Source: an uncultured Thermoleophilia bacterium (GTDB lineage Bacteria > Actinomycetota > Thermoleophilia > RBG-16-64-13). Taken from it: a stretch of 64,000 bases of DNA. Position 1 is the first letter of the stretch. The number at the start of each line of letters is the position of its first letter. Positions 1 through 64,000 of this stretch are shown piece by piece. The stretch covers positions 3,877-67,876 of the forward strand of contig CAVVNF010000018.1 in NCBI GenBank assembly GCA_963749535.1. Reading direction: 5' to 3'. The translations under genes were made by a program, and so were the position numbers. A model generated the notes under the pieces. That model was not told the DNA's origin. It did no database searches and saw nothing but the letters and a program-made list of their open reading frames with translations.

Positions 1-811
<811 letters not shown>

Positions 812-821
812 TTGCTGCGGT

Positions 822-851
822 TTGACAGTCCACGGTGCCTGCAGGTAGAGT
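822..851 (+). promoter_or_regulatory. candidate sigma70-type promoter for the tRNA-Gln/tRNA-Glu pair
   Basis: TTGACA (822-827), 18 nt spacer, TAGAGT (846-851), about 35 nt upstream of tRNA-Gln. Sequence match only. Confidence 0.4.
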
Positions 852-886
852 ACGCACTCGCGACCAAACAGCGCATGGCGTGCCGT

Positions 887-962
887 TGGGGTGTGGTGCA
901 AGTGGAGACACTTCGGATTCTGGACCCGAATAGTCCAGATGCGAGCCCTGGCACCCCAGCCA
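887..962 (+). tRNA. tRNA-Gln (anticodon CTG) with an atypical T arm
   Basis: 76 nt. Acceptor TGGGGTG/CACCCCA is perfectly paired, with discriminator G plus encoded CCA. Anticodon loop is TTCTGGA (CTG at 920-922). Ends resemble bacterial tRNA-Gln. The T arm reads CCAGA-TGCGAGC-CCTGG instead of the usual ..G-TTCRANY-C... Confidence 0.7.
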
Positions 963-966
963 GCTT

Positions 967-1042
967 GGCCCGTTCGTCTAGCGGTTAGGACATCGCCCTC
1001 TCAAGGCGGAGATCACCGGTTCAAATCCGGTACGGGCCACCA
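967..1042 (+). tRNA. tRNA-Glu (anticodon CTC)
   Basis: 76 nt. Acceptor GGCCCGT/ACGGGCC. Anticodon stem TCGCC/GGCGG with loop CTCTCAA (CTC at 1000-1002). T arm CACCGG-TTCAAAT-CCGGT. Encoded CCA. Confidence 0.9.
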
Positions 1043-1051
1043 AGAACACCG

Positions 1052-1080
1052 AAGGCCGCTCCTCTGGGCACGGCTTTTTT
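1052..1080 (+). terminator. candidate intrinsic terminator after tRNA-Glu
   Basis: AAGGCCG ... CGGCTTT stem (7 bp including one G-U) ending in a T6 run. Confidence 0.45.
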
Positions 1081-1327
1081 CCTTCTCACGAGCCAAGACC
1101 GCCGCCAGGAGAAAGCTCGGTGGCCGCGCTTCACGCGTGCGGCGTGAAGATGTTGCGGACTTCGCGGTATCGCAGCCGCGCGGCGAGGCACCTGCGTTGA
1201 GAGGCCCCGGGATCCGGAGAAGCGATCGGGCTGTCGGACGCTTCTACGCAACCGGTCAGCAAGCCCGGCTTCAACGAAAGACAGCCAGGACGGACTTCGT
1301 TCCCGCAACTGGGTCGGTGCTTCGCCC

Positions 1328-1585
1328 TCAGTCCTCCACTTTGAACACCTTGTCGTGCTCGTGTACCGGTTCGATCACTTTGATCCCGATCACGTCGCCC
1401 CGTCTTGCTTCGGTCACAGACAGGTGTTCAATCTGGATCGAGGAAACCACCTGCTCGAGGTCCGTCGAGTGTCCTTCGATGCGGATTACCTCCCCGCCTC
1501 TAAGAGTGCCACTCGTCAGACGAATCGCTGCAACCGAGATCTTGTCGAAATCGTGGGTCACCGCTCCAATTTCTTGCTCGGCCAT
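1328..1585 (-). CDS. small EF-Tu-domain-2-like beta-barrel protein (85 aa)
   Basis: MAEQEIGAVTHDFDKISVAAIRLTSGTLRGGEVIRIEGHSTDLEQVVSSIQIEHLSVTEARRGDVIGIKV resembles translation-factor domain II-like small proteins. Start chosen at the internal ATG. Confidence 0.5.
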   Translation of the reverse strand: MAEQEIGAVTHDFDKISVAAIRLTSGTLRGGEVIRIEGHSTDLEQVVSSIQIEHLSVTEARRGDVIGIKVIEPVHEHDKVFKVED

Positions 1586-1889
1586 CTCAGCCCCCCGTCT
1601 CGACGGTAGTCTTCCTTCCAGCGATGCCTCGCCAGCAGAGCCGGCGACACTGCAGCCGCGCATGGCTCCAGCATAGGCCGACGACCCCTCCTGTCAACAC
1701 ACACGCCCAGAGGCGCGCCAACGAGAACTGGTTCCTGAGCGTCTATACCTCCCGTGATCGAGTCGCGTTCACGGGTGAGACGCACCCGCCAAGGCGGTTA
1801 GCCAGCGCCGCGTTTTGCGACCTGGCCTCCAGGTGTAACGCCGTTTCAGTCGATACTGACCTGGCCCGATCATCGGAATGTCAGCGGGC

Positions 1890-1923
1890 GTTGGCTGAAT
1901 GTTGGCTGGACGGGCGTTTGGCC
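1890..1923. repeat. three direct GTTGGCTG-type repeats left of the tRNA-Phe fragment
   Basis: GTTGGCTG at 1890-1897 and 1901-1908 (11-bp phasing); degenerate GTTTGGCC at 1916-1923. Same orientation as the copies at 2071-2158. Confidence 0.6.
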
Positions 1924-1965
1924 GAGACACGGGAATACTGAAGTGGCCCATTAACAGGGACTTTA

Positions 1966-2009
1966 GGTGGCGGGACCCGGATTTGAACCGGGGACACCAT
2001 GATTTTCAG
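1966..2009 (-). other. 3' fragment of tRNA-Phe (GAA), anticodon loop to discriminator + CC; candidate att core
   Basis: The reverse complement reads CTGAAAA-TCATG-GTGTC-CCCGG-TTCAAAT-CCGGG-TCCCGCC-A-CC. That is anticodon loop, 3' anticodon stem, variable loop, T arm and 3' acceptor strand. Upstream sequence cannot form the 5' half, with no D arm and no GGCGGGA. Confidence 0.75.
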
Positions 2010-2033
2010 TGGTGAGTGCGGGCTGACGACGGC

Positions 2034-2120
2034 TGTCAAAGCATGTCAATGCGTGTCGTTTAGGCTGCGTGTTGGCGACTTCCAAAGACCGGCCCTGACA
2101 ATTCCTGACAAACACTGACA
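2034..2120. repeat. phased inverted arrays: 3x TGTCA then 3x TGACA, each at 10-bp spacing
   Basis: TGTCA at 2034 and 2044, TGTCG at 2054; TGACA at 2096, 2106 and 2116. An extra GTTGGCG lies at 2071-2077 between the arrays. Confidence 0.6.
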
Positions 2121-2128
2121 TGCGGTTC

Positions 2129-2158
2129 GTTGGCAATCCGTTGGCTGGGCGTTGGCTG
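2129..2158. repeat. three direct GTTGGC(A/T)G repeats at 11-bp phasing, just downstream of the int stop
   Basis: GTTGGCA at 2129-2135; GTTGGCTG at 2140-2147 and 2151-2158. Confidence 0.6.
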
Positions 2159-2192
2159 GGACCGGCAAAACACCACCGGCTGGAGGCTGATT

Positions 2193-3428
2193 CTACTTCC
2201 CAACGACTAGGGCAGCGACAGTGGTCGCGGCCTGTGCGGAGAGAGCCGGTATCACGTGCGAGTAGGTGTCCAGGGTGATGGAAACGGTGGCATGGCCCAG
2301 CCGATCAGACACCACCTTGGGGTGAACGCCAGCCTCTAGAGCAAGGGTGGCATGAGTATGGCGGAGACCATGCAGATGTATGGGGGGAAGTCCGCTGCGT
2401 CCCACCGCCGCGCAAAAGGCTTTGGTCACCCGTTCGGGGTGGATGAGCTTCCCATCCTCACGCGTGAATACCAGCCCGCAGTCTGTCCAGGCTGGACCCC
2501 ACTCCAGACGCTCCTCCTTTTGGCGGCGGCCCCAGGTCTTGAGCACCGATACCGTGAAGGGATCAAGCGCCACCAGACGCCGGCCCCGGCTCGTCTTGGG
2601 CTCGTGCACCTCGACGGCGCCGTTTATGGGCACGAGCGAGCGGCACACCGACAGCCGGGCTCGATCCAGATCAACGTCTTGCCACCGAAGAGCCAGCGCC
2701 TCTCCCCTGCGCAGGCCGGTCATGGCCAGGGTGAGCCACAAAGGATAGAGCCGGTCGTTTCTCACCGCCTCCAAGAAGCTGCGCAGCTGCTGGCTCGTCC
2801 ACACTTGGGTTCTTTCCCCTCCAGCCGCCCCGAGGCGCGGCGGGTCAGCCGCATCGCAGGGGTTGCGGAAAAGCCTATCCCAGCGGACGGCGTCGCCCAG
2901 CGCGCGGTGGAGAGTGGCGTGCACTCTTCTTACCGAGTTGGCCGATAGTCCTCCGCTGCCGCAGACCTTGCCGTCTTTAAGGAGCTGGGCATAAAGGGCA
3001 TTAATCATGACCGGGGTCGGCTTCTGCAGCTTCACGCGGCCGAGCGAAGGGATGACGTGCTTCATGGCCAGAGTCGCGTAGGAGGCATGAGTAGTCGAGC
3101 GGACCGTGCTTTCTATGGCCGGTAGCCATTCCTCAAGCAGAAACTCCCGGAGCGTGAGGTCTCTGCGTTCGGTATAAGCGCCGCTCTGTAGGCTGGAGAG
3201 ACATGTGGTAAGGGCTGCCTGGGCGGCCCTTCTTGTGGGAAACCCCGCCTGGCAGCGTTGGCGCCGCTCGATGGTTTCCTTGAGCTCTCCCCCACACGCC
3301 GGGCAGGTCTTCGTCTCTTTGCCCTCCACCCAATGCCGGCGCCCGCAGGTTCGGCAGCGTTGGGCAGGTTGAGGGCCGAGTTCGAGGATGTATTCCCAGG
3401 TGCGTCTCTTGCGGACGTGGCCTCTCAC
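2193..3428 (-). CDS. int: tyrosine recombinase / phage-type integrase (411 aa)
   Basis: Catalytic signature GLRRGEALAL ... HGLRHTHATLA ... LGHATVSITLDTYSH (R, HxxR, H, Y). The N-terminal arm-binding region carries a CxxC...CxxC insert. Confidence 0.95.
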   Translation of the reverse strand: MRGHVRKRRTWEYILELGPQPAQRCRTCGRRHWVEGKETKTCPACGGELKETIERRQRCQAGFPTRRAAQAALTTCLSSLQSGAYTERRDLTLREFLLEEWLPAIESTVRSTTHASYATLAMKHVIPSLGRVKLQKPTPVMINALYAQLLKDGKVCGSGGLSANSVRRVHATLHRALGDAVRWDRLFRNPCDAADPPRLGAAGGERTQVWTSQQLRSFLEAVRNDRLYPLWLTLAMTGLRRGEALALRWQDVDLDRARLSVCRSLVPINGAVEVHEPKTSRGRRLVALDPFTVSVLKTWGRRQKEERLEWGPAWTDCGLVFTREDGKLIHPERVTKAFCAAVGRSGLPPIHLHGLRHTHATLALEAGVHPKVVSDRLGHATVSITLDTYSHVIPALSAQAATTVAALVVGK

Positions 3429-4030
3429 TGTCGCAGATCGTCCAATGCCGGAGGAGCTCCATGACCCTCACGCTCGCCGTCGGTGGCGCCCTGCGCCGAC
3501 TCGAGCCTACGCCTCTCATCCTCAAGGGCTTGGGGCAGGTACTCCTCATACAACTCTTTGCTTAAAGCTGGAATCTCACCTTGGCCCGACCCCCCATACA
3601 TGATCTGAAGCACCACGTTTTGGGGTTCGTTCCCCCGCCACTCCATGGTGAAAAGCGGGTTCCGCGAGGATAGTAGCGTTCGAGACAACCTCATGGGCAG
3701 AAGCTCGGGCACACCGAGATTAAGCGGAGGCGCCATGGGCCCCTGAGGCCCCGCCTCCGGGTCCAATAAGTCCAATACGTAGGTGCTTAGGGCCATGGCA
3801 AGCGCCCAAAGCTCGTCCACCGAGACGGAACGCTTGCCTCGCTCGACCTCTCCGACAGTGGTCGCATACCACTTGCGCTCCAAGTGGCCCAGAAGGCGGG
3901 TCATGCGCTCGGCCAAATCCCGCTGGCTGAGCCCCACTCGCTCGCGGTGGGCCCGCACGTTCTCGGCCAGAACCTGGGAGGGGATGCGGTACTGGGGGAC
4001 AGCTTGTTCATTCGGATCATCGTCGGGCAC
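3425..4030 (-). CDS. XRE-family HTH regulator (repressor-like), 4-nt overlap with int
   Basis: HTH LAENVRAHRERVGLSQRDLAERM...TTVGEVERGKRSVSVDELWALAMAL. Start placed at GTG 4030 behind AAAGGAGG, because the longer ORF (to 4159) would run through the AT-rich operator region. Confidence 0.7.
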   Translation of the reverse strand: MPDDDPNEQAVPQYRIPSQVLAENVRAHRERVGLSQRDLAERMTRLLGHLERKWYATTVGEVERGKRSVSVDELWALAMALSTYVLDLLDPEAGPQGPMAPPLNLGVPELLPMRLSRTLLSSRNPLFTMEWRGNEPQNVVLQIMYGGSGQGEIPALSKELYEEYLPQALEDERRRLESAQGATDGEREGHGAPPALDDLRQ

Positions 4031-4060
4031 AGGGCCTCCTTTGCCTTGTTCATTGTATTG

Positions 4061-4147
4061 TAACGATTTTCGTTCTGTATTGCAACGAAAATCAGCTTGT
4101 AACTGTCCTGTGACCATGATATCTTTCTGAATCGTAACGAAAATCAT
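4061..4147. promoter_or_regulatory. AT-rich switch region with three copies of AACGAAAATC (candidate operators)
   Basis: AACGAAAATC at 4084-4093 and 4136-4145 on the + strand. On the - strand it lies within the inverted repeat AACGA-TTT-TCGTT at 4062-4074. The copies sit between the divergent XRE and xis-type genes. Confidence 0.5.
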
Positions 4148-4203
4148 TCTAGATAGCAAGAATGAGGCGATTCCATCGTGGGGGCATGCCGGAGCAGCGC
4201 CAC

Positions 4204-4437
4204 ATGAACTTGAAGGAATTGAAGGCCAGCGACCGAGCCACGATCAAGGTGGAGGAAGCCGCCCAGGTTCTCGGCATCAGCCGCGGCAGTGCCTACCAAG
4301 CCGCCAGAAATGGAGAGCTGCCCGGTGTCCTTAGGATTGGACATCGACGATTGGTCTCGGTGGCCGCCCTACTCAAGGTGCTTGGGGTCGACGACCTTGA
4401 GCAGCTCCCGGTGCAGGGTCCAAGTACAGAGGGGTGA
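4204..4437 (+). CDS. xis: excisionase-type (MerR-like) HTH DNA-binding protein
   Basis: ATIKVEEAAQVLGISRGSAYQAARNGELPGVLRIGHRRLVSVAALLKVLG is typical of the helix-turn-helix excisionase family. It is divergent from the XRE gene. Confidence 0.75.
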   Translation: MNLKELKASDRATIKVEEAAQVLGISRGSAYQAARNGELPGVLRIGHRRLVSVAALLKVLGVDDLEQLPVQGPSTEG

Positions 4438-4443
4438 TCGTCG

Positions 4444-4713
4444 GTGGACTCCGAGAGCAAGGAGCAAGTTAGGCAGATCGTCCGGGAAATCTGGGCAAAC
4501 GCCGAACGGATCCACTCTGGGATGCTCGAGCTCACTATCGAGTTCGAGTACGGCCAGGTGGTGGATAAGCAATTCCGGGCCTACTCCCTGACAAGACAGA
4601 TAAGAAGCCTTATGAGCCGCCAGCCCGACCCCGCCTGCCGACAAGACCTTGAAGGGCTGCTTCAGGTTTACGGCCAGCGAAACGACCATAACCACAAAAG
4701 CGGGGACCGATGA
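4444..4713 (+). CDS. hypothetical protein (89 aa)
   Basis: ORF only. Its stop overlaps the next start in ATGA at 4710-4713. Confidence 0.4.
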   Translation: MDSESKEQVRQIVREIWANAERIHSGMLELTIEFEYGQVVDKQFRAYSLTRQIRSLMSRQPDPACRQDLEGLLQVYGQRNDHNHKSGDR

Positions 4714-4904
4714 CCGCCGTTGCGGCAACGGGGGCCGGGCGAATCCCGGCGGCATCCATCCGCGGTCAATGGGCCTCTCTCCCCCGCCACCGCTTGTGCG
4801 AACCCATACGTGGACCTAATCGCCCAGGCTCGCGGGGTGAGATCAATCACCGGGTCATCGAGCGGCGGGGTGGCAACCGGAAGAGGCAGGCGGACGAGCC
4901 ATGA
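4710..4904 (+). CDS. hypothetical small protein (64 aa), translationally coupled on both sides
   Basis: ATGA overlaps at 4710-4713 and 4901-4904 link it to its neighbours. No recognisable motif. Confidence 0.4.
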   Translation: MTAVAATGAGRIPAASIRGQWASLPRHRLCEPIRGPNRPGSRGEINHRVIERRGGNRKRQADEP

Positions 4905-7078
4905 GCGGCCTGGAACATCTCAAGCAAGAGCGGCCCATCGTTGAGGAGCTTGCCCGCCGGGGCCATCGGCATGTGAGTAAGTTCGGCCGGCAGGTGACGT
5001 TCCGCTGTCCATTTCCCGACCATGAGGACACCGAGCCCAGCTTCGTCGTGTACACCGATACGAACACCTTCCGCTGCTACGGGAGTTGCGGCAGGCATGG
5101 CTCGGTGCTGGACCTCGTCATGGGCCTCGAAGCGGTGGAGCTGAAAGAAGCGGTGCGGATCCTCGGGGGCAACGTTCATGATCTAAACAGCCACAACGAT
5201 GCCACACCCCGAAAGCGCGCCGACAATGAACCCCCGGTTTCCCCTCCGGTGAAGGCTGTTACACCATTACACCTCGGTGGCGGCATCACCCTAGAGCAGC
5301 TCGGTGCAGCGAAAAAGTTGGAAACGAGCTTCCTGGAGAGTCTGGGATGCCGTAACAGCAAGCGTAACGGCGTAGCGCACGTGACCATCCCCTACTACAG
5401 CGAGACCGGGGAAACCCTCTCGGTGAGGTCGCGTCTTGCGCCCACTGGAGGGCGCTTCCGCTGGCGAGCGGGCGACAAGGTGCACCTCTATGGACTTGAC
5501 CGCCTGGACTCCGCCCACGAGCGCGGCTGGGTGCTCCTTGTCGAGGGCGAGTCGGACTGCTGGACCTGCTGGCAGCATGGACTACCCGCCCTGGGGATCC
5601 CCGGAAAGACCACCTGGCGCAGTGAATGGGTCGCCAAGTTGGCCGGGTTGGACACATACGTGTGGCGGGAGCCGGATGCAGAGGACCTGGTGGAGCGCAT
5701 GGCCCCGGACCTGCCCAACCTCCGGGTGATCGTCGCTCCCCAGGGCACCAAGGATCTCTCCGAAGCACACCTTGCCGGACAAGACGTGGTCGCCTTGATT
5801 GACCAACTGCGAGCGAGAGCCCCGCGGGCTAGTGAGGTACTCCGCGAACGCTTAGACGGTGAACTCGCCGATGTCATGGAGAGAGCCAGAGCGGTCCTGG
5901 AGGCCACCGACCCGCTGGAGCTGGTGAGCAGCGCTATTCGGGCACAAGGCTACGGGGGAGACCTCAAGCCGGCGGAACTTACCTACATTGCCTGTACTGG
6001 CAGGGTACTCGCAATGCGACGGGGATCTATGCCCGCTCACCTCCTGCTGCTGGGCCCGGCCTCCGCCGGCAAGAGCTTCACCAAGAATATCGCCTTGCGG
6101 CTGATGCCACAGGAGGCCTACCACGAGATTGACGCCGGATCCCCGCGGGTGCTCATTTACGACGACGCCCCTCTGGAGCATCGGGTGCTCGTCTTCGGGG
6201 AGGCGGACTCCCTACCCGCCGGCGAAGACAATCCAGCCGCGTCCGCTGTCCGCAACCTCTGTCAAGACCATCACCTCCACTACAAGGTGACCGTGCGCGA
6301 CGCGGAGACGGGCGACTACATCGTGCGCGATGTACGCAAGCCCGGACCGACCACGCTCGTGACCACGGCGGTGAGGCGCCTCGGGCCCCAGCTCGACACC
6401 CGTCTTTTCATCCTGGAAGTGCCCGATGATCAGAGCCAGATCGGAAGTGCACTCCGGGCACAGGCCGCTCTTGAATTACAAGGGGGAATCCCGGACCCGG
6501 ATCCGGCCCTCATCGCCTATCAGCTCTACCTGCAGCTCCGTGCTCCGTGGGATGTGGTCGTGCCCTTCGCAGACCAGCTGGCGGAACATATCGCTCGGCA
6601 ACCGATGGAAAGTCGAGTCGTTCGGGACTACGCCAGGTTGCTCACACTCATCAAGGCCGTCGCTGTGCTCCGTCACCACCACCGCCAGCGGGATGAACGA
6701 AGCCGACTGGTGGCCGAACCTGCCGACTACATCAAAGTTTACGAGCTGGTGGGAGAGGTCTACAAGGCAAGCGCCACGGGCGCCAGTCGCGGGGTGCGGG
6801 AAGCGGTTGAGGCGGCGTCAGAGCTGCTGATGGAGCAGCAGGCGCCAGTTACAGTCAGCCAAATAGCCGCCCAACGCGGATGGTCAAAAATGGCCGCCTC
6901 CCGCAGAGTGGCAGCGGCTCTCAAAGGCGGCTGGCTCACCAACTCAGAGACCAGACGGGGATACCCCTACCATTTGGGCATCGGAGAACCGTTACCATCA
7001 GAAACCGGCTTGTTACCGCCAGAATCGCTGAGGTGTAACACCGTAACGGTCGCTACCGCCGAGAAGACTCTGGTATGA
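4901..7078 (+). CDS. primase-helicase (CHC2 zinc finger + Toprim-like + P-loop NTPase), 725 aa
   Basis: Zinc finger FRCPFPDHEDTEPSFVVYTDTNTFRCYGSCGRHG. Toprim-like VLLVEGESDCWTCWQHGLPALGIPG. Walker A LLLLGPASAGKSF. Confidence 0.85.
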   Translation: MSGLEHLKQERPIVEELARRGHRHVSKFGRQVTFRCPFPDHEDTEPSFVVYTDTNTFRCYGSCGRHGSVLDLVMGLEAVELKEAVRILGGNVHDLNSHNDATPRKRADNEPPVSPPVKAVTPLHLGGGITLEQLGAAKKLETSFLESLGCRNSKRNGVAHVTIPYYSETGETLSVRSRLAPTGGRFRWRAGDKVHLYGLDRLDSAHERGWVLLVEGESDCWTCWQHGLPALGIPGKTTWRSEWVAKLAGLDTYVWREPDAEDLVERMAPDLPNLRVIVAPQGTKDLSEAHLAGQDVVALIDQLRARAPRASEVLRERLDGELADVMERARAVLEATDPLELVSSAIRAQGYGGDLKPAELTYIACTGRVLAMRRGSMPAHLLLLGPASAGKSFTKNIALRLMPQEAYHEIDAGSPRVLIYDDAPLEHRVLVFGEADSLPAGEDNPAASAVRNLCQDHHLHYKVTVRDAETGDYIVRDVRKPGPTTLVTTAVRRLGPQLDTRLFILEVPDDQSQIGSALRAQAALELQGGIPDPDPALIAYQLYLQLRAPWDVVVPFADQLAEHIARQPMESRVVRDYARLLTLIKAVAVLRHHHRQRDERSRLVAEPADYIKVYELVGEVYKASATGASRGVREAVEAASELLMEQQAPVTVSQIAAQRGWSKMAASRRVAAALKGGWLTNSETRRGYPYHLGIGEPLPSETGLLPPESLRCNTVTVATAEKTLV

Positions 7079-7260
7079 AAGTTGATCTTGCCCCTGATGT
7101 TCTTGATTCCTGCCGGTGCCGGTTTGCCCTGCTCAGTCGCGCAGGCGAGAACGTGAAACTTGAGCCTCTCTTCCCCGAAGACTTCCCAAAAACGCGAGAG
7201 CTGGTCGAACAGATACGTCGCCATAAGGGCGACATCCTCGGCGCTCGCGGACGTTGTTGA
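7075..7260 (+). CDS. hypothetical small protein (61 aa)
   Basis: ORF with an ATGA overlap to the primase stop. No motif. Confidence 0.3.
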   Translation: MKVDLAPDVLDSCRCRFALLSRAGENVKLEPLFPEDFPKTRELVEQIRRHKGDILGARGRC

Positions 7261-7274
7261 CGAAGAAGGATCAC

Positions 7275-8491
7275 ATGGCTGCCAAAACTAACAACCTGCA
7301 AGTGGAACACGTGCCCCTCGACCAATTACGCCCCGACCCCACAAACCCCCGCCATATACCTCAAGCCGAGCTTGAGGCTCTCACCCGAAGCATTTCCGAG
7401 TTCGGACTGGTGGATCCGATCATCGCGAGAGCCGAGGACAAGACGGTGATCGGCGGACACCAGAGATTGCTCGCGGCCAGGAAGCTCGGACTGAAGACAG
7501 TGCCGGTCATCTTCCTCGACATCAGCAAGGAGAAGGCCCGGCTGCTGAACGTAGCCCTGAACAAGATCCGCGGCGACTTCGACCACGAACTGCTCGCCCG
7601 ACTGCTCGCCGACCTGTCGGAGACTCCTGAGCTGGACCTCACCCTGACTGGTTTTGACGACAAGGAGATCAAGCAGCTCCTCAAAGGTCTTGAGGCTCGA
7701 GAGAAGACGAGACCGGCCGGAGACCTTCGACTTAGACGACGCCCTGAGGAAGGCATACGAGAGCCCACGAGCCAAACTTGGCGACTTCTTCCAGCTAGGC
7801 GAGCACCGGGTGCTCTGCGGAGATGCGACAAAGAGCGAGGACATCCAGCGGCTGATGAATGGCTCCACAGCCGCTATGGCCTTCACCGATCCCCCCTACA
7901 ACGTCTCTCTGGGTGACCACGGAGGAAAGCAACAAGGCCAAAGCCGTCGGCGCCTTCAGGAACGACTCCATGGCACCCGAAGCCTGGGAGGCCTTCTGCC
8001 GAGGCTGGGCCGCTCAGCTTCTCGCCGCTGTAAATGGTTGTTCATATGTTTGCATGTCGACCAAGGAGTGGCCCACGGTCTCCCGAATCCTGGCTGAGGC
8101 GGGCGGCCACTGGAGCGACACCATCATCTGGGAGAAGGACCGTTTCGTGCTCGGGCGCTCCGACTACCAACGAGGGTACGAGCCCATCTGGTACGGCTGG
8201 CGGGAAGGAGCCGAGCATCACTTCGCCGGCGGCCGGGACCAGTCGGACATCTGGAAGATCGAGCGGCCTTCGGACTCTCCCCTCCACCCCACCATGAAAC
8301 CTCTGCCCCTGATCGAGCGAGCCATCGAGAACTCCTCGAAGCCAGGAGACGTCGTCCTGGACCTCTTCCTGGGATCAGGATCGACCCTGATCGCCGCGGA
8401 ACGAACCGGCCGCGTCTGCTACGGCATGGAGCTGGACCCACACTATTGTTCCATCGTGATCGCCCGCTGGGAGGCTTTCACGCGGGCATAA
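7275..8491 (+). CDS. ParB-like nuclease domain fused to DNA methyltransferase (DPPY class); two frame breaks
   Basis: ParB N-terminus: LRPDPTNPRHIPQAELEALTRSISEFGLVDPIIAR...GGHQRLLAARKLG. Methylase motif IV AFTDPPYN and motif I VVLDLFLGSGSTLIAAERTGR. Frame changes near 7710 and 7930. Confidence 0.85.
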
Positions 8492-8552
8492 GGCGGAGAA
8501 GGTGAGGGCCTGATGCTCCAGCTAGCCCCCCTCATCAAGCAGAGGTGGACCG

Positions 8553-9009
8553 ATGGTGAACAACCGGGGCTGCACGTTCGTCATGCCCGATGGCCGACTC
8601 TGCGGCGCCTCTGCTCTGCGGGGCGAGGACTACTGCCTCTTTCACTCCCCCGACCACGCCGAGGAAGCGGCCGAGGCCCGAGGCTGGGCGGGCTCAGGCG
8701 CCGCAAAGAACGAGACCGTCGCCGGCGCTTATGAGTTTGCAGGGGCTGGGCACGGTGCCCGGACATCCGCGTCTGATCGAGGTGGCGGCCGTGGACACCT
8801 CTGGCGCTGGAGAACTCGGTGGCCCGGAACCGCACCCTCGCCTACTCTAAGCCAGTCCGCCCTCAAGTGCCTGGAGCAGGGAGAGCTGGAGGAGCGGCTG
8901 GAGATGCTGGAAGCGGCCCTTAGGAGCCGGGACGCCCTCCCCGCCTTCCGACTTCGACCTGGACCTCGACCTCGAAGAAGACGCCGATCCCAAGGAGCTA
9001 CTGCCATGA
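8553..9009 (+). CDS. hypothetical island protein with Cys/His-rich N-terminus; frame breaks
   Basis: N-terminus: CTFVMPDGRLCGASALRGEDYCLFHSPDH. A coiled segment follows across frames: IEVAAVDT...ALKCLEQGELEERLEMLEAAL. The acidic tail ends in TGA, overlapping the next ATG at 9006-9009. Confidence 0.45.
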
Positions 9010-10865
9010 CCCTGGCCAAACGCCTCGATGACCTGGAACACAACCTCACCCCCAAGGAGCTCGTCATCAGCTGGATGCGGGAAGCCCACAGCTACCACTC
9101 CTACGTCGGCTACGGCAAGTACCTCCACACCCAGCCCGACGAGGCCTACCCCCTCTTTCGCATGCCCAAGGCCAACGGAGAGGCGACGAGGGCTCGGCTC
9201 AAGGGAAGGACCGAAGCGGAGATCCACGAGGCCATCCGCCGAGGGGAGAAGAATCTCCTCTTCCTCTACCACCTGCACAACCAGGTGAACGAACGCCTGA
9301 TCTTTGAGACGGAGGCGCTCAACCTGCGGGTGGCCCTGCTCTGCGCCCTCCTCTGTGACCTGCTCTTCCAGGTGGAGGTGAGCGACCATTACCTTTGCCT
9401 CTCCCGCCGTCTGCAAGAGGAGTGGGCCTATCCTCTGGATCCGGAGACGGCCCAGGCGGTGTGCCGCCGCGGAGAGCTACGGGGTGGAGACCTGGCGGGA
9501 GGTGGAGGAAGGATACCTAATCCAGGGCTGGCTGGACGAACAACTAAAGCGCGAAGGACATGTCGAGCTGCCCTGGGCGGCCGGTCTCGCCCGGGGAGAC
9601 ATCGCTCCCCGGCCGCGCTTCCGGATTCCCACCCTGGAGGAGATCCGGCCCTGCTTTGCCAACGAAGAGACCTACCAAGCCTTCCTTGGGGCCAGCGACT
9701 ACAACTGCGGCTTCGCCGACGTCACCGATGCGCAGTATGAGGAGCGTGCGGAGGCTCTGGAGGCGGCCCTTAAGAAGTCTGGTCGAAGAAGGCCGGTGGA
9801 GAAGGGCACGGTCCTTCGCCTGGAGAGCGTCCCTCACGAGTTCCTCAAAGACGCTCCCCTTCTTGAGAACGAATGGATCGACCGCCATGTTGTTGCTCTG
9901 GCCGAGTGGGGAGCGCTCCTTGCCCGGCGGGGCTTCCGGCTGGAGCCGGCCAAAGACGACCACATGCTGGCCTATAGCCGCACTCGTGGAGACCAAGACC
10001 GGCCAGGAGGTGGAGACCGGGAGACCCCAGGATCCAGCGCCTGCGGGCCGAGGCGCAAGACCCGCCTGGAAGCCTTCCCGGGGCGGACCCGAACCATCGA
10101 GGGTCGCCCCTATCTGTCGCTCTCCGACTACCTGGCCTGGAAGGGCCGCGGGGTGAAGGGCGATCTTAAGCAGAACATTCAGTCCGGGTTCGTGCGACAG
10201 TCCTTCAACGATTGGGTGGAAAGCCAAGGTACTGGGGCGACACTGGCGGGAGTGTCGGTGGAGGTCATCCACTCCTGGTCGGCAGACTTTCCCCGGGAGG
10301 TGGTCCCGGAGGCGAAGCTTCCCCAGAAGCTCGGAACCCGCCGGGAGCTGCTTGGATGACCTGGGGCGTCACCTCACCTTCCAGGGGATGATCCACCCCG
10401 GGACCGATTCGGCCCTCAGGCACACCGAGCACTTCCGCAAGCACGCCCAGACGTGGCCGGACTTGGCCCGGGAGACCGACGAGACAGGTGCGGGTCTATC
10501 TGGAGGCGGAGAATCTCCTCTCCCGGCGCTACTTCAGCGGTGAGGACATCTACTTTCCCGCCTCGCGTGAGGAACTCTCTTCCCTGCTCGCCTCGGTCAA
10601 GGAGTCGCAGGACCACTACCTGCAGTTTGTGGCCCCGGAGCTTAGCCGGGGGCAGGATGAGAAGACGGACGGAAAGGAAGGCAAGGACGGCCAGGATACC
10701 GAGGAGCTGGCCGAGCAGAGGCTCACGGCGAAACGAGCCAGGGACTATGCCGGCCAGCTCGTGGTCCTGGCCAAGGCCGAAGCCCTCACCGACCTGGGCG
10801 AGAAGAACCAGGGCGTCCGCTTGGTGGAGAGGTGGTTGCGCGAAGAGGCGGGCTGGGACTTCTGA
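9006..10865 (+). CDS. large hypothetical island protein (~620 aa if breaks near 9480, 10350 and 10490 are bridged)
   Basis: Protein-like segments in three ORF-track pieces: MTLAKRLDDLEHNLTPKELVISWMREAHSYHSYVGYGKY..., ...EVEEGYLIQGWLDEQLKREGHVELPW..., ...VYLEAENLLSRRYFSGEDIYFP.... No family recognised. Confidence 0.4.
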
Positions 10866-10872
10866 GACTGCC

Positions 10873-11045
10873 TTACCGGAAGAGTCCGCGCATGAGGGTG
10901 CGACCCAGCAGCTTGCCCACCCCGCGCCTGGCGATCCGACGGGAGACGCGCCCGGTCCGGACCGCTCGGACGTCACCCAGGATGCGGGCGCTGCGGTAGA
11001 GGATCTGCGGACCTTGGGGATGGTGAGACCTTTTCTGCGAGCCAT
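10873..11045 (-). CDS. possible small Arg-rich protein (~57 codons, one frame break)
   Basis: ATG at 11045 lies 7 nt after AAGGAGA. It reads MARRKGLTIPKVRR, then a shift, then ILYRSARILGDVRAVRTGRVSRRIARRGVGKLLGRTLMRGLFR. Confidence 0.3.
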
Positions 11046-11284
11046 GTTGGTATCTCCTTCGGCCTGGCGATCCGACGACTTTGCGCAGCCGCGCACGTCT
11101 CAATCATAGGTCGACCTCCGGACAGACTGGCGAGCATTGAGACTCGGGCAGAAGGCGGCTATCAGCCCGTACCCGCCGACACGATGGCTCGCAGCCCGGC
11201 GCCGGCGGGCCTCCCCCATACCGGATCCGACCTCGGCCTACTCGCTCTAGGCTCGAAGGCCGGCGGAGTCGCGCGTAGGCTTTC

Positions 11285-12837
11285 TTAGTTGATGATCTTG
11301 ACCGGCGTTCCTACATAGACGCGGGTGTACAAGTCCTCGACATGGGGCACCCGCATACGGATGCAGCCGTGAGAGCCATGCGAACCAATCGACAAAGGCC
11401 CCTTGGTCCCGTGGATGCCCACCCGGGGAACGGAGAGCCACATCACCCGAGCCTGGAGAGGATCACTTGGCCCGGGGCCGATCGGCTCGGCGCCGGCGGC
11501 CCAGGACGAGTCGGGCGGATACCAGGTGGGGTCGACCTGCTTGGAAATGATGACGAAGTTGCCGACGGGCGTAGGCCAAGCGGGCTGCCCGACCGCCACC
11601 GTATAGGTCTTCACCAGTTTGCTTCCTTCGTAGAGGGAGAGCTGGCACGTGGCCCGGTCGACCACGATGAGCCCCAGGAGGCCTTGGGCAGTGTCCTTGT
11701 CTAGTCCGGTGGCGACCGCGAGTCCCTGGGCCTGCTCGTAGGCGTTCACTGCTTCTTGTGTGGCCGCGTCAAACACGCCGCTCGGCTTACCTTTGAAGAA
11801 GCCCTTGCTTACGAGAATCTGCTGGAGTAGCGTCACTTCCGCTCCCACCGCCCCGCTCGTGAGATTCGCACTCCCCAAGGTTGCCCCGGTGTTGACCAAG
11901 AAGGATTGGGTGAAGCTAGCCGTGTGACCTCCGGCGTTCGTCATCTGCACCTGGAGCTCATGCTGCCCTTCGGCAAGGCCTGCCGCGGATATCTGGTAGG
12001 ACTGGCCAGGAAGGTTCGAGGTCGCCTGGTCCGCTGCGCTTCCAACGGCGACCAGCGGCACGGGCTCTCCATCAAGGGTGGCCGAGGTGACGAGCTTGTC
12101 GGGGAAGAGATCCTTCACCGTCAGGTCCACCGTGCCTGAAGCCTGCTTCCAGGTGGCTCCCGGCCAGGTGCCGAGACTCACTACCGGACTATCCAATTCG
12201 GCCAGAACTGCCATTGCTTGGTCGAGCTGTTGCCAGCGAGATCAGTGGCCGTGATTCCCAGCTGGTGCGTGCCCTGAGTCACGTTGAGCACCGTCTCCGC
12301 GGACTCCGACTGAACCGTGAGGGGCACTTCCTTCCCGTCGAGCGTGAGCGTCGCCGTCTTGACCGGCTCGTTGAAAGAGGCTAGAACGTGAAAGGTGGCT
12401 CCGCCGACACTGGTCAGGGGAGAAGGCGCGGTGATCGAGATCGGGCGGGACGGTGTCGACCACGAAGCCAGTGGACATCACGATGCGTCGCGAGAAGACA
12501 TCGCTTGAGCTGTAGGTGAGGCTAGCCGTGTGTTGACCGTCCGGGATGGTGAGGTCGGCGGTCACGAGGTCTGACCCCAACGAAAGCTCAGAAGAAGCAA
12601 TCTCGGTGCCGTCGACCAGGAGGGAATCTGCCCCCTTCCTGGCCGGTAGCCGGGGAGCGATGCGGAGAGGACGACCGAATGGGAGACGAGATAGCTGCCG
12701 GAACGCGGGGAAAGAGAACCGAGCGCAACCGCTTGGGCGTGCTCGACCCCGACAAAACCGCCCCCCGCCGCAGCGACAATGAGAACGGCAATCCCCGTCC
12801 ATCCCCACCAGCGCACTTTTCGCAACCGACTGGTCAT
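11285..12837 (-). CDS. L,D-transpeptidase with signal anchor, Ig-like repeats and a PG-binding domain; frame breaks
   Basis: YkuD active site HGTKGPLSIGSHGSHGCIRM. PG-binding-like LLQQILVSKGFFKGKPSGVFDAATQEAVNAYEQ. N-terminal TM segment MTSRLRKVRWWGWTGIAVLIVAAAGG behind GGGAGGAG. Pieces 12837-12562, 12242-13096 and 11285-12214 join by frame changes. Confidence 0.85.
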
Positions 12838-13104
12838 GCCTATCTCCTCCCGGTATCAGGCCCCGCGTGTTCCTTCTGTCGGAGATACCGGTAACCGCAA
12901 TTACCTGCTCTCGCCTGTGGCCGATAACAATAGCAGGAGCAACGCCAAGGGGCGGACCCGGACCATCGCTATGGCAAGATCGTGTGCCCCTGATTTGCGT
13001 GTGACCCAGTTCAAGTCTGAAGTCACGCGTTCCGCTTCTGACCGCCAAGCAATGGATGCTTGGGCCCTCCCCCCAATCGCCATCCTCGTCTCGCATCTGT
13101 CGAG

Positions 13105-15375
13105 TCAGTCCTGGTTGTCAGTAGCCTGCGGCTCCAAGTGGACCTCGCCCGGGATGGGAGCGTTCTTCACATCCCTACTCTCTTCCTTGGCTGATCTCTT
13201 GCGCTTCCGCCATCCGACCAAGCGCCAGATGCCGATGCCCATGAGCACGAGCCAGCCGATAACTTCCAGGATTTGGCCCAGGTCGTTCGCGTTTGTGCGC
13301 CCATAGTAGAGCGTCACGTGGCTCTGCGTGGGGATGACCATCATGAATGAGGGAGACACCAGATACGGACCCTCGGCCCCTTTCACGTGCCAGTTGGGGA
13401 AGTAGGAGATCTTGATCCAGTGCGGCACGCCGATGGCGGTCGTGTCGAAGGTCAGGGTGTCGTCTGTAAGTTGAACGTTGGAGACCACACCGCTGGTCTT
13501 GGTGGGAGTCACTGGCGGTTTCGTTACCTCGCCCGGAGAGACCGACTTGAACTGTTTGAGGGCCGACTGCCCCTGGTCCCAAACCAAAGGAGTGGTGAGG
13601 TCAGCCGGATTCTCGTACCAATTCAAGGCTAAGTCCCGCCAGTTCCCCTGCGGGACGCTCAGGCGAACGGGCTCGTTCTGCATCACCTGCACGTAACCGG
13701 TGGCCCCGGCGATGCGGAAGATGTCGTAGTCGCCGAAGGTGGCGAGAAGGGTAGCCCGCGGATCGGCCTTCACCGCGCTGGTCACCTGGGGGGAGACCGT
13801 CAGCAGGTAAGGGATGTTCATCAGTTGCAGGTGAGTAAGGCCATTAGGAATGTCCAGAGGGGGGTAGCTTATGCCGCTGATGGCGTCGCTGGGCTCCTCG
13901 GACAGCTCCGCTTGATTGATGAAATGGAAGGGAGCGGTAAAGGACGCCTCCATGAGGGTTCCTTCCATGGTCGGCTGGGCGACTCCATCGCCGTTTTCCG
14001 CGTCCAGCTCGGTCCAGTAGGGGATAAGCTCGAAGGCCCTCTCCGTCCCGAAGTCGTTTATCGTCGCGGAGTGCTCCACCATCACTCGGCCTGGGGGCAG
14101 ACTGGCGATGAAGTTGTTGATCTGCTGGTACTGACTATACGTGGACTTGCCTTCATAGCCCGTGTAGTTCCATTTGATCCACGAGGCCGCCGTGCCACTC
14201 GTGAAAACCACGACCAGGCCGAGTGCGATCGCGACTAACGGGACATAGATCCTTCGGGCGGTGATACCTCTCACCCGGAACAGATCGCGGACGACGACCG
14301 TGAATGGACGGATGAGCCACACGGCAGCGTAAGCGGCCCACAAGTAGAGCGAGAACCAGAAGAATGGCATTACCCGGGCGTTCCAGAGGCGCCCGTTAGG
14401 CAGGACGTATATCAACACAAGCGAGACAAAGGTGATCCAAGCCAAGGGGAGGAGGCGCTTGTCTTTCCGCCCCACCGCATAGGCCATGCCAACCAGCCCG
14501 AGCCCGGCCACCGGAAGGAAAGCGGTGGGCAGCAGATCATGCAAAGAGTGGAGCTGGGTCCAGGCCATCTTCGCCGACCACTTAAGGTCGACAAGGAAGG
14601 GTATGCTCCAAAAGGCGGTGAGGGCAAAGCCCACCGCGCCAACACTCATCAGATAGAGCAAGGCGCGCCGGCGCCAGTGCACCAGTAGGAGACCCCACAC
14701 CAGGAACACCAGCACGAACGTGGTCACGATGTGCGAAAGGACGATGACAAGAACGAGCAGGCAGTTGACCACAAACAGCCAGTCGAACTTGGATCCTCGC
14801 TCCATGGCCTTGTGCATGGTCCCCAAGAATAGGAAGCACAGGGAGAAGCTCAGCATGTAGCTGAACTCACCGGCCAGGGTGCTGAGAATGTTCCCGCCGT
14901 AGTATCGAGAAGCTTGAAATAGGAAAAGAAACAGCAGCGCAAATACAGCCGCAAGCACCGGGTACGGGCGCCGGATGCGAAGCAGGCGAGCAAAGGCATA
15001 GGCCACAGCGGGCAGCGCGAAAACGCCCAGGACGGTCACGAGCTTGAACGCGATCTGGTAGGGAATGATCCAGTGAAGGACGGCGATAAGCAGGAAGGGG
15101 AAGGGGAAGTAGAAGGTGAACATGGGCATGCCCGCGTACCAGCCAGGAGCCCAGCCGGTCAACTTGAAGTGCGGGAGCAGATCCTGGATGAGGACCTGCA
15201 TCGGGTAGTGGTAGGCGCCAGTGTCCCCCCCGCCCGTGGTGGTCAGGCTGAAAAGCAGATTGGGCCGGTAGAAGATAAAGAGAACGGCATAGATGGCGAG
15301 AAAGGCGATGAGCGTGGGAAGCCAATCCCAGACGCCTTTGCGACCTACCGAGTCTTCGTAGTCGGAACCCCGCAT
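13105..15375 (-). CDS. large polytopic membrane protein with C-terminal extracytoplasmic domain (GT-C/YfhO-like glycosyltransferase fold suspected)
   Basis: Intact 756-aa ORF behind AAGGAGGGG. About 12 hydrophobic segments in the first ~400 aa, then a soluble domain and a final TM segment. Family assignment is by general architecture only. Confidence 0.6.
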   Translation of the reverse strand: MRGSDYEDSVGRKGVWDWLPTLIAFLAIYAVLFIFYRPNLLFSLTTTGGGDTGAYHYPMQVLIQDLLPHFKLTGWAPGWYAGMPMFTFYFPFPFLLIAVLHWIIPYQIAFKLVTVLGVFALPAVAYAFARLLRIRRPYPVLAAVFALLFLFLFQASRYYGGNILSTLAGEFSYMLSFSLCFLFLGTMHKAMERGSKFDWLFVVNCLLVLVIVLSHIVTTFVLVFLVWGLLLVHWRRRALLYLMSVGAVGFALTAFWSIPFLVDLKWSAKMAWTQLHSLHDLLPTAFLPVAGLGLVGMAYAVGRKDKRLLPLAWITFVSLVLIYVLPNGRLWNARVMPFFWFSLYLWAAYAAVWLIRPFTVVVRDLFRVRGITARRIYVPLVAIALGLVVVFTSGTAASWIKWNYTGYEGKSTYSQYQQINNFIASLPPGRVMVEHSATINDFGTERAFELIPYWTELDAENGDGVAQPTMEGTLMEASFTAPFHFINQAELSEEPSDAISGISYPPLDIPNGLTHLQLMNIPYLLTVSPQVTSAVKADPRATLLATFGDYDIFRIAGATGYVQVMQNEPVRLSVPQGNWRDLALNWYENPADLTTPLVWDQGQSALKQFKSVSPGEVTKPPVTPTKTSGVVSNVQLTDDTLTFDTTAIGVPHWIKISYFPNWHVKGAEGPYLVSPSFMMVIPTQSHVTLYYGRTNANDLGQILEVIGWLVLMGIGIWRLVGWRKRKRSAKEESRDVKNAPIPGEVHLEPQATDNQD

Positions 15376-15669
15376 TCCCCTCCTTCTAGAGCAATACGCG
15401 CCGCAGCGCCAGTCCCCCAGTCATGGGCGATAGGGCGAAGGCTGCAGGAGCGAGGTTTCCCTCATCAACCCAGCCCGGCATGATAAATCGTGCCGCCCCG
15501 ATGGCTCACGACTGTCCAGCGTGTTTCACCTAGCCCCCCCGGGGCCATGGCCTCATGCGCTTTCGCCTCGACCTGGCCTGACGCCGGCCAAGAAGTGCGT
15601 GGGCTGGAAGGGACCTCTTCTTCCCGGCATCAACGGCTCGTCAAATCTTTCTTGTGCTCGAGATATTCG

Positions 15670-16008
15670 TCACGACCGATCTCTCCTCGCGCGTAGCGCT
15701 CCTGCAAGGATTCTCAAGCCCACCGACGCTCCGGCTGATATGCTTGTCTGCTTACTCGCGAGCGGGGCAGCCGGATGGATTTGTTCAGACTGGGGATGCT
15801 GGCGTGCGTGCAGCAGTTCGATCATGACAAGAACCAGCGCTGCCACCACCGCAGCCCAGAGAATAATCAGCAGCACTGTCCACAGGATCCCGAGCTCCCC
15901 CAAGTGGCCGCCCGCATGGAACACGGCGACCCGAAGGACTCCCCCAGGCACCAGCCGGCTTCGAGGAGCAATCGTCCCTGGGGGCAAACTATTCATGCCC
16001 GACTCCAT
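15670..16008 (-). CDS. small membrane protein, hypothetical
   Basis: One strong TM segment, GILWTVLLIILWAAVVAALVLVMIELL. Start uncertain. Confidence 0.35.
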   Translation of the reverse strand: MESGMNSLPPGTIAPRSRLVPGGVLRVAVFHAGGHLGELGILWTVLLIILWAAVVAALVLVMIELLHARQHPQSEQIHPAAPLASKQTSISAGASVGLRILAGALRARRDRS

Positions 16009-16013
16009 TTCTC

Positions 16014-16628
16014 TCACTGGGTGGCGATGAGCCCAATCAGTTCTTCGGCGCCTGAGTATAGGCGGCCCCACGTAAGGTCTTTGTTAACCGGCGACTTCGT
16101 ACGTGGGCCTACCCGTAGACAGCTACCGCGTATCGAGCTGGCGAAGTCGCAGCGCCGGGGCCGAATGAACTCGTCAAGACGCCTGAGGGCCACGAACTTC
16201 CAGGCATCGGGGAGATGGTGAAGGGCGAGTTGGGAGACCGCCCCCGCGAACGGCTCACCCTCATGCTCGTAAGTGAGGAAGCCCGCTTGGCGAAAAGCGA
16301 TGTTCTCGATCCCCTCCTCGCGGGCGCGCTCTTCCGCGTAGGTGAGCATGGCACCGGAGACGTCAAGGGCGATCACCTCACGGCACACCCTGGCGGCCGC
16401 CCGGGCAAAGGAGCCGGTACCAGTGCCTATCTCAAGGACAACGTCATCCGGGGATAATCCGAGAAACTCAAGGATGTGTTGGGCCTCGGCTGAGAGGTCG
16501 CGCAAGGCACCCATGTGTTTATCGTAAGCCCGCACCACGGCCTGACTGGCGTAGTCTGTGCCCCTCTGAACGCTCTCACCCCACTGCCAGAACGGTCCCA
16601 CCACGAGTCTTCCTTCCATCCGGCCCAT
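16014..16628 (-). CDS. class I SAM-dependent methyltransferase
   Basis: Motif I VVLEIGTGTGSFARAAA, followed by VIALDVSGAMLTYAEERA and LALHHLPD. Confidence 0.8.
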   Translation of the reverse strand: MGRMEGRLVVGPFWQWGESVQRGTDYASQAVVRAYDKHMGALRDLSAEAQHILEFLGLSPDDVVLEIGTGTGSFARAAARVCREVIALDVSGAMLTYAEERAREEGIENIAFRQAGFLTYEHEGEPFAGAVSQLALHHLPDAWKFVALRRLDEFIRPRRCDFASSIRGSCLRVGPRTKSPVNKDLTWGRLYSGAEELIGLIATQ

Positions 16629-16767
16629 TTGACCTGATCATACTGGCCTGCCTGGAGTCACCCAGACCTTTCCAGCAGCGTGATGGTACGCTCCACACCC
16701 ATATCTTCCGTCTGGGTAGATCTTGGTCGGGGCAAGGTGGCGGAGGCACTATGCTCGAGCTTCTACG

Positions 16768-16983
16768 TCAGGGCACCCGCACGCGTTTGAGCGCGAAGTC
16801 GTAGTCTCGCACGTCCAGCAACTCGATCTCCAGCTGGTCGCGCAGTTCGGGTAGCTCTCCGGGTCGGGGGTCGAGAAGGGCGTACCCCCAGCTGCTCACC
16901 GGGGCTCGCTCGTCCACGACAACGGCGTTGATCCGGTAGCCTTCCTCGAGGCGCCGCTCAAGAAGCTTGATAACCTCGCTCAT
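16768..16983 (-). CDS. hypothetical small acidic protein (71 aa)
   Basis: ORF MSEVIKLLERRLEEGYRINAVVVDE.... No motif. Confidence 0.3.
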   Translation of the reverse strand: MSEVIKLLERRLEEGYRINAVVVDERAPVSSWGYALLDPRPGELPELRDQLEIELLDVRDYDFALKRVRVP

Positions 16984-17159
16984 TCCAAAACCCCACTTCT
17001 CGCGCAAGAGACAGGCGGCTCCCCGCTCGCCGCTTTCACATGACGCCACATAGGCCAGACTGCACACATATTATCGGCAAGAGAATGGGAAAGTGTTCAG
17101 CTTCTCGACCACGACCCCGGCACCGCTGGCGCTTCGTTGCGGCATTCCCATGTACTTGA

Positions 17160-17477
17160 TCACAGCCGGACCAGCATGTCGATCGCAATGAACAGCACGA
17201 TTAAGCCGACCATAGAATTGAGGTCGATACCAACGGAGCCGATGCGCGCTGCGGGAATCGCCCGGCTGAACAACCGTAGATACGGTTCGGTCGGCCGACT
17301 CACTACCCGAGAAAGGCGAGCAGGCAGACCGTCAGGGCGCAGCCGAAACCAGGACAGCACCGCGCGCCCCACAACCAGCCAGCCATAGATCATGGCCACG
17401 AGGTAAACGACGTAAAGAATGCCGGCCAACCGAAACTCCCTGGAAGAGCCAAAAGAGGACATACCGCACCGAGACAC
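17160..17477 (-). CDS. YggT-family membrane protein
   Basis: GRAVLSWFRLRPDGLPARLSRVVSRPTEPYLRLFSRAIPAARIGSVGIDLNSMVGLIVLFI matches the YggT pattern. Confidence 0.7.
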   Translation of the reverse strand: MSRCGMSSFGSSREFRLAGILYVVYLVAMIYGWLVVGRAVLSWFRLRPDGLPARLSRVVSRPTEPYLRLFSRAIPAARIGSVGIDLNSMVGLIVLFIAIDMLVRL

Positions 17478-17791
17478 CCAGCACCGGCCTCAAGGCTAGC
17501 GTCATGATGCATGGAGCGGTCTGAAGCTTGGCCGCCGGCAGAAGCGCCTTCTGGCGCCTGCGGTAGTCTACCTTCTGCCTGCAGCGAAGCGGAGCCGTCC
17601 GGGGTTTGGGGACCATCCAGCTAATCGAGGACTCGGTTGCGAGGGCGGCACGAGTGTGGGATCGGGCAGGGTCCAGTGTCCTGGCCGTCGCTAGGGTTAT
17701 CATCAAGGCCAGGCACCCGAGGAGCCTCCATTAGCGAAGGACGGCGCTCGTTGAACCTTCTCTTTAGGCAAGGCGTGGACAGAGATCAGTC

Positions 17792-18952
17792 ATGGTGAGA
17801 CGTTCACCCCCGAGCAATTCCGTTCGCCGGCGCCGACGGCACCCAGTAGCGGCCATGGTCGTGGGTGGTCTAGTTGTGCTCGCCATAGTCATCGCCGCAA
17901 TCGCCTCCAGTGCCGGAGGGACCAAGACGACCTCAAACTCGACCGTGGCCAGCGGCACAAGCTCGAGCATCTCCACGGCTACTGCGGCAACTCAAGCGAT
18001 CGCGGGGGACGCGAATAGCGGCGTCGCCGTGACTACCACCGCAACTGCGACGGCCTCCGAGCTTGCGCTGGTGGTGGAGCCCGACGCTGGTTTCACTCCT
18101 CTTTATGCTTTGCTCCGCTCGGCTCGCAAGAGTGTCGACCTCGTCATGTACGAGCTGGAGGACAGCCAAGTCGAGTCCATCTTGGCTCAGGACGAGGCCC
18201 GCGGCGTCAAGGTCCAGGTGCTCTTGGACAAGAGCTATGTCGGTAAATACAACCAGGCGGCCTTCAGTTACCTTCAGGCTCACCAGGTGGCCGTGCGCTG
18301 GGCGCCGTCTCATTTCCAGCTCACCCACGAGAAGGCCATGGTGATCGACGACAAGACAGCCGCGATCATGACCTTGAACTTCACCGCGCAGTACTACTCC
18401 TCGACCCGGGACTTCGCGGTCATCGACACTAACGCCGCGGACGTGGCCGCCATCGAGGCCACGTTCGCCATCGACTGGGCCGGGAGCAGCGTGACCGCGC
18501 CCAAGGGGGCCGATCTGCTCTGGAGCCCGGGCTCCGAACAAGCGCTCCTTGACCTGATCTCCTCCTCCCATCACTCTCTTCTCGTCGAGAACGAGGAGAT
18601 GGGCGACGCCGCGGTGACGGGCGCTCTGGAAGCGGCGGCACGGCACGGAGTCCAGGTCGAGGTGGTGATGACGCGGCAAGCCAGTTGGTCCAAGGCTTTT
18701 GACGCCCTAGTGGCCGCCGGAGTGGCGGTACGGACCTACGCCGCTTCCGCTCCCCTCTACATCCATGCCAAGGCCATCGTGGTGGACCCTGGTTACCCAG
18801 GAGCCGAAGCGTTCCTCGGCTCGCAGAACTTCTCCCTCACCTCCCTGCTGCATAACCGCGAGTTGGGGATCATCACGTCAGACTCGGCCGTGATCACGGC
18901 GGTTGCTTCCGTCCTACAGCAAGACGCGGCCGCCGGGACACCCTGGCGCTGA
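17792..18952 (+). CDS. membrane-anchored or secreted phospholipase D-family protein (two HKD motifs)
   Basis: HKD motifs HEKAMVIDD...TLNF and HAKAIVVD...GSQNFS. N-terminal TM segment plus a Thr/Ser-rich linker. Confidence 0.85.
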   Translation: MVRRSPPSNSVRRRRRHPVAAMVVGGLVVLAIVIAAIASSAGGTKTTSNSTVASGTSSSISTATAATQAIAGDANSGVAVTTTATATASELALVVEPDAGFTPLYALLRSARKSVDLVMYELEDSQVESILAQDEARGVKVQVLLDKSYVGKYNQAAFSYLQAHQVAVRWAPSHFQLTHEKAMVIDDKTAAIMTLNFTAQYYSSTRDFAVIDTNAADVAAIEATFAIDWAGSSVTAPKGADLLWSPGSEQALLDLISSSHHSLLVENEEMGDAAVTGALEAAARHGVQVEVVMTRQASWSKAFDALVAAGVAVRTYAASAPLYIHAKAIVVDPGYPGAEAFLGSQNFSLTSLLHNRELGIITSDSAVITAVASVLQQDAAAGTPWR

Positions 18953-19086
18953 TAGCCCACAAGGCCATGGATTCCGACAGGCGCCCGAGGCAAGAGCTTC
19001 TCACCCGCGCCAGAGGCGCTCAGAGCGGCGCCGGTGGGCTTCGGGAAGGACCTGGGGTCACGTGCGCCTGCGCAGTCGCTGCTCCT

Positions 19087-19115
19087 TTGACAGCGACCGC
19101 GCCTGGTCGTATAGT
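19087..19115 (+). promoter_or_regulatory. near-consensus sigma70 promoter
   Basis: TTGACA (19087-19092), exactly 17 nt, TATAGT (19110-19115). Confidence 0.5.
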
Positions 19116-19166
19116 CTCGGACACATGATGAACGACGCCATCAGGCCGCTTTAGCAAGCGGCCTGC

Positions 19167-19571
19167 TTGCTTACAGAATGGGAACGGCCGGTGAGAGCCG
19201 AGCTAGCCTGCGAGCCTTTCTGCGCCCTGGACGAGAAGAGCGGGATCGTTAAGGTGGCTTTTGCCTTTTGGGCCATCGATCCGGGCGCAGAGCTGGTCGA
19301 ACTTTCCTGGACCGATACTCACCCCCAAGAGAACGGCAAGCGCTTGGGAGGCACCGCCAGAGCAGTGGCCGAACCCGATGGTGTGCCCCTCGCGTTTGTG
19401 GCCGGCATGCCCATTAGCCTGTTTCTGGAGCCGAGAAGGATCAACTTCGAGTTGCGAACCCTCGAGCCCTTGCGCAGCCTGGGCCACGGCAGCGGAACGC
19501 CAGCAGTCGACCCAACCGATGTGGCCGGCACCGTCCGCTTCACGCTTCGCTCCTGGAGCGACCTCACCTAA
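19167..19571 (+). CDS. hypothetical protein (~130 aa; start uncertain, TTG 19167 or GTG 19191)
   Basis: ORF only. Confidence 0.4.
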   Translation: MLTEWERPVRAELACEPFCALDEKSGIVKVAFAFWAIDPGAELVELSWTDTHPQENGKRLGGTARAVAEPDGVPLAFVAGMPISLFLEPRRINFELRTLEPLRSLGHGSGTPAVDPTDVAGTVRFTLRSWSDLT

Positions 19572-19674
19572 GAGGGCCGTCGCCCGCGCGCCTTGACGCC
19601 ACCCGTTCGGCGGTCGGAAGATAGGCCCTCATGGTTAGATCGTCCTTAGCAAACAAGAAGCGAGAGTAACGCCC

Positions 19675-20460
19675 ATGGCACGCCTGCCTTACCTGGGAGA
19701 GTGGGCAACGCCCAAGGCGATCGCTGGGGTCTTGCGGGCACTCTTTCTTGGTACCGTGAGCCGACTGGTACCCGCCGCCCTGGAAGCACTCCGCGACGAC
19801 GTGCTGCCCGTCTACCAACCCACGCACGACAAACCCTAGGTAGACCCAGGCCCTCTCACCTACAGCCTAATCCAGTGCGAGCACGACCGCACCGCAGAAC
19901 AGGCTCTGTTCACCGACGAAGAAGCCGCCGTCCTTTTTGACTGGGGCTACGAACTCTTCGGTGACCCCGAGACCACGGGACCGGAGAGGTTCTACGTTTG
20001 GCAACCAAAAGAAGGACAGGCTCCCCCCGAGGGGCTGCCGCAGGATAGCTGCCAAGACTATGACGAGCTGAACCTCTATCTCGCCCAAGTTCGGACCGCC
20101 CTTCGGGCTTGGGGGGAACCTTTCTGCCTGACAGACGAATGGATCCCAGCTATCGCCCGGCGTCAGCTCGATGCCTGGCACCGACGCTGGTACCTGGCCT
20201 ACCCGCACCGCACGTGGCCGCGCAGGGTTAAGGCAGCGTCGGCGTCGGACACAGGCCTGGGTCCCCGCCGCCACCAGCTGCGGACTCGCCTGGGAGCGAG
20301 ATCATCGGCCCGGTACGGCTGGAATGGCTTCTCTTCCCCGGAGCCACGTGGTTCCTCCCCACCTCGGCCCATGAACGCCGTCTGTCCTATGAGCAGGAGG
20401 GCTGGGACCCCGCTACAGCCCCCAGGGAGGTCGCGCGGAGGTACATCCTGGCCAGCATGA
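19675..20460 (+). CDS. hypothetical protein interrupted by an in-frame TAG at 19837-19839 and probably a later frame change
   Basis: ATG 19675 gives 54 codons, then TAG. More than 110 further in-frame codons follow with no ATG, GTG or TTG: ...DEEAAVLFDWGYELFGDPETTGPERFYVWQPKEG.... The tail continues more plausibly in another frame (IIGPVRLEWLLFPGATWFLPTSAHERRLSYEQEGWDP). Confidence 0.4.
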
Positions 20461-20510
20461 TCACGCCCTGGATACTAGCGACGGTCGTACCCCCTGGGCC
20501 GGCCAGCAGG

Positions 20511-20954
20511 TTATTGCCCGTAGTAGCTGAGCAGCTCCGAACGGAAGTCCGCCTTGCCCATGTCTGGCCAGTAGTCCTTTTCGAAGCTCGGGGCCTTGTC
20601 AAGCTTTTCCTTGGTCATGTTGATGACAAGACGTTTGTCGCAGGTATCGACCTTGATGGCTTGCCACGGGACGGCGAACAGCCTGTCACCCACCCCCATG
20701 AAGCCGCCGGAAGAAAGGACCGCGTACTTTATGCAGCCGTCGGCCAAGTCGACCATGAACTCTTCGACCCTGCCGACAGTCTCGCCGGCTACGTCAAGCA
20801 CCTTGTCCGACATAAGGCTCTTGGCCCCAAGCACCACGGCAACCGTCGGCTCGCACTCCAGTGGCGGGCCTTGCCGGCTCGGGGGATCCGTGAACGAGCC
20901 TATCTTCGCGACCAAGCCTCCGAAGGTCTCCTCATCCGTTTTGAAGTTGTCCAT
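20511..20954 (-). CDS. PRC-barrel domain protein
   Basis: VLDVAGETVGRVEEFMVDLADGCIKYAVLSSGGFMGVGDRLFAVPWQAI is a typical PRC-barrel core. Confidence 0.75.
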   Translation of the reverse strand: MDNFKTDEETFGGLVAKIGSFTDPPSRQGPPLECEPTVAVVLGAKSLMSDKVLDVAGETVGRVEEFMVDLADGCIKYAVLSSGGFMGVGDRLFAVPWQAIKVDTCDKRLVINMTKEKLDKAPSFEKDYWPDMGKADFRSELLSYYGQ

Positions 20955-20986
20955 CGCTGCTCTCCTCTAGATCTCGATGATCCGGA

Positions 20987-21475
<489 letters not shown>

Positions 21476-21677
21476 TTACCCGCAAGAATCTTCTCCACCT
21501 CTTGATATCCGGTCTGGAAGGCGTAGTTATAGCGCGCCGGCAGCGCGATTAGCGGGCTTGGGTGGTGTTAGGCCGGATTAGGAGAGCAAACTATGCGGGG
21601 TGTAAGCGGTCGGCCGCCCTTGGCCGCTGGAGCTTCGGCCCATGGCCTGACGCACTGAAATTGCAGATTTCGGATTC

Positions 21678-21902
21678 ATGATGTTTCTCCTGGACGAGGC
21701 AACGCTCCCAATCGAAGCGGGCGAACGGATCGGACTTCTGGGCCGGAACGGGACCGGCAAGTCCACCCTTTTGAAGATGCTCGAGGGCGATGTTCCCCCG
21801 GATTCGGGCGAAATCGTCACCGAGCGCCGAGACACGGGGTCCCCCCGCCCCCCCCAGGATGTCCACGACGCTCTGTCCGGAACGGTCTATGACGAATGGT
21901 GA
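21678..21902 (+). pseudogene. N-terminal remnant of an ABC-F type ATPase
   Basis: [37 protein letters not shown] (Walker A) with nothing ABC-like after it. Confidence 0.6.
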
Positions 21903-21940
21903 GGAGATGAGCCCGCCGGGCTATACTCTATGCGTACAGA

Positions 21941-22177
21941 TTGGGGGCTCAAATGGTCAGCTTCAAGATAATCGTGGAGAAGCACGCGGACGGATACGTA
22001 GCGTATCCCCTGGGGCTCAACGGCGTCGTCGTCGGGGAGGGTGACAGCTACGAAGAAGCCCTCGCCGATGTCAAATCGGCGATCCTGTTCCATATCGAGA
22101 CGTTCGGGGCAGAGGCCATGGACCCAGACTCACCCATTCTCGAGGCATTCGTCGCCGAGGCGACTGTGAGTGGATGA
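21941..22177 (+). CDS. hicB: HicB-like antitoxin (UPF0150 fold)
   Basis: FKIIVEKHADGYVAYPLGLNGVVVGEGDSYEEALADVKSAILFHIETFG. ATGA overlap with the next gene. Confidence 0.75.
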   Translation: MGAQMVSFKIIVEKHADGYVAYPLGLNGVVVGEGDSYEEALADVKSAILFHIETFGAEAMDPDSPILEAFVAEATVSG

Positions 22178-22419
22178 GCCCGAAATTTCCCGCCGACGCA
22201 CCGAGGCCGAGAGTAGTCAATGCTCTGGAAGTATTGGGATTCCGGTTGGTGCGAGAGGGTAACCACATCGCGATGCTCCGCGACAATGCTGACGGGATCC
22301 GCACGCCCCTGACCCTGCCGAACCATCCCTATATCAAGGGCTCGATCCTCCGGGCAATCTGTACTCAGGCCAGGATATCTCGAGACGAGTTCCTGAGCGC
22401 GTATTCCGAGACACGGTAA
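22174..22419 (+). CDS. hicA: HicA-like toxin (YcfA family)
   Basis: VVNALEVLGFRLVREGNHIAMLRDNADGIRTPLTLPNHPYIKGSILRAICTQARISRDEFL. Confidence 0.75.
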   Translation: MSPKFPADAPRPRVVNALEVLGFRLVREGNHIAMLRDNADGIRTPLTLPNHPYIKGSILRAICTQARISRDEFLSAYSETR

Positions 22420-23048
22420 CGTATCTGCGCAGTCCTCGGTGTCACCATCCTTGGCCCGGGAGCGGTTGGCCCAGTACCAGGAGCACAGCCCGTACACACC
22501 CTCCTCCCGCCACATCTGTAGCCGCCAGTCGAGCAATTAGCGGGTCTGGGACTGCTTATAGGCAGATTTAGAGAGACGTGAGCGAGGAGTGAGACCAGAC
22601 CGGCCCTGGCCAAGTCGGTGGATCGCGTGTGTGTTGAAGCCGCTCCGTCCGTTCTCCTTGAAGGACACTCCCCGTCCGGGTCAAAGACGCATACGTGCGT
22701 TGTACCTGTCTCCCATACCCGAGTCCCACCGTCAACTGACCCTCGACCTTGTCATGCTCGCTCATGTTCAGCCTCCCTCCTCGGTTCCCAGCAGACGGTG
22801 CCGGGTCTGTCTCTACCAGTCCTAAGGGGTTAGCCTTCTCATCTCGTCGAGATGGTGATGGTCGCCCAGACGGGTACGAACCGTGAGCGACCAGGTTGGA
22901 AGGACCTCAAATACGCCGACCGCGCATGTAAGGGCGGGTCCTCTTGAAGGATGCCTCTCTCCTTCGGGTCCTGGTGGCAACCAGCCATGGTGCAGCCGCC
23001 TCATAGGGTAATCTTGAGACGCGGACCGCAGACCACTGAGGGGTAGAA

Positions 23049-23939
23049 GTGCCGAAGAAGCGAAGCAAAGCAGTGCGCTGGGGCATCATAGGCCTACTCC
23101 TGCTCGCCGCGGTTGTTGTGATCACCTCTTGGATCGCGCCCCGTCTCGGCGGCCTAAAGTCAACGGTGCGGTCGGTCGAGGCCAAGGTCGCGAGTCTCTC
23201 CTCTCGGGCGCAGGACGACAAACAGGCGGTGGCCAGCGGCATAGACGAGCTTCACAATCTACTCGCCCAGTATCTACCCGCCACGATCTCCGGAACGACT
23301 AATCAAACCGCTTCCCCGCCTTCAGCCCAGGTGCAGGCCATCGCCCAGCGGGTGAAACCAAGCGTGGTGGACATCACCGCCGTCCTTTCAAGGAGCGCGT
23401 GGGGAACGTCAGAGGCTCTGGGGACGGGCGTCATCTACACGAGCGATGGGCTGATCATCACCAACAACCACGTGCTCACCGGGGATGGAGAGGGCCTCGC
23501 CCGCACCGTCTCGGTGACTCTGGCTTCCGGTGCGCGGATGTCGGCAACCATAGTTGGCCGAGACCCTGCCCACGATCTCGCCGTCCTCCGGGTGCGGGCC
23601 AAGGGACTTCATCCCGCGGTCTTTGATACTAGCCTAGCCGGCCGGAAGCCGGGCACGTCTGTTGTGGCGCTCGGTAACGATCAGGTGCTCAGTCAGCCGG
23701 TCGCAGGCGGTGACATTATGGGATTGGTGGGCGGCGTTCAGCTGGGTGGCCGCTCCTCCGCCGATCAGGTCCTCGCAACGAGCGTTCCCTTGATGCAGGG
23801 CGACTCCGGCGGGCCCTTGATCGATGCCGCTGGCCGAGTTATCGGCATCAACTTTGCTGAGCTTACCGGGGAGAGAGCGGGACTCACCCTCCCGGCTAGT
23901 CTCGTGCTGGAGGTGACGCGCAAACTCGTAGGGCGGTAA
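23049..23939 (+). CDS. membrane-anchored trypsin-like serine protease (S1C/HtrA-like, no PDZ)
   Basis: Catalytic triad context: ITNNHVL, HDLAVLRV, GDSGGPLIDAAGRVIGIN. N-terminal TM segment. GTG start. Confidence 0.85.
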   Translation: MPKKRSKAVRWGIIGLLLLAAVVVITSWIAPRLGGLKSTVRSVEAKVASLSSRAQDDKQAVASGIDELHNLLAQYLPATISGTTNQTASPPSAQVQAIAQRVKPSVVDITAVLSRSAWGTSEALGTGVIYTSDGLIITNNHVLTGDGEGLARTVSVTLASGARMSATIVGRDPAHDLAVLRVRAKGLHPAVFDTSLAGRKPGTSVVALGNDQVLSQPVAGGDIMGLVGGVQLGGRSSADQVLATSVPLMQGDSGGPLIDAAGRVIGINFAELTGERAGLTLPASLVLEVTRKLVGR

Positions 23940-24162
23940 GAAGACCTGAAGAGAAGGCGGCATGGAGGCGACGCGAGGCTCTCCTCGATGAGACCTTGAC
24001 TATCTCGGAACCGGCGGACCCGGGCCATCATGCGCGGCTCGTGATGGTCGCGATGAGCGGAGCCGGTACGGTCTGCGGATAGCCGGTCCGACCCGAACCA
24101 CCGGTTCCCCAACGACGCGCGTTCGCTCGCGGCGGGCCGCGAAGCCCCAAACGCCAGCAAAG

Positions 24163-24540
24163 CTACCGGGCAGCTCCAACACTCACCGGATCGCCGTCCC
24201 GGACAGAGCGAAGCACGCTCAGGTCGCCCACCACATGGCCGAAGGGGTTCACATTGCTATAGGCTCGCGGCTCTGGGCCATCGCTCACCGGCGTCGGGCC
24301 GAAGAAGATACAGAATGCGGCGCCGACCGGCCAGTAGCCGAGTTCACCGACCGTCAGGTCTTGTCTCGCTCCCGGCTCCTCTACGAGTCGCACCGGGACT
24401 GAGAAATAGATCTCGTCGCCCCACCTGTTTGCCGTGGCCTGCAGGGGCAAGGCAGCCCAGATAGCTGAGGCGGTGGCGGTCTCGTCCAGTAGCGCCTGCA
24501 CGGAGACGCTTCCCACGGTGATCTGGATCTCATGGTTCAT
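24163..24540 (-). CDS. cyclophilin-like fold protein (DUF3830-like)
   Basis: ALLDETATASAIWAALPLQATANRWGDEIYFSVPV...GELGYWPVGAAFCIFFGPTP. Confidence 0.55.
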   Translation of the reverse strand: MNHEIQITVGSVSVQALLDETATASAIWAALPLQATANRWGDEIYFSVPVRLVEEPGARQDLTVGELGYWPVGAAFCIFFGPTPVSDGPEPRAYSNVNPFGHVVGDLSVLRSVRDGDPVSVGAAR

Positions 24541-24859
24541 GTGCCCAATACTACCGCTGTGCGGCCCCACCCAGCGGGGCAAATATCCGTAGACATTCAT
24601 GGGGCATCCGCAGGTCGCCGGCGACGGTCAAGATCAGCCAATGGCCGCAGCGGGTGGTCATTCATGTCCGGGCCTTCGCGGCGTGGAGAGCCAGATCCGC
24701 GTGCCCGGCCCAACTCCGTAACCCTCTCGGCATGGCTTCAAGGGTTCCTGATATATTCGGTTGTGGAGGCCCCGTACCGCTATCTCGTAGTCCATGCTAC
24801 GGATTCCCGCTGGCCTCCAAAACAGCTACCCAGCCCGCCGACGGCTGACGAGGTGATGG

Positions 24860-27622
24860 ATGCGCCTTACTACGATCCGCGTCAATGGCGTCAAAAGACA
24901 GGTCATATCCGACGAGAGCAGACGACTGGTAGACCTCATACGCGACGATCTCAGACTAACTGGAACCAAGAAAGGCTGCCTCGAGGGACACTGCGGTGTC
25001 TGCTCGGTCATCATCGACGGCAACGCCGTCCGTTCCTGCCAGGTTGCGCTTCGAGACCTGGCGGAAGGTTCGCAGATAACGACGATCGAGGGGATCGGCA
25101 CCCTCGAAGATCCGCACCCGATCCAGAAAGCGTTCGCGGCGGAAGGTGCCATCCAGTGCGGCTACTGCACGCCGGGGATGATCGTCGTCGCCAAAGCCCT
25201 CCTCGACCAGAATCAGCAGCCGTCTGAAGCGGAGATCCGGGAGGCCTTCAAGCACAATCTTTGCCGGTGCACCGGATACGACTCGATTATCCGCGCGGTG
25301 CAATTGGCATCGGCCCTGCTTCGCGGCGAGGCGTCAGACCGCCCGCTCGCGCTCAATGTAGGCGGTGACCTTTTCGGCCAGAAGGTTCCTCGGCCGTCTG
25401 CACTGGCCAAGGCCACCGGGACGATGCAGTTCGGCGACGACCTCGATGTGCCTTCGGATACGCTTCATCTGAAGATCGTGCGAAGCCCACACCATCACGC
25501 GTGGATCAGGGGGATCGATCCCTCGGAAGCCGAACAGATGCCGGGCGTGGTGGGGGTTCTGACGGCGGACGATATCCCCGGAGAGAACCGCGTCTGGTCC
25601 GACCCTCAGCCCCAGTATGGGGATTTTGTGCTCAACGAGCGGGTCTTGTGCGACGAGAAGGTCAGCGCATGGGGCAGCCCCGTCGCGGTCGTCGTGGCCG
25701 AAACCGAGGAGCAGGCCGCCGCAGCGGTGGATAAGGTGCGGGTCGACTACGAGGTCCTGCCGACCTACAGGACGCCCCAGGAGTCACTCGCCGAGGGTGC
25801 TGTGTCGATCGTTCCGGAATACGACAGCAACAAGACCTTCACCGCGTACCTGCGGAAAGACGTAAAGGGTAAGGCGGAGGTGGAGGAGATCCTTCACGAC
25901 CTACCGTACGTGGTGGAGCAAGAGTTCGTTACCGCCCGTCAGTCGCATCTCACCCTGGAGCCGGACAACGCCATCGCCTTCATCGACGATGAGGACCGCC
26001 TCACAGTTATGTCGAAGTCGGTCTCGATTCACTCCCACATGCGCGAGCTCAGTCGGATCCTGGGGATTGGCACCGACCGAATGCGCTGGATCGAGAATCA
26101 ATCGGGCGGGAGCTTCGGCTTCAAGACCAGGATCACCTGCGAGGCCTACGTAGCGCTCGCGGCACTGAAGTACCGCAGACCGTGCAAGATCGTCTACTCG
26201 ATGGCGGAGAACATCTTGACCGTCGGAACGAGGAGTCGCTTCTGGGCGAAGGCGAAAGTCGGAGCCGACAACGATGGTCACATCAAAGGATTGCTATTCG
26301 AAGTGGCGGTCGATTGCGGCGCCAACGACAATATGGGCTCTCAGATTGTCTACAAGTGCAATCACTATTTCGGCGGACCTCATCGCATCCCCAAGGCCTA
26401 CGGCGCGGCGACGATAGTCTTCACGAACGACCAGCGGGCAAATGCCTGCTGTCGCGGGCTAGGGGCTACACCGACGCAGCTCGTCTCCGAAGTTCTGCTC
26501 GACATGCTTGCCGAAAAGGCCGCCATGGACCCGCTCGAGTTCAGATACCTGAACGCCTGGCGCCCGGGCGATGTCGGTAACTGGGGCTCCGAGACGGACT
26601 GCTATCCGTATCCGGCCATGCTCGAGCATCTGCGACCTCTCTACCAGGCAGCCAAAGCCCGGGCCAAGGAGCAGTCGACATCTCAAAAGAAACGGGGCGT
26701 GGGCGTGGCGGGCGCCTTCTTCGGCTGCGGATTGGACGAGATCCCCGATACTTCATTTGCCTGGGCGGAGTTGAATCCGGATGACAGCGTCACTATTCAT
26801 GCCAGCTGGGCGGATCCCGGGCAAGGCGCGGACATCGGGATCGTGACGATAGCGTCTCGGGCGCTCGAGGGGCTACCGCCGGAAAAGATCCGCTTTGTAA
26901 CGCGAGACACCGACATCACCCCCAACAGCGGTCCCTCGCTTGCCAGCCGGCAGACGACGGTCACCGGCAATGCGATCCGGCGCGCGTGCGAAGCGCTGAT
27001 TAAAGCCATGAAGGACAACGGCTGCCCGAACTACGCCGATATGAAAGCCCGCAACCTGCCCCTGTTATACATAGGCAAGCACGTCTGCAATCACACGCTG
27101 AGCGACAAGAATAGCCAGGGGCGACCGGTCGAGAACTGGCAGTACAACCTGCAAATGGCAGAGGTCGAAGTGGACGGCGCTACCGGCAAGGTCAAGGTCT
27201 TGAAGATGACCACGGTCGTTGACGTTGGGGTGATCCACAACCGCCTGGTCATGGAAGGGCAGGCGGTAGGCGCGGCCAACATGGGCACCGGCATCGCCTT
27301 GTGGGAGGAAGTCCTACCGGGAGAGACCGATACGTTGCTCAAAGCCGGCATCCCCAACTTCCTCAACTCACCACCGATCGAGTGTCACTTTCTTGAGACC
27401 TACCGGGAGCGCGGTACCTACGGGGGAGTAGCCTGCGGCGAAGCGGTAATCATGGCGACGGCACCGGCAATACTAAATGCCATATACGACGCTTGCGGCG
27501 CCCGGCTATCCGTGTTCCCGGCCAAGCCAGAACGGGTGCTTGAAGCGATAGCGGAAAACGACCCAGGAAAGGGCGAAGCTGAAGACGCACTCGCTGACGC
27601 CAAGGCTGATCACGGGATCTAG
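24860..27622 (+). CDS. Mop-type aldehyde oxidoreductase (two [2Fe-2S] domains fused to a molybdopterin-binding XDH-family domain), 920 aa, intact
   Basis: GCLEGHCGVCSVIIDGNAVRSC, IQCGYCTPGMIV and NLCRCTGYDSIIRAV, followed by a CoxL/XdhB-like large domain. No FAD domain, as in Desulfovibrio Mop. Confidence 0.9.
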   Translation: MRLTTIRVNGVKRQVISDESRRLVDLIRDDLRLTGTKKGCLEGHCGVCSVIIDGNAVRSCQVALRDLAEGSQITTIEGIGTLEDPHPIQKAFAAEGAIQCGYCTPGMIVVAKALLDQNQQPSEAEIREAFKHNLCRCTGYDSIIRAVQLASALLRGEASDRPLALNVGGDLFGQKVPRPSALAKATGTMQFGDDLDVPSDTLHLKIVRSPHHHAWIRGIDPSEAEQMPGVVGVLTADDIPGENRVWSDPQPQYGDFVLNERVLCDEKVSAWGSPVAVVVAETEEQAAAAVDKVRVDYEVLPTYRTPQESLAEGAVSIVPEYDSNKTFTAYLRKDVKGKAEVEEILHDLPYVVEQEFVTARQSHLTLEPDNAIAFIDDEDRLTVMSKSVSIHSHMRELSRILGIGTDRMRWIENQSGGSFGFKTRITCEAYVALAALKYRRPCKIVYSMAENILTVGTRSRFWAKAKVGADNDGHIKGLLFEVAVDCGANDNMGSQIVYKCNHYFGGPHRIPKAYGAATIVFTNDQRANACCRGLGATPTQLVSEVLLDMLAEKAAMDPLEFRYLNAWRPGDVGNWGSETDCYPYPAMLEHLRPLYQAAKARAKEQSTSQKKRGVGVAGAFFGCGLDEIPDTSFAWAELNPDDSVTIHASWADPGQGADIGIVTIASRALEGLPPEKIRFVTRDTDITPNSGPSLASRQTTVTGNAIRRACEALIKAMKDNGCPNYADMKARNLPLLYIGKHVCNHTLSDKNSQGRPVENWQYNLQMAEVEVDGATGKVKVLKMTTVVDVGVIHNRLVMEGQAVGAANMGTGIALWEEVLPGETDTLLKAGIPNFLNSPPIECHFLETYRERGTYGGVACGEAVIMATAPAILNAIYDACGARLSVFPAKPERVLEAIAENDPGKGEAEDALADAKADHGI

Positions 27623-27888
27623 AAACCCTAGCTTGGCCCTATGGCCCACTTCCTTTGTCAGAGCGAGAGCCGGTTCGATCACGTGTACGTTGGACGAAAG
27701 CCCCGCCCACGGCCGAGATATCCCGCTAGGGACACTTTGCTCAGGTAACTCCGGTGAATCGCCCTGGGTTCAATGGGCACTCATTTGCTCTGGTCCGTCA
27801 TCTGCGCCGTGGCCAGTGTTCCTTCCAGCTTGAGCCATGAGCCCGATTTGGGCGCGGACCTAGCGGTCCCCGGGGAAGATCGCCATCC

Positions 27889-28309
27889 TCATCTTATCCC
27901 CTCACATGGCGTAAAGAACAAGCAGTCTTTCGCGGCCGAGCCACCCGCCCCAGAGAACTCTGCGCGCAATGGCGTCCCCACCTTGATGGTCTCAGGGTTC
28001 CTGGCGTCGACTCCGACGATGCGGGCAACGGCGCGAACCCCCTCGTCCAAGTCGACGACCCCCACCACGTAGGGGTTGTCCTTACCAAAACCCTGCTTGA
28101 CCATGTCCGGGCGGTGCAACCGAGATACTGGTGAAAGCGGCCAGTCGGCCGGTTCCGACGAGTTCCACCCACTCGCTCGCAGAGCCGTAGCAGGACGCGC
28201 AGATATGCCGCGGCGGGAAGGACAGAACGCCGCAATTCTTGCAGCGAGAGGCCATCAGCAACCCCTCGCGCAGGAATTGCCCATATGATGCATCGTTGAA
28301 GGGCCGCAT
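27889..28309 (-). CDS. DUF35 Zn-ribbon/OB-fold protein (thiolase partner); one frame break
   Basis: CKNCGVLSFPPRHICASCYG ... VGVVDLDEGVRAVARIVGVD. Starts 10 nt after the thiolase-like stop. Confidence 0.8.
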
Positions 28310-28319
28310 CTCCACCGGC

Positions 28320-29594
28320 TCACCTCCTCTCGAGGATTGTGAAAGTGCAGGTGCCGCCCGTGCCCCCGAGATTGTGCGCGGCGCCCACCCGGAGGTTCGG
28401 GTTGGGAACCTGACGCTTGCCCGCCGCGCCGCGCAACTGCTGCCAGACTTCATAGAGCTGGGCTGTGCCGGTGGCTCCCACGGGGTGCCCCTTGGCCTTG
28501 AGACCGCCGGAGGTGTTGATAGGCATCGGGCCGTTAAGGGCGGTGAGACCCTCCGCTGTGGCCCTCCAGCCCTCCCCCGGACCGAAGAAGCCAAGGTCCT
28601 CCAGATGGATTATCTCCGCCATGGAGAAGCAGTCGTGGACCTCGGAGAACTGGATATCCTTGGCGGTGAGACCCGACATCTCGTACGCCTGCTGAGCGGC
28701 GAAGACCGTGGCCTCATAACTCGTGAGATCGCGCTTGGCATGCAGGCTATAGCTGCTTCCCTGCCCCATGCCGGCTAGATAGACAGGATCGTCCGTGAAG
28801 TTGGAAGCTAGTTCCTCTGCGACGAGAAGAAGACATGAGGCTCCGTCGGTGATAGGACAGCAGTCGAAGAGATGTATCGGCCAAGCCACCGGTGGATTCA
28901 CGGCCGTATCCCGGAGAAAGGCTTTCTCATCCTCCCACTGGGGGATGGGCTGCCCCCGTTCGCGGCACTTCTCGATCTTGGCGTTCATGAAATCGCGCAC
29001 CGTGAGGGGGAACTGTGCCTTGGGATTCAACGGAGCGTTGTTGTGACTCTTGATGGTCACGTTAAACAGGATCTCCCTATCCACCCCATACTTGTCGAAG
29101 TACGCGGTGGCCGTAGCCCCAAACACCGCGGGAAACGTGTAGCCCGCAGCAACTTCGTATGGGCTTCCGGCCATGCCTAGCCCTTCGGCGACCTCCTCCG
29201 TACTTCGGCGCGACATCTGTTCGACGCCTCCCACCAGCACCACGTCGTAGAGTCCGGACGCGATGGCCATCGCCCCCTCACGGAAGGCAAGCGCACTTGA
29301 GGCGCACGCCCCTTCCGTGCGGGTCACCGGCTTGGGCACAAGCCCAACCAGATCGGCGATTATGGGTCCCCAATGGGCCTGCCCCACGAAGAAGTCATTG
29401 CTGTAGTTGCCCAGATAGATTGACTCGATGTCTCGGGGGTCCAACCCCTTCTCGACTGAACCCATCATCTCGATGAAGGCCTCGGCGAAGAAATCCTTGC
29501 AGTCCCGGTCCTTGTAGAGACCCAGCTTGGTCAGACCCCCACCGACGATCGCAACGCCCCGGGCAAGCCCGCGTCTTCGTGCGCTGGTAGTCAA
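28320..29594 (-). CDS. thiolase-like (SCP-x/non-specific lipid-transfer type) protein, 424 aa
   Basis: Thiolase fold motifs: TRTEGACASSALAFREG, NTSGGLKAKGHPVGATG, HNLGGTGGTCTFTILER. Confidence 0.85.
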   Translation of the reverse strand: MTTSARRRGLARGVAIVGGGLTKLGLYKDRDCKDFFAEAFIEMMGSVEKGLDPRDIESIYLGNYSNDFFVGQAHWGPIIADLVGLVPKPVTRTEGACASSALAFREGAMAIASGLYDVVLVGGVEQMSRRSTEEVAEGLGMAGSPYEVAAGYTFPAVFGATATAYFDKYGVDREILFNVTIKSHNNAPLNPKAQFPLTVRDFMNAKIEKCRERGQPIPQWEDEKAFLRDTAVNPPVAWPIHLFDCCPITDGASCLLLVAEELASNFTDDPVYLAGMGQGSSYSLHAKRDLTSYEATVFAAQQAYEMSGLTAKDIQFSEVHDCFSMAEIIHLEDLGFFGPGEGWRATAEGLTALNGPMPINTSGGLKAKGHPVGATGTAQLYEVWQQLRGAAGKRQVPNPNLRVGAAHNLGGTGGTCTFTILERR

Positions 29595-29603
29595 TTCCTC
29601 ACC

Positions 29604-30579
29604 TCAGTAGTCCTTCTTGAGCTGCTTGTAGAGCTCCAGTTGCTTCAGGAGTCTCCTGTTCTGACTGTCGAGTACCTTGGCTCGCGGGACGTCCTTGTAG
29701 TCGACCCAGCCACGCCCGGTCTTCACGCCCAGATCTCCCTGTGCCACCTTCTCCTTGAGAGTCTCCGATGGCCCTTCGGCGTTGCTCAATTCAGGGAAGA
29801 TACGTCCCTCGATGACGACCATAGTGTCGAGGCCGAACATGTCCAGAGCTTCGATATGGCCGATGCAGGCATGGCGCATCCCGTAGCTAGCCTGAGCCAC
29901 CAGGTTGATGTCCTCGAGCGAGGCCACATCTTGGGCGATAAGGGATTCGATTTCTCGAATCATCGCCAGCTGGATGCGCGTGCCCAATAGACCATAGATA
30001 TCCTTCTTCACAAGGACAGGCGTCTTGCCCACGCGCAGCATGAGCGCCTTCGTGAGAGCGATGTTGTCGGTCGCTGGTATGCGGTCCGTAGTGAATCTCT
30101 ACCAAGGGCATGATGTGGGCCGGATTGAAGTAGTGCATGCCGATCATGCGCTCAGGCGTCTCACACCCCTCGGAGATGGAAGCGACGGGACAACTGCTTG
30201 TGTCGGAGCCGATGACAATCTCAGGACGGATGCCATCGAGTTGCTTGAAGATCTTCCGCTTCAGCTCCAGGTTCTCAGAGACGGTCTCGACCACGAAATC
30301 GCAGCCTTTGGCTAGAGGCGCGTAGTCCTCAGTAGCGACGGCCGATATGCGGGCTCGAACCGCGCCAGCCTCCTCGCTTAGAAGACCGTATTCCTGCACT
30401 AGGGCACAATTGGCCTCTATCTGGGCCAGACCCCGATCGCAGGTCTCCTTGCTTCGCCCGGTGATGATCACCTCTATTCCTGCTTCGGCGAAGTTCTGGG
30501 CGATGCCTTGACCCATGGTGCCGGTCCCGCCGATCACCAGCACCTTCTTGATGCCTGCTGCGTCCAAAGTTCCTCCCAT
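29604..30579 (-). CDS. 3-hydroxyacyl-CoA dehydrogenase family protein; one frame break near 30050
   Basis: Rossmann VLVIGGTGTMGQGIAQNFA; HADH core MIGMHYFNPAHIMPLVEI; C-terminal domain GDLGVKTGRGWVDY. Confidence 0.85.
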
Positions 30580-30623
30580 CCAGTCGTGCCTCGCAGCCTG
30601 GACGCTTTTTCTCCCGATGGGGA

Positions 30624-31553
30624 CTACCAGTTGACCTTGTCGAGACCCTTGAGGCCCAAGATGGCCCGCGCTTCTTCGGAGCTGGCGGGTTCAAGATCGA
30701 ATTCCCGGCCGATGCGCGCGATCTTGTCTACCTGTTCGGCGTTGCTCTTGGCCATCACACCCCTGCTCAGCAGCAAGCTGTCCTCCAGGCCGACCCGGAC
30801 GTTGCCACCCATGTTCATGGCCAGGGTGCACAGTGGCATCTGCATTCGTCCGCCAGCGCAAACCGACCAATTGAAGTCACCCACCAGATTCTTGGCCGAG
30901 TTGTACATGAACTGGAGGTTCTCGAAGGTGGCGCCGATGCCACCGAGGATGCCCATGACCCACTGCATGTAGATGGGGGCTCGGAGCTCGCCGCGTTTCT
31001 TCATGAAGGCGACGTTATTGATCATGCCGGTGTCGTAGATCTCAAGCTCGCCTACGGTCCCATGCTCGGCGAAGATGTTGTTGAACTGCTTGAGCATGGC
31101 GAAGGAGTTTTCGAACACGTAGCTCTCGGTACCCCGCAGATACGTGTCCTCCCACTCATACTTGAACTCACCCTTGAAGCTCTCGGCCATCGGATAGAGG
31201 CCGAAGTTCATGGAGCCGTAGCTAAACGTGGCTAGCTCGGGGCTGAGCTCTATGACCGAGCGCAGACGCTCCTCGACCGTCGCGCCGATGCCGGCGCCGG
31301 TGGTCATGCAGAGGATCATGTCGCACTTGGCCTTGACCCGCTGAGCCACTTCTTTGTAGTAGGCGACTTCACGGCTGGGTGCCCCCGTTTGGGGGTCCCG
31401 TACGTGGATGTGAGCCACCGCCGCCCCAGCCTCGTGCGCCGCTACCGCTTCGTCCGCGATCTGCTCGGGGGTGATCGGCAAATACGGGGACATGCTGGTG
31501 GTGTGCACGGCACCGGTGATGGCGGCAGTAATGATGAATTTGTTGGATGCCAT
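30624..31553 (-). CDS. BKACE family enzyme (beta-keto acid cleavage enzyme, DUF849/Kce-like)
   Basis: N-terminus KFIITAAITGAVHT...ITPEQIADEAVAAHEAGAAVAHIHVRDPQTG is typical of 3-keto-5-aminohexanoate cleavage enzyme homologs. Confidence 0.85.
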   Translation of the reverse strand: MASNKFIITAAITGAVHTTSMSPYLPITPEQIADEAVAAHEAGAAVAHIHVRDPQTGAPSREVAYYKEVAQRVKAKCDMILCMTTGAGIGATVEERLRSVIELSPELATFSYGSMNFGLYPMAESFKGEFKYEWEDTYLRGTESYVFENSFAMLKQFNNIFAEHGTVGELEIYDTGMINNVAFMKKRGELRAPIYMQWVMGILGGIGATFENLQFMYNSAKNLVGDFNWSVCAGGRMQMPLCTLAMNMGGNVRVGLEDSLLLSRGVMAKSNAEQVDKIARIGREFDLEPASSEEARAILGLKGLDKVNW

Positions 31554-31608
31554 TGTCTATCTCCTCAAGCGCCGGCCGACTTGTGGCGTCCGGCTCACCG
31601 GTTCAGAT

Positions 31609-32855
31609 CTAGTGTTTGCCCTCGGTCGCCTGCAGCCAGTCTTCAGCCTCCGCATCTTTCCAGGCGTCCACAGGGGCTTGCTCTTCCTCCTGGTCTTCCC
31701 GCTTCAAGATGGCGAAGACAGGTCCAAAAGCCATGGGCGGGCAGCCGCCTACGAACACGCCTTGATCACGCCACCTCTCCACGCATTTGCCAACCAGGAT
31801 GAGGTCTTTATCGCGGGCGCAGCCGTCCGGCAGCTTATTCTTGGGCCCAAACACCAGCGAGATGCCCTGGTTCTCGTCGTACTTGCCCTGCTTCTTTAAG
31901 GCATCGAGGGCGTACATCATCACGCCCATGCAGCTAGTGCAGGAGTTCTCATCGTAGATGTCGTAGCCGTGGTAACGGGAGAAACCTTCGAGGAAGGGAG
32001 TGTCGAGCTTCTTGTAGACCTCCTGGATGCTATTGCCCCGGACCTCTATTTGGTCCTCGTCGATGACGCCGAGGCCCCGTTTTGCGCCTTTGGTCAAGTA
32101 GGTCTGGTAGAGGTCTATGCCAGCCATGCGGCAGCAGGTAGCGTCGATGGCGAGGGCGTCGGTGCCGGCCACGATGCAACCAAAGTCGACGGGGACGCCA
32201 AGCCCCATGGGGCCGAGACCCTCTTGCGGCCGCACCATGTCCACGATGGAAAGATCCGGCTGCGTGATTGACAGGAGGTCGAAAAGGGCCTCCCCCAGCT
32301 CGACGAAGTGCATCTTGCGGTGCATCCTGTCGTCGACGGCGCCCTTCAGGTTTTTCACGGCGCAGGTGAAGACCATGCTCAAGTGCGTCTTGAAGATGGG
32401 AACGCTGATCACGCAGTCGGCGTCCAGCATCATCTTGGGCACCCGGAACTTCTTGATCTCCACCCCATTCGGCACTTCGACCTCGACCAGCTCTTCTTTC
32501 GTCAGGCGTTTGATGTCGACGATGCGGTCGACGCCGGCTTCCTCGGCCGCCTGGCGCAGCCCGGACATGGCCAGCGCTTTGAACGTGTCCTGGCCTATGC
32601 ACGACGCCTCGGCCATGATGATTTCTTTGGGCTTGTACCTTTTGACCGCCGCCACAACGGCTTTAAGGACTTCGGGGTTGGTATTGACGCTGGTCTCGGC
32701 GGCGACGGGTGCCCGGCATTCGGCTTGATGAGGACGACCGCACCAGGCTTCAGCAGGTTCTCGACTCCGTCGAGTTGCGACAAGGCTCTATCGACCATCT
32801 CCTGGATGTCGGTCCCCTTGGCTATGGAGACAACTGACTTGCTCATCGTGTGCAC
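31609..32855 (-). CDS. DUF362 domain protein; one frame break near 32690
   Basis: VLIKPN ... DADCVISVPIFKTHLSMVFTCAVKNLKG ... SIVDM is the DUF362 pattern. C-terminal Cys cluster: CTSCMG...GGCPP. Confidence 0.7.
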
Positions 32856-32862
32856 CTTCTCT

Positions 32863-33624
32863 CTAGAACTTCATGCCCCGTTGTTTGAGCGCCTTCACGA
32901 TGCTTTCCGGCAGCATGGCCTTCACCCTGTCGGACACCGCCGAAGCCTCTTCGGGATCGTATGTCCAGATGTGGACGCATTTCCCCTGGCATCCGTCGTC
33001 GCCCAAATGGGGGCCCATGAAGGTGAGCAGCCTCTTGTCGACCTCCATGTAGGCCTCGATGTAGGCGTAGTCGAAGGCCACGCAGTACTTTGCCTGGGAT
33101 TCCCAACCCGCCGGGGGACGCCAGGCGCAGCGAGGACGCGAGCACACGGCTTTGGTGTCATCGAACCACGTATAGGCATGGGTATCGGGACCATAGAGGA
33201 TATGGGCGATGTCCTGATACCAAGCCATGGCCCTGGGGCTAACGATCTCGCCCCATCTCTTCTGAACGTTGGTCCAGCCCCGGGTGCCGGTTTCCGTTCC
33301 AATGGTGCGGGCCAATTCAAGCGCTTTGTCCACGCCCCAAAGCTTCTCGACCTTGTTGAACATGTTGTGCCACTGGAACTTCATCTGCCGGGCGAGCGCC
33401 GCGTAGCTCTCGTCGACACTCATTCGCGTGAGATCTTCGTCAACTTCGAACCGGGCCACTTGCTCAACATGGTCCCAGGGAACCCCCCAACCGGGCACGA
33501 CACCGGGCCAGTCAGTCACGAACGCGTAAGGGGTACCGGTGGGCTTGTAGACCTCGAATCCCCACCTGTCCTCTCCCTCCTTGTTGACGGGTGGATATGC
33601 GATTGCGCTTGGCTTACTTTTCAT
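32863..33624 (-). CDS. conserved hypothetical protein (~253 aa), Trp/Cys-rich
   Basis: Intact ORF. Start at ATG 33624 behind AGGGAGA. No family recognised with confidence. Confidence 0.5.
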   Translation of the reverse strand: MKSKPSAIAYPPVNKEGEDRWGFEVYKPTGTPYAFVTDWPGVVPGWGVPWDHVEQVARFEVDEDLTRMSVDESYAALARQMKFQWHNMFNKVEKLWGVDKALELARTIGTETGTRGWTNVQKRWGEIVSPRAMAWYQDIAHILYGPDTHAYTWFDDTKAVCSRPRCAWRPPAGWESQAKYCVAFDYAYIEAYMEVDKRLLTFMGPHLGDDGCQGKCVHIWTYDPEEASAVSDRVKAMLPESIVKALKQRGMKF

Positions 33625-33678
33625 CTGTCTCCCTATTCCACAAATCGTCGCCACAATGTGGTCAACGCGGGTGGTTGC

Positions 33679-34024
33679 TCAGGCTTTGGTCGGAACGATC
33701 ACGATTAGGTTCACGCAGGGTTCGTTTCCGACGTTCAAGTACTCACCAGGCTCGTTCGCCGGCCGGAAGACAGAATCGCCCTGGTGGAGGATGTATTCCT
33801 CGTTCCCGGACTTGACCTTCATGGTGCCGGACAGGATGTAATAGACTCGTTCGGCCGGCATGCCGTCATCCTTGCCGCCGCCGTCGGGGAGGAATTCGGA
33901 GATGGCTACCCAGAAGCCCTGAGCGCCGGTCTCTTCCTTGCCGTGTATGCGCATGGGCCAACAACCCCGAGTGATTGGCCGGTTCAAAATGCGTGCCCCT
34001 GTCCGCCGCCCGTACAACCTTCAT
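33679..34024 (-). CDS. cupin domain protein; frame break(s) near 33960-33975
   Basis: ATG 34024 behind AGGAGG gives MKVVRAADRGTHFEPANHSG. A shift leads to the cupin core ERVYYILSGTMKVKSGNEEYILHQGDSVFRPANEPGEYLNVG. Confidence 0.7.
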
Positions 34025-34072
34025 GAGAGCCTCCTAGTTACGCTGTTCTTGACCCTTCTTGTCTTGTCTTTC

Positions 34073-35977
34073 TTACGCAGCTGTATTAGTCGCTCCAAGA
34101 AACACTCGCCTCATCTCCTCGAGCGCGCGGGGATCATCAAGAGTGGAGGGAACGCTGTAGCCCTCCCCGTCCGCGATCTTGCGAATCGTGCCCCGCAGGA
34201 TCTTGCCGGATCGCGTCTTTGGTAGTTGCGGGACGACGGCGGCCTGCTTGAACGCCGCGACCGCTCCGATCTGCTGCCGCACCATGGCCCGCAACTCGCC
34301 AACTAGCTCATCGGGGTTCCTGACGGACCCCGCCTTCAGGACGACGAAGCCGAAGGGCATCTGTCCCTTGAGCTGTCGGCCACGCCCACCACCGCGCACT
34401 CGGCCACATCGGGGTGCGTGGCGATGACCTCCTCCATGCGCCCGGTGGACAGGCGGTGGCCGGCAACATTGATGACGTCATCCACGCGCCCCATGACGAA
34501 GACGTAGCCGTCAGAATCGATGTGGCCGCCGTCGCCGGTGACGTAGTAGCCCGGGGAAGTCTCGAAGATAGCTGTCCATGAAACCGCTTGTCGTTCTGCC
34601 AGAGGGTGGGAGGAGCCAGGCGGAAGCGGCAGCTTGATGGCCGATGACCTTCCGTGCCGGCGGCACCGGCGTGGCCCGCTGGCGTCGAGGATCTCGCACG
34701 TCGTATCCCGGACACCGGCTTGGTCGGCGAGCCCGCCTTGACGGGCAGCGGCTCGATACCCATGCAGTTGCCCGCGATGGCCCAGCCGGTCTCCGTCTGC
34801 CACCAGTGGTCGACGACCGGGATACTTCAGGAGTGTCGCTCGGCCCAGTGGTAGGTATCGGGGTCGAGACGCTCGCCGGCCAGGAACAGGTCTGCAGAGC
34901 TGGAGATGTCGTATTTCTTCAGATAACGCTCCTTCCGGGTCCTCCTTGCTTGATCGCGCGGATGCGCGGTGGGAGCGGTGAACAGGACCTTGACCTTGTG
35001 CTCGGCGATAACCCGCCAGAAGGCGCCGGGATCGGGGGTGCCGACCGGCTTGCCCTCGTAGACGACGGTGGTGCAGCCAGCACAGCAGCGGGGCGTACAC
35101 GATGTAGGAGTGGCCGACGACCCAGCCGACGTCGGAGGCGGCCCAGAAGACGTCGCCGGGCTCGATGTCGTAGATGTTCTTCATCGACCACTTCAGCGCG
35201 ACCGCGTGCCCGCCGTTGTCGCGGACCACGCCCTTCGGCTTCCCGGTCGTGCCGGAGGTGTAGAGGATGTACAGCGGGTCGGTTGCGCGCACGCGACGCA
35301 GGCAACCGGCGTCGCATGCTGCGCCATAGCCGTCGCCCAATCGTAGATCCCGGCCTGGGCGCCAACTCGGCGGCCAGCTGCGGGCGCTGAAAGATGACGC
35401 AGGCTCGGGCTTGTGTCGACGCTCGCAGGGCATCGTCCAAGCAGCGGTTTGTAGGCGATCACACCTGCTGGGCTCGATCCCGCAGGAAGCGGACACGATC
35501 ACCTTCGGCTCGCGTCGTCGATGCGGCGGCCAGCTCGTGGGCCGCGAATCCACCGAAGACCACCGAGTGGACGGCACCGATCCGGGCGCAGGCCAGCATC
35601 GCCACGAGGGCCTCGGGGATCATCGGCATGTAGATGACGACCCGGTCCCCTTTTTCGACGCCAAGGCCAGTTAGCACCCCGGCGAACTTAGCCACCTGAC
35701 TCTGAAGTTCGCGATAGGTAAGGCAAGACGAAGCACCGGTGATGGGACTGTCGTAGATGATGGCCGTCTGCTCGCCCCGACCTTCAAGGACATGCAAATC
35801 CACGCAGTTGAAACACGTGTTCAGCCGAGCCCCGGCGAACCACCGGTGGAACGGGGGATTCGAGTCATCCAAGACACGACGCCAGGGGACGTCCCAGTGG
35901 ACTGCCGCCGCCGCTTCACCCCAGAATCCAGCGGGGTCCTTCATGGAACGCTTATAGACTTCGTTGTAGCCGATCAA
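34073..35977 (-). CDS. AMP-forming acyl-CoA synthetase of the propionate/acetate-CoA ligase (PrpE/Acs) type; at least 5 frame breaks
   Basis: Motifs: YNEVYKRSMKDPAGFWGEAA...IYDSPITG...VIYMPMIPEALVAMLACARIGAVHSVVFGGFA, then YILYTSGTTGKPKGVVRDNGGHAV, then GRVDDVINVAGHRLSTG, then LPKTRSGKILRGTIRKIADG. Confidence 0.8.
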
Positions 35978-36082
35978 TTCTCCGCAACCAGAACCTTCCC
36001 TAGTATCTGTTCGGCTCACCCGTCTGAGGCCGCAGCGTCCGGACAACCACTGCGGCCTCGGGGGCGAAGGGGGACTACGTAA

Positions 36083-37496
36083 TTAGCCGGTGTAGGGCTG
36101 GACGGGACCCTGAACCGTCAGCCAAGGCGTAATCGGGTTGCTGACGACCTTGAGTTCTACCTTGTACTTGCCCGTGCCTGTCTGCCATTGACCGCCATAG
36201 AGCGGGGTCACGATAACGTTTTGGACGGGATGCCCCGTTTTAGGCGCTACTGGCAGAGTGAAGTCGATGGGGCCAAAAACCGTGTCTTGCAGTTTAGTCG
36301 CGACCAACGCTTGGAGGATGGATTCTTTGTCATCGATGTTCGTGGTTCGTTTCAACGTGTCGATCGCCACTTCCAGATGGGTCATCTCACCGATGGGTTG
36401 CTCCCACTGCCGGTTGAGCTGGGCTTCGAATGCGTCAGCAAGTTGCTGGCAGGTTTGGCCGACGAGCCCGGACTTAAACGGATAGGTGGGATGCCACCAC
36501 TGGTTGCCGGCGACATTGAGGCCAACATCGCCGATGGACTCTATCCCCCCGGGAATAGCGTGGATTTCTCGATCACACATATCTTCGGAGTGAACCCTTG
36601 CTGCTTGGCCTGCTGCAGGACCACGCCCAGGGTCGGCGGAAGGGTGAGACCAAGGAGCACTTCGGCACCCGCGCCCTTGAAGGCGTTTATGATCGAGGTG
36701 AAGTCTTCCGCCGCGTCGTCGAACGGGCCTCCGTCGACCAGTTTGAATCCGGCGGCCTTAAGGATTCCCGGCCAGTACGCTCTAAGGGCTGCGCCGTCGG
36801 CGTCATTCGGCCATAGACCTCCGACCACCTTGTTAGTCTGGAACCCGTTAATCATGTTCATGTTGACGGCAATCTCTCGTTCGAGCCCCAGCAAAGGTGA
36901 TAGGTCCACTTATAGACCGTGTTGATCTTCCCGCCCGAGCGGGCCATGAGCCACGCTTCCCAGGGGCAGTTGTCTGTGATGGTCGGCACGCCCAGGGACT
37001 CGCCCTGGGTAGTGATCGGGATGACCATGTCTGGGCCCGCGTCACCCACGAGGATGTCCACGTTGTCGTTTGTGATCAGGTCGCCAGCCACCTGACCAGC
37101 CCGGTTTGAATCCGACTGCGAGTCTTTTCGGAGGATGGTGATCTTGTGAGTCTTGCCGTCTCCGAGAACTATGCCATCGCCCAAGACCCCATTTATGACC
37201 CCGAGGATGAAATCTCCCGCGACTGCGTGCTCCTCCATCGATCCGGTCACCGGCTCCACCCAGCCGATCTTGACCTCGCGCCCCACTTCGGCGGCGGTCG
37301 TGACAGTCGCGCTCGAGCTTGTGGTCGCCTCGCTGCTCGCAGTCGTTGCAACCGAGCTGGCGGTCGTCGCGGCAGTCGTGGCCGCAGTCGTCGTAGTCGT
37401 GCCGCCACAGGCAACAAGGGCGCCGCCCAACCCAGCACCAAGACCGACAGCCGCTCCCGCTACCCCGGCCAGTTTGAGGAACTCGCGCCTACTTAC
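36083..37496 (-). CDS. Tat-signal lipoprotein, type-I periplasmic binding protein (Liv/amide-type ABC substrate-binding protein); two frame breaks
   Basis: SRREFLKLAGVAGAAVGLGAGLGGALVACGG, then a Thr/Ser/Ala linker, then a PBP1-like core (VKIGWVEPVTGS...ITNDNVDILVGD...). No permease or ATPase genes adjacent. Confidence 0.7.
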
Positions 37497-37804
37497 TCTC
37501 TTCCCTTCACTGAGACCCACTTGCCCCGCGGCCGGATCCTGTGTCTTTCTTCTCCTGCATTTTTCCTCCCCCCTCAGCTTGTGCTCAGATGATTCCAGAC
37601 TGGGGCTGTCCCCGGTTCCCCACGCAACTGGGCAGACCTCAACCGGACCAAGAGACTCCCTTATCCGTCTGATAGTATCTTTTAATACCATCCGCAGAGT
37701 TAGCGCTCAAACACAAAGCGCCTTCGCGCTCATCCCCTGGTAACAGATAATACACACCGTAGATTGCCGGCGGAGAATGTCAATACCTTCCTACGCTTGA
37801 CCGC

Positions 37805-38773
37805 TCACGCCTCGGCCGACAACTCCCCAGGCCCGGCCGGCACCTGCGGGAACGGGAAAGCAAAAGGTGGGTTCGCCGCCAGTGTCCTGAGCAGGGGTTC
37901 GTATGTCTCTATGTCGGCTTCAATATTCAACTCGCCCCGATAGATGGCCTGGATTGCAACAAAGGCCTCAAAATTTGTCCAGAGATAATCCTCGGCCGAA
38001 TACTCCTGGTCCCATGACAGCCTCATGGCTGAGTTCTCTAGAACACCCAGGAGGGCATAGGCCATCATGTCGTCGCTGGTGCGGGGGGACCCTGCGCCAG
38101 ATTGCCGGAGCGATACAAGATCACTAAAGATGGGCCGGGTGAGTGTCTGGTAGGTGCGAATGAAGAGCTCCTTTGTCTTCTCGTCTGTGCCCAAGGCCTC
38201 AGCCCTCACAAAGGTCAGCATCTCCGGGCTGACGTTTCGCACTCCAAGGAACCCAATCACCCGCATCATGTGGCGCTTGACCAGGTCCGGTTCGGCCAGG
38301 ATGCGCTCTTCTGTGTACTGCAAGGTGCGCTCGACCAGGGTCTCTACCACTTCGATGAAGAGCTCGCGTTTTGAGGGAAAGTACCGGTACAGAGTGAGGG
38401 GACCAACCCCAGACTGAGAGGCGATGTCGGCCATGCGCGTGCCGGTGTAGCCTTGCTCCGCAAAATGACGCGACGCGGTTTCTAGGATCAAGTTCCGTGT
38501 GGCCGCGGTCTGCTCGGCCGCCAGGTCAATCTCGTCCGCCTCGGTGGGCTCTCCATTCGCGTCTAACTGCCTCCGTATGTCCTCGAGTGACAACCCTTCG
38601 TCCTTGAGCTCTCGTATACGACCAAGACGAGCGAGGTGGCGCGACCCATACACCGCCGGCCCTCCACCCGTCCTCTTGGCAGGTGGCAGCAAGCCTTCGC
38701 GCAGGTAGTGATAGATCGTAGTTCTAGGGAAACCGGAGGCTTTCTCCAGCCCTGAAATGCCGAGCATCTGCAT
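37805..38773 (-). CDS. transcription regulator with tandem MerR-type and TetR-type HTH domains
   Basis: MerR HTH: ISGLEKASGFPRTTIYHYLREGLLPP...SRHLARLGRIRELKDEGLSLEDIRRQL. TetR HTH: RNLILETASRHFAEQGYTGTRMADIASQSGVGPLTLYRYFPSKRELF. A TetR-like C-terminal domain follows. Confidence 0.8.
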   Translation of the reverse strand: MQMLGISGLEKASGFPRTTIYHYLREGLLPPAKRTGGGPAVYGSRHLARLGRIRELKDEGLSLEDIRRQLDANGEPTEADEIDLAAEQTAATRNLILETASRHFAEQGYTGTRMADIASQSGVGPLTLYRYFPSKRELFIEVVETLVERTLQYTEERILAEPDLVKRHMMRVIGFLGVRNVSPEMLTFVRAEALGTDEKTKELFIRTYQTLTRPIFSDLVSLRQSGAGSPRTSDDMMAYALLGVLENSAMRLSWDQEYSAEDYLWTNFEAFVAIQAIYRGELNIEADIETYEPLLRTLAANPPFAFPFPQVPAGPGELSAEA

Positions 38774-38874
38774 GCGATATCTCCCGAAAAATGGCCCCTG
38801 GGTAACCGGAGAAGATATGTGGGCGACGCCCACTTTAGGCTATTGGGGGGCGGCTTGCCAGGGCCGATCGCCCC

Positions 38875-39531
38875 CTATCGTCCCCGATCGGACCTCCAGA
38901 GAGGATTGCCGAGCGGGATGAGAGTCCGGCCAGACATCGTGTTGATGAGTATGCCGGCCGCTCCATAGAAGGACGAGGCGGCGACCAACAGTAAGAAAAT
39001 CCCGACCAGCTTGGTCGGAGTTTTCGCCATGATGTTAAGAACAAGGGTGAGAATGGCCAGGTCTATGAAGACGAGAACCGCAAAGAGAGTCTTGTTGGTC
39101 ATGGCCGAAGCGACCGTTAGAATCAAGCTGAAAACGAGGAAGCCGATAAGGCCGTAGGCGTAATGAGTGATGTCGAACTTGGCGCCGGTGAAAATGGTGA
39201 TGAACAGTGTCAGGGAGACCGAATACCAGAGGAGCGAGTAGGTCGTGAATGCAGTGGCCCCGAACATGTTGTTCCTGCGGAAATCGATCAGGCCGGCGAC
39301 GAGCTGGGCTGTAGCTCCCATGAAAAGCGTCCAAGGAATCATGAGCGACTTTGCCGCGCCCGAAGCCAGGCCTAGATCCCCTGACGCCAGCACGAGCGCA
39401 GCCACTGCAAGCCCGGTCAGCCCGAGGACCGCCGGATCAGCGGCGGAGGCCCTCGGCTTTATCTCAGTGGTGAGAAACGGACTTTCCGGACTGTCGGCCA
39501 CTTGTCCCTCCCCGATGCGGCTGTTGTGCAA
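38875..39531 (-). CDS. GPR1/FUN34/YaaH (SatP/AceTr) family acetate/succinate channel
   Basis: DPAVLGLTGLAVAALVL ... LVAGLIDFRRNNMFGATAFTTYSLLWYS; six TM segments. Confidence 0.8.
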   Translation of the reverse strand: MHNSRIGEGQVADSPESPFLTTEIKPRASAADPAVLGLTGLAVAALVLASGDLGLASGAAKSLMIPWTLFMGATAQLVAGLIDFRRNNMFGATAFTTYSLLWYSVSLTLFITIFTGAKFDITHYAYGLIGFLVFSLILTVASAMTNKTLFAVLVFIDLAILTLVLNIMAKTPTKLVGIFLLLVAASSFYGAAGILINTMSGRTLIPLGNPLWRSDRGR

Positions 39532-39773
39532 GGTAGTCGAGATCGCACTGACGATTCAGGCTCAGCGACTCTTGCGTTAATATTGAGTGATACTAACCGT
39601 AGATTAACCGACCAGCAAAGTCAAGCCCCCAAAAGTGATCTCGCTTCCCCCCTCCAGCCGGAGGTTGTGGATGGACGGCGCGAGTCAGAATCAGACAAAA
39701 TCAGACAGGATTGGACGAACTTTTCGTGGGCAGCTGCGGGCAAGAGGGGTTCTGGTGCTTACTTCCCAAAAGT

Positions 39774-39798
39774 AAAGCCCCGCTTGTGACGGGGCTTT
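39774..39798 (-). terminator. intrinsic terminator downstream of tRNA-fMet
   Basis: AAAGCCCCG-cttgtga-CGGGGCTTT 9-bp stem. On the - strand it is followed by ACTTTTGGG. Confidence 0.5.
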
Positions 39799-39801
39799 CG
39801 A

Positions 39802-39877
<76 letters not shown>

Positions 39878-40107
39878 CCGTTCAGGAAAGCGGAGTATAG
39901 CACAGCAGAAGGCACCCCCTCGCCGCCCGGCCGCCAATGCAAAACCTAAGTCCTGTCGCGCATCTTGCGCTGAGTCGATAAAATGCCTCTGGTCCTCGGC
40001 GCTTCGTGCCGATAATCAATTCGTACTCTTAAGGGTAACTCTGGTGCTGCTGCGTGCATCAGGCTAGGAGTTGTGGAACGCCTGACGTGAAGCCGAGAAC
40101 CGGATAT

Positions 40108-41299
40108 ATGAGCCGCAACTATTGCGGCAAGCGTGGCTGCTCGTTCCGGGGATGGGCGCCCGCCATGGTTCCGGTAGCGGCAGCTTTCTTGGCGGTCGCC
40201 CTGTGCCTTGTGACCATGGCCTTCGCGGCCCCACCGGCATCTGCCGCTGCGGACACTGTCATTCTCCAGGGTCAGGCCAAGGTTCAGGTGGATTCTCTGC
40301 GCGACCAGGCTGCCGCGGTCCAGGCAGATATCGATTCGTTGGACCAGCAGATCGAGCAACTCGACGAGAGCTACAACCAACTGTCTCTACAGGTCGACAG
40401 CATCAACCAGCAGATGGCCGACCTCCGCAGGCAACTCGACGCCGCCCAGGCGGACCACGACTACCGCGTCCGGATGGTGGACGACAGGCTGGTCGCCTAT
40501 CTACAAGGCCGGCGGGCGTGATCAGTTCTTACAGATTCTGATGCTATCGAACGGCCTCAGCGATTTCATCAGCCGTGTCAGGATCGTTGCCTCCCTCGCC
40601 GAGCAGGACGACCGACTTGTCGACAACTTGAATGAGAGCACTGGCCAGATCGACGTGATCCTCAAGGAGATCGACGCCCAGAAGCTGGAGGAAGTGGACG
40701 CGCGCCAGCAGATGGACGATACGCTGCAGCTCAGCCAATTGAAGCTGGCGGAGCGCCAGACCACCTTGGCCGGTCTCAACACGCAGATCGCCGCCATCAT
40801 CGAGCAGGAGAAGCAGCGGCAGATCGAGGAGCAGAAGAGGCTCCAAGCGCAACTCATGGCGGGAATAGGCTACTGGGCTCACTATAACGGCCCCCTCCCG
40901 CAGAATAGCGACGCCGTCCTCAACCAGGTGGTCCAGACGGCAGCAGCCTACCTCGGGATCCCCTATGTATGGGCGGGCGACAGGCCCTCCACCGGTTTTG
41001 ACTGCTCAGGGTTCACGCAATACGTCTTCGCGCAGCACGGCGTCGATCTGCCCCATTACTCCGGATATCAAGCAGCCATGGGCGTCCCTGTGGACCTAAA
41101 AGACATACAAGCTGGAGATCTGGTCGCCTTCGGCAATCCCGTCTACCACGTGGGGCTCTACATCGGCGACGGCGAGTTCATCCAAGCGCCGCATACCGGT
41201 GACGTGGTCAAGATCTCCATGCTTAGCGAGCGCAGGGACCTTTCAGCCATCCGCCGTTTCCCGCTGAAGGCTCGGGTGGGTCCTCCCGCCGTCAGCTAG
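40108..41299 (+). CDS. secreted coiled-coil NlpC/P60 peptidoglycan endopeptidase (RipA-like); one frame break near 40515
   Basis: Signal sequence, then long coiled coils, then the catalytic domain YVWAGDRPSTGFDCSGFTQYVF...GDLVAFGNPVYHVGLYIGDGEFIQAPHTG. Confidence 0.85.
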
Positions 41300-41344
41300 T
41301 CGGGAAGCATTTACCCCTCCGCACGCATCGTCTAGAATGGGCGC

Positions 41345-41653
41345 ATGAATCTGATAATGATCATCATGATTTGCGTAGGCTGCGCCATGGGGCTGGCCGG
41401 CTTGGTCTACCTGGCGATACGCGCGCTTGCTTTGGTAAAGGCCGCGAAGAAGGCTGGGAGCGCGGTCACGACGCAGGTGCAAGCCCTCATCCGCGGCGGG
41501 CGGCTACTCGTCCCCCGGTTCCAAGAACTCCAGGCCAAACAAAAGGCAATGGCCGACCAGCTTCAGCGCTTGTCGGCCACTACGGAAGATCTGCGTCTCC
41601 TGAGAGATGAGCTGAACAGGGCCACGGGTTTAGTGACCCACATCAAGTCCTAG
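41345..41653 (+). CDS. small membrane-anchored coiled-coil protein (DUF948-like)
   Basis: N-terminal TM segment [25 protein letters not shown] plus a helical tail. Confidence 0.4.
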
Positions 41654-41886
41654 ACGGCTTCGACCTCGGTCACTTCCGGCACTTCCTCTTTGAGCACCCG
41701 CTCTACGCCCATGCGCAGGGTCATCTGCGACATCGGACAGCTTCCGCAGGCACCGACCAGCTTGACCTTGACAACGCCGGTCGCCTCGTCGACGTCAATC
41801 AACTCGATGTTTCCGCCGTCGTTCTGCAGGGCAGGCCGGATCAGGTCGAGGGCCTTCTCCACTTGCTCTTTCATCGCTTCCTCCAC
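41650..41886 (-). CDS. NifU-like (Nfu C-terminal domain) Fe-S assembly protein
   Basis: [42 protein letters not shown]. Confidence 0.85.
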
Positions 41887-42034
41887 TCTTCATTGACTAG
41901 CCGGGCCCCTTGAAGCCCGCTTTTCATGGGCCTCCGAGGGGTCCGGCTATAATCCGCACTAATCTTATCTAGTTTCTCACACTAGCGCGGCTGCGCCCAC
42001 CTCTAGCCGGCGCATTTCCCGCGTGCGGGCGGGC

Positions 42035-43219
42035 TCAGACCTTGATGATCGTCGCGATGCCCTGGCCGCCACCGATGCACATGGTAGCGAGACCGTAGGT
42101 GCCGCCTTCTTGCTTGAGCGCATAGATGAGGGTAGTTAGGATCCGCGCACCGGAGGCACCGATCGGATGACCGAGGGCGATGGCGCCACCGTAGAGGTTG
42201 GCTTTCTTCAGGTCGAGCGGCAGTTCCTGTGCCACGGCCAGGGCCTGAGCGGCGAAGGCCTCGTTCGCTTCGAAGACGTCGATCTGGTCGAGCGTCATGC
42301 CCGCTTTGTCCAAGACCTTCCTGGTGGCGTAGTACGGACCCATGCCCATGTACTTGGGATCGAGGCCGGCCGATGCGTACGCAACCAGGGTGGCCAGTGG
42401 CTTGAGCCCGTGTCTTCTCCGCGTATGCCCGGGAGGCGATCACCAAAGCGCGACACCGGCGTCGTTGATACCTGAGGCATTGCCGGCGGTCACGCAGCCG
42501 TCTTTCTTGAAGGCGGGACGCAGTTTGGCAAGACCCTCAAGGGTCGTGTCACCCCGGAAGTGCTCGTCGGTGTCGAAGATCTTGGGGTCACCCTTGCGCT
42601 GGGGGATCTCCACGGGAACGATCTCCGCCTTGAACTTGCCGGCGGCGCTGGCCGCCGCGGCGCGCAGCTGGCTCTCGAGCGCGAATTCGTCCTGCATCTC
42701 TCGAGTGATGCCATAGCGTTCGGCAACGTTCTCCGCTGTTAAGCCCATGTGGATCTTGTTGATGCCGCACGTGAGCCCGTCGACGAGGACGTCGTCAACA
42801 AGGGTGGCGTCGCCGAGGCGGAACCCCATCCGCGCTCCAGGCAAGATATGCGGGGCCATGGTCATATTCTCGATGCCACCCGCAACTATCACTTCAGCGT
42901 CGCCGGCGGTGATGGCCTGTGCAGCGAGGTGCACCGCCTTCATCCCGGAGCCGCACACCTTGTTGATAGTGATCGCCGGAGTCTCCTCAGGAAGGCCAGC
43001 GGCCAGCCAGGCTTGGCGGGCCGAGTTCTGGCCCAGGCCTGCTTGGAGAACATTGCCGAGGATCACCTCGTCTATTTCTTCCGCCGCCACACCGGCCCGT
43101 TTCAGGGCCTCGGGGATGACGATCGCACCCAGCTTGGTCGCCGGGATCTCAGAGAGAGAGCCGAGAAAACGGCCCACAGGCGTGCGGCATGCACTAAGGA
43201 TCACAACATCGGGGGACAA
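42035..43219 (-). CDS. acetyl-CoA acetyltransferase (thiolase II); one frame break near 42400
   Basis: Motifs [57 protein letters not shown] start 43219 behind AGGAG. Confidence 0.9.
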
Positions 43220-43438
43220 AGGATCTCCTTTCCTTCTGCCTACAGAAATGCGGCCGTGCAAAGACATGTCTTCTTGTCTCGCGCGGCCCGAAAGAGTCTA
43301 GCTTTGGAAAAGATACCACTCCTCGCGCCCGCCGGTCCGCTGGGCGCGACCGAAGACACCGGATGGCGCCGTCTTGTTCTGACTCGTCGCCGAGGTTTGC
43401 CGCTGGAACGGACCCCTCGCAGGCTGTTCTTCAGCAGC

Positions 43439-43708
43439 CTAGGCCAGATCGGGATGGTGGCCGGCCCATGGCCGTGGCCCGGCCAGCGCATGCGAGATTT
43501 CGACGCCGTTCGAGCCCAGCAACTGCACGACATCCGGCGTCATCGGCCAGAAATCCTGCTCTCTCTCGCTGCCTTCCCCGTTCACGCTCGACACATAGTG
43601 AGCCGTCACACGGAGCTCACCGTCCACGTCGTCCGCTAGGACCTGATAGCCCCGTCCAAGCCATTCCTCCAGCTTGATCTGGTACTCACGGAGAACGACC
43701 GGGTCCAT
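43439..43708 (-). CDS. hypothetical small acidic protein (89 aa)
   Basis: ORF only. Confidence 0.3.
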   Translation of the reverse strand: MDPVVLREYQIKLEEWLGRGYQVLADDVDGELRVTAHYVSSVNGEGSEREQDFWPMTPDVVQLLGSNGVEISHALAGPRPWAGHHPDLA

Positions 43709-43957
43709 GGCGCCTCCTTTTTCTCGCTAGGCGACCGCAATGGCCGCGTCTTCTCTCGTTTCTAACCGCTGTGGCGTAACCCCAAACCAAATCTCGGGGC
43801 ACCGGCCGCCGTGTGGTCAGACTGATCAGCCTGTTCCATCTTCGGACCGGCCGGGCCACGTTCGCGCCACGGCCGGGCCACGATCGAGTGATGGTCTGAC
43901 CTGCACCGGTGCTCCGACACAGGTCCGGTCTCACGCTCGCATCGGCTGAAGCGACGG

Positions 43958-44413
43958 TCAGCTCGCCAACGCCTCTCGTTGCCGCCAGCCGGCGCTGAAT
44001 AGAAAGAGCAGCGCGGATGTGCGCCCCAGATGGGTGAATACCTTGGAAAGTCCATCCGCAGTCACATCGAGGTCTACGTCGGCGCCGGAATCTTTCAGAA
44101 AAACATGAAAGGATTTGGACGCCTTGGCTGTTTCCACGAAGGTCTGGGCGTTCTTGATCACCGCCTCGATCTTCCGGCGGTTACGGATGACGCTAGGGTC
44201 GGCAAGGAGTCTCCCGACGTCCGCCTCGCCCATGAGTCTCACCTTCTGGGGATCGAACCCCTGGAAGGCCTCCCGCATGGATTCCCACCTCGCCTCCACC
44301 ACCTTCGGGCCCAGCCCGGCCGAGAACACGGCTCTGGCCAGGAGGTCGAAGTACGCGTTGTCAGATCGCGGGTATTCGCCTGCCCGCTGCATCCACGGCT
44401 GCTTCTCGAACAT
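43958..44413 (-). CDS. DNA-3-methyladenine glycosylase I (Tag)-like protein
   Basis: YFDLLARAVFSAGLGPKVVEARWESMREAFQGFDPQKV...LLADPSVIRNRRKIEAVIKNAQTF resembles the Adenine_glyco family core. The N-terminal zinc motif was not seen. Confidence 0.5.
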   Translation of the reverse strand: MFEKQPWMQRAGEYPRSDNAYFDLLARAVFSAGLGPKVVEARWESMREAFQGFDPQKVRLMGEADVGRLLADPSVIRNRRKIEAVIKNAQTFVETAKASKSFHVFLKDSGADVDLDVTADGLSKVFTHLGRTSALLFLFSAGWRQREALAS

Positions 44414-44491
44414 GCCCTCCTCCTTCTCGTGGGAACGTGCGAGACGAGGGTAGCTGCGGCACGAGTCGCTGTATGTACAACGGAGGTTGGG

Positions 44492-44845
44492 TTATGGCGC
44501 TCGCGCCGCGGGTCTTTTCGACACGGCCTCGCTCTCCAACTCTTTCAGAGCGTCTGACCGGTCCATCTGCTCGGGCGTGACGAGTGACGGCATGTCGACC
44601 ATCCCGGCCATGAGCCGCGCCTCGTGGACGCCGCTCGCCCACAGAGCCGCTGCGAACTGGTGGCGGTCGGGGTTGGTCCGGCCCAGCTCCGACACGACGC
44701 TCTTGGCGAGGGCCCGCAGTTCGGGCACAGGGATCCCGTATGCGGCCTCGGTCCTTATGCCGTACCGGGACATCCCCGCGAGGGCCTTGGGGTCCATCCG
44801 AGAGGCGAAGCCCGCGAGAATCCCGTCCACGGTGAGAGCAGACAT
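44492..44845 (-). pseudogene. DNA alkylation repair (AlkD-like HEAT) protein, N-terminal ~117 aa only
   Basis: MDPKALAGMSRYGIRTEAAYGIPVPELRALAKSV...ALWASGVHEARLMAGMV. It ends early, with too little room before the next gene for a full-length homolog. Confidence 0.45.
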
Positions 44846-44868
44846 ACCCGGCTCCTCCTTCGGCCGGG

Positions 44869-45552
44869 CTAGAACTTGCCTAAAGTGCCGGAGAGCCAAT
44901 CCAAGGCCAGCTTCTTCCGGTCGCTGAGATCGAGCTCGCGCAGGTTCCTCTCGGGGGTGAGCTCGACGATACGATCGGCGATCTGGAGTGCCTCGGTGAG
45001 CTCGTGCGTCACGTAGACGATGGTGGTCTTGTGCTCCCGGGCGATCTTCTGGAGCATGCCGATGAGGGAGGTCTTCAGCTCCAAGTCCATGTTGCTGAAG
45101 GGCTCGTCCATGAGCAGGATCCGTGGCTCGGCGGCAAAGGCCCGAGCGAGGGAGACCCGCTGAGCCATGCCTCCGCTCAGCTCGGCGGGATGGTAATCCT
45201 CGAAGCCTTGCAGGCCCACCCGCTCCAACCAGGAATGAGCGTCCCGGCGCGCCTCGTCCTTTCCCACGCCCTGAGCCCGGAATATGACGGCCACGTTGTC
45301 CAGGGCGGTGCGCCAAGGCAGCAAACGCGGCTCCTGGAACACGTAGCCGATGTTCACGTCTGCGACCGTCACCCGCCCCGAGTCCGGGGTGATGATCCGA
45401 GTGATGAGCTTGAGTATCGTCGTCTTGCCGACCCCCGAAGGGCCCACGATCCCGACGATCTCGTTCTCGGCCACCCGCAAGTCGAGATCGTCGAGCACCA
45501 CCAAAGAGTCGAAAGTCTTGCGCACGTTTTCGAAGGTGATCACGAGCACCAC
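44869..45552 (-). CDS. ABC transporter ATPase (NitT/TauT-type)
   Basis: Walker A GPSGVGKTT, signature LSGGMAQR, Walker B LLMDEPF. Confidence 0.9.
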   Translation of the reverse strand: MVLVITFENVRKTFDSLVVLDDLDLRVAENEIVGIVGPSGVGKTTILKLITRIITPDSGRVTVADVNIGYVFQEPRLLPWRTALDNVAVIFRAQGVGKDEARRDAHSWLERVGLQGFEDYHPAELSGGMAQRVSLARAFAAEPRILLMDEPFSNMDLELKTSLIGMLQKIAREHKTTIVYVTHELTEALQIADRIVELTPERNLRELDLSDRKKLALDWLSGTLGKF

Positions 45553-45553
45553 C

Positions 45554-46342
45554 TCATCCGGTTTCTCCCTTCCGCCAACGTGTCGTCCTGCGCTTGAGCG
45601 GGCGCAACACGCCGAACTCCAGGAGGGCCATGAAGGCGAGCAGGACCACTACCCAGGCAAAAGCCTCGGCGGTGTCGAGGAAGCTCTCGGCGCGCGAAAA
45701 TGAGTGCCCGATGCCCGAGGACGCGGCGAGGACTTCCGCCAGGATAACCGCCCTCACGGCGACGCCCGTGGCCAGAGTCAACCCGGCCATGACGGGAGAC
45801 GCGATCCCTGGCAAGTAGACCTCGGTGAGCAGCAGCCGGCGCGGAAAGTGATAGACCCGGCCCATCTCCAGAAGCTTCGGGTCGATCGCGAGTATGCCGG
45901 CCACCGTGTTGATGTACATACCGGGCAAGACGATCAGCGCCACCAGGAAGATCACCGGTCCGTTGCCGAGTCCCCCAAGCCAGAGTAGCGCCAACAACGC
46001 CAATACCACCGCCGGCATCGTCATCCCCACCCAGCGGATGGGTTCGAAGAAGGAGCGGGCGCGAGGCTGTAGACCGGCAATGACGCCGAAGACGAAACCG
46101 AGCACCGCGCCTATGACCAGCCCGATCACCAGCCGGCGCAACGTGATGAGAAGCTGCACCCAGAGCACGCGGGTCGATCCCAGGTGGCCCAACGCTTTCA
46201 CCGTGGCGACTGGAGAGGCCATGTTGACGGGATCCATGACCATCGACAGGACCTGCCAGACCACGATGATGAAGACCGCGCCCAAGGCTGCGTAGACAAG
46301 CCTGGCGCGCTTCGAGACCGTACTGGGCACAGCGTTGGACAT
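45554..46342 (-). CDS. ABC transporter permease (SsuC/TauC-like)
   Basis: Six TM segments with a BPD_transp_1-like loop. Adjacent to the ATPase with a 1-nt gap. Confidence 0.85.
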   Translation of the reverse strand: MSNAVPSTVSKRARLVYAALGAVFIIVVWQVLSMVMDPVNMASPVATVKALGHLGSTRVLWVQLLITLRRLVIGLVIGAVLGFVFGVIAGLQPRARSFFEPIRWVGMTMPAVVLALLALLWLGGLGNGPVIFLVALIVLPGMYINTVAGILAIDPKLLEMGRVYHFPRRLLLTEVYLPGIASPVMAGLTLATGVAVRAVILAEVLAASSGIGHSFSRAESFLDTAEAFAWVVVLLAFMALLEFGVLRPLKRRTTRWRKGETG

Positions 46343-46493
46343 CGCTCTAAAGACCCCGCCTCATTCGCCTGGAGGCTGGGGGCGCCCGCCCGTCCCGGGC
46401 GGGCGCCCCGCTTGGTGTTCGGCTAATCTAGTTGGCTATCGCCACGCCGAACCCTACTTGTCGCAGCTTGGACTTGGTCGCGGCTTGAACCAG

Positions 46494-47642
46494 TTAGGGC
46501 GCGTAGTAGAAGCCGGCGTCCGGCACTTTGCCGCCGATGACCTCCGGCGACAGAGTGGCCAATTGCGCGAGGAAGGTATCGACATCCTTGCGGGCATCCG
46601 CCGCGGGCGTGAACTTCCACGTGATGTTCTTGAGAGACGCAGTCATGGGGGCGGCCTTGAGGCCGAGTTGCGGGAATTGCGTCTCGATCAGCTTGCCGGC
46701 GGCCTCCGGGTTGGCGAGCATCCAGGCTACAGCCACCTGGTACTGTTTGAGAAAGTCAGCGATCACGGCCGGCTTGTCGAGCATGGTGGCCGTAGCCACG
46801 GTGCCGGCGATCGGGCTGAGATTCGCCCCGCCGGTCGCCTGTTGCCAGCCGGCGTCGAAGCTGAGCGCCCTGTAGAGTTTGGTCTTTGAATTCTGGCTCT
46901 GGAGGATCGAGGCCGTCGCCATCGGCTCGCTGAGCACCGCGTTCTGCACTTTGCCGGCCAAGAGCAGCTGCGACGCCTGAGTGGGATCTGTCGCGTAGCG
47001 CACCGTGAAGTCTTTCTGCGGGTCGAGCCCTTCTTTCTTGGCGATGTATTGGAACATAAGGTCTGGCACGCTGCCCTGGAACGGGACAGCAATGGACTGG
47101 CCCTTGATGTCCGCGAAGCTCTTGGCGCTCGCGTCGCTCGACACGAGATACGTTATGTTCCAAACGGTGATGTCCAGCAGTTTGATGGAAACGCCTTTGT
47201 TATAGAAGATGGCCGCGTTGTTGGACGGCATGGTGACGAAGTCGCCCTGCTTGCCGGCGACCATCGCCTGCAGCTGCGTCGGGTTCTCCCACACCACTAC
47301 GTCCGTCTTGTCGGCGACGGCCGACAGCAAGTTGTTGGCCGCGATGTAGGCCATGGGGATAGCCATGGGGCCGGGCGGCGCGACAAGGGTGATCTTGGCC
47401 AGCTTCGCTCCGCCGGCGACAGTCGTGGAGCTGGAGCTCGCGGCGGTCGTGGTGGGGCCGCCGGCGGTCGTAGTGGGACTGGTGGAAACCGTCGTCGAAC
47501 CGGCCGGCGACGTGGTCGGGGTGGACGAGCCTGAGCCGCACCCGATAGCAACCACCGCTGTTATCAAAAGCGTCACGGCGAGACCGATCACCAACGTCCG
47601 CCGCGACCTGGCCACCGGGTGGCTCCTCAGGGAATATGTCAT
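46494..47642 (-). CDS. lipoprotein substrate-binding protein (NMT1/SsuA-like)
   Basis: Lipobox VVAIGCGSG, Thr/Ser-rich linker, then a type-II PBP core. Confidence 0.75.
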   Translation of the reverse strand: MTYSLRSHPVARSRRTLVIGLAVTLLITAVVAIGCGSGSSTPTTSPAGSTTVSTSPTTTAGGPTTTAASSSSTTVAGGAKLAKITLVAPPGPMAIPMAYIAANNLLSAVADKTDVVVWENPTQLQAMVAGKQGDFVTMPSNNAAIFYNKGVSIKLLDITVWNITYLVSSDASAKSFADIKGQSIAVPFQGSVPDLMFQYIAKKEGLDPQKDFTVRYATDPTQASQLLLAGKVQNAVLSEPMATASILQSQNSKTKLYRALSFDAGWQQATGGANLSPIAGTVATATMLDKPAVIADFLKQYQVAVAWMLANPEAAGKLIETQFPQLGLKAAPMTASLKNITWKFTPAADARKDVDTFLAQLATLSPEVIGGKVPDAGFYYAP

Positions 47643-47703
47643 CAATCTTTTCCTTCTTGCACGCACGCTCCCCGCGCACATGATCGTTCGGCGGAACTAC
47701 AGT

Positions 47704-47961
47704 CTAAACTTGGAGGAAGTCCATCCTCTTTACATCGACGCCATGCAAGGTTTGAAGCTCGGCATAAAACGCTTCGACCGTGGCTTCGTCCCCAAAGACA
47801 TCAAGAAGTACCAGCCCGCTCGGCGAGCAGCTCGTGGCGTCCGCGTCGTGGATACCCAGTCTGGTGCGGATGTTGCAGCCATACTTTGTGAACGTCGCCT
47901 GCACTGACGGCACGTTCTCCGTGCGATGAGTGATATGGACGCCGAAGATGTGGTGTTGCAC
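47704..47961 (-). CDS. TM1266-like small regulator (putative iron-only hydrogenase system regulator family)
   Basis: 85 aa. The pattern FGVHITHRTENVPSVQATFTKYGCNIRTRLGIH...GLVLLDVFGDEATVEAFYAELQTLHGVDVKRM resembles the ACT/NikR-C-like TM1266 family as I recall it. Confidence 0.45.
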   Translation of the reverse strand: MQHHIFGVHITHRTENVPSVQATFTKYGCNIRTRLGIHDADATSCSPSGLVLLDVFGDEATVEAFYAELQTLHGVDVKRMDFLQV

Positions 47962-48147
47962 GACGATTCCTCCTCTTGTGTTCGGGCCCCTTGGAACGTT
48001 TTGCGGCCTGGTCCTCCGCCGAGCCGTCCTTGACGCTCCCGGTCGGGATTCTCACGGCTTCGTGCACATGTTCCCGAATGGACTCTAAGTCTACCCTAGT
48101 CGCGATTTTCAACGGCCAATGGCGGCTCCTCGAGACTGAGTCGGCGG

Positions 48148-48227
48148 TTTTGTGCGACTTTGCACTTGACTCCTATACCCGCAAAGAGTAATTTGTGAAA
48201 CACGTAACAGTGTTACTCATGTAACGG
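48148..48227. promoter_or_regulatory. three Rex-box-like inverted repeats overlapping a candidate promoter, in the divergent intergenic region
   Basis: Box C is TTTTGTGCGACTTTGCACTT (48148-48167). Candidate promoter is TTGACT (48166-48171), 17 nt, TAATTT (48189-48194). Box A is TTGTGAAACACGTAACAG (48193-48210). Box B is GTGTTACTCATGTAACGG (48210-48227). Compare the Rex consensus TTGTGAA-N4-TTCACAA / TTGTTAA-N4-TTAACAA. Confidence 0.35.
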
Positions 48228-48268
48228 CCGCCCGAGCTGCCAAAGCGGGCGAGCCGAGAGAAGGATCG

Positions 48269-49354
48269 GTGGCTCAGGCGGGAAAGCCAATAGTGTCTCG
48301 AAAGACGGTGGGGAGGCTCAGCCTCTACCGTCGGCTCCTGGATCTCCTCCGAGAGTCCGGGACCATGCATGTGTATTCCCATCAGCTGGCGCATCTGGCC
48401 GGGGTGAGCGCGGCCCAGGTACGGCGAGACTTCATGACCATCGGCTACTCGGGCAGCCCGAACCGCGGCTATGAGGTCAAGACGTGTCTCGAGAGCATCG
48501 GAAGCCTGCTCGACGGATCGGGCTGTCAGGACGTGGCTCTCGTGGGAGTCGGGCGTCTCGGCCGGTCCCTACTGGCCCACTTCTCGAACAAGCAACAGAT
48601 GCTGCGCATCGCCGTCGCCTTCGACACCGACCCAGCCGTCGTCGGCGGATCGTTGGACGGTTGTGAGATTCACGCAGTCGAGACCATCGAGAAAGTCGTG
48701 GACGAAAGAGGGATCCGCATCGGTATCCTCGCCGTGCCTCCGGAGGCAGCGCAGCCGGCGGCAGCCGCGCTGGTACGAGCCGGCGTGAGAAGCATCGTGA
48801 ATTTCGCGGCGGTTCCCCTCCGCGTCCCCGACGATGTCTTCGTGGACTATATGGACATCACGTCCGCCGTCGAGTCCGCGGCATTCTTCGCCCGGGACGA
48901 CGGCGACAAGGATTCGGCCCCTGAGGACGTGCCCGAGACCGAGATGGACCCCATCATCCGCACCATCGATTCGCTTTTGGCGAGGACGAACATGAAGCTC
49001 GAAGAATTGGCGCAAAGGATCGGTGCCCGCGTGCTCGCTCCGGGAGCCCCGGGCGGCACCGAGGTGACCAAGGTCTACGCAGGCGACCGCGTGAGCGACC
49101 TGCTCAACGAGGCATCCAACAAGACCTTGCTTGTGACCAACCTGGCGAACCTGCAGATGGTGCGGGTCGCGGAACTGATGGACGTGCCGGGTATCTGCTT
49201 CGTCGACGGGATCGACCCGGAACCGGACATCATCGAGCTCGCACGGGCCAACAACACGGTGATCCTGGTCTCACCCGTGGGAGTCTTCGAGACCTGCGGC
49301 CTTATCTTCCAGATCCTTTCCGAAAACGGCCAGAAACAGGCGGAGCCGCAATAG
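48269..49354 (+). CDS. rex: redox-sensing repressor Rex fused to a C-terminal DRTGG-like domain (361 aa, intact)
   Basis: Rex region: TVGRLSLYRRLL...YSHQLAHLAGVSAAQVRRDF...VALVGVGRLGRSLL...VNFAAVPL. About 130 extra C-terminal residues follow: GDRVSDLLNEASNKTLLVTNLANLQMVRVAELMDVPGICFVDGIDPEPDIIELARANNTVILVSPVGVFETCG. Confidence 0.85.
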   Translation: MAQAGKPIVSRKTVGRLSLYRRLLDLLRESGTMHVYSHQLAHLAGVSAAQVRRDFMTIGYSGSPNRGYEVKTCLESIGSLLDGSGCQDVALVGVGRLGRSLLAHFSNKQQMLRIAVAFDTDPAVVGGSLDGCEIHAVETIEKVVDERGIRIGILAVPPEAAQPAAAALVRAGVRSIVNFAAVPLRVPDDVFVDYMDITSAVESAAFFARDDGDKDSAPEDVPETEMDPIIRTIDSLLARTNMKLEELAQRIGARVLAPGAPGGTEVTKVYAGDRVSDLLNEASNKTLLVTNLANLQMVRVAELMDVPGICFVDGIDPEPDIIELARANNTVILVSPVGVFETCGLIFQILSENGQKQAEPQ

Positions 49355-49361
49355 CCAAGCC

Positions 49362-51375
49362 ATGGAATTCGTCTCCTACGACATAAAGAGCAGTGACTTC
49401 GACGCGGCGGGAGCGGCTTCCAGCGCCATCAAGGAGCAGCTGAAGCGTATCGGGGCGGACGCGGAGAGCATCCGGCGCACGATGATCGCAGCGTACGAAG
49501 CGGAGATGAACGTGGTGATCCACGCGCATGGCGGCCGCCTGGAAGCCTCGCTTTCGGACGACCGCCATCGACGTCGATGTGATCGATGAGGGGCCGGGCA
49601 TCCCCGACATCGAGCTGGCCATGAAGGAAGGTTTCTCCACGGCCAGCTCCGAGGCGCGGGCCCTCGGCTTCGGGGCGGGCCTGGGTCTGCCGAACATCAA
49701 GAAGAACAGCGACCGCCTGAGGGTGACCTCCCGCGTGAGCGAAGGCACCCGGGTGAGCTTCACCGTCTACCTCAAGCGAGAATCGGCGTGTGCGCCGAGC
49801 ATCGTCTCCCTCGCTGCCTCGACGGAAGACTGCCGCGATTGCCGCCGCTGTCTGGTGGCCTGTCCGACACATGCGGTGCGGGTGAGGAACGGCCGGCCCT
49901 CTGTCCTGGAGCACCTATGCGTGGACTGCACGAGCTGTATCGCAGCGTGCTCGTCGAAGGCCCTCACCGTGCGAGACGATGTCTCCTCGTTGGCGGAGCT
50001 GAAGAACATCGGCGAACTGGTCCTGGCGGTGCCTCCCGGGCTCCTTGCCAGTTGCGGAACCGGGCTTTCCCCTGCCCGGGTTCTCCAAGGATTGCGGAGG
50101 CTCGGATTCGCGGACGTCATCACCGTGGCGCCCTTTGAGCGCGCGCTCCGGCGGGCGGTCTTGACTTCGGCCAACGAGAACGCTGGGGACGGCCCGGAAG
50201 CACGGGAACTACCGATCATATCCCCGGCCTGCCCCGCCGTGGTGAACCTCATCGAGCTCAAGTATCCTTCGCTCCTTCCGCAGTTGGCACCTTTTGACTC
50301 CCCCTGGGAGGCCCTGCAGGCATCCCAGGCCGATCGCCGCGTCGCGTACGTCGTGTCCTGCCCAGGCCAACGCTCGGTACTCGTGGCCCACGAACCGGCG
50401 GACAGCGCAGGCAGCTGCGTCGAGCCAGGTGCCGTGTATCTCTCCCCCGGCCTCGTCCGCGATGCGGTCATGGCTCTTCTGGCTGCGGAGGGCCGAGAAC
50501 CCGCGACAGCCGGGCCGGCTGGAAGCGCAAAGGCGAGCGCAGAAGGCGGGGCCGACCACTCGACGGCGGACCTCGGACACGTGCTCACCGTCACCGGCAT
50601 GGAGCACGTCATGGCTGTGCTCGAGCAGATCGAGAACGGGCTGTTGACCGATGCCGAGGTGGTTGAACTCTACGCGTGCGCAGGTGGCTGCTTCGGCTCG
50701 CCGCTCCTACCCCTGGATTTCCACGTGACTGCCCGTCGTTGGGCCCAACAGGAATCGTCAACAGCCTGCTGCGGCGAAATGCCGGCAGCGCTCTCCCGGC
50801 GGCGCCCTTACGCCGCTCGTCCGGGGATACGCCTGGACCCGGACATGGCGCGCGCCATCGAAAAGCTCGGCCGGATGCAAGCGCTCACCCGTTCGCTACC
50901 CGGCAAAGACTGTGGTACGTGCGGCGCCCCCACCTGTGCAGCGCTGGCCGAGGACATCGTGATGGGGCGAGCGACGGCTGAGCTCTGCCCCTACTGCGAT
51001 AACGAGAAGGAGGCGCGGGACATGAGACTGCAGGAGCTCGTCCAGAGCTTTGGATCTCCGGAACTCACCCCCAGCGTGGCCGGCAACAACGACGCCGAGA
51101 TCGCGTACGGCTATGCCTCCGATCTGCTCAGCGACGTGCTCGCCCACGCCCCCGCCGGCGGGGTGCTCGTCACGCTGCAGGTGCACCTCAACGTGATCGC
51201 CGTGGCGAGCCACGCTGGCCTGAGGGCCGTCATCTTCTCGTCCGGCCGCCTCCCCGAGGACGACATCTCTCCCGAGGCGGCGGACGAGGGCCTCTCTCTC
51301 TTCGTGTCACCGGCGGACACCTTCGACATCGTCGGCCGACTGTATCAACTCGGGGTGAAGGGACGGGCTACGTGA
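49362..51375 (+). CDS. multidomain Fe-S sensor-like protein: GHKL (RsbW-like) ATPase + 2x[4Fe-4S] ferredoxin + HydS-like [FeFe]-hydrogenase H-domain homolog + Cx2Cx4Cx16C Fe-S motif + DRTGG-like domain; one frame break near 49560
   Basis: GHKL: EAEMNVVIHA, DEGPGIPD, GFGAGLGLPNI. Ferredoxin: CRDCRRCLVACP and CVDCTSCIAACS. H-domain-like motifs: ISPACPAVVN (L1-like, relay Cys replaced by Ala), VVSCPGQ (L2-like), ELYACAGGCFGSP (L3-like). Fe-S motif: DCGTCGAPTCAALAEDIVMGRATAELCP. DRTGG-like tail: SDLLSDVLAHAPAGGVLVTLQVHLNVIAVASHAGLRAVIFSSGRLP. Confidence 0.8.
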
Positions 51376-51396
51376 GCCGCGCCCCACACGGAAATC

Positions 51397-52178
51397 ATGC
51401 CTGAAGGACGGACGAGATTCCATGGCAGACCGCCTGCGACATGCGCAGCGGACTTGCACATCCACACGGCGCTGTCGCCCTGTGCGGAGCGACGAGATGA
51501 CGCCCCGCGCCATCGTGGAGGCTGCCTTGGCCCGAGGGCTTGACATGATCGCCATCTGTGACCACAACAGCGCGCGCAACGCCGCCGCCGTGCAGGAGGC
51601 GAGCGGGGAACGCCTGGCCGTTCTCGCCGGCATCGAGATAACGAGCGCGGAAGAGGTCCACGTGGTCGGTCTTTTCCCCGACGCGGCCGCGGCCGAGGCG
51701 GCGGGGTCGGAGATCGCTCCGCTCCTTGGCGACGCCGATAGCGGCTACACGGCGTTCTTCGGCGAACAGCAGGTCCTCGACGCCGAGGGCCGCGTACTCG
51801 ACACCGAGACTGCGGCGCTTGCCTTCGCCACTTCGCTCGAGGTGGACGCGGTGGTCGATCTGGTCCACCGGCACGGCGGTCTGGCGGTGGCGGCGCACAT
51901 CGACCGCAGGGCTTTCAGCGTGTTCTCCCAGCTCGGGTTCTTTCCGACCGAATCGGGTTTCGATGCGGTGGAGATCACTCCGTTCACCGGGGATGATTCG
52001 CCGCGAATGGCGGAATTCGCAGGCTCTGGGCCTGCCCATGACTGCAGCTCGTCCGACAGCCACTACCTCGAAGACATCGGGGCTGCCACGACGAGACTCA
52101 CCGTCGAAGTAGCGACCTTCGCCGAGCTGGCCCTGGCTTTCGCCGGCGCCGAAGGGAGGGCGATCGGTCGATGCATGA
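51397..52178 (+). CDS. PHP-domain phosphoesterase; frame break near 51490; 3' end uncertain
   Basis: ADLHIHTALSPCAE then a shift to MTPRAIVEAALARGLDMIAICDHNSARN...GIEITSAEEVHVVGLF...AAHIDR. Confidence 0.7.
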
Positions 52179-52668
52179 TGTGTCCCTCTATCTGCTCGAC
52201 GTCGCTCGAGAACTCAGTGCGCGCAGGCGCGACGCGCATAAACGTTGGTCTTCGCATCGACCACGCTTCCGACGAGTTGGAGCTGACGGTCGATGATGAC
52301 GGACGGGGTTTGAACGTCGACCCCTGAGCGGATCCTCGATCCCTTCTTCACTACGAAAGAAGGCAAGAAGACGGGACTTGGACTAAGCCTCCTGAGAGCG
52401 GAGGCCGAAGCAGCCGGAAGGGGGGCTCACCATCGGTCCCTCCCCCACCCTCGGTGGGGCCCGAGTAGATGTCACCATGCGCCTCGGCCACGTGGACAGA
52501 CCGCCCCTCGGCGATCTGGCCACGACTCTTGTGGTCACGGCGGTGACGAACCTAGATGTCTTGTTCACTATCAGCCTCGAGGGCGATGAGTTCGGGCAAC
52601 CACTCATCGAGGCACCGCTCACCGAAGCGACCGAACTTCTCCTGCACTGCGCGGAGCGGCTCGCATGA
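52171..52668 (+). CDS. stand-alone histidine-kinase-like (GHKL) ATPase domain protein; about 3 frame breaks
   Basis: MHDVSLYLLDV.LENSVRAGATRINVGL...LELTVDDDGRGLNVDP.RILDPFFTTKEGKKTGLGLSLLRAEAEAAG (N, G1 and G2 boxes). No DHp/His box. Confidence 0.65.
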
Positions 52669-52759
52669 GGCAGCGGCAGCCCTTACCAAGAGCGAAACAG
52701 TCGAAGCGCAGCCCAGGCCCGGGGACGCGCATGTTCAGGTCGGCCAAGGAGGCAACGGC

Positions 52760-53323
52760 ATGACGGCGGAGGCAGAGAATCGGGACGTAAAGTGCACGTG
52801 CTGCGAGGAAGCCTCGGAGGAGGAACTTCTCGCACGGCTCGACGACGTCATCGCCGGTACAAGGAAAAGCCAGGAGCTCTGATCCCGGTGCTGCAGCTCG
52901 CCCAGGGCATCTTCGGGTACCTGCCCGAGGTGGCTCTCAAGCAGGTCGCGACGCGAGCATGCGCAAGCCCTACAGCGAAGTGGCCGGCGTGGTGGGCTTC
53001 TACTCGTTCTTCACCACCGTCCCGCGCGGCAAGCAACCTCATCCGCGTCTGCCTGGGCACCGCCTGCTACGTGCGCGGCGGCATGAACGTGCTCGAGTCG
53101 CTCAAGAAGGAGCTGGGCATCGACGTCGGCGAGCACCACGGAGGACCGCGAGTTCTCGCTCGAGGTCGGCTCGCTGCTTCGGCGCCTGCGGCCTCGCCCC
53201 GGTGATCACGGTCGACGACGACGTCCACCACCGCGTCAAGCCGAAGCGCGGATCCGCGAGATCCTCGCCCAGTACGCACGCAGGAAGCCTTGGAAGCTGC
53301 CGTTGCGTGAGAGGAGCGCCTGA
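52760..53323 (+). CDS. hydC: HydC / NuoE-like [2Fe-2S] subunit of a multimeric [FeFe]-hydrogenase; about 3 frame breaks
   Basis: ATG behind AAGGAGG. Motifs KPGALIPVLQLAQGIFGYLP, IRVCLGTACYVRGG, GRCFGACGLAPV (assembled across frames). Stop overlaps the next ATG (TGATG). Confidence 0.85.
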
Positions 53324-53700
53324 TGGCCGACAAGATCAAGAGTGCCGCCGACCTGCTCGCCCTGGCCCAGAAGGCCAAGGCGGACGTCGACCTGCGCTCG
53401 GGCGCCAAGGAGATCACAGGTGACCGTGCACATGGGCACCTGCGGCATCGCCGCCGGCGCCCGCGACGTGGTGGCCGCTTTCCTGCTCCGAGCTGGCCGA
53501 GGCCAGGGCTCGACAACGTGACCGTCGCGCCAATCCGGCTGCGCCGGCCTCTGCGAGAAGGAGCCCATGGTGACCGTCACGTGACGCCGACGGCGCCGTG
53601 TACCACTACGGGCTGCTCGAGACGGAGCAAGGTCCACAAGATCGTCGAGGAACATCTGGTGGGCGGGGTCCCGGTGGACGCCTACCTCATCAAGCATCGT
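53323..53700 (+). CDS. small thioredoxin-like [2Fe-2S] ferredoxin (HndB-like); frame breaks, 3' end approximate
   Basis: MADKIKSAADLLALAQKAK...VTVHMGTCGIAAGARDVVAAF ... GCAGLCEKEPMVTV ... VHKIVEEHLVGGVPVDAYL. Confidence 0.6.
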
Positions 53701-53737
53701 AGCCGTCGATGTGGATCAGAGATCGAAGGAACCAGAT

Positions 53738-56700
53738 ATGAACGAAATCAAGAACCATGTTCTGATCTGCACAGGCGGCGGCTGCATCGCCTCCGGCGCT
53801 CTCGCGGTGAGCGCCGCCTTCACCAAGGAGCTGGAGGACCAGGGCCTCGCCGGGGAAGTCGCGGTCATCGAGACCGGCTGCCTCGGCCCGTGCGCGGTGG
53901 GCCCGGTGGCCCTCGTCTACCCCGACGGCGTCTTCTACCAGAACATCAAGGTCGAGGACGTGCACGAGATCGTGGAGGAGCACCTGCTCAAGGGCCGCGT
54001 GGTCGAGCGCCTCGTGAGCCACGCCCCAGGCACCGACAAGACCTTCGCCGAGATGCAGCGACGTGGAGTTCTTCAACCGCCAGGTGAAGATCGTGCTGCG
54101 CAACTCGGGCATCATCGACCCGCTCAAGGTCGAAGAGTACATCGCCCGCGAGGGCTACCAGGCGCTGGCCAAAGTCCTCACCGAGATGACCCCCGACCAG
54201 GTGGTCGAGCGAAGTGCTTCGCAGCGGCCTGCGCGGCCGCGGCGGCGCCGGCTTCCCCACCGGCCTCAAGTGGAAATTCGCCCGGCAGACCGAGTCCGAC
54301 GTCAAGTACATCCTCTGCAACGCCGACGAAGGCGACCCGGGCGCCTTCATGGACCGCTCGGTGCTGGAAGGCGACCCGCATAGCCTCATCGAGGGCATGG
54401 CCATCGGCGCCTACGCGATCGGCGCGCACGAGGGCTTCGTCTACCTGCGCGCCGAGTACCCGCTGGCCGTGGAGCGCCTCCAGTACGCCATCGACCAGGC
54501 GCGCGACTTCGGCCTGCTCGGCAAAGACATCATGGGCAGCGGCTTCGACTTCGACCTGGAGATCCGCATGGGCTCCGGCGCCTTCGTCTGCGGCGAGGAG
54601 ACGGCCCTCATGAGCTCCATCGAGGGTGGCCGCGGCGAGCCCCGGCCCCGCCCGCCGTTCCCGGCGGTCAAGGGTCTCTGGGACAAGCCCAGCGTGCTCA
54701 ACAACGTCGAGACCTTCGCCAACATCGCCCCGATCATCCTCAAAGGCGCGGAGTGGTTCGCCAGCACCGGCACCGAGAAGAGCAAGGGCACCAAGGTCTT
54801 CGCCCTCGGCGGCGCCATCCAGCACGCCGGCCTGGTCGAGGTGCCCATCGGCATGCAGCTGGGCGAGATCATCTACGAGATCGGCGGCGGCGTCCCCGGC
54901 GACAAGGCGTTCAAGGCCGTGCAGCTCGGCGGCCCTTCCGGCGGCTGCATCCCCAAGCAGCACCTCAACGTGCCCGTCGACTACGAATCGCTGCAGGAGC
55001 TCGGCGCCATCATGGGCTCCGGCGGCTTCATCGTCATGGACGACGACACCTGCATGGTGGACATCGCCCGCTACTTCCTCGACTTCATCCAGGACGAGAG
55101 CTGCGGCAAGTGCCCGCCCTGCCGGGTCGGCACCAAGCGCATGCTCGAGATCGTCACCCGCATCTGCAACGGCGAGGGCGAAGAAGGCGACATCGAGAAG
55201 CTCATCGACCTCGGCAAGACCATCCAGGACACCGCGCTGTGCGGCCTCGGCCAGACGGCGGCCAACCCGGTGCTGTCGCACCATCCGCCACTTCCGCCAC
55301 GAGTACGAGGCCCACATCCGCGACCACTACTGCGAGGCCGGCGTCTGCTCGACCATGTTCAGCGCTCGCTGCTCCAACGCCTGCCCGGCGAGCGTGAACG
55401 TCCCCGGCTTCGTGAGCCTCATCGGCGAGAAGCGCTTCGACGAGGCCTTGACGCTGCACCGCGAGCGCAACCCGCTGGCCAGCATCTGCGGCCGCGTGTG
55501 CTTCCACCCCTGCGAGAGCAAGTGCCAGCGCGCCGCCCTCGACGACGCCGTCGCCATCCGCGGCGCTCAAGCGCTTCATGACCGAGCAGGAGAACGACGC
55601 CGCAACTGCCGAAAGTCCTGGAAAACGCCGAGAACGCCACGCGCAAGATCGCCGTGATCGGCAGCGGGCCGGCCGGCCTCTCCTGCGCCTACTTCCTCGC
55701 CCGTCTGGGCTACAAGCCCACCATGTTCGAGAAAGAGGCCAGCCCCGGCGGCATGCTCGTGCAGGCGATCCCGGCCTACCGCCTGCCGCGGGAGGAGCTC
55801 GGCCGCGAGATCAGCATGATCGAAAGCATGGGCGTCACGATCAAGACCGGCAAGGCGCTCGGCCGCGACTTCACCCTGCACAGCTGAAAGACCAGGGCTA
55901 CGAGGCAGTGTTCCTGGGCGTGGGCGCCCCGCAGGGCGTCGAGCCTCGGCCTGCCCGGCGAGGATGGCGAGGGCGGTCAGTCGACGGCTCTCAGCTTCCT
56001 CGCGCAGTACAACGTGCACGGCGACCGCCTGGGTGGGCGAGCAGGTCGCCGTCATCGGCGGCGGCAACTCGGCCATCGACGCGGCCCGCACCGCCCTGCG
56101 CCTCGGCGCCAAGAAGGTCACCATCCTCTACCGCCGCCAGCGCGCGCAGATGCCCGCCTGGGCGAGGAGATCGACGCCGCCGACCTCGAGGGCATCGAGA
56201 TCATGCCGCTGGTCGCGCCCGAAGGAGATCGTCCGCGACGCGGCCGGCAAGGTTACCGGCGTGCTCTGCCAGCAGATGGTGCTGGGCGACTACGACAGGA
56301 GCGGCCGTCGCCGTCCCGTGGCCGGCCGCAATCCCGACTTCATCGTGGCGTGCGACCAGGTCATCGCCGCTATCGGGCAGTCGCTCGACGCAGACAGGCA
56401 TGCTCGGAGGCTCTTCCGCTCGAGATGCGCAACGGCTGGATCAAGACCGATCGGGCCGACCGGCGCCACCAGTCGTCGACTGGGTCTTCGCCGGCGGCGA
56501 CGCCGCGACCGGTCCCGCATCGGTGGTGGAGGCCATCGCCGCCGGCGAGAAGGCCGCGGTCGCGATCGACGAACGGCTGAGCGGTGCCAACCATGCGTTC
56601 TGGCGCCGCGACGTGGAGGTCGACTGCTACTTCGATCCCGACGCCGATCCCTGCAATACCCCGAGCGGCGGTCGTCGGCTGTGTCGACCCCAGCGTGCGG

Positions 56701-56822
56701 ACCTGCAGCTTCGACGAGGTCGAGCTGCCCTGGGATATGGATGTCGCGCTGGCAGAGGCCAAGCGTGCCTGCGTTGCGACTACGGCAAGGTCCCGGCCCT
56801 CGCTGAGACCAAGGAGATATGA
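53738..56822 (+). CDS. hydB: HydB/NuoF-like flavoprotein subunit fused to a GltD/NfnB-like NAD(P)H oxidoreductase domain; at least 12 frame breaks
   Basis: N-terminal Trx-like [2Fe-2S]: [15 protein letters not shown]...[10 protein letters not shown]. NuoF core: [37 protein letters not shown] continuous ORF piece runs across the junction: [82 protein letters not shown]. GltD-like motifs follow: [67 protein letters not shown]. Confidence 0.85.
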
Positions 56823-56823
56823 G

Positions 56824-58609
56824 ATGCCTGCCCTGACTATTGACGACATCAAGGTCGAGGTGCCCGAAGGCACGACCTTGCTCGACGCCTGCCGCCAGGT
56901 GGGCGCCAGGGTCCCCACTCTGTGCTACCTGGAAGGCGTGCAGTGCCATCGGCGCCTGCCGGGTGTGCCTGGTGGAGGTGGAAGGCGCGCGCGACGCTGG
57001 TCGCCTCCTGCGCTCAACCCGCCACCGAGGGCATGGTGGTCAAGACCAATTCGCCTCGCGTGCGCAAGGGCCGGCAGACCGTGGTCGAGCTGCTCCTGTC
57101 CGAGCACGACGGCGATTGCCAGACCTGCGACCGCAACGGCGACTGCGAGCTGCGCCAGCTTGCCTACGACCTGGGCATCGACGAGATCACGCTACGAGGG
57201 CGAGCGGACCCGCAAGATCGTCGACAGCTCCACCCCGGCCCTCGTCCGCGACACCGGCAAGTGCATCATGTGCCGGCGGTGCGTCACGGTCTGCAACGAG
57301 ATGCAGGGCGTGGGCGCCCTCTTCCCGCAGGATCGCGGCTTTGCCACGGTAATCGGCCCCGCGTTCGCCAGCAACCTCAGCGACGTGGTGTGCGTGCAGT
57401 GCGGCCAGTGCGCGGCCGTCTGCCCCGTCGGCGCGATCACCGAGAACAGCGCGATCGACCAGGTCTGGGCCGCCCTCGACGACCCCGACCAAGCACGTGA
57501 TCGTGCAGACCGCGCCCGGCCATCCGCGGCGCTCTGGGCGAGGAGTTCGGCTACGAGCCCGGCACGCTGGTCACCGGCAAGATGGTCGTCAGCCCTGCGC
57601 CGGCTCGGCTTCGACGCGGTGTTCGACACCAACTTCACCGCCGACCTCACCATCATGGAGGAGGGCACCGAGCTGCTGACCCGCCTGAAGAAGGCCCTGG
57701 TCGACGGCCAGACCGGTGGCGCTGCCCATGTTCACGAGCTGCTCTCCCGGCTGGATCAACTACATGGAGCACTTCAACCCGGACATGCTCGCCAACCTGT
57801 CCACCTGCAAGTCGCCCGCAGCAGATGTTCGGCGCGCTGGCCAAGACCTACTACGCCGAGAAGCTGGGCAAGAAGCCCGAGGACATCGTCGTGGTCTCGG
57901 TCATGCCGTGCACCGCCAAGAAGTTCGAGTGCAGCCGTCCCGAGATGACCGACAGTGGCGTGCAGGACGTCGACATGGTGCTCACGACCCGTGAGCTGGC
58001 GCGCATGATCAAGCAGGCCGGCATCGACTTCGCAGCCTGCCCGACGACAAGATGGACGCGCCGCTGGGCATCTCGCACCGGCGCGGCCGACATCTTCGCC
58101 GTCACCGGCGGCGTGATGGAGGCGGCGCTGCGCACGGCCTACGAGATCGTCACCGGCAAGCCGTTCCCGTTCGAGAACCTGCACGTCAAGCCCATCGCAG
58201 GGCCTCGAAGGCGTGAAGGAGGCCGCGGTGACCGATCGAGGACGACCGTGCCCGAATGGGCGTTCCTCGAGGGCGCCACGCTCAAGGTCGCCGTGGCCCA
58301 CGGCCTGGCGAACGCCCAGAAGGTCATCGACAGGATCCGCAGCGGCGAGGCGCCAGTACCACTTCGTCGAGGTCATGACCTGCCCCGGCGGCTGCATCGG
58401 CGGCGGCGGCCAGCCGCGGCTGACCTCCAACGCCGTGCGCGAGGCCCGCATCCGCGCCATCTACGCCGAGGACGAGGGCCGCGAGCTGCGCAAGTCGCAC
58501 GAGAACCCCGAGGTGCTCAAGCTGTACGAGGAGTTCCTCGGGGCAGCCGCTCGGCGAGAAGTCTCACAAACTGCTGCACACCAAGTACACCGAGAAAGAG
58601 CGCGTCTAG
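56824..58609 (+). CDS. hydA: [FeFe]-hydrogenase catalytic subunit (M3-type with C-terminal small-subunit-like tail); at least 8 frame breaks
   Basis: N-terminal clusters: IGACRVCLVEVEG, LLLSEHDGDCQTCDRNGDCELRQ, GKCIMCRRCVTVC, VCVQCGQCAAVCPVGAI. H-cluster motifs: FTSCSPGW, VMPCTAKKFE, EVMTCPGGCIGGGGQP. Tail: SHENPEVLKLYEEFLG. Confidence 0.9.
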
Positions 58610-58644
58610 TGAGCCAAGGCCCGATGCTATTCGTGGAGACAGCC

Positions 58645-59109
58645 ATGACCGCGGATAGCCCCGCACTCATACTCATCGTCGACGACGACTATGACTTCCT
58701 CGAGATCAACCGCATGATCCTCGAGCGGGCGGGTTATCGCGTTGTCACGGCTTCCGAGCCCGGCCAGGCCCTTGCCAAGATGGAGAACGAGAAGCCCGAC
58801 CTGGTCATCACCGACCTGATGATGACGAGCCTCGACTCAGGCTTCTCGTTCTCCCGCACGATCAAGACCGACCCGCGTTTCGCGGATGTGCCCGTCATCA
58901 TCTCGACGTCGGTGTCGAGCGCCCTTGGCCTCGACTTCCGGCCGCGCTCCGCCGAGGACCTGGCGAAGATGAACGTCGACGCCTACTTCGACAAGCCCCT
59001 CGACGCCCGGCGCCTGCTGGCCAAGGTCGCCGAGCTGCTTGCGGCGCGGCGCGAGGCCGCGGCCGGCCGAGCGTGCGACACGGCCGGCGCCGCACCCGAG
59101 GACAGCTGA
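58645..59109 (+). CDS. single-domain response regulator (receiver only); alternative start 58624
   Basis: LILIVDDDYDFLEI...PDLVITDLMM...VPVIISTS...DAYFDKP. Confidence 0.8.
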   Translation: MTADSPALILIVDDDYDFLEINRMILERAGYRVVTASEPGQALAKMENEKPDLVITDLMMTSLDSGFSFSRTIKTDPRFADVPVIISTSVSSALGLDFRPRSAEDLAKMNVDAYFDKPLDARRLLAKVAELLAARREAAAGRACDTAGAAPEDS

Positions 59110-61140
59110 TGCCGACGGTAGACAATCCGCTCGTCACGACCATCGGCGAGAGGTGCCGCATGTGCTACGCGTGCGTGCGCGAGTGCCCGGCCAAAGCCAT
59201 CCAGATCGTCGACGGCCAGGCCAGCGTCATCCAGTCGCGCTGCATCGGCTGCGGCAACTGCCTCCGGGTCTGCAGCCAGAACGCCAAGCAGGTCCGTCGA
59301 CGACACCGAGCGGGCTTTCGACCTGCTCGGCTCGCGCGACAGCGGCCGCGGCGATCGTGGCCCCGAGCTTCCCGGCCGAGTTCACCGATATCGAGCCGGG
59401 ACGGCTGGTGGCGATGATCCGCGAGCTCGGCTTCGCCGTCCGTGCACGAGGTGGGCTCTCGGCGCCGACCTGGTCGCCCACGAATACGCCAGGCTGCTCG
59501 GAGCGCGAGCCGACAGAGCCGCTACATCGCCACTCCCTGCCCGGCGGTGCAGTCGCTACGTGCGCAAGTATCACCCCGAGCTCACGCAGTTCCTCGGCGC
59601 CGATCGTCTCGCCCATGGTGGCGATGCGCGCGGGCGCTCCGCCACGATCTGGGCCGACGATCTTCAAGTCGTCTTCATCGGCCCCTGCATCGCCAAGAAG
59701 GGCGAGGCCAGCATCGACACGACCCATGTCGAGATCGACGCGGTGCTCACGTTCGCGGAACTGCGCGAGATGTTCGAGCAAGCGGAGATCGTCGCCGGCG
59801 CGGTAGACCCGGACGATGATTTCGATCCTCCGTACGGCGGCGTGGGAGCGGTATTTCCCATCTCGGGCGGACTTCTGCAGACCGCCGGACTTCAACAGGA
59901 CCTGCTGAGCGGTGAGATAGTCGTGGCCGAGGGGCGCGACGAGTTCGTCGATGCGATCAAGGAGTTCGACGTGGCCCACGAGGATGCCCGTCTCTGGACG
60001 TGCTGTCGTGCCAGGGTTGCTTCGCAGGCGTAGGCATGACGACCAAGGATACGAACCTCCAGCGCCGGACCCGCATCAGCAACTATGCCAAGAACCGGAT
60101 CGCCGGATTCAGCGACGAGCAGAGAGCGGACGTCGCCAACGCGTACGAACGTTATGCCGACCTCGACCTTTCCCGCACGTTTCGGCCCGACATCCAGACG
60201 CTGGGCGCGCCTGCGACCGCCGAGGAACTCAAGGAGATCCTGCGAGCGGATGGGCAAGCACAGCGAGGAGGACTTGCTCAACTGCGGGGCCTGCGGCTAC
60301 GACACCTGCCTGGACCATGCGCGTGCGGTTTACGCTGGTGTCGCCGACTCAGAGATGTGCCTTCCCAGCACCATCGAGCAGCTGCGCGCCGCCTACGGCC
60401 AGCTCGAGGAGTCTCACCGCTCGCTGGAGGAAGCCAAGGAAGCTCTCGAGAAATCGGGCAGGCTCGCGAGCATGGGTCAGCTGGCCGCCGGCATCGCCCA
60501 CGAGGTGAACAATCCGCTCGGCATCCTGCTGCTGCATGCCAATCTCGTGCTCGAAGAATGTGAGGAGCAATCCCAGGTCCACGAGGACCTCGAGACCATC
60601 GTCGACCAGGCGAACCGCTGCAAGCGCATCATCTCCGGTCTGCTCAACTTCGCCCGCCAAAGCCGGGTGGTCCGCCAGCCGACCAACCTCGTCGATCTGG
60701 TGCAGAAGGTACTGCACACCACTCCGATCAGCGAGGGCATCGAGGTGCGGGTCGACGACCAGCTGGAAGACCCGGTGGCCGAGATCGACTCGGATCAGAT
60801 AGTCCAGGTGCTTACGAACTTGTTGAGCAACGCCCAGCACGCGATGCCCGAGGGCGGCAGCATCGTGGTCGGATTGAGCGACAAGCCGGAAGAGGTCATC
60901 ATCCAGGTCACCGACAGCGGCAGCGGGATCCCGGACGAGAACATGGCGAAGCTGTTCGACCCGTTCTTCACCACCAAGCAGGTGGGCATGGGCACCGGCC
61001 TGGGGCTGGCCGTGACCCACGGCATCGTCAAGATGCACCGCGGCCAGATCACGGTCCAATCCAACCAGGATCCGGAAAAGGGCCCGACCGGCACCACATT
61101 CACGGTCAGCTTGCCGCGTTACGAGGAGCGCCCGGCCTAA
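59109..61140 (+). CDS. sensor histidine kinase whose input is ferredoxin + HydS-like H-domain homolog + Cx2Cx4Cx16C motif; at least 5 frame breaks in the N-terminal half
   Basis: Ferredoxin: CRMCYACVRECP and CIGCGNCLRVCS. H-domain-like motifs: IATPCPAV (L1-like), VVFIGPCIAKKGE (L2-like), DVLSCQGCFAG (L3-like). Fe-S motif: NCGACGYDTCLDHARAVYAGVADSEMCLP. A coiled coil leads straight to the kinase: H box AAGIAHEVNNPL, N box LLSNAQHAM, G1 DSGSGIP, G2 GTGLGLAV. TGATG overlap with the receiver gene. Confidence 0.8.
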
Positions 61141-61162
61141 AACGGCGAAAGTTGAGGACCTC

Positions 61163-62353
61163 GTGGGATCTCAGGAGCAAGTGGTCAGAGTCGCCATGGT
61201 GGACGACGAGGAGCCGCTCTGCCTGGGCGTGCGCCGCATTCTTGCCAAATACAACGTGCACGTGCCCGATGTCAGTGTCGACGCTTCCTACGATTTCACG
61301 TACTTCACCACCGGGGAGCGCTTCCTGGAAGCGATTGCCGCGGGCGACCAGTTCGACCTCCTCCTCTGGACCTCAAGCTGCCCGGGATGAGTGGGCTGGA
61401 TATCCTGACCGTGCTCAACCATCAGAACCGGCCGATCCTCACCATCATGATCACCGCGTACGCCACCTTCGAGACGGCGGTCCAGGCTACCAAGCTCGGA
61501 GCCTACGACTTCCTGCCCAAACCGTTTTCCCCGGACGAGCTCCGGTACGCGGTCCGCAAAGCCACCGACCAGTTGATCCTCAGCAAGGAGGCCCGGCGGC
61601 TGGCGGAGGAGAAACGTCAGGTTCGCTTCAACTTCATATCCGTCCTGGCCCACGAGCTCAAAGCACCGCTCAATGCCATCGAGGGCTACCTCCGGATCTT
61701 GCAGACCGACGAGCCACCCGAGCGCAAGCAGATGATCGATCGGAGCCTGATCCGGCTGGATGGGATGAAGAAGCTTATCTTCGACCTCCTCGACCTCACG
61801 CGTATCGAGTCCGGCCAGAAGGTGCGTAATTTCGTTCCGGTGGATGTCCGAGCGCTCGCGAAATCGGCGGCGGACCTGTTCTCGGCCGAGGCGGCGGAAC
61901 GGCACATCACGATCGACTTGAAGCCAGAGGGCCCGGTGGAGATGGTGGCGGATCCCAGCGAGATCGAGATCGTCCTCAACAACCTCATATCGAACGCGGT
62001 CAAGTACAACCGAGACGGCGGCAGCGTGACGGTCGAGATCCGTCGGCGACGACGGAACGCTCAAAGTCTCTGTGACCGACACCGGCATCGGCCTGGCTCC
62101 CGAGGAGGCCGCCAAGCTCTTCTCGGAGTTCGTCCGCATCAAGAACGAGGACACCATCAAGGTCATCGGCAGCGGCCTGGGGCTCTCCACCGTCCGCAAG
62201 CTCGCTCAACTTTACGGCGGAGATGCAACGGTCGTCAGTACGAAGGGGTCGGGGAGCACGTTCACCGTGACCTTACACGATACCCTGCCTGGTCTACCGC
62301 CTCCGGCCAAAACGCCGGCAGAGCGCGACGTCGAAGCCGGAACGGTCCGTTAG
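61163..62353 (+). CDS. hybrid receiver-histidine kinase (REC-HisKA-HATPase); two frame breaks
   Basis: Receiver: VAMVDDEEPL...DLLL.DLKLPGMSGLD...FLPKPF. Kinase: H box ISVLAHELKAPLNAI, N box LISNAVKYN, G1 DTGIGL, G2 GSGLGLS. Confidence 0.8.
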
Positions 62354-62382
62354 CAAGCGCGACGATCTTTCCTCCCTATCCG

Positions 62383-63063
62383 CTAGATCTTCTTGAGCAG
62401 TGACTCAACAAGACCATAGACATCTTCTTGCCGCCTGCATCCGCAAAGCCCGGCGGCCGCGGCCAGTCCTTTGTATTCGGCTACCCGCTGCGGCTCATCC
62501 ATCGCCAGCACCGACTGCGGGGTCTGTCCCTTACTTGCCAGCTCAGTGCTGAGCGAAGCGAGGATCCCACTCAGTGCGCCGGTCCCCTCGCTCGGCGCGT
62601 GCGGGTAGACAGTGCTGGTCTTGTCGTACTTCACGAACTCCTTCTTGCCGCCGGCCTCGAAGATGCCTTCCCAACGCTCCGTTTCCGAGTCCAGCGCATA
62701 GGTCTTGACTTCCTCGGCCCCGATTATCACCGCCTCCACCACGTCCCTCGGCGTCCTCTCGACGATGCAGAGCTCCGGGTATTCTCCGCCCACATCCAGG
62801 GACAGCCGGCCTCTGTCCTCGATTCGCTGGATAACGTAATACCTCAACAGCTCAGCGGCGTCTGCGTCCACCCCGAGCACTTCTTGCCAGCCGTCTCTCC
62901 ACCGGAGGAGGAGGTACTGTTTCGCCGCACCCACACTCACCGATGGCGGCACCAGCCCAAGCTCGGCCAATCCAAGCCACAGCCGGCCGTCCACCTTGCC
63001 GAACTCGACTTCCTTGGTGGAGCCATCTTCGTACGCTACGACCAATCGTTTTGGCTGACTCAT
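62383..63063 (-). CDS. hypothetical protein (226 aa), intact
   Basis: ORF only, 4 nt from the upstream HAD-like gene. Confidence 0.45.
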   Translation of the reverse strand: MSQPKRLVVAYEDGSTKEVEFGKVDGRLWLGLAELGLVPPSVSVGAAKQYLLLRWRDGWQEVLGVDADAAELLRYYVIQRIEDRGRLSLDVGGEYPELCIVERTPRDVVEAVIIGAEEVKTYALDSETERWEGIFEAGGKKEFVKYDKTSTVYPHAPSEGTGALSGILASLSTELASKGQTPQSVLAMDEPQRVAEYKGLAAAAGLCGCRRQEDVYGLVESLLKKI

Positions 63064-63067
63064 CTCT

Positions 63068-63805
63068 TCACCCCACCGGCCTGATGATGTTTTTCAATTC
63101 CGAAAGATGGCGAATCTCGCAGGAGGCATTGGAAGGGGCGTGAAAGATATAGCCCGAATACTGGATCGCCTGGAATCCGCGCTCTTGAGCGGGCGTAATA
63201 TCCGACCACTCCTTGTCGCCGACGATGACCGCGTCCTCCGGCTCGATGCCGCGCGCGCGCAAATCCGCGGCCAGAATGTCGTACAGGTCGCCGACTTCCT
63301 TGGAGGAGCCCTTGTAGCTCAAGTCGGTCTCGCCGGTGCGCAGGTCGATCTTGCCCTGCGGCGTGATCAACTCGTCGAAGTACTCGATCACGCCCTGTTT
63401 CACGAGGAACCGGCTCACCATGTCTGTGCCGATCGGCCCGAGGGTGCGCTTGAGCTCGGCCACGATAGAGACGGTGATGCCCTGTTCTCGCAGGTATTTG
63501 ATCGCCTCGATGGCGCCGTCCGCGACTTTCAGGTACTTCTGCTCGATACGGGAGAAGATCTCCGTGACCCCGGGCGCGTCGTCGAAGACGTAGCTCATGA
63601 TCTCCGGCCGCGCCTTCTCCTTGATCACAGGGTACGAGCCGTACTTTTCCTTCATCGACCGCCAGCGGCGGCACCGTTCTTCCACCAGCTCCGGCTCCCC
63701 CAGTTGCTTGCTGGTGTCGCCGATCATCCAGTAGGTGCGCTCCGGTGACGAGTCCATCAAGGTCTGCCCGAAATCGATGCCCACCCATTTTGCATGTATC
63801 ACCAT
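63068..63805 (-). CDS. HAD-superfamily-like hydrolase
   Basis: Motif-I-like VGIDFGQTL (second Asp replaced). Motif-IV-like AVIVGDKEWSDI. Rossmannoid spacing fits. Confidence 0.6.
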   Translation of the reverse strand: MVIHAKWVGIDFGQTLMDSSPERTYWMIGDTSKQLGEPELVEERCRRWRSMKEKYGSYPVIKEKARPEIMSYVFDDAPGVTEIFSRIEQKYLKVADGAIEAIKYLREQGITVSIVAELKRTLGPIGTDMVSRFLVKQGVIEYFDELITPQGKIDLRTGETDLSYKGSSKEVGDLYDILAADLRARGIEPEDAVIVGDKEWSDITPAQERGFQAIQYSGYIFHAPSNASCEIRHLSELKNIIRPVG

Positions 63806-63873
63806 GCGGCATGTCTCCTTTTCCGCTAGTACGGCTAAGCAGGTACAGCTAGGCTAGTCCGGCTAGAAGCCTG

Positions 63874-64000
63874 TTAGGCTTCCGGTACGTCAAGGATGTA
63901 GACCACCCCCACGTCGCCATCCACCCTCACGCGCATCCCGGTCTTCAGCTTCTTCGTGCCCTCCACGCAACCGGAGATCACCGGCAACCCATACTCGCGA
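63874..64000 (-). CDS. C-terminal end of a PEP-utilising-enzyme (mobile domain) protein, partial
   Basis: REYGLPVISGCVEGTKKLKTGMRVRVDGDVGVVYILDVPEA then stop. This is typical of the swivel domain of PEP synthase/PPDK-like enzymes. Confidence 0.5.
   Translation of the reverse strand, partial: REYGLPVISGCVEGTKKLKTGMRVRVDGDVGVVYILDVPEA

Follow-up and report, generated by a model that had tools for sequence, protein, structure and literature searches.

A conserved Thermoleophilia operon joining a multimeric [FeFe]-hydrogenase to two putative H2 sensors and a DRTGG-tailed Rex

What is known about sensory [FeFe]-hydrogenases?

The proteins discussed here bear the signature of the putative sensory M2e and M2f enzymes, which carry a C-terminal Cx2Cx4Cx16C motif and likewise do without C299. 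The characterised TamHydS keeps catalytic activity, its sensory role being only putative, and H2 does not reduce its C-terminal cluster. Genome surveys have reported H-domain proteins with HATPase_c or histidine-kinase domains, a group D hydrogenase with a kinase-like gene upstream of bifurcating hydrogenases and, in one arrangement, a HATPase-fused group C hydrogenase beside a group A enzyme of three subunits, Rex being close by, and a survey of Hydrogenedentota hardly found H-cluster motifs in group C1 proteins. The original prediction that no signalling mechanism has been demonstrated in the literature still holds: none is published, and a 2026 paper still asks that interaction partners be identified.

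What does the locus contain, and how well is it conserved?

The window (the whole 64,000-nt stretch of Thermoleophilia DNA that we analysed) carries, on its + strand, to which all coordinates below refer, the genes rex::DRTGG-A, sensor 1, DRTGG-B, PHP, GHKL, hydC, a 2Fe-2S ferredoxin gene, hydB::gltD, hydA, REC, sensor 2 and a REC-kinase, in that order. A Pfam search of stop-to-stop pieces recovered every domain that the original prediction had listed, in the order stated, and the four junctions quoted there are exact (TAG ending at 49354 before an ATG at 49362; TGATG at 53321-53325 and at 59107-59111; and TGA ending at 56822 before an ATG at 56824). The proposed start at 48148 needs correcting, since this position falls in the promoter/operator region and rex begins with a GTG at 48269. 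The gene order stands but the count of eleven does not, the natural number being 12. What had been taken for a single GHKL-Fd-HydS-like-DRTGG protein is most likely an indel artefact: relative to the nearest relatives, L001 and L068, a 'CT' is missing at ~51021, and this 2-nt deletion abolishes the stop codon of sensor 1 and lets the window read through into DRTGG-B, whereas in 103 of 104 loci each is a gene of its own and the two overlap by ATGA.

The same gene set co-occurs in more than 100 related uncultured bacteria: Thermoleophilia/Actinomycetota MAGs of at least 75 species keep the locus, as do ~80 metagenome contigs. Among 79 species-level genome loci, 53 run through the same 11 genes in identical order, from sensor 1 to the REC-kinase; another 22, though truncated, agree with it, and four differ, a conservation that is far beyond chance. 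In the metagenome loci with enough flank, sensor 1 lies directly 3' of DRTGG-A, followed, where the contig extends, by DRTGG-B, PHP, GHKL, HydC, the ferredoxin, HydB~GltD and HydA; L104 is an exception, in which REC and sensor 2 come after sensor 1, and no downstream genes were detected after sensor 1 in L086 and L087. From 48 to 62.4 kb the + strand shows no intrinsic-terminator-like site, and the single conserved promoter with tandem Rex boxes, the tiny gaps and the kept order bear out the expectation that the block acts like one regulated unit.

The putative promoter and two tandem Rex operator boxes (48166..48226) were recognised by conservation and by their match to the Rex consensus. The -35 (TTGACT, 48166-48171) and -10-like (TAATTT, 48189-48194) hexamers are proposed from conservation alone, a consensus scan not having called them, and they are overlapped by the putative Rex boxes TGTGAAACACGTAACA (48194-48209) and TGTTACTCATGTAACG (48211-48226). 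This block is the sole Rex-consensus match of the window, both boxes having 0 mismatches to the lineage pattern with no further copy in 64 kb, and it is likewise kept in L001, L081 and L082. In 47 of 48 metagenome loci a Rex box (<=3 mismatches) precedes rex by 40-145 nt, as against such a box in 2 of 480 control windows.

The gene that follows, rex::DRTGG-A (48269..49354), is intact and encodes 361 aa: residues 1 to ~210 form a winged helix and an NAD(H)-binding Rossmann domain, after which a disordered linker leads to an atypical DRTGG domain of type A at the C-terminus. Pfam finds Put_DNA-bind_N and CoA_binding with a weak DRTGG match, the NCBIfam Rex subfamily NF003995 scores 185 bits (cut-off 126), and the AlphaFold model resembles Rex structures (TM 0.75-0.8). 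The GxGxxG and DNA-binding RLSLYRR motifs are retained, and the protein is frameshift-free and 94% identical to the L001 Rex. Since two Rex boxes overlap the putative promoter, Rex::DRTGG-A is predicted to repress its own operon at low NADH/NAD+.

The enzyme is an NAD(P)H-linked multimeric [FeFe]-hydrogenase composed of HydC, a small 2Fe-2S ferredoxin, HydB::GltD and HydA (frame-shifting events, discussed further below, are given in brackets for each gene). The gene hydC (52760..53323, 3' end approximate; 8 events) encodes a NuoE-like thioredoxin-type [2Fe-2S] subunit by its Pfam 2Fe-2S_thioredx match, its ATG and ribosome-binding site being visible in the sequence. Next comes, by alignment, a small Cys-rich ferredoxin-like gene of ~125-130 aa (53323..53735, 3' end approximate; 5 events). 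The 'hndB-like' gene of the original prediction is thus present, but not its identity as hndB: the clean L004 copy has no Pfam match and a weak NCBIfam match to the 2Fe-2S ferredoxin fdxn_Clost (27 bits), the L083 orthologue weakly matches 2Fe-2S_thioredx, and the conserved motifs are HMGTCG and GC.G.CE. The ~1027-aa product of hydB::gltD (53738..56822; 15 events), a single ORF in the clean relatives L004, L081 and L083, has an N-terminal 2Fe-2S domain, a NuoF module (FMN/NADH) and a GltD/NfnB-like module (2x[4Fe-4S], FAD, NAD(P)H), recognised through the Pfam NuoF domains and Fer4_20/Pyr_redox_2. Finally, hydA (56824..58609; 590 aa; 14 events) encodes the catalytic subunit, with 2Fe-2S, NuoG-type 4Fe-4S, 2x4Fe-4S, H- and small-subunit domains by Pfam; it scores 877 bits against NCBIfam NF040763, 'NADH-dependent [FeFe] hydrogenase, group A6' (cut-off 765), and among solved structures it comes closest to A. 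woodii HydA1 (7Q4V, E 3e-187), with which it shares a TSCSP motif.

What are the two sensors?

Judged by their sequences, both sensors are hydrogenase H-domain proteins with a complete H-cluster-binding site from which the proton-relay cysteine is absent. As the original prediction held, both match the Pfam H-domain model, and the four H-cluster cysteines are invariant in 120 of 120 sequences for each. Sensor 1 (49362..51024; one +1 indel at ~49560), delineated by Pfam (HATPase_c_2/HATPase_c, Fer4, Fe_hyd_lg_C and FeS, PF04060), relatives and AlphaFold, consists of an ATP-binding, SpoIIAB/RsbW-like GHKL Ser-kinase domain, 2x[4Fe-4S], a divergent [FeFe] H-domain and the C-terminal Cx2Cx4Cx16C cluster. 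Its H-cluster cysteines are the equivalents of C300, C355, C499 and C503, and position C299 is S/V/M/A in the family. The AlphaFold model (pLDDT 85.8) agrees, with an N-terminal domain resembling SpoIIAB (TM 0.81-0.86) and the rest resembling [FeFe]-hydrogenases over ~400 columns. The SpoIIAB analogy is incomplete, since a STAS antagonist, a PP2C phosphatase and a sigma factor are all absent.

Sensor 2 (59109..61140; ~672 aa; 11 events), identified by Pfam (Fer4, Fe_hyd_lg_C, FeS, HisKA and HATPase_c) and alignment, combines 2x[4Fe-4S], an H-domain and the Cx2Cx4Cx16C cluster with a complete HisKA-HATPase_c histidine kinase whose H-box (AHEVNNPL) and N, G1 and G2 boxes are invariant; in its family C299 is P/A, M353 is G, K358 is retained and the L3 motif is CxGC. 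Among 72 diverse members, sensor-2-type modules are joined to HisKA (47), PAS (10), a sigma-54 activator (7), REC (4) or GGDEF (2), and so wide a range of signalling outputs is typical of a sensor domain. Around sensor 2 lie an intact stand-alone REC (58645..59109; Pfam Response_reg and alignment), which keeps the acidic pocket, phospho-Asp and K-P and in L083 is also 3' of hydA with no sensor 2 nearby, and a REC-HisKA-HATPase_c hybrid kinase (61163..62353; Pfam and alignment; GTG start at 61163 inferred; 3 events).

Between sensor 1 and the hydrogenase genes are three further genes. DRTGG-B (51022..51375; 117 aa) is an atypical DRTGG protein, recognised by homology and a weak Pfam match, with an invariant GYASDLLSDVLA motif and 33% identity to the Rex C-terminal domain; Pfam DRTGG scores are 20 and 24.4 bits (the latter for DRTGG-B of L004), both under the gathering threshold of 25.2. 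The PHP-family phosphoesterase (51422..52177; ~250 aa; Pfam; 4 events, in two compensating pairs) keeps the HxH, DH and D.H metal-ligand motifs, and in NCBIfam it resembles RNase RNM, pAp phosphatase and CehA/McbA weakly, below cut-off in every case. The stand-alone GHKL ATPase (52171..52668; 164 aa; Pfam HATPase_c; three +1 indels) is of the histidine-kinase CA type, with conserved N, G1 and G2 boxes.

How might the signal travel?

Two paralogous DRTGG domains always accompany sensor 1, and their fusions vary. Of the metagenome loci, 46 have a fusion of Rex and DRTGG-A, 10 more have DRTGG-A next to Rex and in its frame, and 16 have a free DRTGG-A. In L083/P0119, with DRTGG-A free, it is DRTGG-B that is joined to sensor 1. 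In model comparisons the Rex C-terminal domain matches the DRTGG structures 3L2B, 3L31 and 2IOJ, among them that of CBS-pyrophosphatase, in whose solved regulatory region the DRTGG domains dimerise. The domain looks like an adaptor or dimerisation domain, not an output, and the 'three distinct output chemistries' once proposed for the locus are unproven; PHP fits nucleotide phosphoesterases and RNases as well as any other family, all below cut-off, so that a phosphoprotein cycle is a guess. With A fused to Rex and B, in relatives, to sensor 1, a link running sensor 1–B–A–Rex is predicted, and the occasional fusion of GHKL to HydC predicts that the enzyme is contacted directly.

Our best explanation, which taken as a whole we hold to be slightly better than an even bet, is that the locus is a true operon, conserved by vertical descent, and belongs to an uncultured anaerobe of the Actinomycetota (Thermoleophilia-type), encoding a multimeric [FeFe]-hydrogenase and its own control apparatus, including a route from H2 through sensor 1, DRTGG-B and DRTGG-A to Rex. 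The sensor H-clusters would report H2, or H2/H+ redox poise; in sensor 1 the signal might alter the activity of the SpoIIAB-like domain, or its partner binding, towards DRTGG-B, a step that PHP could reset by phosphate removal or nucleotide hydrolysis. By analogy with the DRTGG-DRTGG' contacts of CBS-pyrophosphatase, DRTGG-B may pair with DRTGG-A on Rex, allowing H2 status to tune its NADH-dependent DNA binding, while the small GHKL ATPase may dock on HydC and act on the enzyme itself. Sensor 2 would autophosphorylate on H2 and pass phosphate to the REC and REC-kinase, which, because neither has a DNA-binding output, probably affect this hydrogenase and a neighbouring second one by way of protein contacts.

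The idea of an integrated H2/redox circuit is partly borne out, but 'controlling its own hydrogenase' may be too narrow, because relatives have the His-Asp genes either flanked by two hydrogenase clusters or 5' of the sensor-1 module (they are placed elsewhere relative to it in some lineages, L085, L096 and L137, and by a second hydrogenase cluster in most).

An alternative that we think rather unlikely is that regulation occurs at the enzyme and Rex is merely co-located. Sensor 1, both DRTGG domains, PHP and GHKL would then form a regulatory cap gating electron flow or assembly by H2 and adenylate status, with Rex sensing only NADH and its DRTGG domain merely tethering it to the complex, changing its oligomeric state or binding nucleotide. 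This fits with the GHKL::HydC fusions in seven loci (L081, L141, L149, L157, L159, L160 and L163), with the nucleotide-regulated allosteric insert to which the CBS-pyrophosphatase DRTGG belongs, with the resemblance of PHP to nucleotide phosphoesterases, and with stand-alone RECs that lack DNA-binding domains, one of which heads a second hydABC cluster. In addition, the module is unchanged in at least 16 loci in which DRTGG-A has no adjacent same-strand Rex gene upstream (L111, one of these, has a divergent rex nearby), so Rex is not a universal output. However, in most loci DRTGG-A is fused to the DNA-binding repressor, and it is extremely conserved (better than the Rex core across 60 homologues), which argues for modulation of Rex. 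Nor are GHKL or DRTGG proteins known from purified HydABC complexes, and the solved HydABC structures matched by hydA are not known to include such subunits.

More improbable still is that the H-domain proteins do not sense H2 at all, being instead redox (electron/ferredoxin) or O2/CO sensors whose kinase domains answer to Fe-S cluster redox state, or slow auxiliary hydrogenases. Each sensor does have three accessory [4Fe-4S] clusters, the persisting catalysis of TamHydS and the Hydrogenedentota survey point the same way, and the H-domain of sensor 1 is very divergent (57 bits for Fe_hyd_lg_C, and 'faint' in precomputed annotations). Yet the four cysteines are invariant in 240 sequences, down to ~50% identity, and nearly so (>=90%) in 72 distant members, which would hardly be expected of an unused [2Fe] site, and the specific loss of the proton-relay cysteine matches slow-turnover, sensor-like enzymes.

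Are the genes decaying?

Frameshift-aware alignment to clean relatives reveals 64 frame-shifting events between ~49.5 and 62.3 kb, and the ORFs as originally written are absent from the window, where the coding frame switches repeatedly. From the sequence, we read these many frameshifts as errors of the assembly and not as decay of the genes: once corrected, the proteins share 73-94% identity with relatives, and the aligned coding region has no stop codons. That the events are real, and have made pseudogenes of the hydrogenase and sensor genes, is very improbable. They do cluster at 51.4-62.3 kb, outside long homopolymers, while rex, REC and the ABC transporter genes further upstream are undamaged. 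But the corrected proteins, at 73-87% identity to relatives, keep all catalytic motifs without premature stops, so many indels without matching substitution decay are unlike pseudogene evolution, the bias to +1 insertions is strong (45 of the 64), long-read MAGs are numerous among the relatives in this collection, and errors are densest where GC3 is highest (0.9-0.98).

How does the locus compare with known systems?

The hydrogenase core had been described as established biology of the HydABC type, but it departs from that type in its HydB, in which a C-terminal GltD module replaces the ferredoxin domain. Both sensors share with the M2e/M2f enzymes the cysteine ligands, the C-terminal Cx2Cx4Cx16C motif and the loss of C299, and the general architecture, namely Rex with HATPase-fused sensors and H-domain::kinase fusions, has already been noted in genome surveys. 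What is new here is the constant presence of both DRTGG paralogues and their alternative fusions, and it is these fusions in relatives that predict which proteins relay the signal.

Reading the locus through its frame shifts

The locus occupies about 48.2–62.4 kb of the + strand of the window, and a literal reading of its ORFs had to be dropped, since GC3 frame plots and tblastn showed that the coding frame switches: in this high-GC window (0.59–0.69 per 2 kb), the reading phase in which third-position GC is highest shifts many times from 48.1 to 62.4 kb with no gene boundary between. Plain tblastn crosses such shifts with an identity that is falsely low, and a frameshift-aware protein-to-DNA aligner was used instead, with intact reference genes from two related loci, L001 (GCA_936418975.1, clean, 8.6 kb) and L004 (a short-read Gaiellales MAG); a further close relative, L068, is 88% identical to the window in nucleotides. 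By this alignment rex and the receiver-only gene (REC) are intact and every other gene of the locus needs frame correction, at 64 places in total. Single-base (+1) insertions make up 45 of the 64, the added base being in most cases a G or C that follows a codon directly, outside long homopolymers, and 63 of the 64 shifts lie within 51.4–62.3 kb, where GC3 climbs to 0.9–0.98, as against one in 48.3–51.4 kb. Once corrected, the proteins are 73–94% identical to those of relatives, keep all their motifs and have no stops in the aligned coding regions, and we therefore read the shifts, from the sequence, as errors of assembly or base calling. Programmed frameshifting is not credible with 64 sites, and pseudogenisation of the locus was weighed and judged unlikely. 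One possible cause is that base calling or polishing errs systematically in genes of very high GC3, and another is interference from the paralogous hydABC cluster of about 75% identity; many of the related MAGs in the genome collection are themselves long-read assemblies.

The original prediction had described eleven genes here, one of them a fusion of a hydrogenase-like sensor with a DRTGG domain, and was a real observation made through an error-laden assembly. Every domain that it named is recovered in the claimed order by Pfam on stop-to-stop pieces, and its four gene junctions are exactly right in the window sequence; for most of its genes, however, an ORF scan of the window finds no long ORF as written. 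The fusion is an artefact of two lost bases: at the junction of the first sensor gene (sensor 1) with that of a small DRTGG-like protein (DRTGG-B) the window has GGGAC-ATGAG, as against GGGACCTATGAG in both nearest relatives, and in 103 of 104 loci these are separate genes with an ATGA overlap. The natural unit is therefore one of 12 genes.

A conserved operon and its surroundings

In clean copies the operon opens with a gene for a 361-aa Rex carrying an extra C-terminal domain (DRTGG-A), followed by sensor 1 (550 aa: a SpoIIAB/RsbW-type GHKL domain, two [4Fe-4S] clusters, an H-domain and a PF04060 cluster), DRTGG-B (117 aa), a PHP phosphoesterase (~250 aa), a lone histidine-kinase-type ATPase domain (GHKL, ~165 aa), HydC, a small Cys-rich ferredoxin-like protein with no Pfam match (~125 aa), HydB joined to a GltD/NfnB-like module (~1027 aa; window 53738–56822, L004:3543–6626, L083:14545–17649), HydA (590 aa), the receiver-only protein, sensor 2 (672 aa: two [4Fe-4S] clusters, an H-domain, a PF04060 cluster, HisKA and HATPase_c) and, last, a REC-HisKA-HATPase_c hybrid (REC-kinase). 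Intergenic gaps run from -7 to 91 nt, and a consensus scan found no terminator-like site on the + strand of the locus.

A scan of the genome collection anchored on sensor 2 gave 79 species-level loci, nearly all from Thermoleophilia, Gaiellales or Actinomycetota MAGs, and the order from sensor 1 to the REC-kinase is identical in 53, truncated yet consistent in 22 and deviant in four. Anchoring a metagenome scan on the Rex C-terminal domain added 80 further loci, in which, wherever there is enough flank, DRTGG-A is followed directly by sensor 1 and the longer contigs continue with DRTGG-B, PHP, GHKL, HydC, ferredoxin, HydB~GltD and HydA; the exceptions are L104, which has REC and sensor 2 after sensor 1, and L086 and L087, where nothing was detected downstream. 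Soil, peat, sediment and digesters are the main metagenome sources of the relatives, and the accessory set of DRTGG-A, DRTGG-B, PHP and GHKL is invariant.

A second hydrogenase cluster, REC-HydC2-HydB2-HydA2, lies directly 3' of the REC-kinase in 46 of the 53 loci with complete order, which places the His-Asp genes between two hydrogenases. It is on the same strand in L011, L012 and others, and inverted in the window's nearest relatives, the window itself stopping at 64000, short of that position; in L004 it occupies 12216–16365 on the minus strand, with a short HydB2 that has no GltD and with HypE and HypF following. On the 3' side of the locus, an unknown gene and a HAD hydrolase are on the minus strand. 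On the 5' side, divergent from the rex promoter region, are a small ORF without a Pfam match (window 47704–48051, minus strand; 82 aa in relatives) and an NMT1/phosphonate-type ABC transporter (44869–47696, minus strand), an arrangement kept in L001, L081, L082 and the LaPlata MAG, and the intergenic region between rex and the transporter genes could be co-regulated by Rex.

Some loci depart from the common layout. In L085, L096 and L137 (at about 4–8 kb), where DRTGG-A is free and Rex is lacking, a histidine kinase, a REC and a REC-kinase stand directly upstream of DRTGG-A and sensor 1, and the two signalling modules remain linked though their order differs. In L081 (13927–19376; a Gaiellales MAG, on the same contig as L064) the genes for HydC, ferredoxin and HydB::GltD are not followed by hydA, in the place of which are a formate/nitrite transporter, a rubrerythrin and a molybdopterin oxidoreductase, and there the regulatory and NAD(P)H modules may serve a formate dehydrogenase. 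Far from the locus, a tyrosine integrase (window 2196–3467, minus strand) and a gene whose product has a CHC2 zinc ribbon of the DnaG type (4841–7075, + strand) suggest an integrated mobile element near the window start.

Two putative sensory hydrogenases

Both sensors are confident members of the [FeFe]-hydrogenase H-domain family, with Fe_hyd_lg_C scores (gathering threshold 22.1) of 57 bits for sensor 1 in the window, and for sensor 2 of 58 bits in the window piece and 128 bits in the clean L004 copy. The four H-cluster cysteines (CpI C300, C355, C499 and C503) are invariant in 120 of 120 sequences of each family, the sensor 1 register being set by alignment to HDCR HydA2, and in 72 distant sensor-2-type members C143, C191, C298 and C301 are nearly invariant (at least 90%). 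The proton-relay Cys299 is absent from both (S, V, M or A in sensor 1; P or A in sensor 2), the position of M353 falls in a V/S region in sensor 1 and is Gly in sensor 2, that of M497 is Tyr and Leu, respectively, and that of K358 is Gln-Arg in sensor 1, with Lys kept in sensor 2. Loss of Cys299 with alteration of M353 and M497 is what marks putative sensors (Land 2020, PMC8163306), and by these residues both proteins belong with the putative sensory groups C/D (M2f/M2e). Both also have, with exact spacing and invariant cysteines, the PF04060 motif Cx2Cx4Cx16C, which the same paper (PMC8163306) treats as a mark of the putative sensory M2e/M2f classes. The finer labels, C1-like for sensor 1 and C3-like for sensor 2, are taken solely from the domain descriptions in PMC11406978. 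The L3 motif has canonical spacing in sensor 1 and is one residue shorter in sensor 2 (C-x-G-C); at window ~59990–60010, and at residues 291–306 of the related protein P0121, it reads D-[VI]-L-x-C-x-G-C as against the canonical E-x-M-x-C-x-x-G-C, and each of its cysteines is kept in all 120 close members and in at least 90% of the 72 distant ones.

None of the PDB entries searched is that of a group C/D sensor. The AlphaFold model of sensor 1 (pLDDT 85.8) matches CbA5H, DdH, TmHydA and CpI over ~400 columns (E 1e-9 to 1e-11), and its first 140 residues adopt a SpoIIAB fold (Foldseek TM 0.81–0.86, rmsd ~2 Å), with a PF13581 match and with N50, D75, G77, G79 and G102–G108 of this kinase domain invariant. 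In both sensor 2 and the REC-kinase, HisKA and HATPase_c score higher than the gathering threshold, the H-box and the N, G1 and G2 boxes of sensor 2 are invariant in 120 sequences, and the closest solved structure to the histidine-kinase part is ZraS.

An exhaustive search with sensor 2 recovered full-length fusions down to 32% identity. A Pfam census of fused domains in 72 diverse members, out of 150 representatives, found HisKA plus HATPase_c in 47, PAS in 10, a sigma-54 activator in seven, REC in four and GGDEF in two; the same module is thus joined to many signalling outputs, as would be expected of a sensor domain. In the seven sigma-54 cases (alignment A2, among proteins P0361–P0460) Fer4, H-domain and PF04060 sit directly on a sigma-54 activator AAA+ with HTH_8; together with the GGDEF, PAS and REC fusions, these offer candidates for transcription factors and cyclases that respond to H2 within a single protein. 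Neither the window nor the related loci have a response regulator with an output or DNA-binding domain; they have instead the receiver-only protein and the REC-kinase hybrid. The receiver-only gene also follows hydA at L083, which has no sensor 2 close by, and another heads the second hydrogenase cluster.

Rex, its operator and a pair of DRTGG domains

The first gene encodes a typical Rex (NF003995 at 185.5 bits against a cut-off of 126, with PF06971 and PF02629 above the gathering threshold), the model of which has the winged-helix and Rossmann folds (Foldseek TM 0.75–0.8 to 3KET, 1XCB and 3WG9), and G93, G95 and G98 of its GxGxxG motif are invariant in the alignment of homologues. The sole match to the Rex consensus in the 64-kb window lies 60–75 nt 5' of the rex start and has three mismatches to the strict consensus; its meaning is clear only from comparison with relatives. 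There, a Rex box with at most three mismatches is found 40–145 nt 5' of rex in 47 of 48 metagenome loci, as against 2 of 480 control windows, and some of these loci carry perfect TGTGAA-N4-TTCACA sites. In the window we predict tandem boxes at 48194–48209 and 48211–48226, of which the consensus match is one, directly after a conserved TTGAC...TAAT block; both are kept in L001, L081 and L082, and the window has no other copy. Since a consensus promoter scan of the + strand gave nothing useful, the promoter is placed by conservation only. An operator at the operon's own promoter implies autoregulation and, given a Rex with the expected fold and motifs and conserved boxes 5' of its gene, the sequences make it well supported that Rex would autoregulate the operon.

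The C-terminal domain of this Rex is more conserved than the Rex core. With PF07085 it scores 20.0 bits, and DRTGG-B (L004) 24.4 bits, both below the gathering threshold of 25.2, and where the name-giving TGG would stand, type A has TNL and type B has TLQ. The model of the Rex domain superposes on the DRTGG domains of the C. perfringens CBS-pyrophosphatase and of AF1212 (rmsd 2.2 Å over 115–117 columns on 3L2B/3L31; TM 0.78 on 2IOJ). Types A and B are paralogues of 33% identity and occur in different fusions. Among the metagenome loci type A is fused to Rex in 46 and in frame with an adjacent Rex in 10 more, and 16 have DRTGG-A without a same-strand Rex gene within 600 nt upstream. At L083, which has no Rex, a free 117-aa type A protein (52% identical to the window's Rex domain) lies just 5' of sensor 1, and type B (55% identical to that of the window) is on the C-terminus of sensor 1 itself (P0119). 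These fusions, together with the DRTGG-DRTGG' contacts formed in the solved regulatory region of the pyrophosphatase, lead us to predict a chain of contacts from sensor 1 through B and A to Rex. Independently of this, GHKL is predicted to dock on the hydrogenase/bifurcation module, given that seven loci (L081, L141, L149, L157, L159, L160 and L163) fuse it in frame to HydC, as in L081:12397–13512 (371 aa, HATPase_c plus 2Fe-2S_thioredx). In the searchable open-access literature we found no description of a Rex::DRTGG fusion, an A/B pair of DRTGG proteins, a GHKL::HydC fusion or both sensor types in one operon.

The hydrogenase enzyme

The operon encodes a HydABC core, with HydA bearing the H-cluster domain, a NuoF-like HydB (FMN) and a NuoE-like HydC. 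HydA is closest to A. woodii HydA1 (7Q4V; E 3e-187, 50–60% similar, the TSCSP motif being common to both) and passes the NCBI model 'NADH-dependent [FeFe] hydrogenase, group A6'. Within HydB of L004 the NADH_4Fe-4S domain (residues 442–526) leads straight into the GltD Fer4_20 (530–620) and Pyr_redox_2 domains; the usual C-terminal 2x[4Fe-4S] ferredoxin-like domain, where ferredoxin is proposed to act, is absent, as is any separate Fer4 there, and the GltD module occupies its place in a fusion kept in more than 100 loci. No such HydB::GltD hydrogenase is described in the searchable open-access literature, and it appears to be an enzyme type without characterisation, which may link H2 with both NADH and NADPH.

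How might the unit work?

A reading of the locus as an integrated H2/redox control unit is plausible, with strong backing from conservation and from the fusions, its chemistry being inferred from sequence. The H-clusters of both sensors would report H2. Sensor 1 would act on DRTGG-B by binding or phosphorylation, a step that PHP would reset, and DRTGG-B would pair with DRTGG-A on Rex, so that transcription integrated H2 and NADH, while GHKL would act on the hydrogenase enzyme. Sensor 2 would feed a His-Asp relay ending in receiver-only proteins that work by protein contacts, possibly on both hydrogenase clusters.

The most novel form of this scheme, in which a DRTGG heterodimer physically couples the H2 sensor (through B) to Rex (through A), gated by the SpoIIAB-like kinase and PHP, is one that we put forward tentatively and consider possible, if somewhat doubtful. 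The scheme as a whole has several weak points: neither the window locus nor more than 150 related loci include a STAS antagonist, a PP2C phosphatase or a sigma factor as partner for the SpoIIAB-like domain, the PHP protein is as like nucleotide phosphoesterases as anything else, and the C-terminal cluster of TamHydS, a putative sensor from Thermoanaerobacter mathranii, gives no response to H2 (2026 TamHydS study). In addition, several lineages have no adjacent Rex. Under the main rival explanation, all of the accessory proteins would act on the enzyme itself, with Rex merely tethered to it. Were the DRTGG-coupled route to Rex true, it would provide the first defined signalling output for group C/D sensory [FeFe]-hydrogenases, a new partner switch with DRTGG in place of STAS and PHP in place of PP2C, and a single repressor that integrates H2 and NADH/NAD+.

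The signal output of putative sensory [FeFe]-hydrogenases is an open question, and this clade offers natural experiments that name candidates: a sensor fused to a histidine kinase, a sensor fused to a SpoIIAB-type kinase, DRTGG-B on the sensor as against DRTGG-A on Rex in different lineages, and GHKL on HydC. Each of these fusions predicts a protein contact that can be tested, and the value of the locus is that it turns the question of sensory-hydrogenase signalling into specific protein–protein predictions. If these hold, they would show anaerobes setting hydrogenase expression from H2 partial pressure and NADH/NAD+, which is relevant to syntrophy, to H2 cycling in soil and peat and to engineered H2 production.

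Comparison with known systems

In Cupriavidus necator the regulatory [NiFe]-hydrogenase HoxBC, the HoxJ kinase and the HoxA regulator form a system in which a slow, sensor-type hydrogenase works through a histidine kinase, by which the expression of hydrogenase is controlled. The analogy is functional. Metal site and protein family are unrelated; HoxJ is bound to its sensor whereas the kinase of sensor 2 is fused, and HoxA binds DNA whereas the receivers here have no DNA-binding domain. With SpoIIAB and RsbW the N-terminal domain of sensor 1 shares the fold and the N, G1 and G2 ATP-binding motifs, but, unlike in SpoIIAB/SpoIIAA/SpoIIE and RsbW/RsbV, the candidate partners here are DRTGG proteins and a PHP phosphoesterase.

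Compared with the Rex regulons of anaerobes, with the operator TTGTGAA-N4-TTCACAA (for example in S. aureus, PMC2883068), our Rex is alike in fold, in its NAD(H) Rossmann motif and in the layout of its operator, which is likewise at the promoter of a fermentative/hydrogenase operon. It differs in the extra C-terminal DRTGG-type domain of ~120 aa after a disordered linker, and in this sub-lineage the second half-site has drifted to GTAAC(A/G). The enzyme has its HydC/HydB core in common with electron-bifurcating HydABC (A. woodii 7Q4V, T. kivui 8A6T). The nearest enzyme precedent for uniting a GltD/NfnB-like NADPH module with one of HydBC type is the Stn transhydrogenase (PMC10482914); there GltD is on the NuoG-like subunit and here it is on the C-terminus of HydB, and, unlike in Stn, a true H-cluster subunit is encoded.

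The general layout has been noted in genome surveys, as group D or C sensor genes beside bifurcating hydrogenases with a kinase-like gene, HATPase-fused group C proteins with Rex, and H-domain kinases, none with a demonstrated mechanism. The group C HydS-type sensors (TmHydS, Ruminococcus albus HydS and those of Elusimicrobia) stand, as here, beside a trimeric group A enzyme. In Elusimicrobia they are HATPase-fused, with Rex nearby (bioRxiv 10.1101/765248), and in Hydrogenedentota C1 proteins have HATPase_c and C3 proteins a histidine-kinase domain (PMC11406978), so that both a HATPase or histidine kinase on the H-domain and, in the Elusimicrobia case, a Rex in the neighbourhood are shared with this locus; the Gly of sensor 2 at M353 is also that of Thermotoga maritima TmHydS. 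Unlike those sensors, ours have no PAS domain and are accompanied by a Rex fused to DRTGG, and the set of DRTGG-A/B, PHP and GHKL, like the presence of two sensor types per operon, is absent from those group C papers.

Another close parallel is Thermoanaerobacter, in which a histidine kinase and a group D hydrogenase are encoded upstream of a bifurcating hydrogenase (Land 2020, PMC8163306; Verbeke 2013, PMC3608648). TamHydS (group D/M2e) resembles both of our sensors in its N-terminal 2x[4Fe-4S], its H-domain without C299, its C-terminal Cx2Cx4Cx16C cluster and its lack of a PAS domain, and its gene likewise neighbours those of a multimeric group A hydrogenase and of a kinase-like ATPase. The residues at M353 and M497 differ from those of TamHydS (V or S and Y for sensor 1, G and L for sensor 2), two sensors are found in a single operon here, and the kinase-like domain is fused to the sensor, N-terminally as a SpoIIAB type or C-terminally as a HisKA type. 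The 2026 TamHydS study closes with a call for interaction partners.

What the first reader, a model, noticed from the sequence alone, without database searches (positions are those of the whole stretch)
48269..49354. Rex carries a C-terminal DRTGG-like domain that is paralogous to the tail of the adjacent hydrogenase-like sensor
The intact 361-aa ORF has a complete Rex (winged helix plus GxGxxG Rossmann) and about 130 extra residues. That tail aligns by eye with the C-terminus of the next protein: SDLL..(x)..LLVT/LVTL..V..A......I.F..G..P......A......VSP..F...G. Two neighbouring proteins share the same uncommon domain, one a DNA-binding NADH sensor and the other an H-cluster-type sensor. This suggests direct DRTGG-DRTGG contact as a route for an H2 signal to reach a transcription factor without phosphorylation. 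That is inference, but it is a concrete mechanism that can be tested.
Basis: inference. Interest (0 to 1): 0.65.

Follow-up and report, generated by a model that had tools for sequence, protein, structure and literature searches.

The report
Rex repressor fused to hydrogenase-cassette DRTGG module
A redox-sensing Rex repressor in uncultured Thermoleophilia has permanently captured a small DRTGG-fold protein that in other phyla is the first gene of the regulatory cassette around a putative H2-sensing [FeFe]-hydrogenase, which gives a testable physical link between that sensor and transcription; the "sensor tail" it resembles is really a separate small gene.

Summary
The 361-aa ORF at 48269-49354 is real and intact. 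It is a canonical Rex followed by a disordered linker, a short conserved helix and a DRTGG-fold domain. The AF2 model has pLDDT 90.7, and the top Foldseek hits are the solved DRTGG structures 3l2b and 2ioj.

The tail is significantly similar to the C-terminus of the next ORF (BLASTP E=7e-16, HHalign 99.3%). However, in 69/69 complete related loci that "C-terminus" is a separate ~117-aa gene (DRTGG-B), with its own Shine-Dalgarno site and an ATGA stop/start overlap. The in-frame fusion occurs only in this window. It comes from a 2-nt difference in an assembly full of frameshifts.

The Rex fusion itself is intact in all 80 related species-level loci, all from Thermoleophilia/Actinomycetota MAGs. 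In about 70 of the 72 with enough downstream sequence it sits just upstream of the same genes. These are a SpoIIAB-like kinase fused to a sensory-type [FeFe]-hydrogenase, DRTGG-B, a PHP protein and an HATPase, then NuoE/NuoF-GltD/HydA. A Rex box lies at the promoter.

In Planctomycetes-type cassettes the orthologue of the Rex tail (DRTGG-A, ~50% identity) is a free gene in the same position. The fusion therefore looks like a Rosetta-stone link from the sensory cassette to Rex. "Without phosphorylation" is not supported. No literature match was found.

Verdict: new variant of a known kind, interest 0.6.

The parts
48166..48194 (+). Promoter-like elements upstream of rex: -35 TTGACT (48166-48171), 17-nt spacer, -10 TAATTT (48189-48194)
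   Evidence: Read from the sequence. The TTGAC(A/T)...TA(A/G)AT(T) arrangement is conserved upstream of rex in relatives. Function is inferred.
48193..48210 (+). Rex-box-like operator TTGTGAAACACGTAACAG overlapping the -10 element (degenerate 3' half-site)
   Evidence: It is the only match in the 64-kb window with <=3 mismatches, which is not significant on its own. A Rex box with <=2 mismatches lies within 200 nt upstream of rex in 58 of 78 loci, against 4 matches anywhere else in those loci. Several relatives have perfect TGTGAAnnnnTTCACA boxes, for example L034, L071 and L079.
48203..48226 (+). Conserved GTAACA-G-TGTTAC / GTTAC...GTAAC palindromic element just downstream of the Rex box; function unknown
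   Evidence: Sequence reading. GTTA(C/T)..GTAAC(G) recurs at this position in the relatives shown.
48269..49354 (+). rex-DRTGG-A fusion gene, 361 aa, GTG start
   Evidence: Intact in 81 of 81 loci including the window.
48293..48511 (+). Rex winged-helix DNA-binding domain (aa 9-81)
   Evidence: Pfam PF06971, AF2 helices 11-81, and invariant RLS.YRR and S..VRRD motifs.
48527..48853 (+). Rex Rossmann NAD(H)-binding domain (aa 87-195) with GVGRLG
   Evidence: Pfam PF02629. G93, G95 and G98 and F118-D119 are invariant.
48857..48949 (+). Rex C-terminal helix (aa 197-207) followed by an acidic, variable, disordered linker (aa 208-227)
   Evidence: AF2 assigns helix 197-207, but the whole segment 197-227 has pLDDT <50, so the helix itself is a low-confidence call. 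The linker varies in length and sequence among relatives.
48953..48988 (+). Fusion-specific conserved helix (aa 229-240, PIIRTIDSLLAR)
   Evidence: AF2 helix 229-240. P228, I233, D234, L236 and L237 are nearly invariant. It is absent from free DRTGG-A proteins.
48992..49339 (+). DRTGG-A domain (aa 242-357), orthologous to the free first gene of the cassette in other phyla; invariant YAGDRVSDLL with Ser276
49362..51021 (+). Sensor gene: SpoIIAB-like HATPase_c_2 + 2x[4Fe-4S] + sensory-type [FeFe]-hydrogenase H-domain + C-terminal four-Cys FeS domain. Broken in the window by a +1 shift near 49559 and missing its stop because of a 2-nt difference at 51022
51022..51375 (+). DRTGG-B gene (117 aa) with its own AAGGAGG Shine-Dalgarno site 8 nt upstream; a separate gene in all relatives, paralogue of the Rex tail
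51422..52200 (+). PHP-domain phosphoesterase gene
52205..52593 (+). Second HATPase_c gene (frameshifted in the window)
52858..58660 (+). Hydrogenase structural genes: NuoE-like (52858-53243), small NuoE-like (53323-53691), NuoF-GltD fusion (53738-56606), HydA (from 56824; the ~58660 end is an estimate from the ORF carrying the MPCTAKKFE motif). There are many frame switches in the window
47704..47961 (-). Divergent small CPF_0552 / TM1266-like protein (iron-only hydrogenase system putative regulator family)
   Evidence: NCBIfam NF052672 at 95.8 bits against a cut-off of 85.

Best explanation
The gene encodes a normal NADH/NAD+-sensing Rex repressor whose C-terminus has captured DRTGG-A. DRTGG-A is the first gene of a widespread regulatory cassette with this order: DRTGG-A | SpoIIAB-like kinase fused to a sensory-type [FeFe]-hydrogenase | DRTGG-B | PHP phosphoesterase | HATPase. 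The cassette precedes NuoE/NuoF/HydA hydrogenase operons.

Rex binds a Rex box over the -10 region of this same operon. The flexibly tethered DRTGG-A domain acts as a receiver or docking module. Through it the adjacent sensor, with DRTGG-B and PHP as accessory parts, modifies Rex repression. The operon therefore responds both to NADH/NAD+ (Rossmann domain) and to H2 or redox state (sensor).

My preferred mode is partner-switch-like. The sensor's kinase domain binds the DRTGG domains, and possibly phosphorylates the conserved Ser (Ser276 in Rex), and PHP reverses this.

Shown: the architecture, the fold, the orthology and paralogy, the synteny and the operator. Inferred: any physical contact, any phosphorylation, and the direction of the effect.
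For: - Fusion conserved and intact in 80 related species-level loci and in the window. At least 120 clusters at 90% identity are annotated only as Rex.
- Synteny with the sensor, DRTGG-B, PHP, HATPase, NuoE and NuoF-GltD holds in nearly all loci with enough sequence.
- rex stops 8 nt before the sensor's ATG.
- The Rex tail is 48-56% identical to free DRTGG-A in other phyla's cassettes (L081 from a Planctomycetes-annotated record, L084 from an unassigned metagenome contig) and only 25-36% identical to DRTGG-B. DRTGG-B is 48-60% identical to the B genes of those cassettes.
- A Rex box lies at the promoter in 58 of 78 loci and almost nowhere else in them.
- The DRTGG fold is confident, while the full-length pTM is only 0.41 and the linker is disordered, so the module is tethered rather than packed against Rex.
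- The sensor's N-terminal domain matches SpoIIAB (E=7.9e-13) and HATPase_c_2. It is the best conserved part of the protein, with intact N, G1 and G2 boxes.
- Ser276 is invariant within the Rex fusion clade and in the wider DRTGG-A alignment. The aligned Ser is a conserved consensus position in DRTGG-B.
- Independent precedent: Rex C-terminal fusions to receiver domains exist in other lineages, and one of them sits next to a histidine kinase.
- Literature: Rex and HydS are both proposed regulators of bifurcating hydrogenases by unknown mechanisms (PMC10084766). The interaction partners of group D sensory hydrogenases remain unidentified (PMC13104023).
Against: - No interaction was predicted or measured.
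- The DRTGG fold is not a known phospho-acceptor, and the cassette has neither a STAS nor a PP2C protein.
- The kinase-like domains could instead act on hydrogenase subunits, since HATPase2 is fused to NuoE in some loci.
- L062 keeps Rex-DRTGG-A without the sensor, DRTGG-B or PHP.
- Whether the sensor senses H2 at all is unproven. In TamHydS the C-terminal cluster is not reduced by H2 (PMC13104023).
- The window's own Rex box has a degenerate half-site.
Confidence: 0.55

Rival explanations
1. DRTGG-A on Rex forms a heterodimer directly with its paralogue DRTGG-B, which reports the sensor's state. The H2 signal reaches Rex purely by DRTGG-DRTGG contact, with no phosphorylation.
For: A and B are clear paralogues. 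They co-occur in cassettes across phyla. DRTGG domains form DRTGG-DRTGG' contacts in the crystal structure of the CBS-pyrophosphatase regulatory region (Tuominen et al., as cited in bioRxiv 10.1101/2020.04.07.028951). The B gene is translationally coupled to the sensor gene by an ATGA overlap.
Against: B is not part of the sensor, so an extra sensor-B step is needed. The conserved kinase domain, PHP and second HATPase are left without a role. L062 has Rex-DRTGG-A without B. A Rex dimer already supplies two A domains that could pair with each other.
Confidence: 0.2
2. The tail works on its own. It is an extra dimerisation or small-ligand (nucleotide or dinucleotide) binding domain that tunes Rex independently of the neighbouring sensor, and the gene order reflects only co-regulation.
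For: DRTGG-containing CBS-pyrophosphatases, but not those lacking the domain, respond to diadenosine polyphosphates, and the domain contributes to dimer contacts. L062 retains the fusion without the sensor.
Against: The tail is the orthologue of a gene that in other phyla has no Rex attached yet always sits directly upstream of the sensor gene. The fusion clade keeps the cassette in about 70 of the 72 loci with enough downstream sequence.
Confidence: 0.15
3. The Rex-DRTGG fusion is an assembly or gene-calling artefact, that is, two adjacent genes joined by an indel as happened for sensor+DRTGG-B in this window.
For: The window and related long-read assemblies carry many indels.
Against: The reading frame is open from the wHTH domain to the end of the tail in 81 of 81 loci. 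These include many assemblies with short-read-style contig names (NODE_, k141_, k127_, scaffold_). A conserved linker helix is present and no internal start or Shine-Dalgarno site was noted at the junction. There is no indel relative to L001.
Confidence: 0.02

Closest known systems
Rex redox-sensing repressors (T. aquaticus T-Rex 1xcb/3ikt, B. subtilis Rex 2vt2, T. maritima Rex 7wb3, RSP 3wg9)
   Same: wHTH domain, Rossmann domain with GxGxxG, and C-terminal helix. 29-36% identity with TM 0.69-0.78 to the solved structures. Passes the NCBIfam Rex subfamily cut-off. A Rex-box operator lies at its own promoter.
   Different: All solved Rex chains are 183-217 aa. This protein adds a ~20-aa disordered linker, a conserved helix and a 115-aa DRTGG domain after the C-terminal helix.
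DRTGG domain (Pfam PF07085): regulatory insert of CBS-pyrophosphatases (3l2b/3l31), AF1212 (2ioj)
   Same: Same fold, TM 0.73-0.74, rmsd 2.3-2.6 A. The GDR and LVT parts of the name-giving motif are kept in DRTGG-A.
   Different: Only 16-20% identity. The window's tail scores below the Pfam gathering threshold. The 'GG' is replaced (TNL). It is not associated with CBS domains. It carries family-specific invariant residues (S276, C310, ETCG).
Putative sensory group D (M2e) [FeFe]-hydrogenase systems (TamHydS; Athe_1292, Csac_1857, Teth39_1463), encoded upstream of bifurcating hydrogenases next to protein kinases
   Same: The neighbouring sensor has 2x[4Fe-4S], an H-domain with the cluster cysteines, Ala at the proton-relay Cys position, a C-terminal four-Cys FeS domain and no PAS domain. 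It lies upstream of NuoE/NuoF/HydA (PMC3561251; PMC10407848; PMC13104023).
   Different: Here the kinase-like domain is fused to the sensor's N-terminus. Phylogenetic placement in group D was not tested. The papers I read do not mention DRTGG proteins or a link to Rex.
Partner-switching modules (SpoIIAA-SpoIIAB, RsbV-RsbW-RsbU)
   Same: A SpoIIAB/RsbW-type HATPase_c_2 domain. A small protein is encoded immediately upstream of the kinase gene. A conserved Ser sits at a helix N-terminus. A phosphoesterase gene is in the cluster.
   Different: The antagonist has a DRTGG fold rather than STAS. The phosphoesterase is PHP rather than PP2C. The output is a Rex repressor rather than a sigma factor. 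Phosphorylation is entirely untested.
Rex-receiver (REC) fusions found here (P0144, P0171, P0197)
   Same: Rex core with a signal-input domain attached after the C-terminal helix. P0144 is encoded next to the presumed cognate kinase.
   Different: The input domain is a canonical two-component receiver rather than DRTGG, and the one locus examined shows no hydrogenase context.

Membership tests
Rex family | N-terminal winged-helix DNA-binding domain (PF06971) | tested here: met
   E=3.2e-13, 50 bits against a gathering score of 27. Structural match to Rex crystal structures.
Rex family | Rossmann NAD(H)-binding domain with GxGxxG | tested here: met
   PF02629 E=3.3e-17. GVGRLG, with G93, G95 and G98 invariant.
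Rex family | Curated family score (NCBIfam Rex subfamily NF003995) | tested here: met
   185.5 bits against a cut-off of 126, over residues 9-212.
Rex family | Rex operator (TTGTGAAnnnnTTCACAA) at regulated promoters | tested here: inconclusive
   The window's site has 3 mismatches and is not significant alone. Positional conservation is strong across relatives: 58 of 78 loci, some with perfect boxes. Binding itself was not tested.
Rex family | NADH-dependent release from DNA | not testable with these tools
   Needs EMSA or a similar assay with NADH and NAD+.
DRTGG domain (PF07085) | Score above the Pfam gathering threshold | tested here: not met
   20.2 bits in the full protein and 23.6 bits for the tail alone, against 25.2. 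26 of 44 family members match at E<=0.01, best 1.6e-7.
DRTGG domain (PF07085) | DRTGG three-dimensional fold | tested here: met
   AF2 pLDDT 90.7. Top Foldseek hits 3l2b, 2ioj and 3l31, probability 1.00, TM 0.72-0.74.
DRTGG domain (PF07085) | Name-giving conserved residues D-R-T-G-G | tested here: inconclusive
   DRTGG-A keeps GDR and LVT but has NL in place of GG. DRTGG-B has SDL and LVT.
Sensory group D (M2e) [FeFe]-hydrogenase (neighbouring gene) | N-terminal two-[4Fe-4S] domain, H-domain with cluster-ligating cysteines, and Ala in place of the proton-relay Cys | tested here: met
   Fer4 family hits. Alignment to HydA structures with TSCCP aligned to ISPACP and MACxGGC aligned to YACAGGC. 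The Cys-to-Ala signature is described in PMC10407848.
Sensory group D (M2e) [FeFe]-hydrogenase (neighbouring gene) | C-terminal four-Cys [4Fe-4S] domain without a PAS domain | tested here: met
   PF04060 E=4.9e-12. The motif is CGTCGAPTC-x16-C. No PAS hit was found. The domain is described in PMC13104023. The exact Cx2Cx4Cx16C spacing for TamHydS is from my own recollection.
Sensory group D (M2e) [FeFe]-hydrogenase (neighbouring gene) | Phylogenetic placement within group D, and H2 reactivity | not tested
   No TamHydS sequence or reference tree was available here. Reactivity needs biochemistry.
Partner-switching module (SpoIIAB/RsbW type) | HATPase_c_2 serine-kinase/anti-sigma domain with ATP-binding boxes | tested here: met
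   PF13581 E=1.7e-8. TIGR01925 E=7.9e-13, below its equivalog cut-off. The N box (EAEMNVVIH), G1 box (DxGPG) and G2 box (GFGAGxGLPN) are conserved.
Partner-switching module (SpoIIAB/RsbW type) | STAS-domain antagonist and PP2C phosphatase | tested here: not met
   The small proteins have a DRTGG fold. The phosphoesterase is PHP. This system is therefore not a member of the family; at most it works in a similar way.

The most novel reading that the evidence does not exclude
The five-gene cassette (DRTGG-A, SpoIIAB-like kinase fused to HydS, DRTGG-B, PHP, HATPase) is a previously unrecognised partner-switching or phospho-relay system. In it DRTGG-fold proteins replace STAS antagonists, and Rex is the transcriptional output. 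In Thermoleophilia the link is hard-wired by gene fusion. In other phyla free DRTGG-A would bind Rex or another regulator in trans. This would explain how group D sensory [FeFe]-hydrogenases signal.
Probability: 0.2. Interest if true: 0.8.

Novelty: new variant of a known kind. Interest (0 to 1): 0.6.

Why it matters
How putative H2-sensing [FeFe]-hydrogenases of groups C and D pass their signal on is an open question. A 2026 study of TamHydS ends by calling for identification of its interaction partners (PMC13104023). Rex and HydS are repeatedly named together as regulators of bifurcating hydrogenases without a known connection (PMC10084766).

A conserved gene fusion that welds one cassette component to Rex is classic Rosetta-stone evidence for such a connection. 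It also names concrete proteins and residues to test: DRTGG-A, DRTGG-B, the kinase domain and Ser276.

It further shows that the Rex C-terminus is a recurrent attachment point for input domains (DRTGG here, receiver domains elsewhere). Current annotation labels these proteins simply as "Rex" and misses the extra domain.

Tried and rejected
1. I took the sensor+tail ORF (49528-51375) at face value at first. I rejected this after comparing 69 loci.
2. The first homologue search with the tail returned only N-truncated or "standalone" close hits. This suggested free close relatives of the tail. L086 and L087 showed that these are fragments of frameshifted long-read assemblies. P0125 and P0195 are the same kind of artefact.
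3. A sequence-profile search of the tail family against PDB sequences gave only a marginal HPr-kinase hit, E=0.068. The fold search was needed to place the domain.
4. The profile search with alignment A2, meant to reach cultured Firmicutes, listed only metagenomic type-A proteins among its top 120. A locus-tag literature search (Athe_1292 and others) gave no gene-by-gene annotation. The presence of DRTGG-A/B in the TamHydS or Caldicellulosiruptor clusters therefore remains unverified.
5. Literature searches for DRTGG with hydrogenase, DRTGG with Rex, and DRTGG alone (18 papers) found nothing on this architecture.
6. The full-length AF2 monomer gave no confident inter-domain arrangement, pTM 0.41. 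No multimer prediction was possible.
7. I considered pseudogenisation of the hydrogenase operon. It cannot be separated from assembly error, but the error pattern across assemblies favours error.
Full report
**What is at the coordinates**

ORF 48269-49354(+) is an uninterrupted 361-aa reading frame. Residues 9-212 are a canonical Rex:
- Pfam Put_DNA-bind_N (E=3.2e-13) and CoA_binding (E=3.3e-17).
- NCBIfam Rex subfamily NF003995 at 185.5 bits against a cut-off of 126.
- The 39 best Foldseek matches of the full-length AF2 model are Rex crystal structures, E about 1e-17 and TM 0.69-0.78 on the target.

The AF2 model gives these elements in order:
- a wHTH domain (helices 11-81);
- a Rossmann domain (87-194, with GVGRLG);
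- the Rex C-terminal helix (197-207);
- a disordered acidic linker (208-227; the whole stretch 197-227, helix included, has pLDDT <50);
- a conserved helix (229-240);
- a compact alpha/beta domain (244-357).

The whole-chain pTM is only 0.41, so the last domain is tethered and not confidently packed against Rex. All solved Rex chains are 183-217 aa long, so the last ~150 residues are extra.

**Is the tail DRTGG-like?**

Yes by fold, and marginally by sequence. Pfam DRTGG covers the whole profile (positions 1-103 of 105) but scores 20.2-23.6 bits, below the 25.2-bit gathering score. Of 44 family members, 26 hit DRTGG at E<=0.01, best 1.6e-7, and two hit Hpr_kinase_N.

An AF2 model built from the family alignment has mean pLDDT 90.7. 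Its best PDB matches are the DRTGG domain of C. perfringens CBS-pyrophosphatase (3l2b, 3l31) and AF1212 (2ioj, deposited as "Pfam DRTGG"). These have probability 1.00, TM 0.72-0.74 and rmsd 2.3-2.6 A. HPr-kinase N-domains come next.

**Is it paralogous to the next protein's C-terminus?**

The similarity is real. BLASTP gives 32% identity over 111 aa, E=7e-16. HHalign between the two families gives 99.3% probability, E=6.7e-21 over 108 columns.

The object it resembles is not the sensor's tail, however. I fetched 80 related loci from species-representative genomes. In all 69 loci where the junction is present, the sensor gene ends at a stop that overlaps or precedes the ATG of a separate gene of mostly 115-129 aa. 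The typical sequence is ...GGAGG-N7-10-ATGA. The window reads GGGACATGAG where its 95%-identical relative L001 reads GGGACCTATGAG. Those two missing bases remove the stop and fuse the frames.

The window also has a +1 shift near 49559. This hides the sensor's real start (ATG 49362, MEFVSYDIKS...), which is in frame in the relatives. It has at least 10 more frame switches in HATPase2, NuoE, NuoF-GltD and HydA. Such switches recur mainly in other long-read-style assemblies, including L086 and L087, and are largely absent from short-read ones. I therefore treat the sensor+tail fusion as an assembly artefact or, at most, a private mutation. The Rex ORF itself has no indel relative to L001.

**How conserved is the Rex fusion?**

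The genome scan confirmed 106 matches and kept 80 loci. All are uncultured Thermoleophilia or other Actinomycetota MAGs, apart from one labelled Deltaproteobacteria that is probably mis-binned. Identity is 56-95% over essentially the full length.

The frame is open from the wHTH domain to the natural stop in 81 of 81 sequences. The stops flagged are the genes' own stops. The protein database holds at least 120 clusters at 90% identity with this architecture. Sources name them only "redox-sensing transcriptional repressor", and only the two Rex Pfam domains are recorded for them.

In the library clustered at 50% identity, the architecture collapses to essentially one cluster, P0121. The other long Rex proteins are frameshift artefacts or Rex-receiver fusions.

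**Context**

Nearly every locus with enough sequence has the same order. The gene content was typed on the intact locus L007:
- rex-DRTGG;
- HATPase_c_2 + 2x[4Fe-4S] + Fe_hyd_lg_C + FeS (about 520-650 aa);
- a small DRTGG-like gene;
- PHP;
- HATPase_c, sometimes fused to NuoE;
- NuoE-like, NuoF-GltD and HydA.

In the window the rex stop is 8 nt from the sensor's ATG.

Upstream of rex, relatives share a -35/-10 promoter and a Rex box that overlaps the -10 element. Some boxes are perfect (TGTGAATCGATTCACA in L034, TGTGAATCACTTCACA in L071). The window's subclade has TTGTGAAACACGTAACAG at 48193-48210. A box with <=2 mismatches lies within 200 nt upstream of rex in 58 of 78 loci. Only four other matches occur anywhere in these ~13-kb loci.

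**Origin of the tail**

Two standalone homologues of the tail come from a record NCBI assigns to Planctomycetes (P0093) and from an unassigned metagenome contig (P0111). Each sits directly upstream of the same kind of sensor gene, in the order DRTGG-A (118 aa), sensor (522-532 aa), DRTGG-B (116-117 aa), PHP, then an HATPase (L081) or an unannotated 140-aa ORF (L084), then NuoE, NuoF-GltD and, in L084, HydA (L081 ends before HydA would appear).

The all-against-all comparison is clear-cut. The Rex tail is 48-56% identical to those A genes. The window's downstream copy is 48-60% identical to those B genes. A against B is 25-36% identical.

The A/B duplication is therefore old, and the Rex tail is the orthologue of DRTGG-A. 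In this Thermoleophilia clade, rex has been fused to the first gene of the cassette. The fusion added a variable acidic linker and a conserved helix (aa 229-240) that free A proteins lack.

**The sensor**

It aligns with HydA H-domains from solved structures. TSCCP is matched by ISPACP, and (E)xMACxGGC by ELYACAGGC. VSCPGQR sits at the MPCxxK position. The four cluster cysteines are therefore kept, while the proton-relay Cys is Ala. That substitution is described for sensory groups C and D (A131 in TmHydS, A137 in TamHydS; PMC10407848).

The C-terminal PF04060 domain carries four cysteines and no PAS domain follows. This is the group D (M2e) layout (PMC13104023; PMC3561251). I did not place the protein in a reference tree.

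Its N-terminal domain is SpoIIAB/RsbW-like (HATPase_c_2; TIGR01925 E=7.9e-13) and is the most conserved part of the protein. The N, G1 and G2 boxes are intact.

**Mechanism**

These points are shown: a Rex core, a tethered DRTGG-A domain, strict linkage to the sensory cassette, and a Rex box at the operon promoter.

These points are inferred. DRTGG-A is the point at which the cassette's signal enters Rex. I favour a partner-switch-like mode for five reasons:
1. The gene order, with a small protein immediately upstream of a SpoIIAB-type kinase, mirrors spoIIAA-spoIIAB.
2. The kinase domain and a PHP phosphoesterase are conserved.
3. Both paralogues keep a Ser at the N-terminus of a helix. RVS276DLL is invariant in the A family, and the aligned LLSDVL is a conserved consensus position in B.
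5. Rex has independently acquired receiver domains at the same position in other lineages. One such gene lies between a hybrid histidine kinase and a receiver gene.

It needs an additional sensor-to-B step. It is also weakened by L062, where Rex-DRTGG-A is followed directly by HATPase2, NuoE, NuoF-GltD and HydA with no sensor, DRTGG-B or PHP.

**Comparison with what is known, and novelty**

Sensory hydrogenases and kinases encoded upstream of bifurcating hydrogenases have been noted since 2010-2012 (PMC3561251). Rex sites at hydrogenase promoters are well known (PMC10084766).

Searches for DRTGG with hydrogenase, DRTGG with Rex, and DRTGG alone (18 papers) found nothing describing DRTGG proteins in these cassettes or a Rex-DRTGG protein. 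NCBIfam has no model for DRTGG-A, DRTGG-B or the sensor.

I class the finding as a new variant of a known kind: a Rex with an undescribed input domain. Its value is as a Rosetta-stone clue to an open signalling question. It is restricted to uncultured organisms and rests on inference, so I set interest at 0.6.

Noticed in passing
window 52205-58660: HATPase2, NuoE, NuoF-GltD and HydA each switch reading frame several times relative to intact orthologues. The same pattern appears in other long-read-style MAG contigs and is largely absent from short-read ones. This probably reflects assembly indels rather than pseudogenes.
   Followed up: partly
P0144, P0171, P0197, P0185; locus L088 2447-3454: Other lineages carry Rex fused at its C-terminus to a response-regulator receiver domain. 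P0144 lies between a hybrid histidine kinase and a single-domain receiver gene. This is a second, independent way of feeding a signal into Rex.
   Followed up: partly
L062 6010-12964: A natural variant: Rex-DRTGG-A is followed directly by HATPase2, NuoE, NuoF-GltD and HydA. The sensor, DRTGG-B and PHP are absent.
   Followed up: partly
window 47704-47961 (-): A small CPF_0552 / TM1266-like protein (putative iron-only hydrogenase system regulator family) is encoded divergently from rex.
   Followed up: no
window 48203-48226; relatives: A conserved GTTA(C/T)...GTAAC(G) palindromic element lies just downstream of the Rex box. It may be a second operator; its binding protein is unknown.
   Followed up: no
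L038, L046, L055, L061, about 100-130 nt upstream of rex; window ~48150-48165: Many relatives carry a TTGGACAnnnTGTCCAA palindrome upstream of the rex promoter. The window's subclade has GTGCGACTTTGCAC instead. This suggests another regulator acts on the same promoter.
   Followed up: no
L004 + L024; L039 + L041: Two MAGs each carry two copies of the Rex-DRTGG gene on different contigs. The downstream context of the second copies is cut off by contig ends.
   Followed up: no
L007 9927-11219 versus L081 3527-4696: The second HATPase is fused to the NuoE-like [2Fe-2S] subunit in some Thermoleophilia loci but is a separate gene in L081. This hints that this ATPase acts on the hydrogenase itself.
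   Followed up: no
window 42035-43267 (-): An acetyl-CoA acetyltransferase (thiolase)-like gene is split into two reading frames, another probable indel.
   Followed up: no
P0093 (L081 532-888): NCBI names one free DRTGG-A protein from a Planctomycetes MAG "transcriptional regulator", although it has no recognisable DNA-binding domain.
   Followed up: no

Follow-up and report, generated by a model that had tools for sequence, protein, structure and literature searches.

The gene at 49362-51021 of the window (the whole stretch of DNA analysed, 64,000 nucleotides) is composed of four modules: a SpoIIAB/RsbW-type kinase, two ferredoxin-type [4Fe-4S] clusters, a reduced [FeFe]-hydrogenase H-domain and a C-terminal [4Fe-4S] cluster. 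Its product, called kinase-HydS here, is a putative sensor of hydrogen or redox state, and the gene precedes a hydrogenase operon. The explanation that we consider probable as a whole combines this four-module gene with a separate gene for a DRTGG-fold protein (DRTGG2), an apparent join of the two that was most likely made by error, and a partner-switch-like circuit.

Gene Order and Conserved Cassette

The following features were assigned, all on the same strand.

48193..48210, + strand: Rex-operator-like box TTGTGAAACACGTAACAG, about 60 nt 5' of the rex start
48269..49354, + strand: rex, intact gene for the redox-sensing repressor Rex (361 aa), whose C-terminal domain is DRTGG-like (DRTGG1)
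49362..49773, + strand: SpoIIAB/RsbW-type Ser/Thr kinase domain (HATPase_c_2), broken by +1 base at 49559/49560
49822..49962, + strand: two ferredoxin-type [4Fe-4S] motifs, Cys 157/160/163/167 and 186/189/192/196 (Pfam Fer4_9, Fer4_10, Fer4_7)
49975..50772, + strand: reduced [FeFe]-hydrogenase H-domain (Fe_hyd_lg_C) with L1 SPAC290P, L2 VVSC333PGQ and L3 E435-L-Y-A-C439-AGG-C443
about 50488-50580, + strand: variable low-complexity linker inside the H-domain, predicted to be disordered (pLDDT <50)
50896..50994, + strand: C-terminal accessory [4Fe-4S] motif Cx2Cx4Cx16C (C517, C520, C525, C542; Pfam FeS PF04060)
51019..51024, + strand: junction GAC/ATG, two bases (CT) fewer than in relatives, stop codon of kinase-HydS gone (alignment, indel list)
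51022..51375, + strand: DRTGG2, gene of its own for a 117-aa protein of the DRTGG fold, invariant motif ASDLLSDVLA (homologues, AF2 model)
51422..52174, + strand: PHP-domain phosphoesterase, candidate phosphatase of the module (Pfam PHP, PHP_C), N-terminus corrupted by two indels (51446, 51485)
52167..52660, + strand: second small HATPase_c protein (164-177 aa in relatives), window copy split over frames 2, 3 and 1
52792..58608, + strand: HydABC-type [FeFe] hydrogenase structural genes, namely NuoE-like, small ORF, NuoF-GltD fusion and HydA (tblastn with L003 proteins)
58645..61140, + strand: response regulator and second HydS-like sensor fused to HisKA and HATPase_c (context only)

Rex is supported by its NCBIfam score (185.5 bits) and by the Pfam domains Put_DNA-bind_N and CoA_binding, and the orthologue of the relative L001 has the same length of 361 aa. 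The C-terminal domain of Rex scores 20-23 bits with Pfam DRTGG and shares 30% identity with the 117-aa DRTGG2 (E 3e-14). Upstream of rex, the operator-like box is the sole match in the window to TTGTGAANNNNTTCACAA with at most three mismatches. With 0.72 matches expected by chance, one match is weak evidence by itself; the box was retained on the grounds of where it lies and of its conservation, as the relatives L001 and L004 have it at the same place.

Downstream, the PHP protein shares 66% identity with the PHP protein of L003 (tblastn), and the second small HATPase_c protein has a Pfam HATPase_c match in relatives. The structural genes of the hydrogenase are all frameshifted in the window, with several frames per gene (tblastn, L003 queries), and their assignment to a HydABC-type operon is backed by the Pfam families of the orthologues. 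The small ORF of this operon is a gene of 125-134 aa without Pfam family in the relatives. The second sensor, HydS-HisKA-HATPase, spans 59109-61140 and is 25% identical to kinase-HydS.

The gene order DRTGG1-kinase-HydS-DRTGG2-PHP, followed by the HydABC-type hydrogenase operon, is found across phyla. A DRTGG-like ORF lies upstream in 75 of 77 loci, downstream in 70 and on both sides in 68. Clostridia, Bacteroidales and others have a 139-aa kinase gene immediately upstream of HydS; the kinase-HydS gene is this clostridial pair of kinase and M2e-HydS genes merged into one ORF.

Domains and Motifs of Kinase-HydS

The coding sequence is distributed over two ORFs, 49362..49589 and 49528..51375. 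Removal of one base at 49559/49560 yields a single protein reading, and the true product has about 553 aa, ending about 11 residues past the last Cys of Cx2Cx4Cx16C. The fusion of kinase and HydS is unbroken in relatives (P0001-P0120), and L006-L012 and L020 encode it as a single ORF. Intact orthologues in one ORF include two with 93% and 86% identity, besides over 100 other proteins.

An earlier note on this DNA had described an N-terminal RsbW-type GHKL ATPase with N, G1 and G2 boxes, and the repair of the +1 frameshift confirmed it. Residues 14-137 of the repaired protein match Pfam HATPase_c_2 (36.5 bits) and HATPase_c (39.4 bits). The N box (E46, N50), the G1 box (D75, G77, G79) and the G2 box (G102, G104, G106, G108) are invariant across 63 homologues. 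The AF2 model of the domain superimposes on SpoIIAB (1TIL) with a TMt of 0.83 and an rmsd of 2.2 Å. The fold also matches 1L0O and 1TH8, with TMt values of 0.82-0.83 over the three structures. The score with TIGR01925 spIIAB, 45.8 bits, is under the cut-off of 135.

The remaining modules were likewise read correctly as a HydS-like, sensory-type homologue of [FeFe] hydrogenases with a ferredoxin pair and four H-cluster cysteines. The Pfam Fer4 pair is located at residues 154-200, and all eight Cys are invariant in 63 homologues. The H-domain reaches 56.8 bits with Fe_hyd_lg_C (cut-off 22.1), and its top Foldseek matches are [FeFe] hydrogenases (E about 1e-10). In profile alignments, L1, L2 and L3 align with solved [FeFe] hydrogenases, including the four cluster cysteines C290, C333, C439 and C443 in SPACP, VSCPGQ and ACAGGC. 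The loss of the proton-relay Cys and of the L2 Lys is real: the relay position, preceding C290, is Ala (A289), the K358 position is Gln, and the M353 position is Val. The accessory motif of HydS type is exact (C517-x2-C520-x4-C525-x16-C542) and lies within a match to FeS PF04060 at residues 512-544 (45.7 bits). Pfam found no PAS domain in the repaired protein.

Probable Frame Errors and the Separate DRTGG2 Gene

Indels were defined by comparison with two independent close relatives, L001 and L002 (94% and 87% DNA identity). Against both, the window has one additional base at 49559/49560, and this insertion splits the kinase. At 51022, two bases are absent, and the window reads GGGAC--ATGAG where the relatives have GGGACCTATGAG. 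In the relatives, the hydrogenase-like gene stops after EARDL, and a separate 117-aa gene begins in a 4-base ATGA overlap. L001 encodes kinase-HydS at 5279-6931 and DRTGG2 at 6928-7281; DRTGG2 also stands separate in L003 and L004/L005. In the window, the join thus exists only through the two bases absent at 51022: without them, the stop codon in the ATGA overlap is lost.

The earlier note had proposed a five-module protein in which a DRTGG-like domain replaces PAS, and had itself anticipated that this fusion might dissolve into separate genes once the indels were resolved. It does dissolve: the DRTGG part is a gene of its own in the relatives, and the five-module architecture needs two opposite frame errors. 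The same domain order, for which a search of public genomes had been suggested, was absent from the best 120 homologues of either half (120+120), from the top 150 cluster representatives and from 77 genome loci. Of the domain matches expected on the repaired protein, Fe_hyd_lg_C was obtained, and Pfam DRTGG gave no match at E<=0.01 over the full 670-aa sequence. The C-terminal 117 residues are DRTGG-like. The AF2 model of DRTGG2 (pLDDT 89.4) has its best PDB match in 2IOJ ('Pfam DRTGG'; TM 0.78, rmsd 2.2 Å, E 6e-7). The DRTGG Pfam scores of the window copy (16.1 bits) and of the intact L001 orthologue (21.2 bits) are both under the cut-off of 25.2. The best 120 DRTGG2 homologues are all stand-alone proteins of 109-136 aa, many with a precomputed PF07085. 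In the window copy, frameshifts at 51045/51060 and at 51268/51275 form two compensated pairs, and only between the compensating indels does this copy depart from invariant residues.

DRTGG2 shares its fold with DRTGG proteins (PF07085; AF1212 = PDB 2IOJ; the regulatory region of a CBS-pyrophosphatase, 3L2B). Its own invariant ASDLLSDVLA and its fixed pairing with kinase-HydS genes set it apart from them. The link between HydS and DRTGG as such was well observed in the earlier note, the DRTGG gene being a near-universal neighbour. True HydS+DRTGG2 fusions occur in other lineages and exceed the Pfam cut-off (P0187, 28.6 bits; P0210, 26.3 bits). Other natural fusions are Rex+DRTGG1, DRTGG1+kinase (L030) and HATPase+NuoE.

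Indels of 1-2 bases are present in every gene between 49.5 and 61 kb and are biased towards insertions, with about 11 insertions versus 5 deletions specific to the window between 49.5 and 52.4 kb. Breaks downstream of kinase-HydS lie, for instance, at about 52320, 54030 and 54210. The window reaches its highest GC content (67-69%) in this zone. A GC3 frame plot was too noisy for mapping frameshifts over the window, as an intact 725-aa ORF likewise flips phase. Window-specific substitutions in the kinase-HydS gene are distributed 7/4/18 over codon positions 1/2/3, that is, 62% in third positions (18/29). The control lineage L002 has 14/5/31. This similar richness in third-position changes indicates that selection had been acting on the kinase-HydS gene. 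For both the additional base at 49559/49560 and the 2-base gap at 51022, the most likely origin is an error of sequencing or assembly in GC-rich DNA. If the gap is a consensus error, the expected form at 51019-51027 would be GACCTATGA, with GGAGACC at the kinase break.

A genuine single protein of five modules (kinase, 2x[4Fe-4S], H-domain, FeS and DRTGG), with the fused DRTGG standing for PAS, is very unlikely. The window as given does hold one open frame, 49528..51375, that runs through the DRTGG-like part, and the natural HydS-DRTGG fusions of other lineages, which have no kinase, make this type of fusion biologically plausible. However, the five modules only become readable with the second, opposite frameshift (+1 at 49559), and the 2-base gap falls exactly on the ATGA stop/start overlap that two independent relatives have kept. 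The lack of a fused homologue in all the collections searched and the 1-2 base indels throughout the surrounding 11 kb also speak against it. Real indels would instead mean that the hydrogenase and sensor cluster at 49.5-61 kb is decaying into pseudogenes and that the protein is not made. This reading is ranked second, behind sequencing or assembly error, and is improbable. It is in line with at least about 13 frame changes affecting every gene from kinase-HydS to the second sensor, with the position of the indels outside homopolymers, and with the intact frames of rex and the ABC-transporter genes upstream of rex; about 4.7 kb upstream (44.8-49.5 kb, aligned to L001) are free of uncompensated frameshifts. 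Natural gene decay is deletion-biased and produces mixed indel sizes. In contrast, the indels here are limited to 1-2 bases, mostly insertions, several are compensated within 7-40 bases, and they coincide with the GC-rich zone. The substitution pattern, resembling that of the intact control lineage, also argues against decay. With error as the preferred reading, the kinase-HydS locus illustrates that a false 'novel architecture' can arise from small indels of a draft assembly.

Relation to Group D, Group C and SpoIIAB/RsbW

Judged by sequence, kinase-HydS is nearest to the putative sensory hydrogenases of Group D (M2e), which include TamHydS of Thermoanaerobacter mathranii, Cthe_0335, TTE0887 and Athe_1292. 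The comparison with TamHydS used residue numbers and motifs stated in papers together with unfused M2e-type homologues, not a direct alignment. The unfused M2e-type proteins are the best non-fused relatives of the H-domain core (30-38% identity, E 1e-37 to 1e-49), and solved group A enzymes are more distant (E about 1e-15). Named unfused relatives carry generic names only, for example a 'Fe-Fe hydrogenase large subunit C-terminal domain' protein of Natronincola, with no named model protein among them. The earlier note knew of no characterised protein with the five-module architecture. A PAS-less architecture with an adjacent kinase was already known as Group D/M2e, and TamHydS has been characterised in vitro (PMC8163306; PMC3561251). 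For the kinase-fused clade, no characterised member was found in the literature.

Kinase-HydS shares with Group D the two N-terminal [4Fe-4S] clusters, the four cluster cysteines, the C-terminal Cx2Cx4Cx16C and the lack of PAS. The accessory motif is common to TmHydS and TamHydS (PMC8163306). Both kinase-HydS and Group D have Ala at the position of C299 (CpI) and miss the group A proton path; the relay Cys is mostly Ala in Group D, A137 in TamHydS (PMC10407848). The L3 Glu (E289, TamHydS numbering) is kept. The genomic setting is also shared, with a trimeric group A hydrogenase of the HydABC type downstream of the gene, a GHKL kinase next to it and DRTGG genes on both sides. Group D/M2e genes have been described upstream of bifurcating hydrogenases and near kinases (PMC3561251).

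Unlike in Group D, where the kinase is normally a separate upstream gene of 139 aa, the kinase is fused to the N-terminus. V331 and S332 occupy the positions of M353 and P354 (CpI), whereas the canonical M2e-type sequence is (S/T)PC; the Ser/Thr at the M353 position is well conserved in M2e (PMC8163306). The GGE segment with E252 is gone and a variable linker, predicted to be disordered, is found instead. E252 is a Group-D-specific residue of the proton path, highly conserved and required for activity (PMC10407848). Between L1 and L2, kinase-HydS has about 12 residues fewer. Group D proteins bind an H-cluster and have a slow H2 turnover.

Group C (M2f) HydS proteins, represented by TmHydS of Thermotoga maritima, R. 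albus HydS and T. saccharolyticum HfsB, have in common with kinase-HydS the ferredoxin pair, the accessory cluster, a sensory-type H-domain without relay Cys and the location beside a bifurcating hydrogenase (PMC8163306). The output module differs, being an N-terminal SpoIIAB-type kinase instead of a C-terminal PAS. Membership in Group C was ruled out by the missing PAS domain and the lower similarity (25%) to the HydS-HK sensor of the window. With SpoIIAB/RsbW, the kinase shares the fold, the ATP-binding boxes, the small size without HisKA and an adjoining candidate phosphatase gene. Unlike that system, the phosphatase candidate is of the PHP type, not PP2C, and the conserved neighbours are DRTGG-fold proteins, with no STAS antagonist or sigma factor nearby. 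A STAS-domain antagonist and a sigma factor are the usual targets of SpoIIAB/RsbW kinases; neither was present in the cassettes of L001, L003, L004 and L022.

The Metal Site of the Reduced H-Domain

The W..GGE(S) segment is present in 6 of 48 members of the kinase-fused clade versus 39 of 46 canonical M2e-type sequences. The L1-L2 spacing has a median of 43 residues in the clade versus 55 in canonical M2e-type proteins, and the L2-L3 spacing is variable (75-130 versus 96-124). Without the GGE (E252) segment, binding of a diiron site is uncertain. The clade, which also lacks the Ser/Thr at M353, may have no diiron site and no H2 sensing at all.

We regard it as possible, though doubtful, that the H-domain of the clade holds only the [4Fe-4S] cubane and no diiron subcluster, like eukaryotic proteins of the Nar1/CIAO3 type, and senses the redox state of the ferredoxin pool, O2 or the Fe-S status rather than H2. 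The missing W..GGE(S), which corresponds to GGVMEAA of group A and contains E252 of TamHydS (PMC10407848), points in this direction, as do the shorter L1-L2 and variable L2-L3 spacings. The stretch that replaces the segment is unconserved and predicted to be disordered. Fe_hyd_lg_C matches in two pieces with 56.8 bits, compared to 105-114 bits over the full length in canonical M2e, and Val and Gln replace M353 and K358. On the other hand, all four cluster cysteines are invariant, including the bridging C443. The pocket-lining positions P291, A292, P334, Q336, R337, S338, Y437, G441, G442 and F444 are invariant or nearly so in the clade, a pattern that speaks for a specific ligand site. Maturases are expected in these genomes, as they encode a true HydA. 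TamHydS binds an H-cluster despite many changes in its pocket (PMC8163306).

A Proposed Partner-Switch-Like Circuit

In the proposed circuit, the metal centre of the H-domain would report H2 or the ferredoxin pool's redox state and thereby modulate the fused kinase. The kinase would bind and/or phosphorylate DRTGG-fold proteins, both the free DRTGG2 and the DRTGG1 fused to Rex, with the Ser residues of the invariant ASDLLSDVLA, S33 and S37, as candidate phosphorylation sites. The PHP protein may reverse the modification. Such a circuit would add a H2 or redox input to the NADH-sensing Rex, which would control the downstream HydABC-type operon. In the open-access literature searched, phosphorylation of DRTGG domains is not documented, and nothing relevant was found on DRTGG with hydrogenase, on anti-sigma or PHP proteins with bifurcating hydrogenase, or on partner-switching with HydS. 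In a 2026 study of TamHydS, H2 did not reduce the C-terminal cluster (PMC13104023), and this was counted against the proposed signal route.

Our suggestion for the kinase-fused clade is tentative: it might be a distinct class of hydrogenase-derived sensors, in which an H-domain without the GGE/GGVMEAA wall directly gates a SpoIIAB-type kinase with DRTGG-fold partners, including Rex-DRTGG. Group D sensory hydrogenases have been studied by spectroscopy, and the natural fusions (kinase+HydS, HydS+DRTGG, DRTGG+kinase, DRTGG+Rex) bear on their signalling. The 2026 TamHydS paper called the identification of interaction partners critical (PMC13104023). The fusions and the near-universal order of the cassette nominate such partners for Group D HydS. 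If the suggestion is true, it would name the partners long sought for signalling by Group D HydS, and kinase, DRTGG proteins and PHP phosphatase would form a new type of partner-switching circuit that merges H2 or ferredoxin signals with the NADH signal at one repressor.

Kinase-HydS and DRTGG2 are encoded by two genes

The gene was read in two frames:
49362..49589, + strand, ORF of 75 aa, overlapping 49528..51375 in a different frame
49528..51375, + strand, ORF of 615 aa, overlapping 49362..49589 in a different frame

In a three-frame reading, the N-terminal piece ends with '...RLEASLSDD' and the second frame carries on with '(T)AIDVDVIDEGPGIPD...'. Removal of one base at 49559/49560 yields an uninterrupted 670-aa sequence. 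The GHKL boxes (E46/N50, D75-G77-G79, G102-G104-G106-G108), the H-cluster motifs (SPAC290P, VVSC333PGQ, AC439AGGC443) and the Cx2Cx4Cx16C motif (C517-x2-C520-x4-C525-x16-C542) described in an earlier note were all found in it. Pfam models matched HATPase_c_2/HATPase_c at residues 14-137, a Fer4 pair at 154-200, Fe_hyd_lg_C in two stretches (56.8 bits, cut-off 22.1) and FeS (PF04060) at 512-544 (45.7 bits). Neither DRTGG nor PAS matched at E<=0.01.

A search of 5.8 billion proteins with the repaired protein gave 875 matches. The best 120 of these 875 are all 527-642 aa long, cover only ~82% of the query and comprise the kinase, Fer4, Fe_hyd_lg_C and FeS modules, then nothing further. The two closest homologues, P0001 (93% identity, 553 aa) and P0002 (86%, 550 aa), end with '...EARDL' where the window has '...EARDMRLQELV...'. 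The NCBI MAG contig encoding P0002 (L001) has the gene order of the window: Rex (361 aa), the 550-aa protein, a separate 117-aa gene, PHP and a small HATPase. The 550-aa gene (5279-6931) and the 117-aa gene (6928-7281) overlap by 4 bases. In a DNA alignment with L001 and an independent ENA contig, L002, the window has one additional base at 49559 (GGAcGACC) and lacks 2 bases at 51022 (GGGAC--ATGAG versus GGGACCTATGAG in both contigs). This loss deletes the stop in the ATGA overlap and brings the downstream gene in frame. Distant relatives (L003, L004/L005; 57-60% identity) likewise have a separate 115-129-aa gene at that place. The 117-aa protein has 956 homologues, the best 120 of which all stand alone (109-136 aa), and none of 77 genome loci has a HydS ORF running >67 residues beyond the Cys motif.

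On these alignments, the five-module protein is best read as an artefact of two indels. The single protein proposed in the earlier note was not borne out, and its domain order was found fused in none of the best 120 homologues of either search or the 77 loci. The kinase-HydS part of that proposal is real; the DRTGG part belongs to the neighbouring gene.

Origin of the frame breaks

Between 49.5 and 52.4 kb, the window-specific indels are all 1-2 bases, with insertions in the majority, and several form compensating pairs 7-40 bases apart. Tblastn with orthologous L003 proteins showed genes up to ~61 kb each split over 2-3 frames (small HATPase, NuoE, NuoF-GltD, HydA, second sensor). The broken stretch (49559-61100) is the GC-richest of the window (0.655-0.686 versus ~0.60-0.64 elsewhere). 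Frames are kept in the ~4.7 kb upstream of 49.5 kb that align to L001, and both rex and the preceding ABC-transporter genes read through without frame breaks.

The concentration of damage, with every gene from ~49.5 to 61 kb broken beside intact upstream genes, would suit a recent decay of the locus. We consider this unlikely. Window-specific substitutions in the kinase-HydS gene number 7/4/18 at codon positions 1/2/3, and the resemblance to the same count in the intact L002 lineage (14/5/31) indicates that purifying selection acted on the window lineage. In the 117-aa gene, the window deviates from conserved residues solely within two short stretches bracketed by +1/-1 shifts (QSFGSPEL versus QALDLxEL; DDISPEAADEG versus DDIISRAVDEG). 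Both patterns argue against long-standing decay. Natural decay is deletion-biased with mixed indel sizes; consensus errors fit the insertion-biased spectrum of 1-2 bases better. The indels are quite probably errors.

Kinase-HydS joins a kinase to a Group-D-like hydrogenase

An AF2 model of P0001 was built from a 63-sequence alignment (pLDDT 77.7). The N-terminal domain can be overlaid on SpoIIAB 1TIL (TMt 0.83, rmsd 2.2 Å) and the remainder matches the [FeFe] hydrogenases CbA5H, DdHydAB and CpI (E ~1e-10 to 1e-8). A profile alignment to solved hydrogenases equated A289/C290 with CpI C299/C300, V331-S332-C333 with M353-P354-C355, Q336 with K358, and E435..C439..C443 with the L3 motif.

An exhaustive HMMER search of 1.84 billion cluster representatives with the core (residues 143-553) gave 2729 matches at E<=1e-3, including 218 at E<=1e-30. 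Among the top 150, 45 were kinase-fused and 61 unfused; the others were fragments, plus a few proteins of different architecture. The unfused relatives (~410-460 aa, 30-38% identity to the core) share with Group D/M2e two N-terminal clusters, Cx2Cx4Cx16C, the absence of PAS, Ala/Ser at C299 and Ser/Thr at M353 (PMC8163306, PMC10407848). Their GGE segment probably represents the E252 site of the putative sensory hydrogenase TamHydS, itself outside the alignment, as suggested by its distance of 37 residues to the L3 Glu and by the GGV counterpart in group A. A pattern search found 591 relatives in genome contigs. Kinase-HydS is a single ORF in Actinomycetota, Thermoleophilia, Brocadiia and Spirochaetota; Clostridia, Bacteroidales, Synergistaceae, Caldatribacterium and other taxa encode the kinase separately (139 aa), directly upstream of HydS (420-470 aa). 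The window gene is therefore the known pair of kinase and M2e-HydS merged in one ORF.

In an alignment of 116 cores, the kinase-fused clade has the motifs (V/I)xSP(A/V)CPAVVNL (L1), VVSCPxQRS (L2) and E(L/P)YACxGGCFGSPL (L3). Unlike Group D, it lacks the W..GGE(S) segment, the equivalent of group A GGVMEAA. TamHydS E252, probably part of this segment, is reported to be strongly conserved across Group D and needed for activity (PMC10407848).

H-domain features of the canonical M2e type and the window's clade
W..GGE motif present: canonical 39/46; window's clade 6/48
L1-L2 spacing, median: canonical 55; window's clade 43
L2-L3 spacing, range: canonical 96-124; window's clade 75-130
Fe_hyd_lg_C score: canonical 105-114 bits, full length; window protein 56.8 bits, two pieces

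The stretch replacing this segment is unconserved in 63 homologues and modelled with pLDDT <50. The loss of the segment could mean that the H-domain no longer binds a diiron subcluster and is a cubane-only redox sensor, a possible but less likely reading. Across the same homologues, the four Cys and the pocket residues beside them show no or almost no variation.

A conserved cassette with DRTGG proteins and Rex

The 117-aa protein (DRTGG2) scored below the cut-off of the Pfam DRTGG model (16.1 bits in the window, 21.2 bits in an orthologue; cut-off 25.2). Its structural model (pLDDT 89.4) best matched AF1212/2IOJ, 'Pfam DRTGG' (TM 0.78, rmsd 2.2 Å), followed by the DRTGG domain of a CBS-pyrophosphatase and an HPr-kinase N-domain. 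By its predicted structure, it is a DRTGG-fold protein. It is paralogous to the C-terminal extension of the upstream Rex (30% identity, E 3e-14).

47704-47961, - strand, 85-aa ORF divergent from rex, CPF_0552 family (95.8 bits, cut-off 85)
48193-48210, Rex-operator-like box TTGTGAAACACGTAACAG, ~60 nt upstream of rex, conserved in L001 and L004
48269-49354, Rex with C-terminal DRTGG-like domain (NCBIfam Rex, 185.5 bits)

A second imperfect palindrome, TTGTGCGACTTTGCAC, lies ~40 nt further upstream of the box. The 85-aa ORF also weakly matched TM1266, 'iron-only hydrogenase system putative regulator' (16.5 bits); at its position, L001, L003 and L004 each have an ORF of 82-85 aa that matches no Pfam family. 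Rex with the DRTGG-like domain (361-365 aa) is also encoded in L001 and L004, and a 300-aa Rex-like ORF in L003 still gave a DRTGG-like match.

According to an HMM of the DRTGG2 subfamily, a DRTGG-like ORF precedes the kinase in 75/77 loci and follows HydS in 70/77; 68/77 have one on both sides. The Thermoanaerobacteraceae locus L022 is unfused: DRTGG1(117)-kinase(139)-HydS(437)-DRTGG2(112)-PHP(235)-NuoE-HATPase-121-aa ORF-NuoF. Fusions join Rex and DRTGG1 (window, L001, L004), DRTGG1 and kinase (L030), kinase and HydS (the window's clade), HATPase and NuoE (L004), and HydS and DRTGG2, with DRTGG above the Pfam cut-off in P0187 (28.6 bits) and P0210 (26.3 bits) and just under it in P0213 (22.9 bits). 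Alternative fusions of this kind in different lineages are a classical argument for joint action of the gene products. The last three proteins (515-563 aa), all cluster representatives from outside the window, are genuine HydS(M2e)-DRTGG fusions without kinase; the fusion faked by the window's indels exists for real in other lineages.

Other genes of the window

24860-27622, intact molybdenum hydroxylase, xanthine dehydrogenase/aldehyde oxidase type, 920 aa
53711-56819, NuoF-like subunit fused to a GltD/NfnB-like NAD(P)H-flavin domain (Fer4_20, Pyr_redox_2)
58645-59028, response regulator preceding the second sensor
59109-61140, second HydS-like sensor (Fer4, Fe_hyd_lg_C, FeS, HisKA, HATPase_c)
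61387-62403, RR-HisKA hybrid following the second sensor

With the NuoF-GltD fusion (1026-1028 aa in L003 and L004), the hydrogenase may have an additional pyridine-nucleotide site. The second sensor, at the opposite operon end, shares ~25% identity with the kinase-HydS core; its frames are broken too. The molybdenum hydroxylase (Fer2_2, Ald_Xan_dh_C, MoCoBD_1, MoCoBD_2) is unconnected with kinase-HydS.

Proposed signalling and significance

The metal centre of the H-domain may relay H2 or the redox state of the ferredoxin pool to the fused SpoIIAB-type kinase, which would bind or phosphorylate the DRTGG proteins. Candidate sites are two Ser in the invariant ASDLLSDVLA motif of the DRTGG2 subfamily. 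PHP-family protein phosphatases exist; by analogy, the PHP protein may be the opposing phosphatase. The state of DRTGG1 on Rex would provide an extra input beside NADH sensing in the control of the hydrogenase operon. Several points count against this mechanism: the cassette encodes neither a STAS partner nor a sigma factor, DRTGG phosphorylation was not found documented in the searchable literature, and H2 does not reduce the C-terminal cluster of TamHydS (PMC13104023).

Group D/M2e proteins without PAS, upstream of bifurcating hydrogenases and near kinases, are already published (PMC3561251; PMC8163306), as is the in vitro characterisation of TamHydS (PMC8163306). Searchable literature yielded no description of the kinase-fused clade, its reduced H-domain or the DRTGG/PHP cassette as a signalling unit. 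Hundreds of these proteins are deposited in public databases with generic labels such as 'ATP-binding protein' and 'anti-sigma regulatory factor/RnfB'. Kinase-HydS is a widespread, uncharacterised sensor-kinase variant, not a new architecture. Together with the cassette, it offers a testable answer to the question of who partners Group D HydS in signalling.
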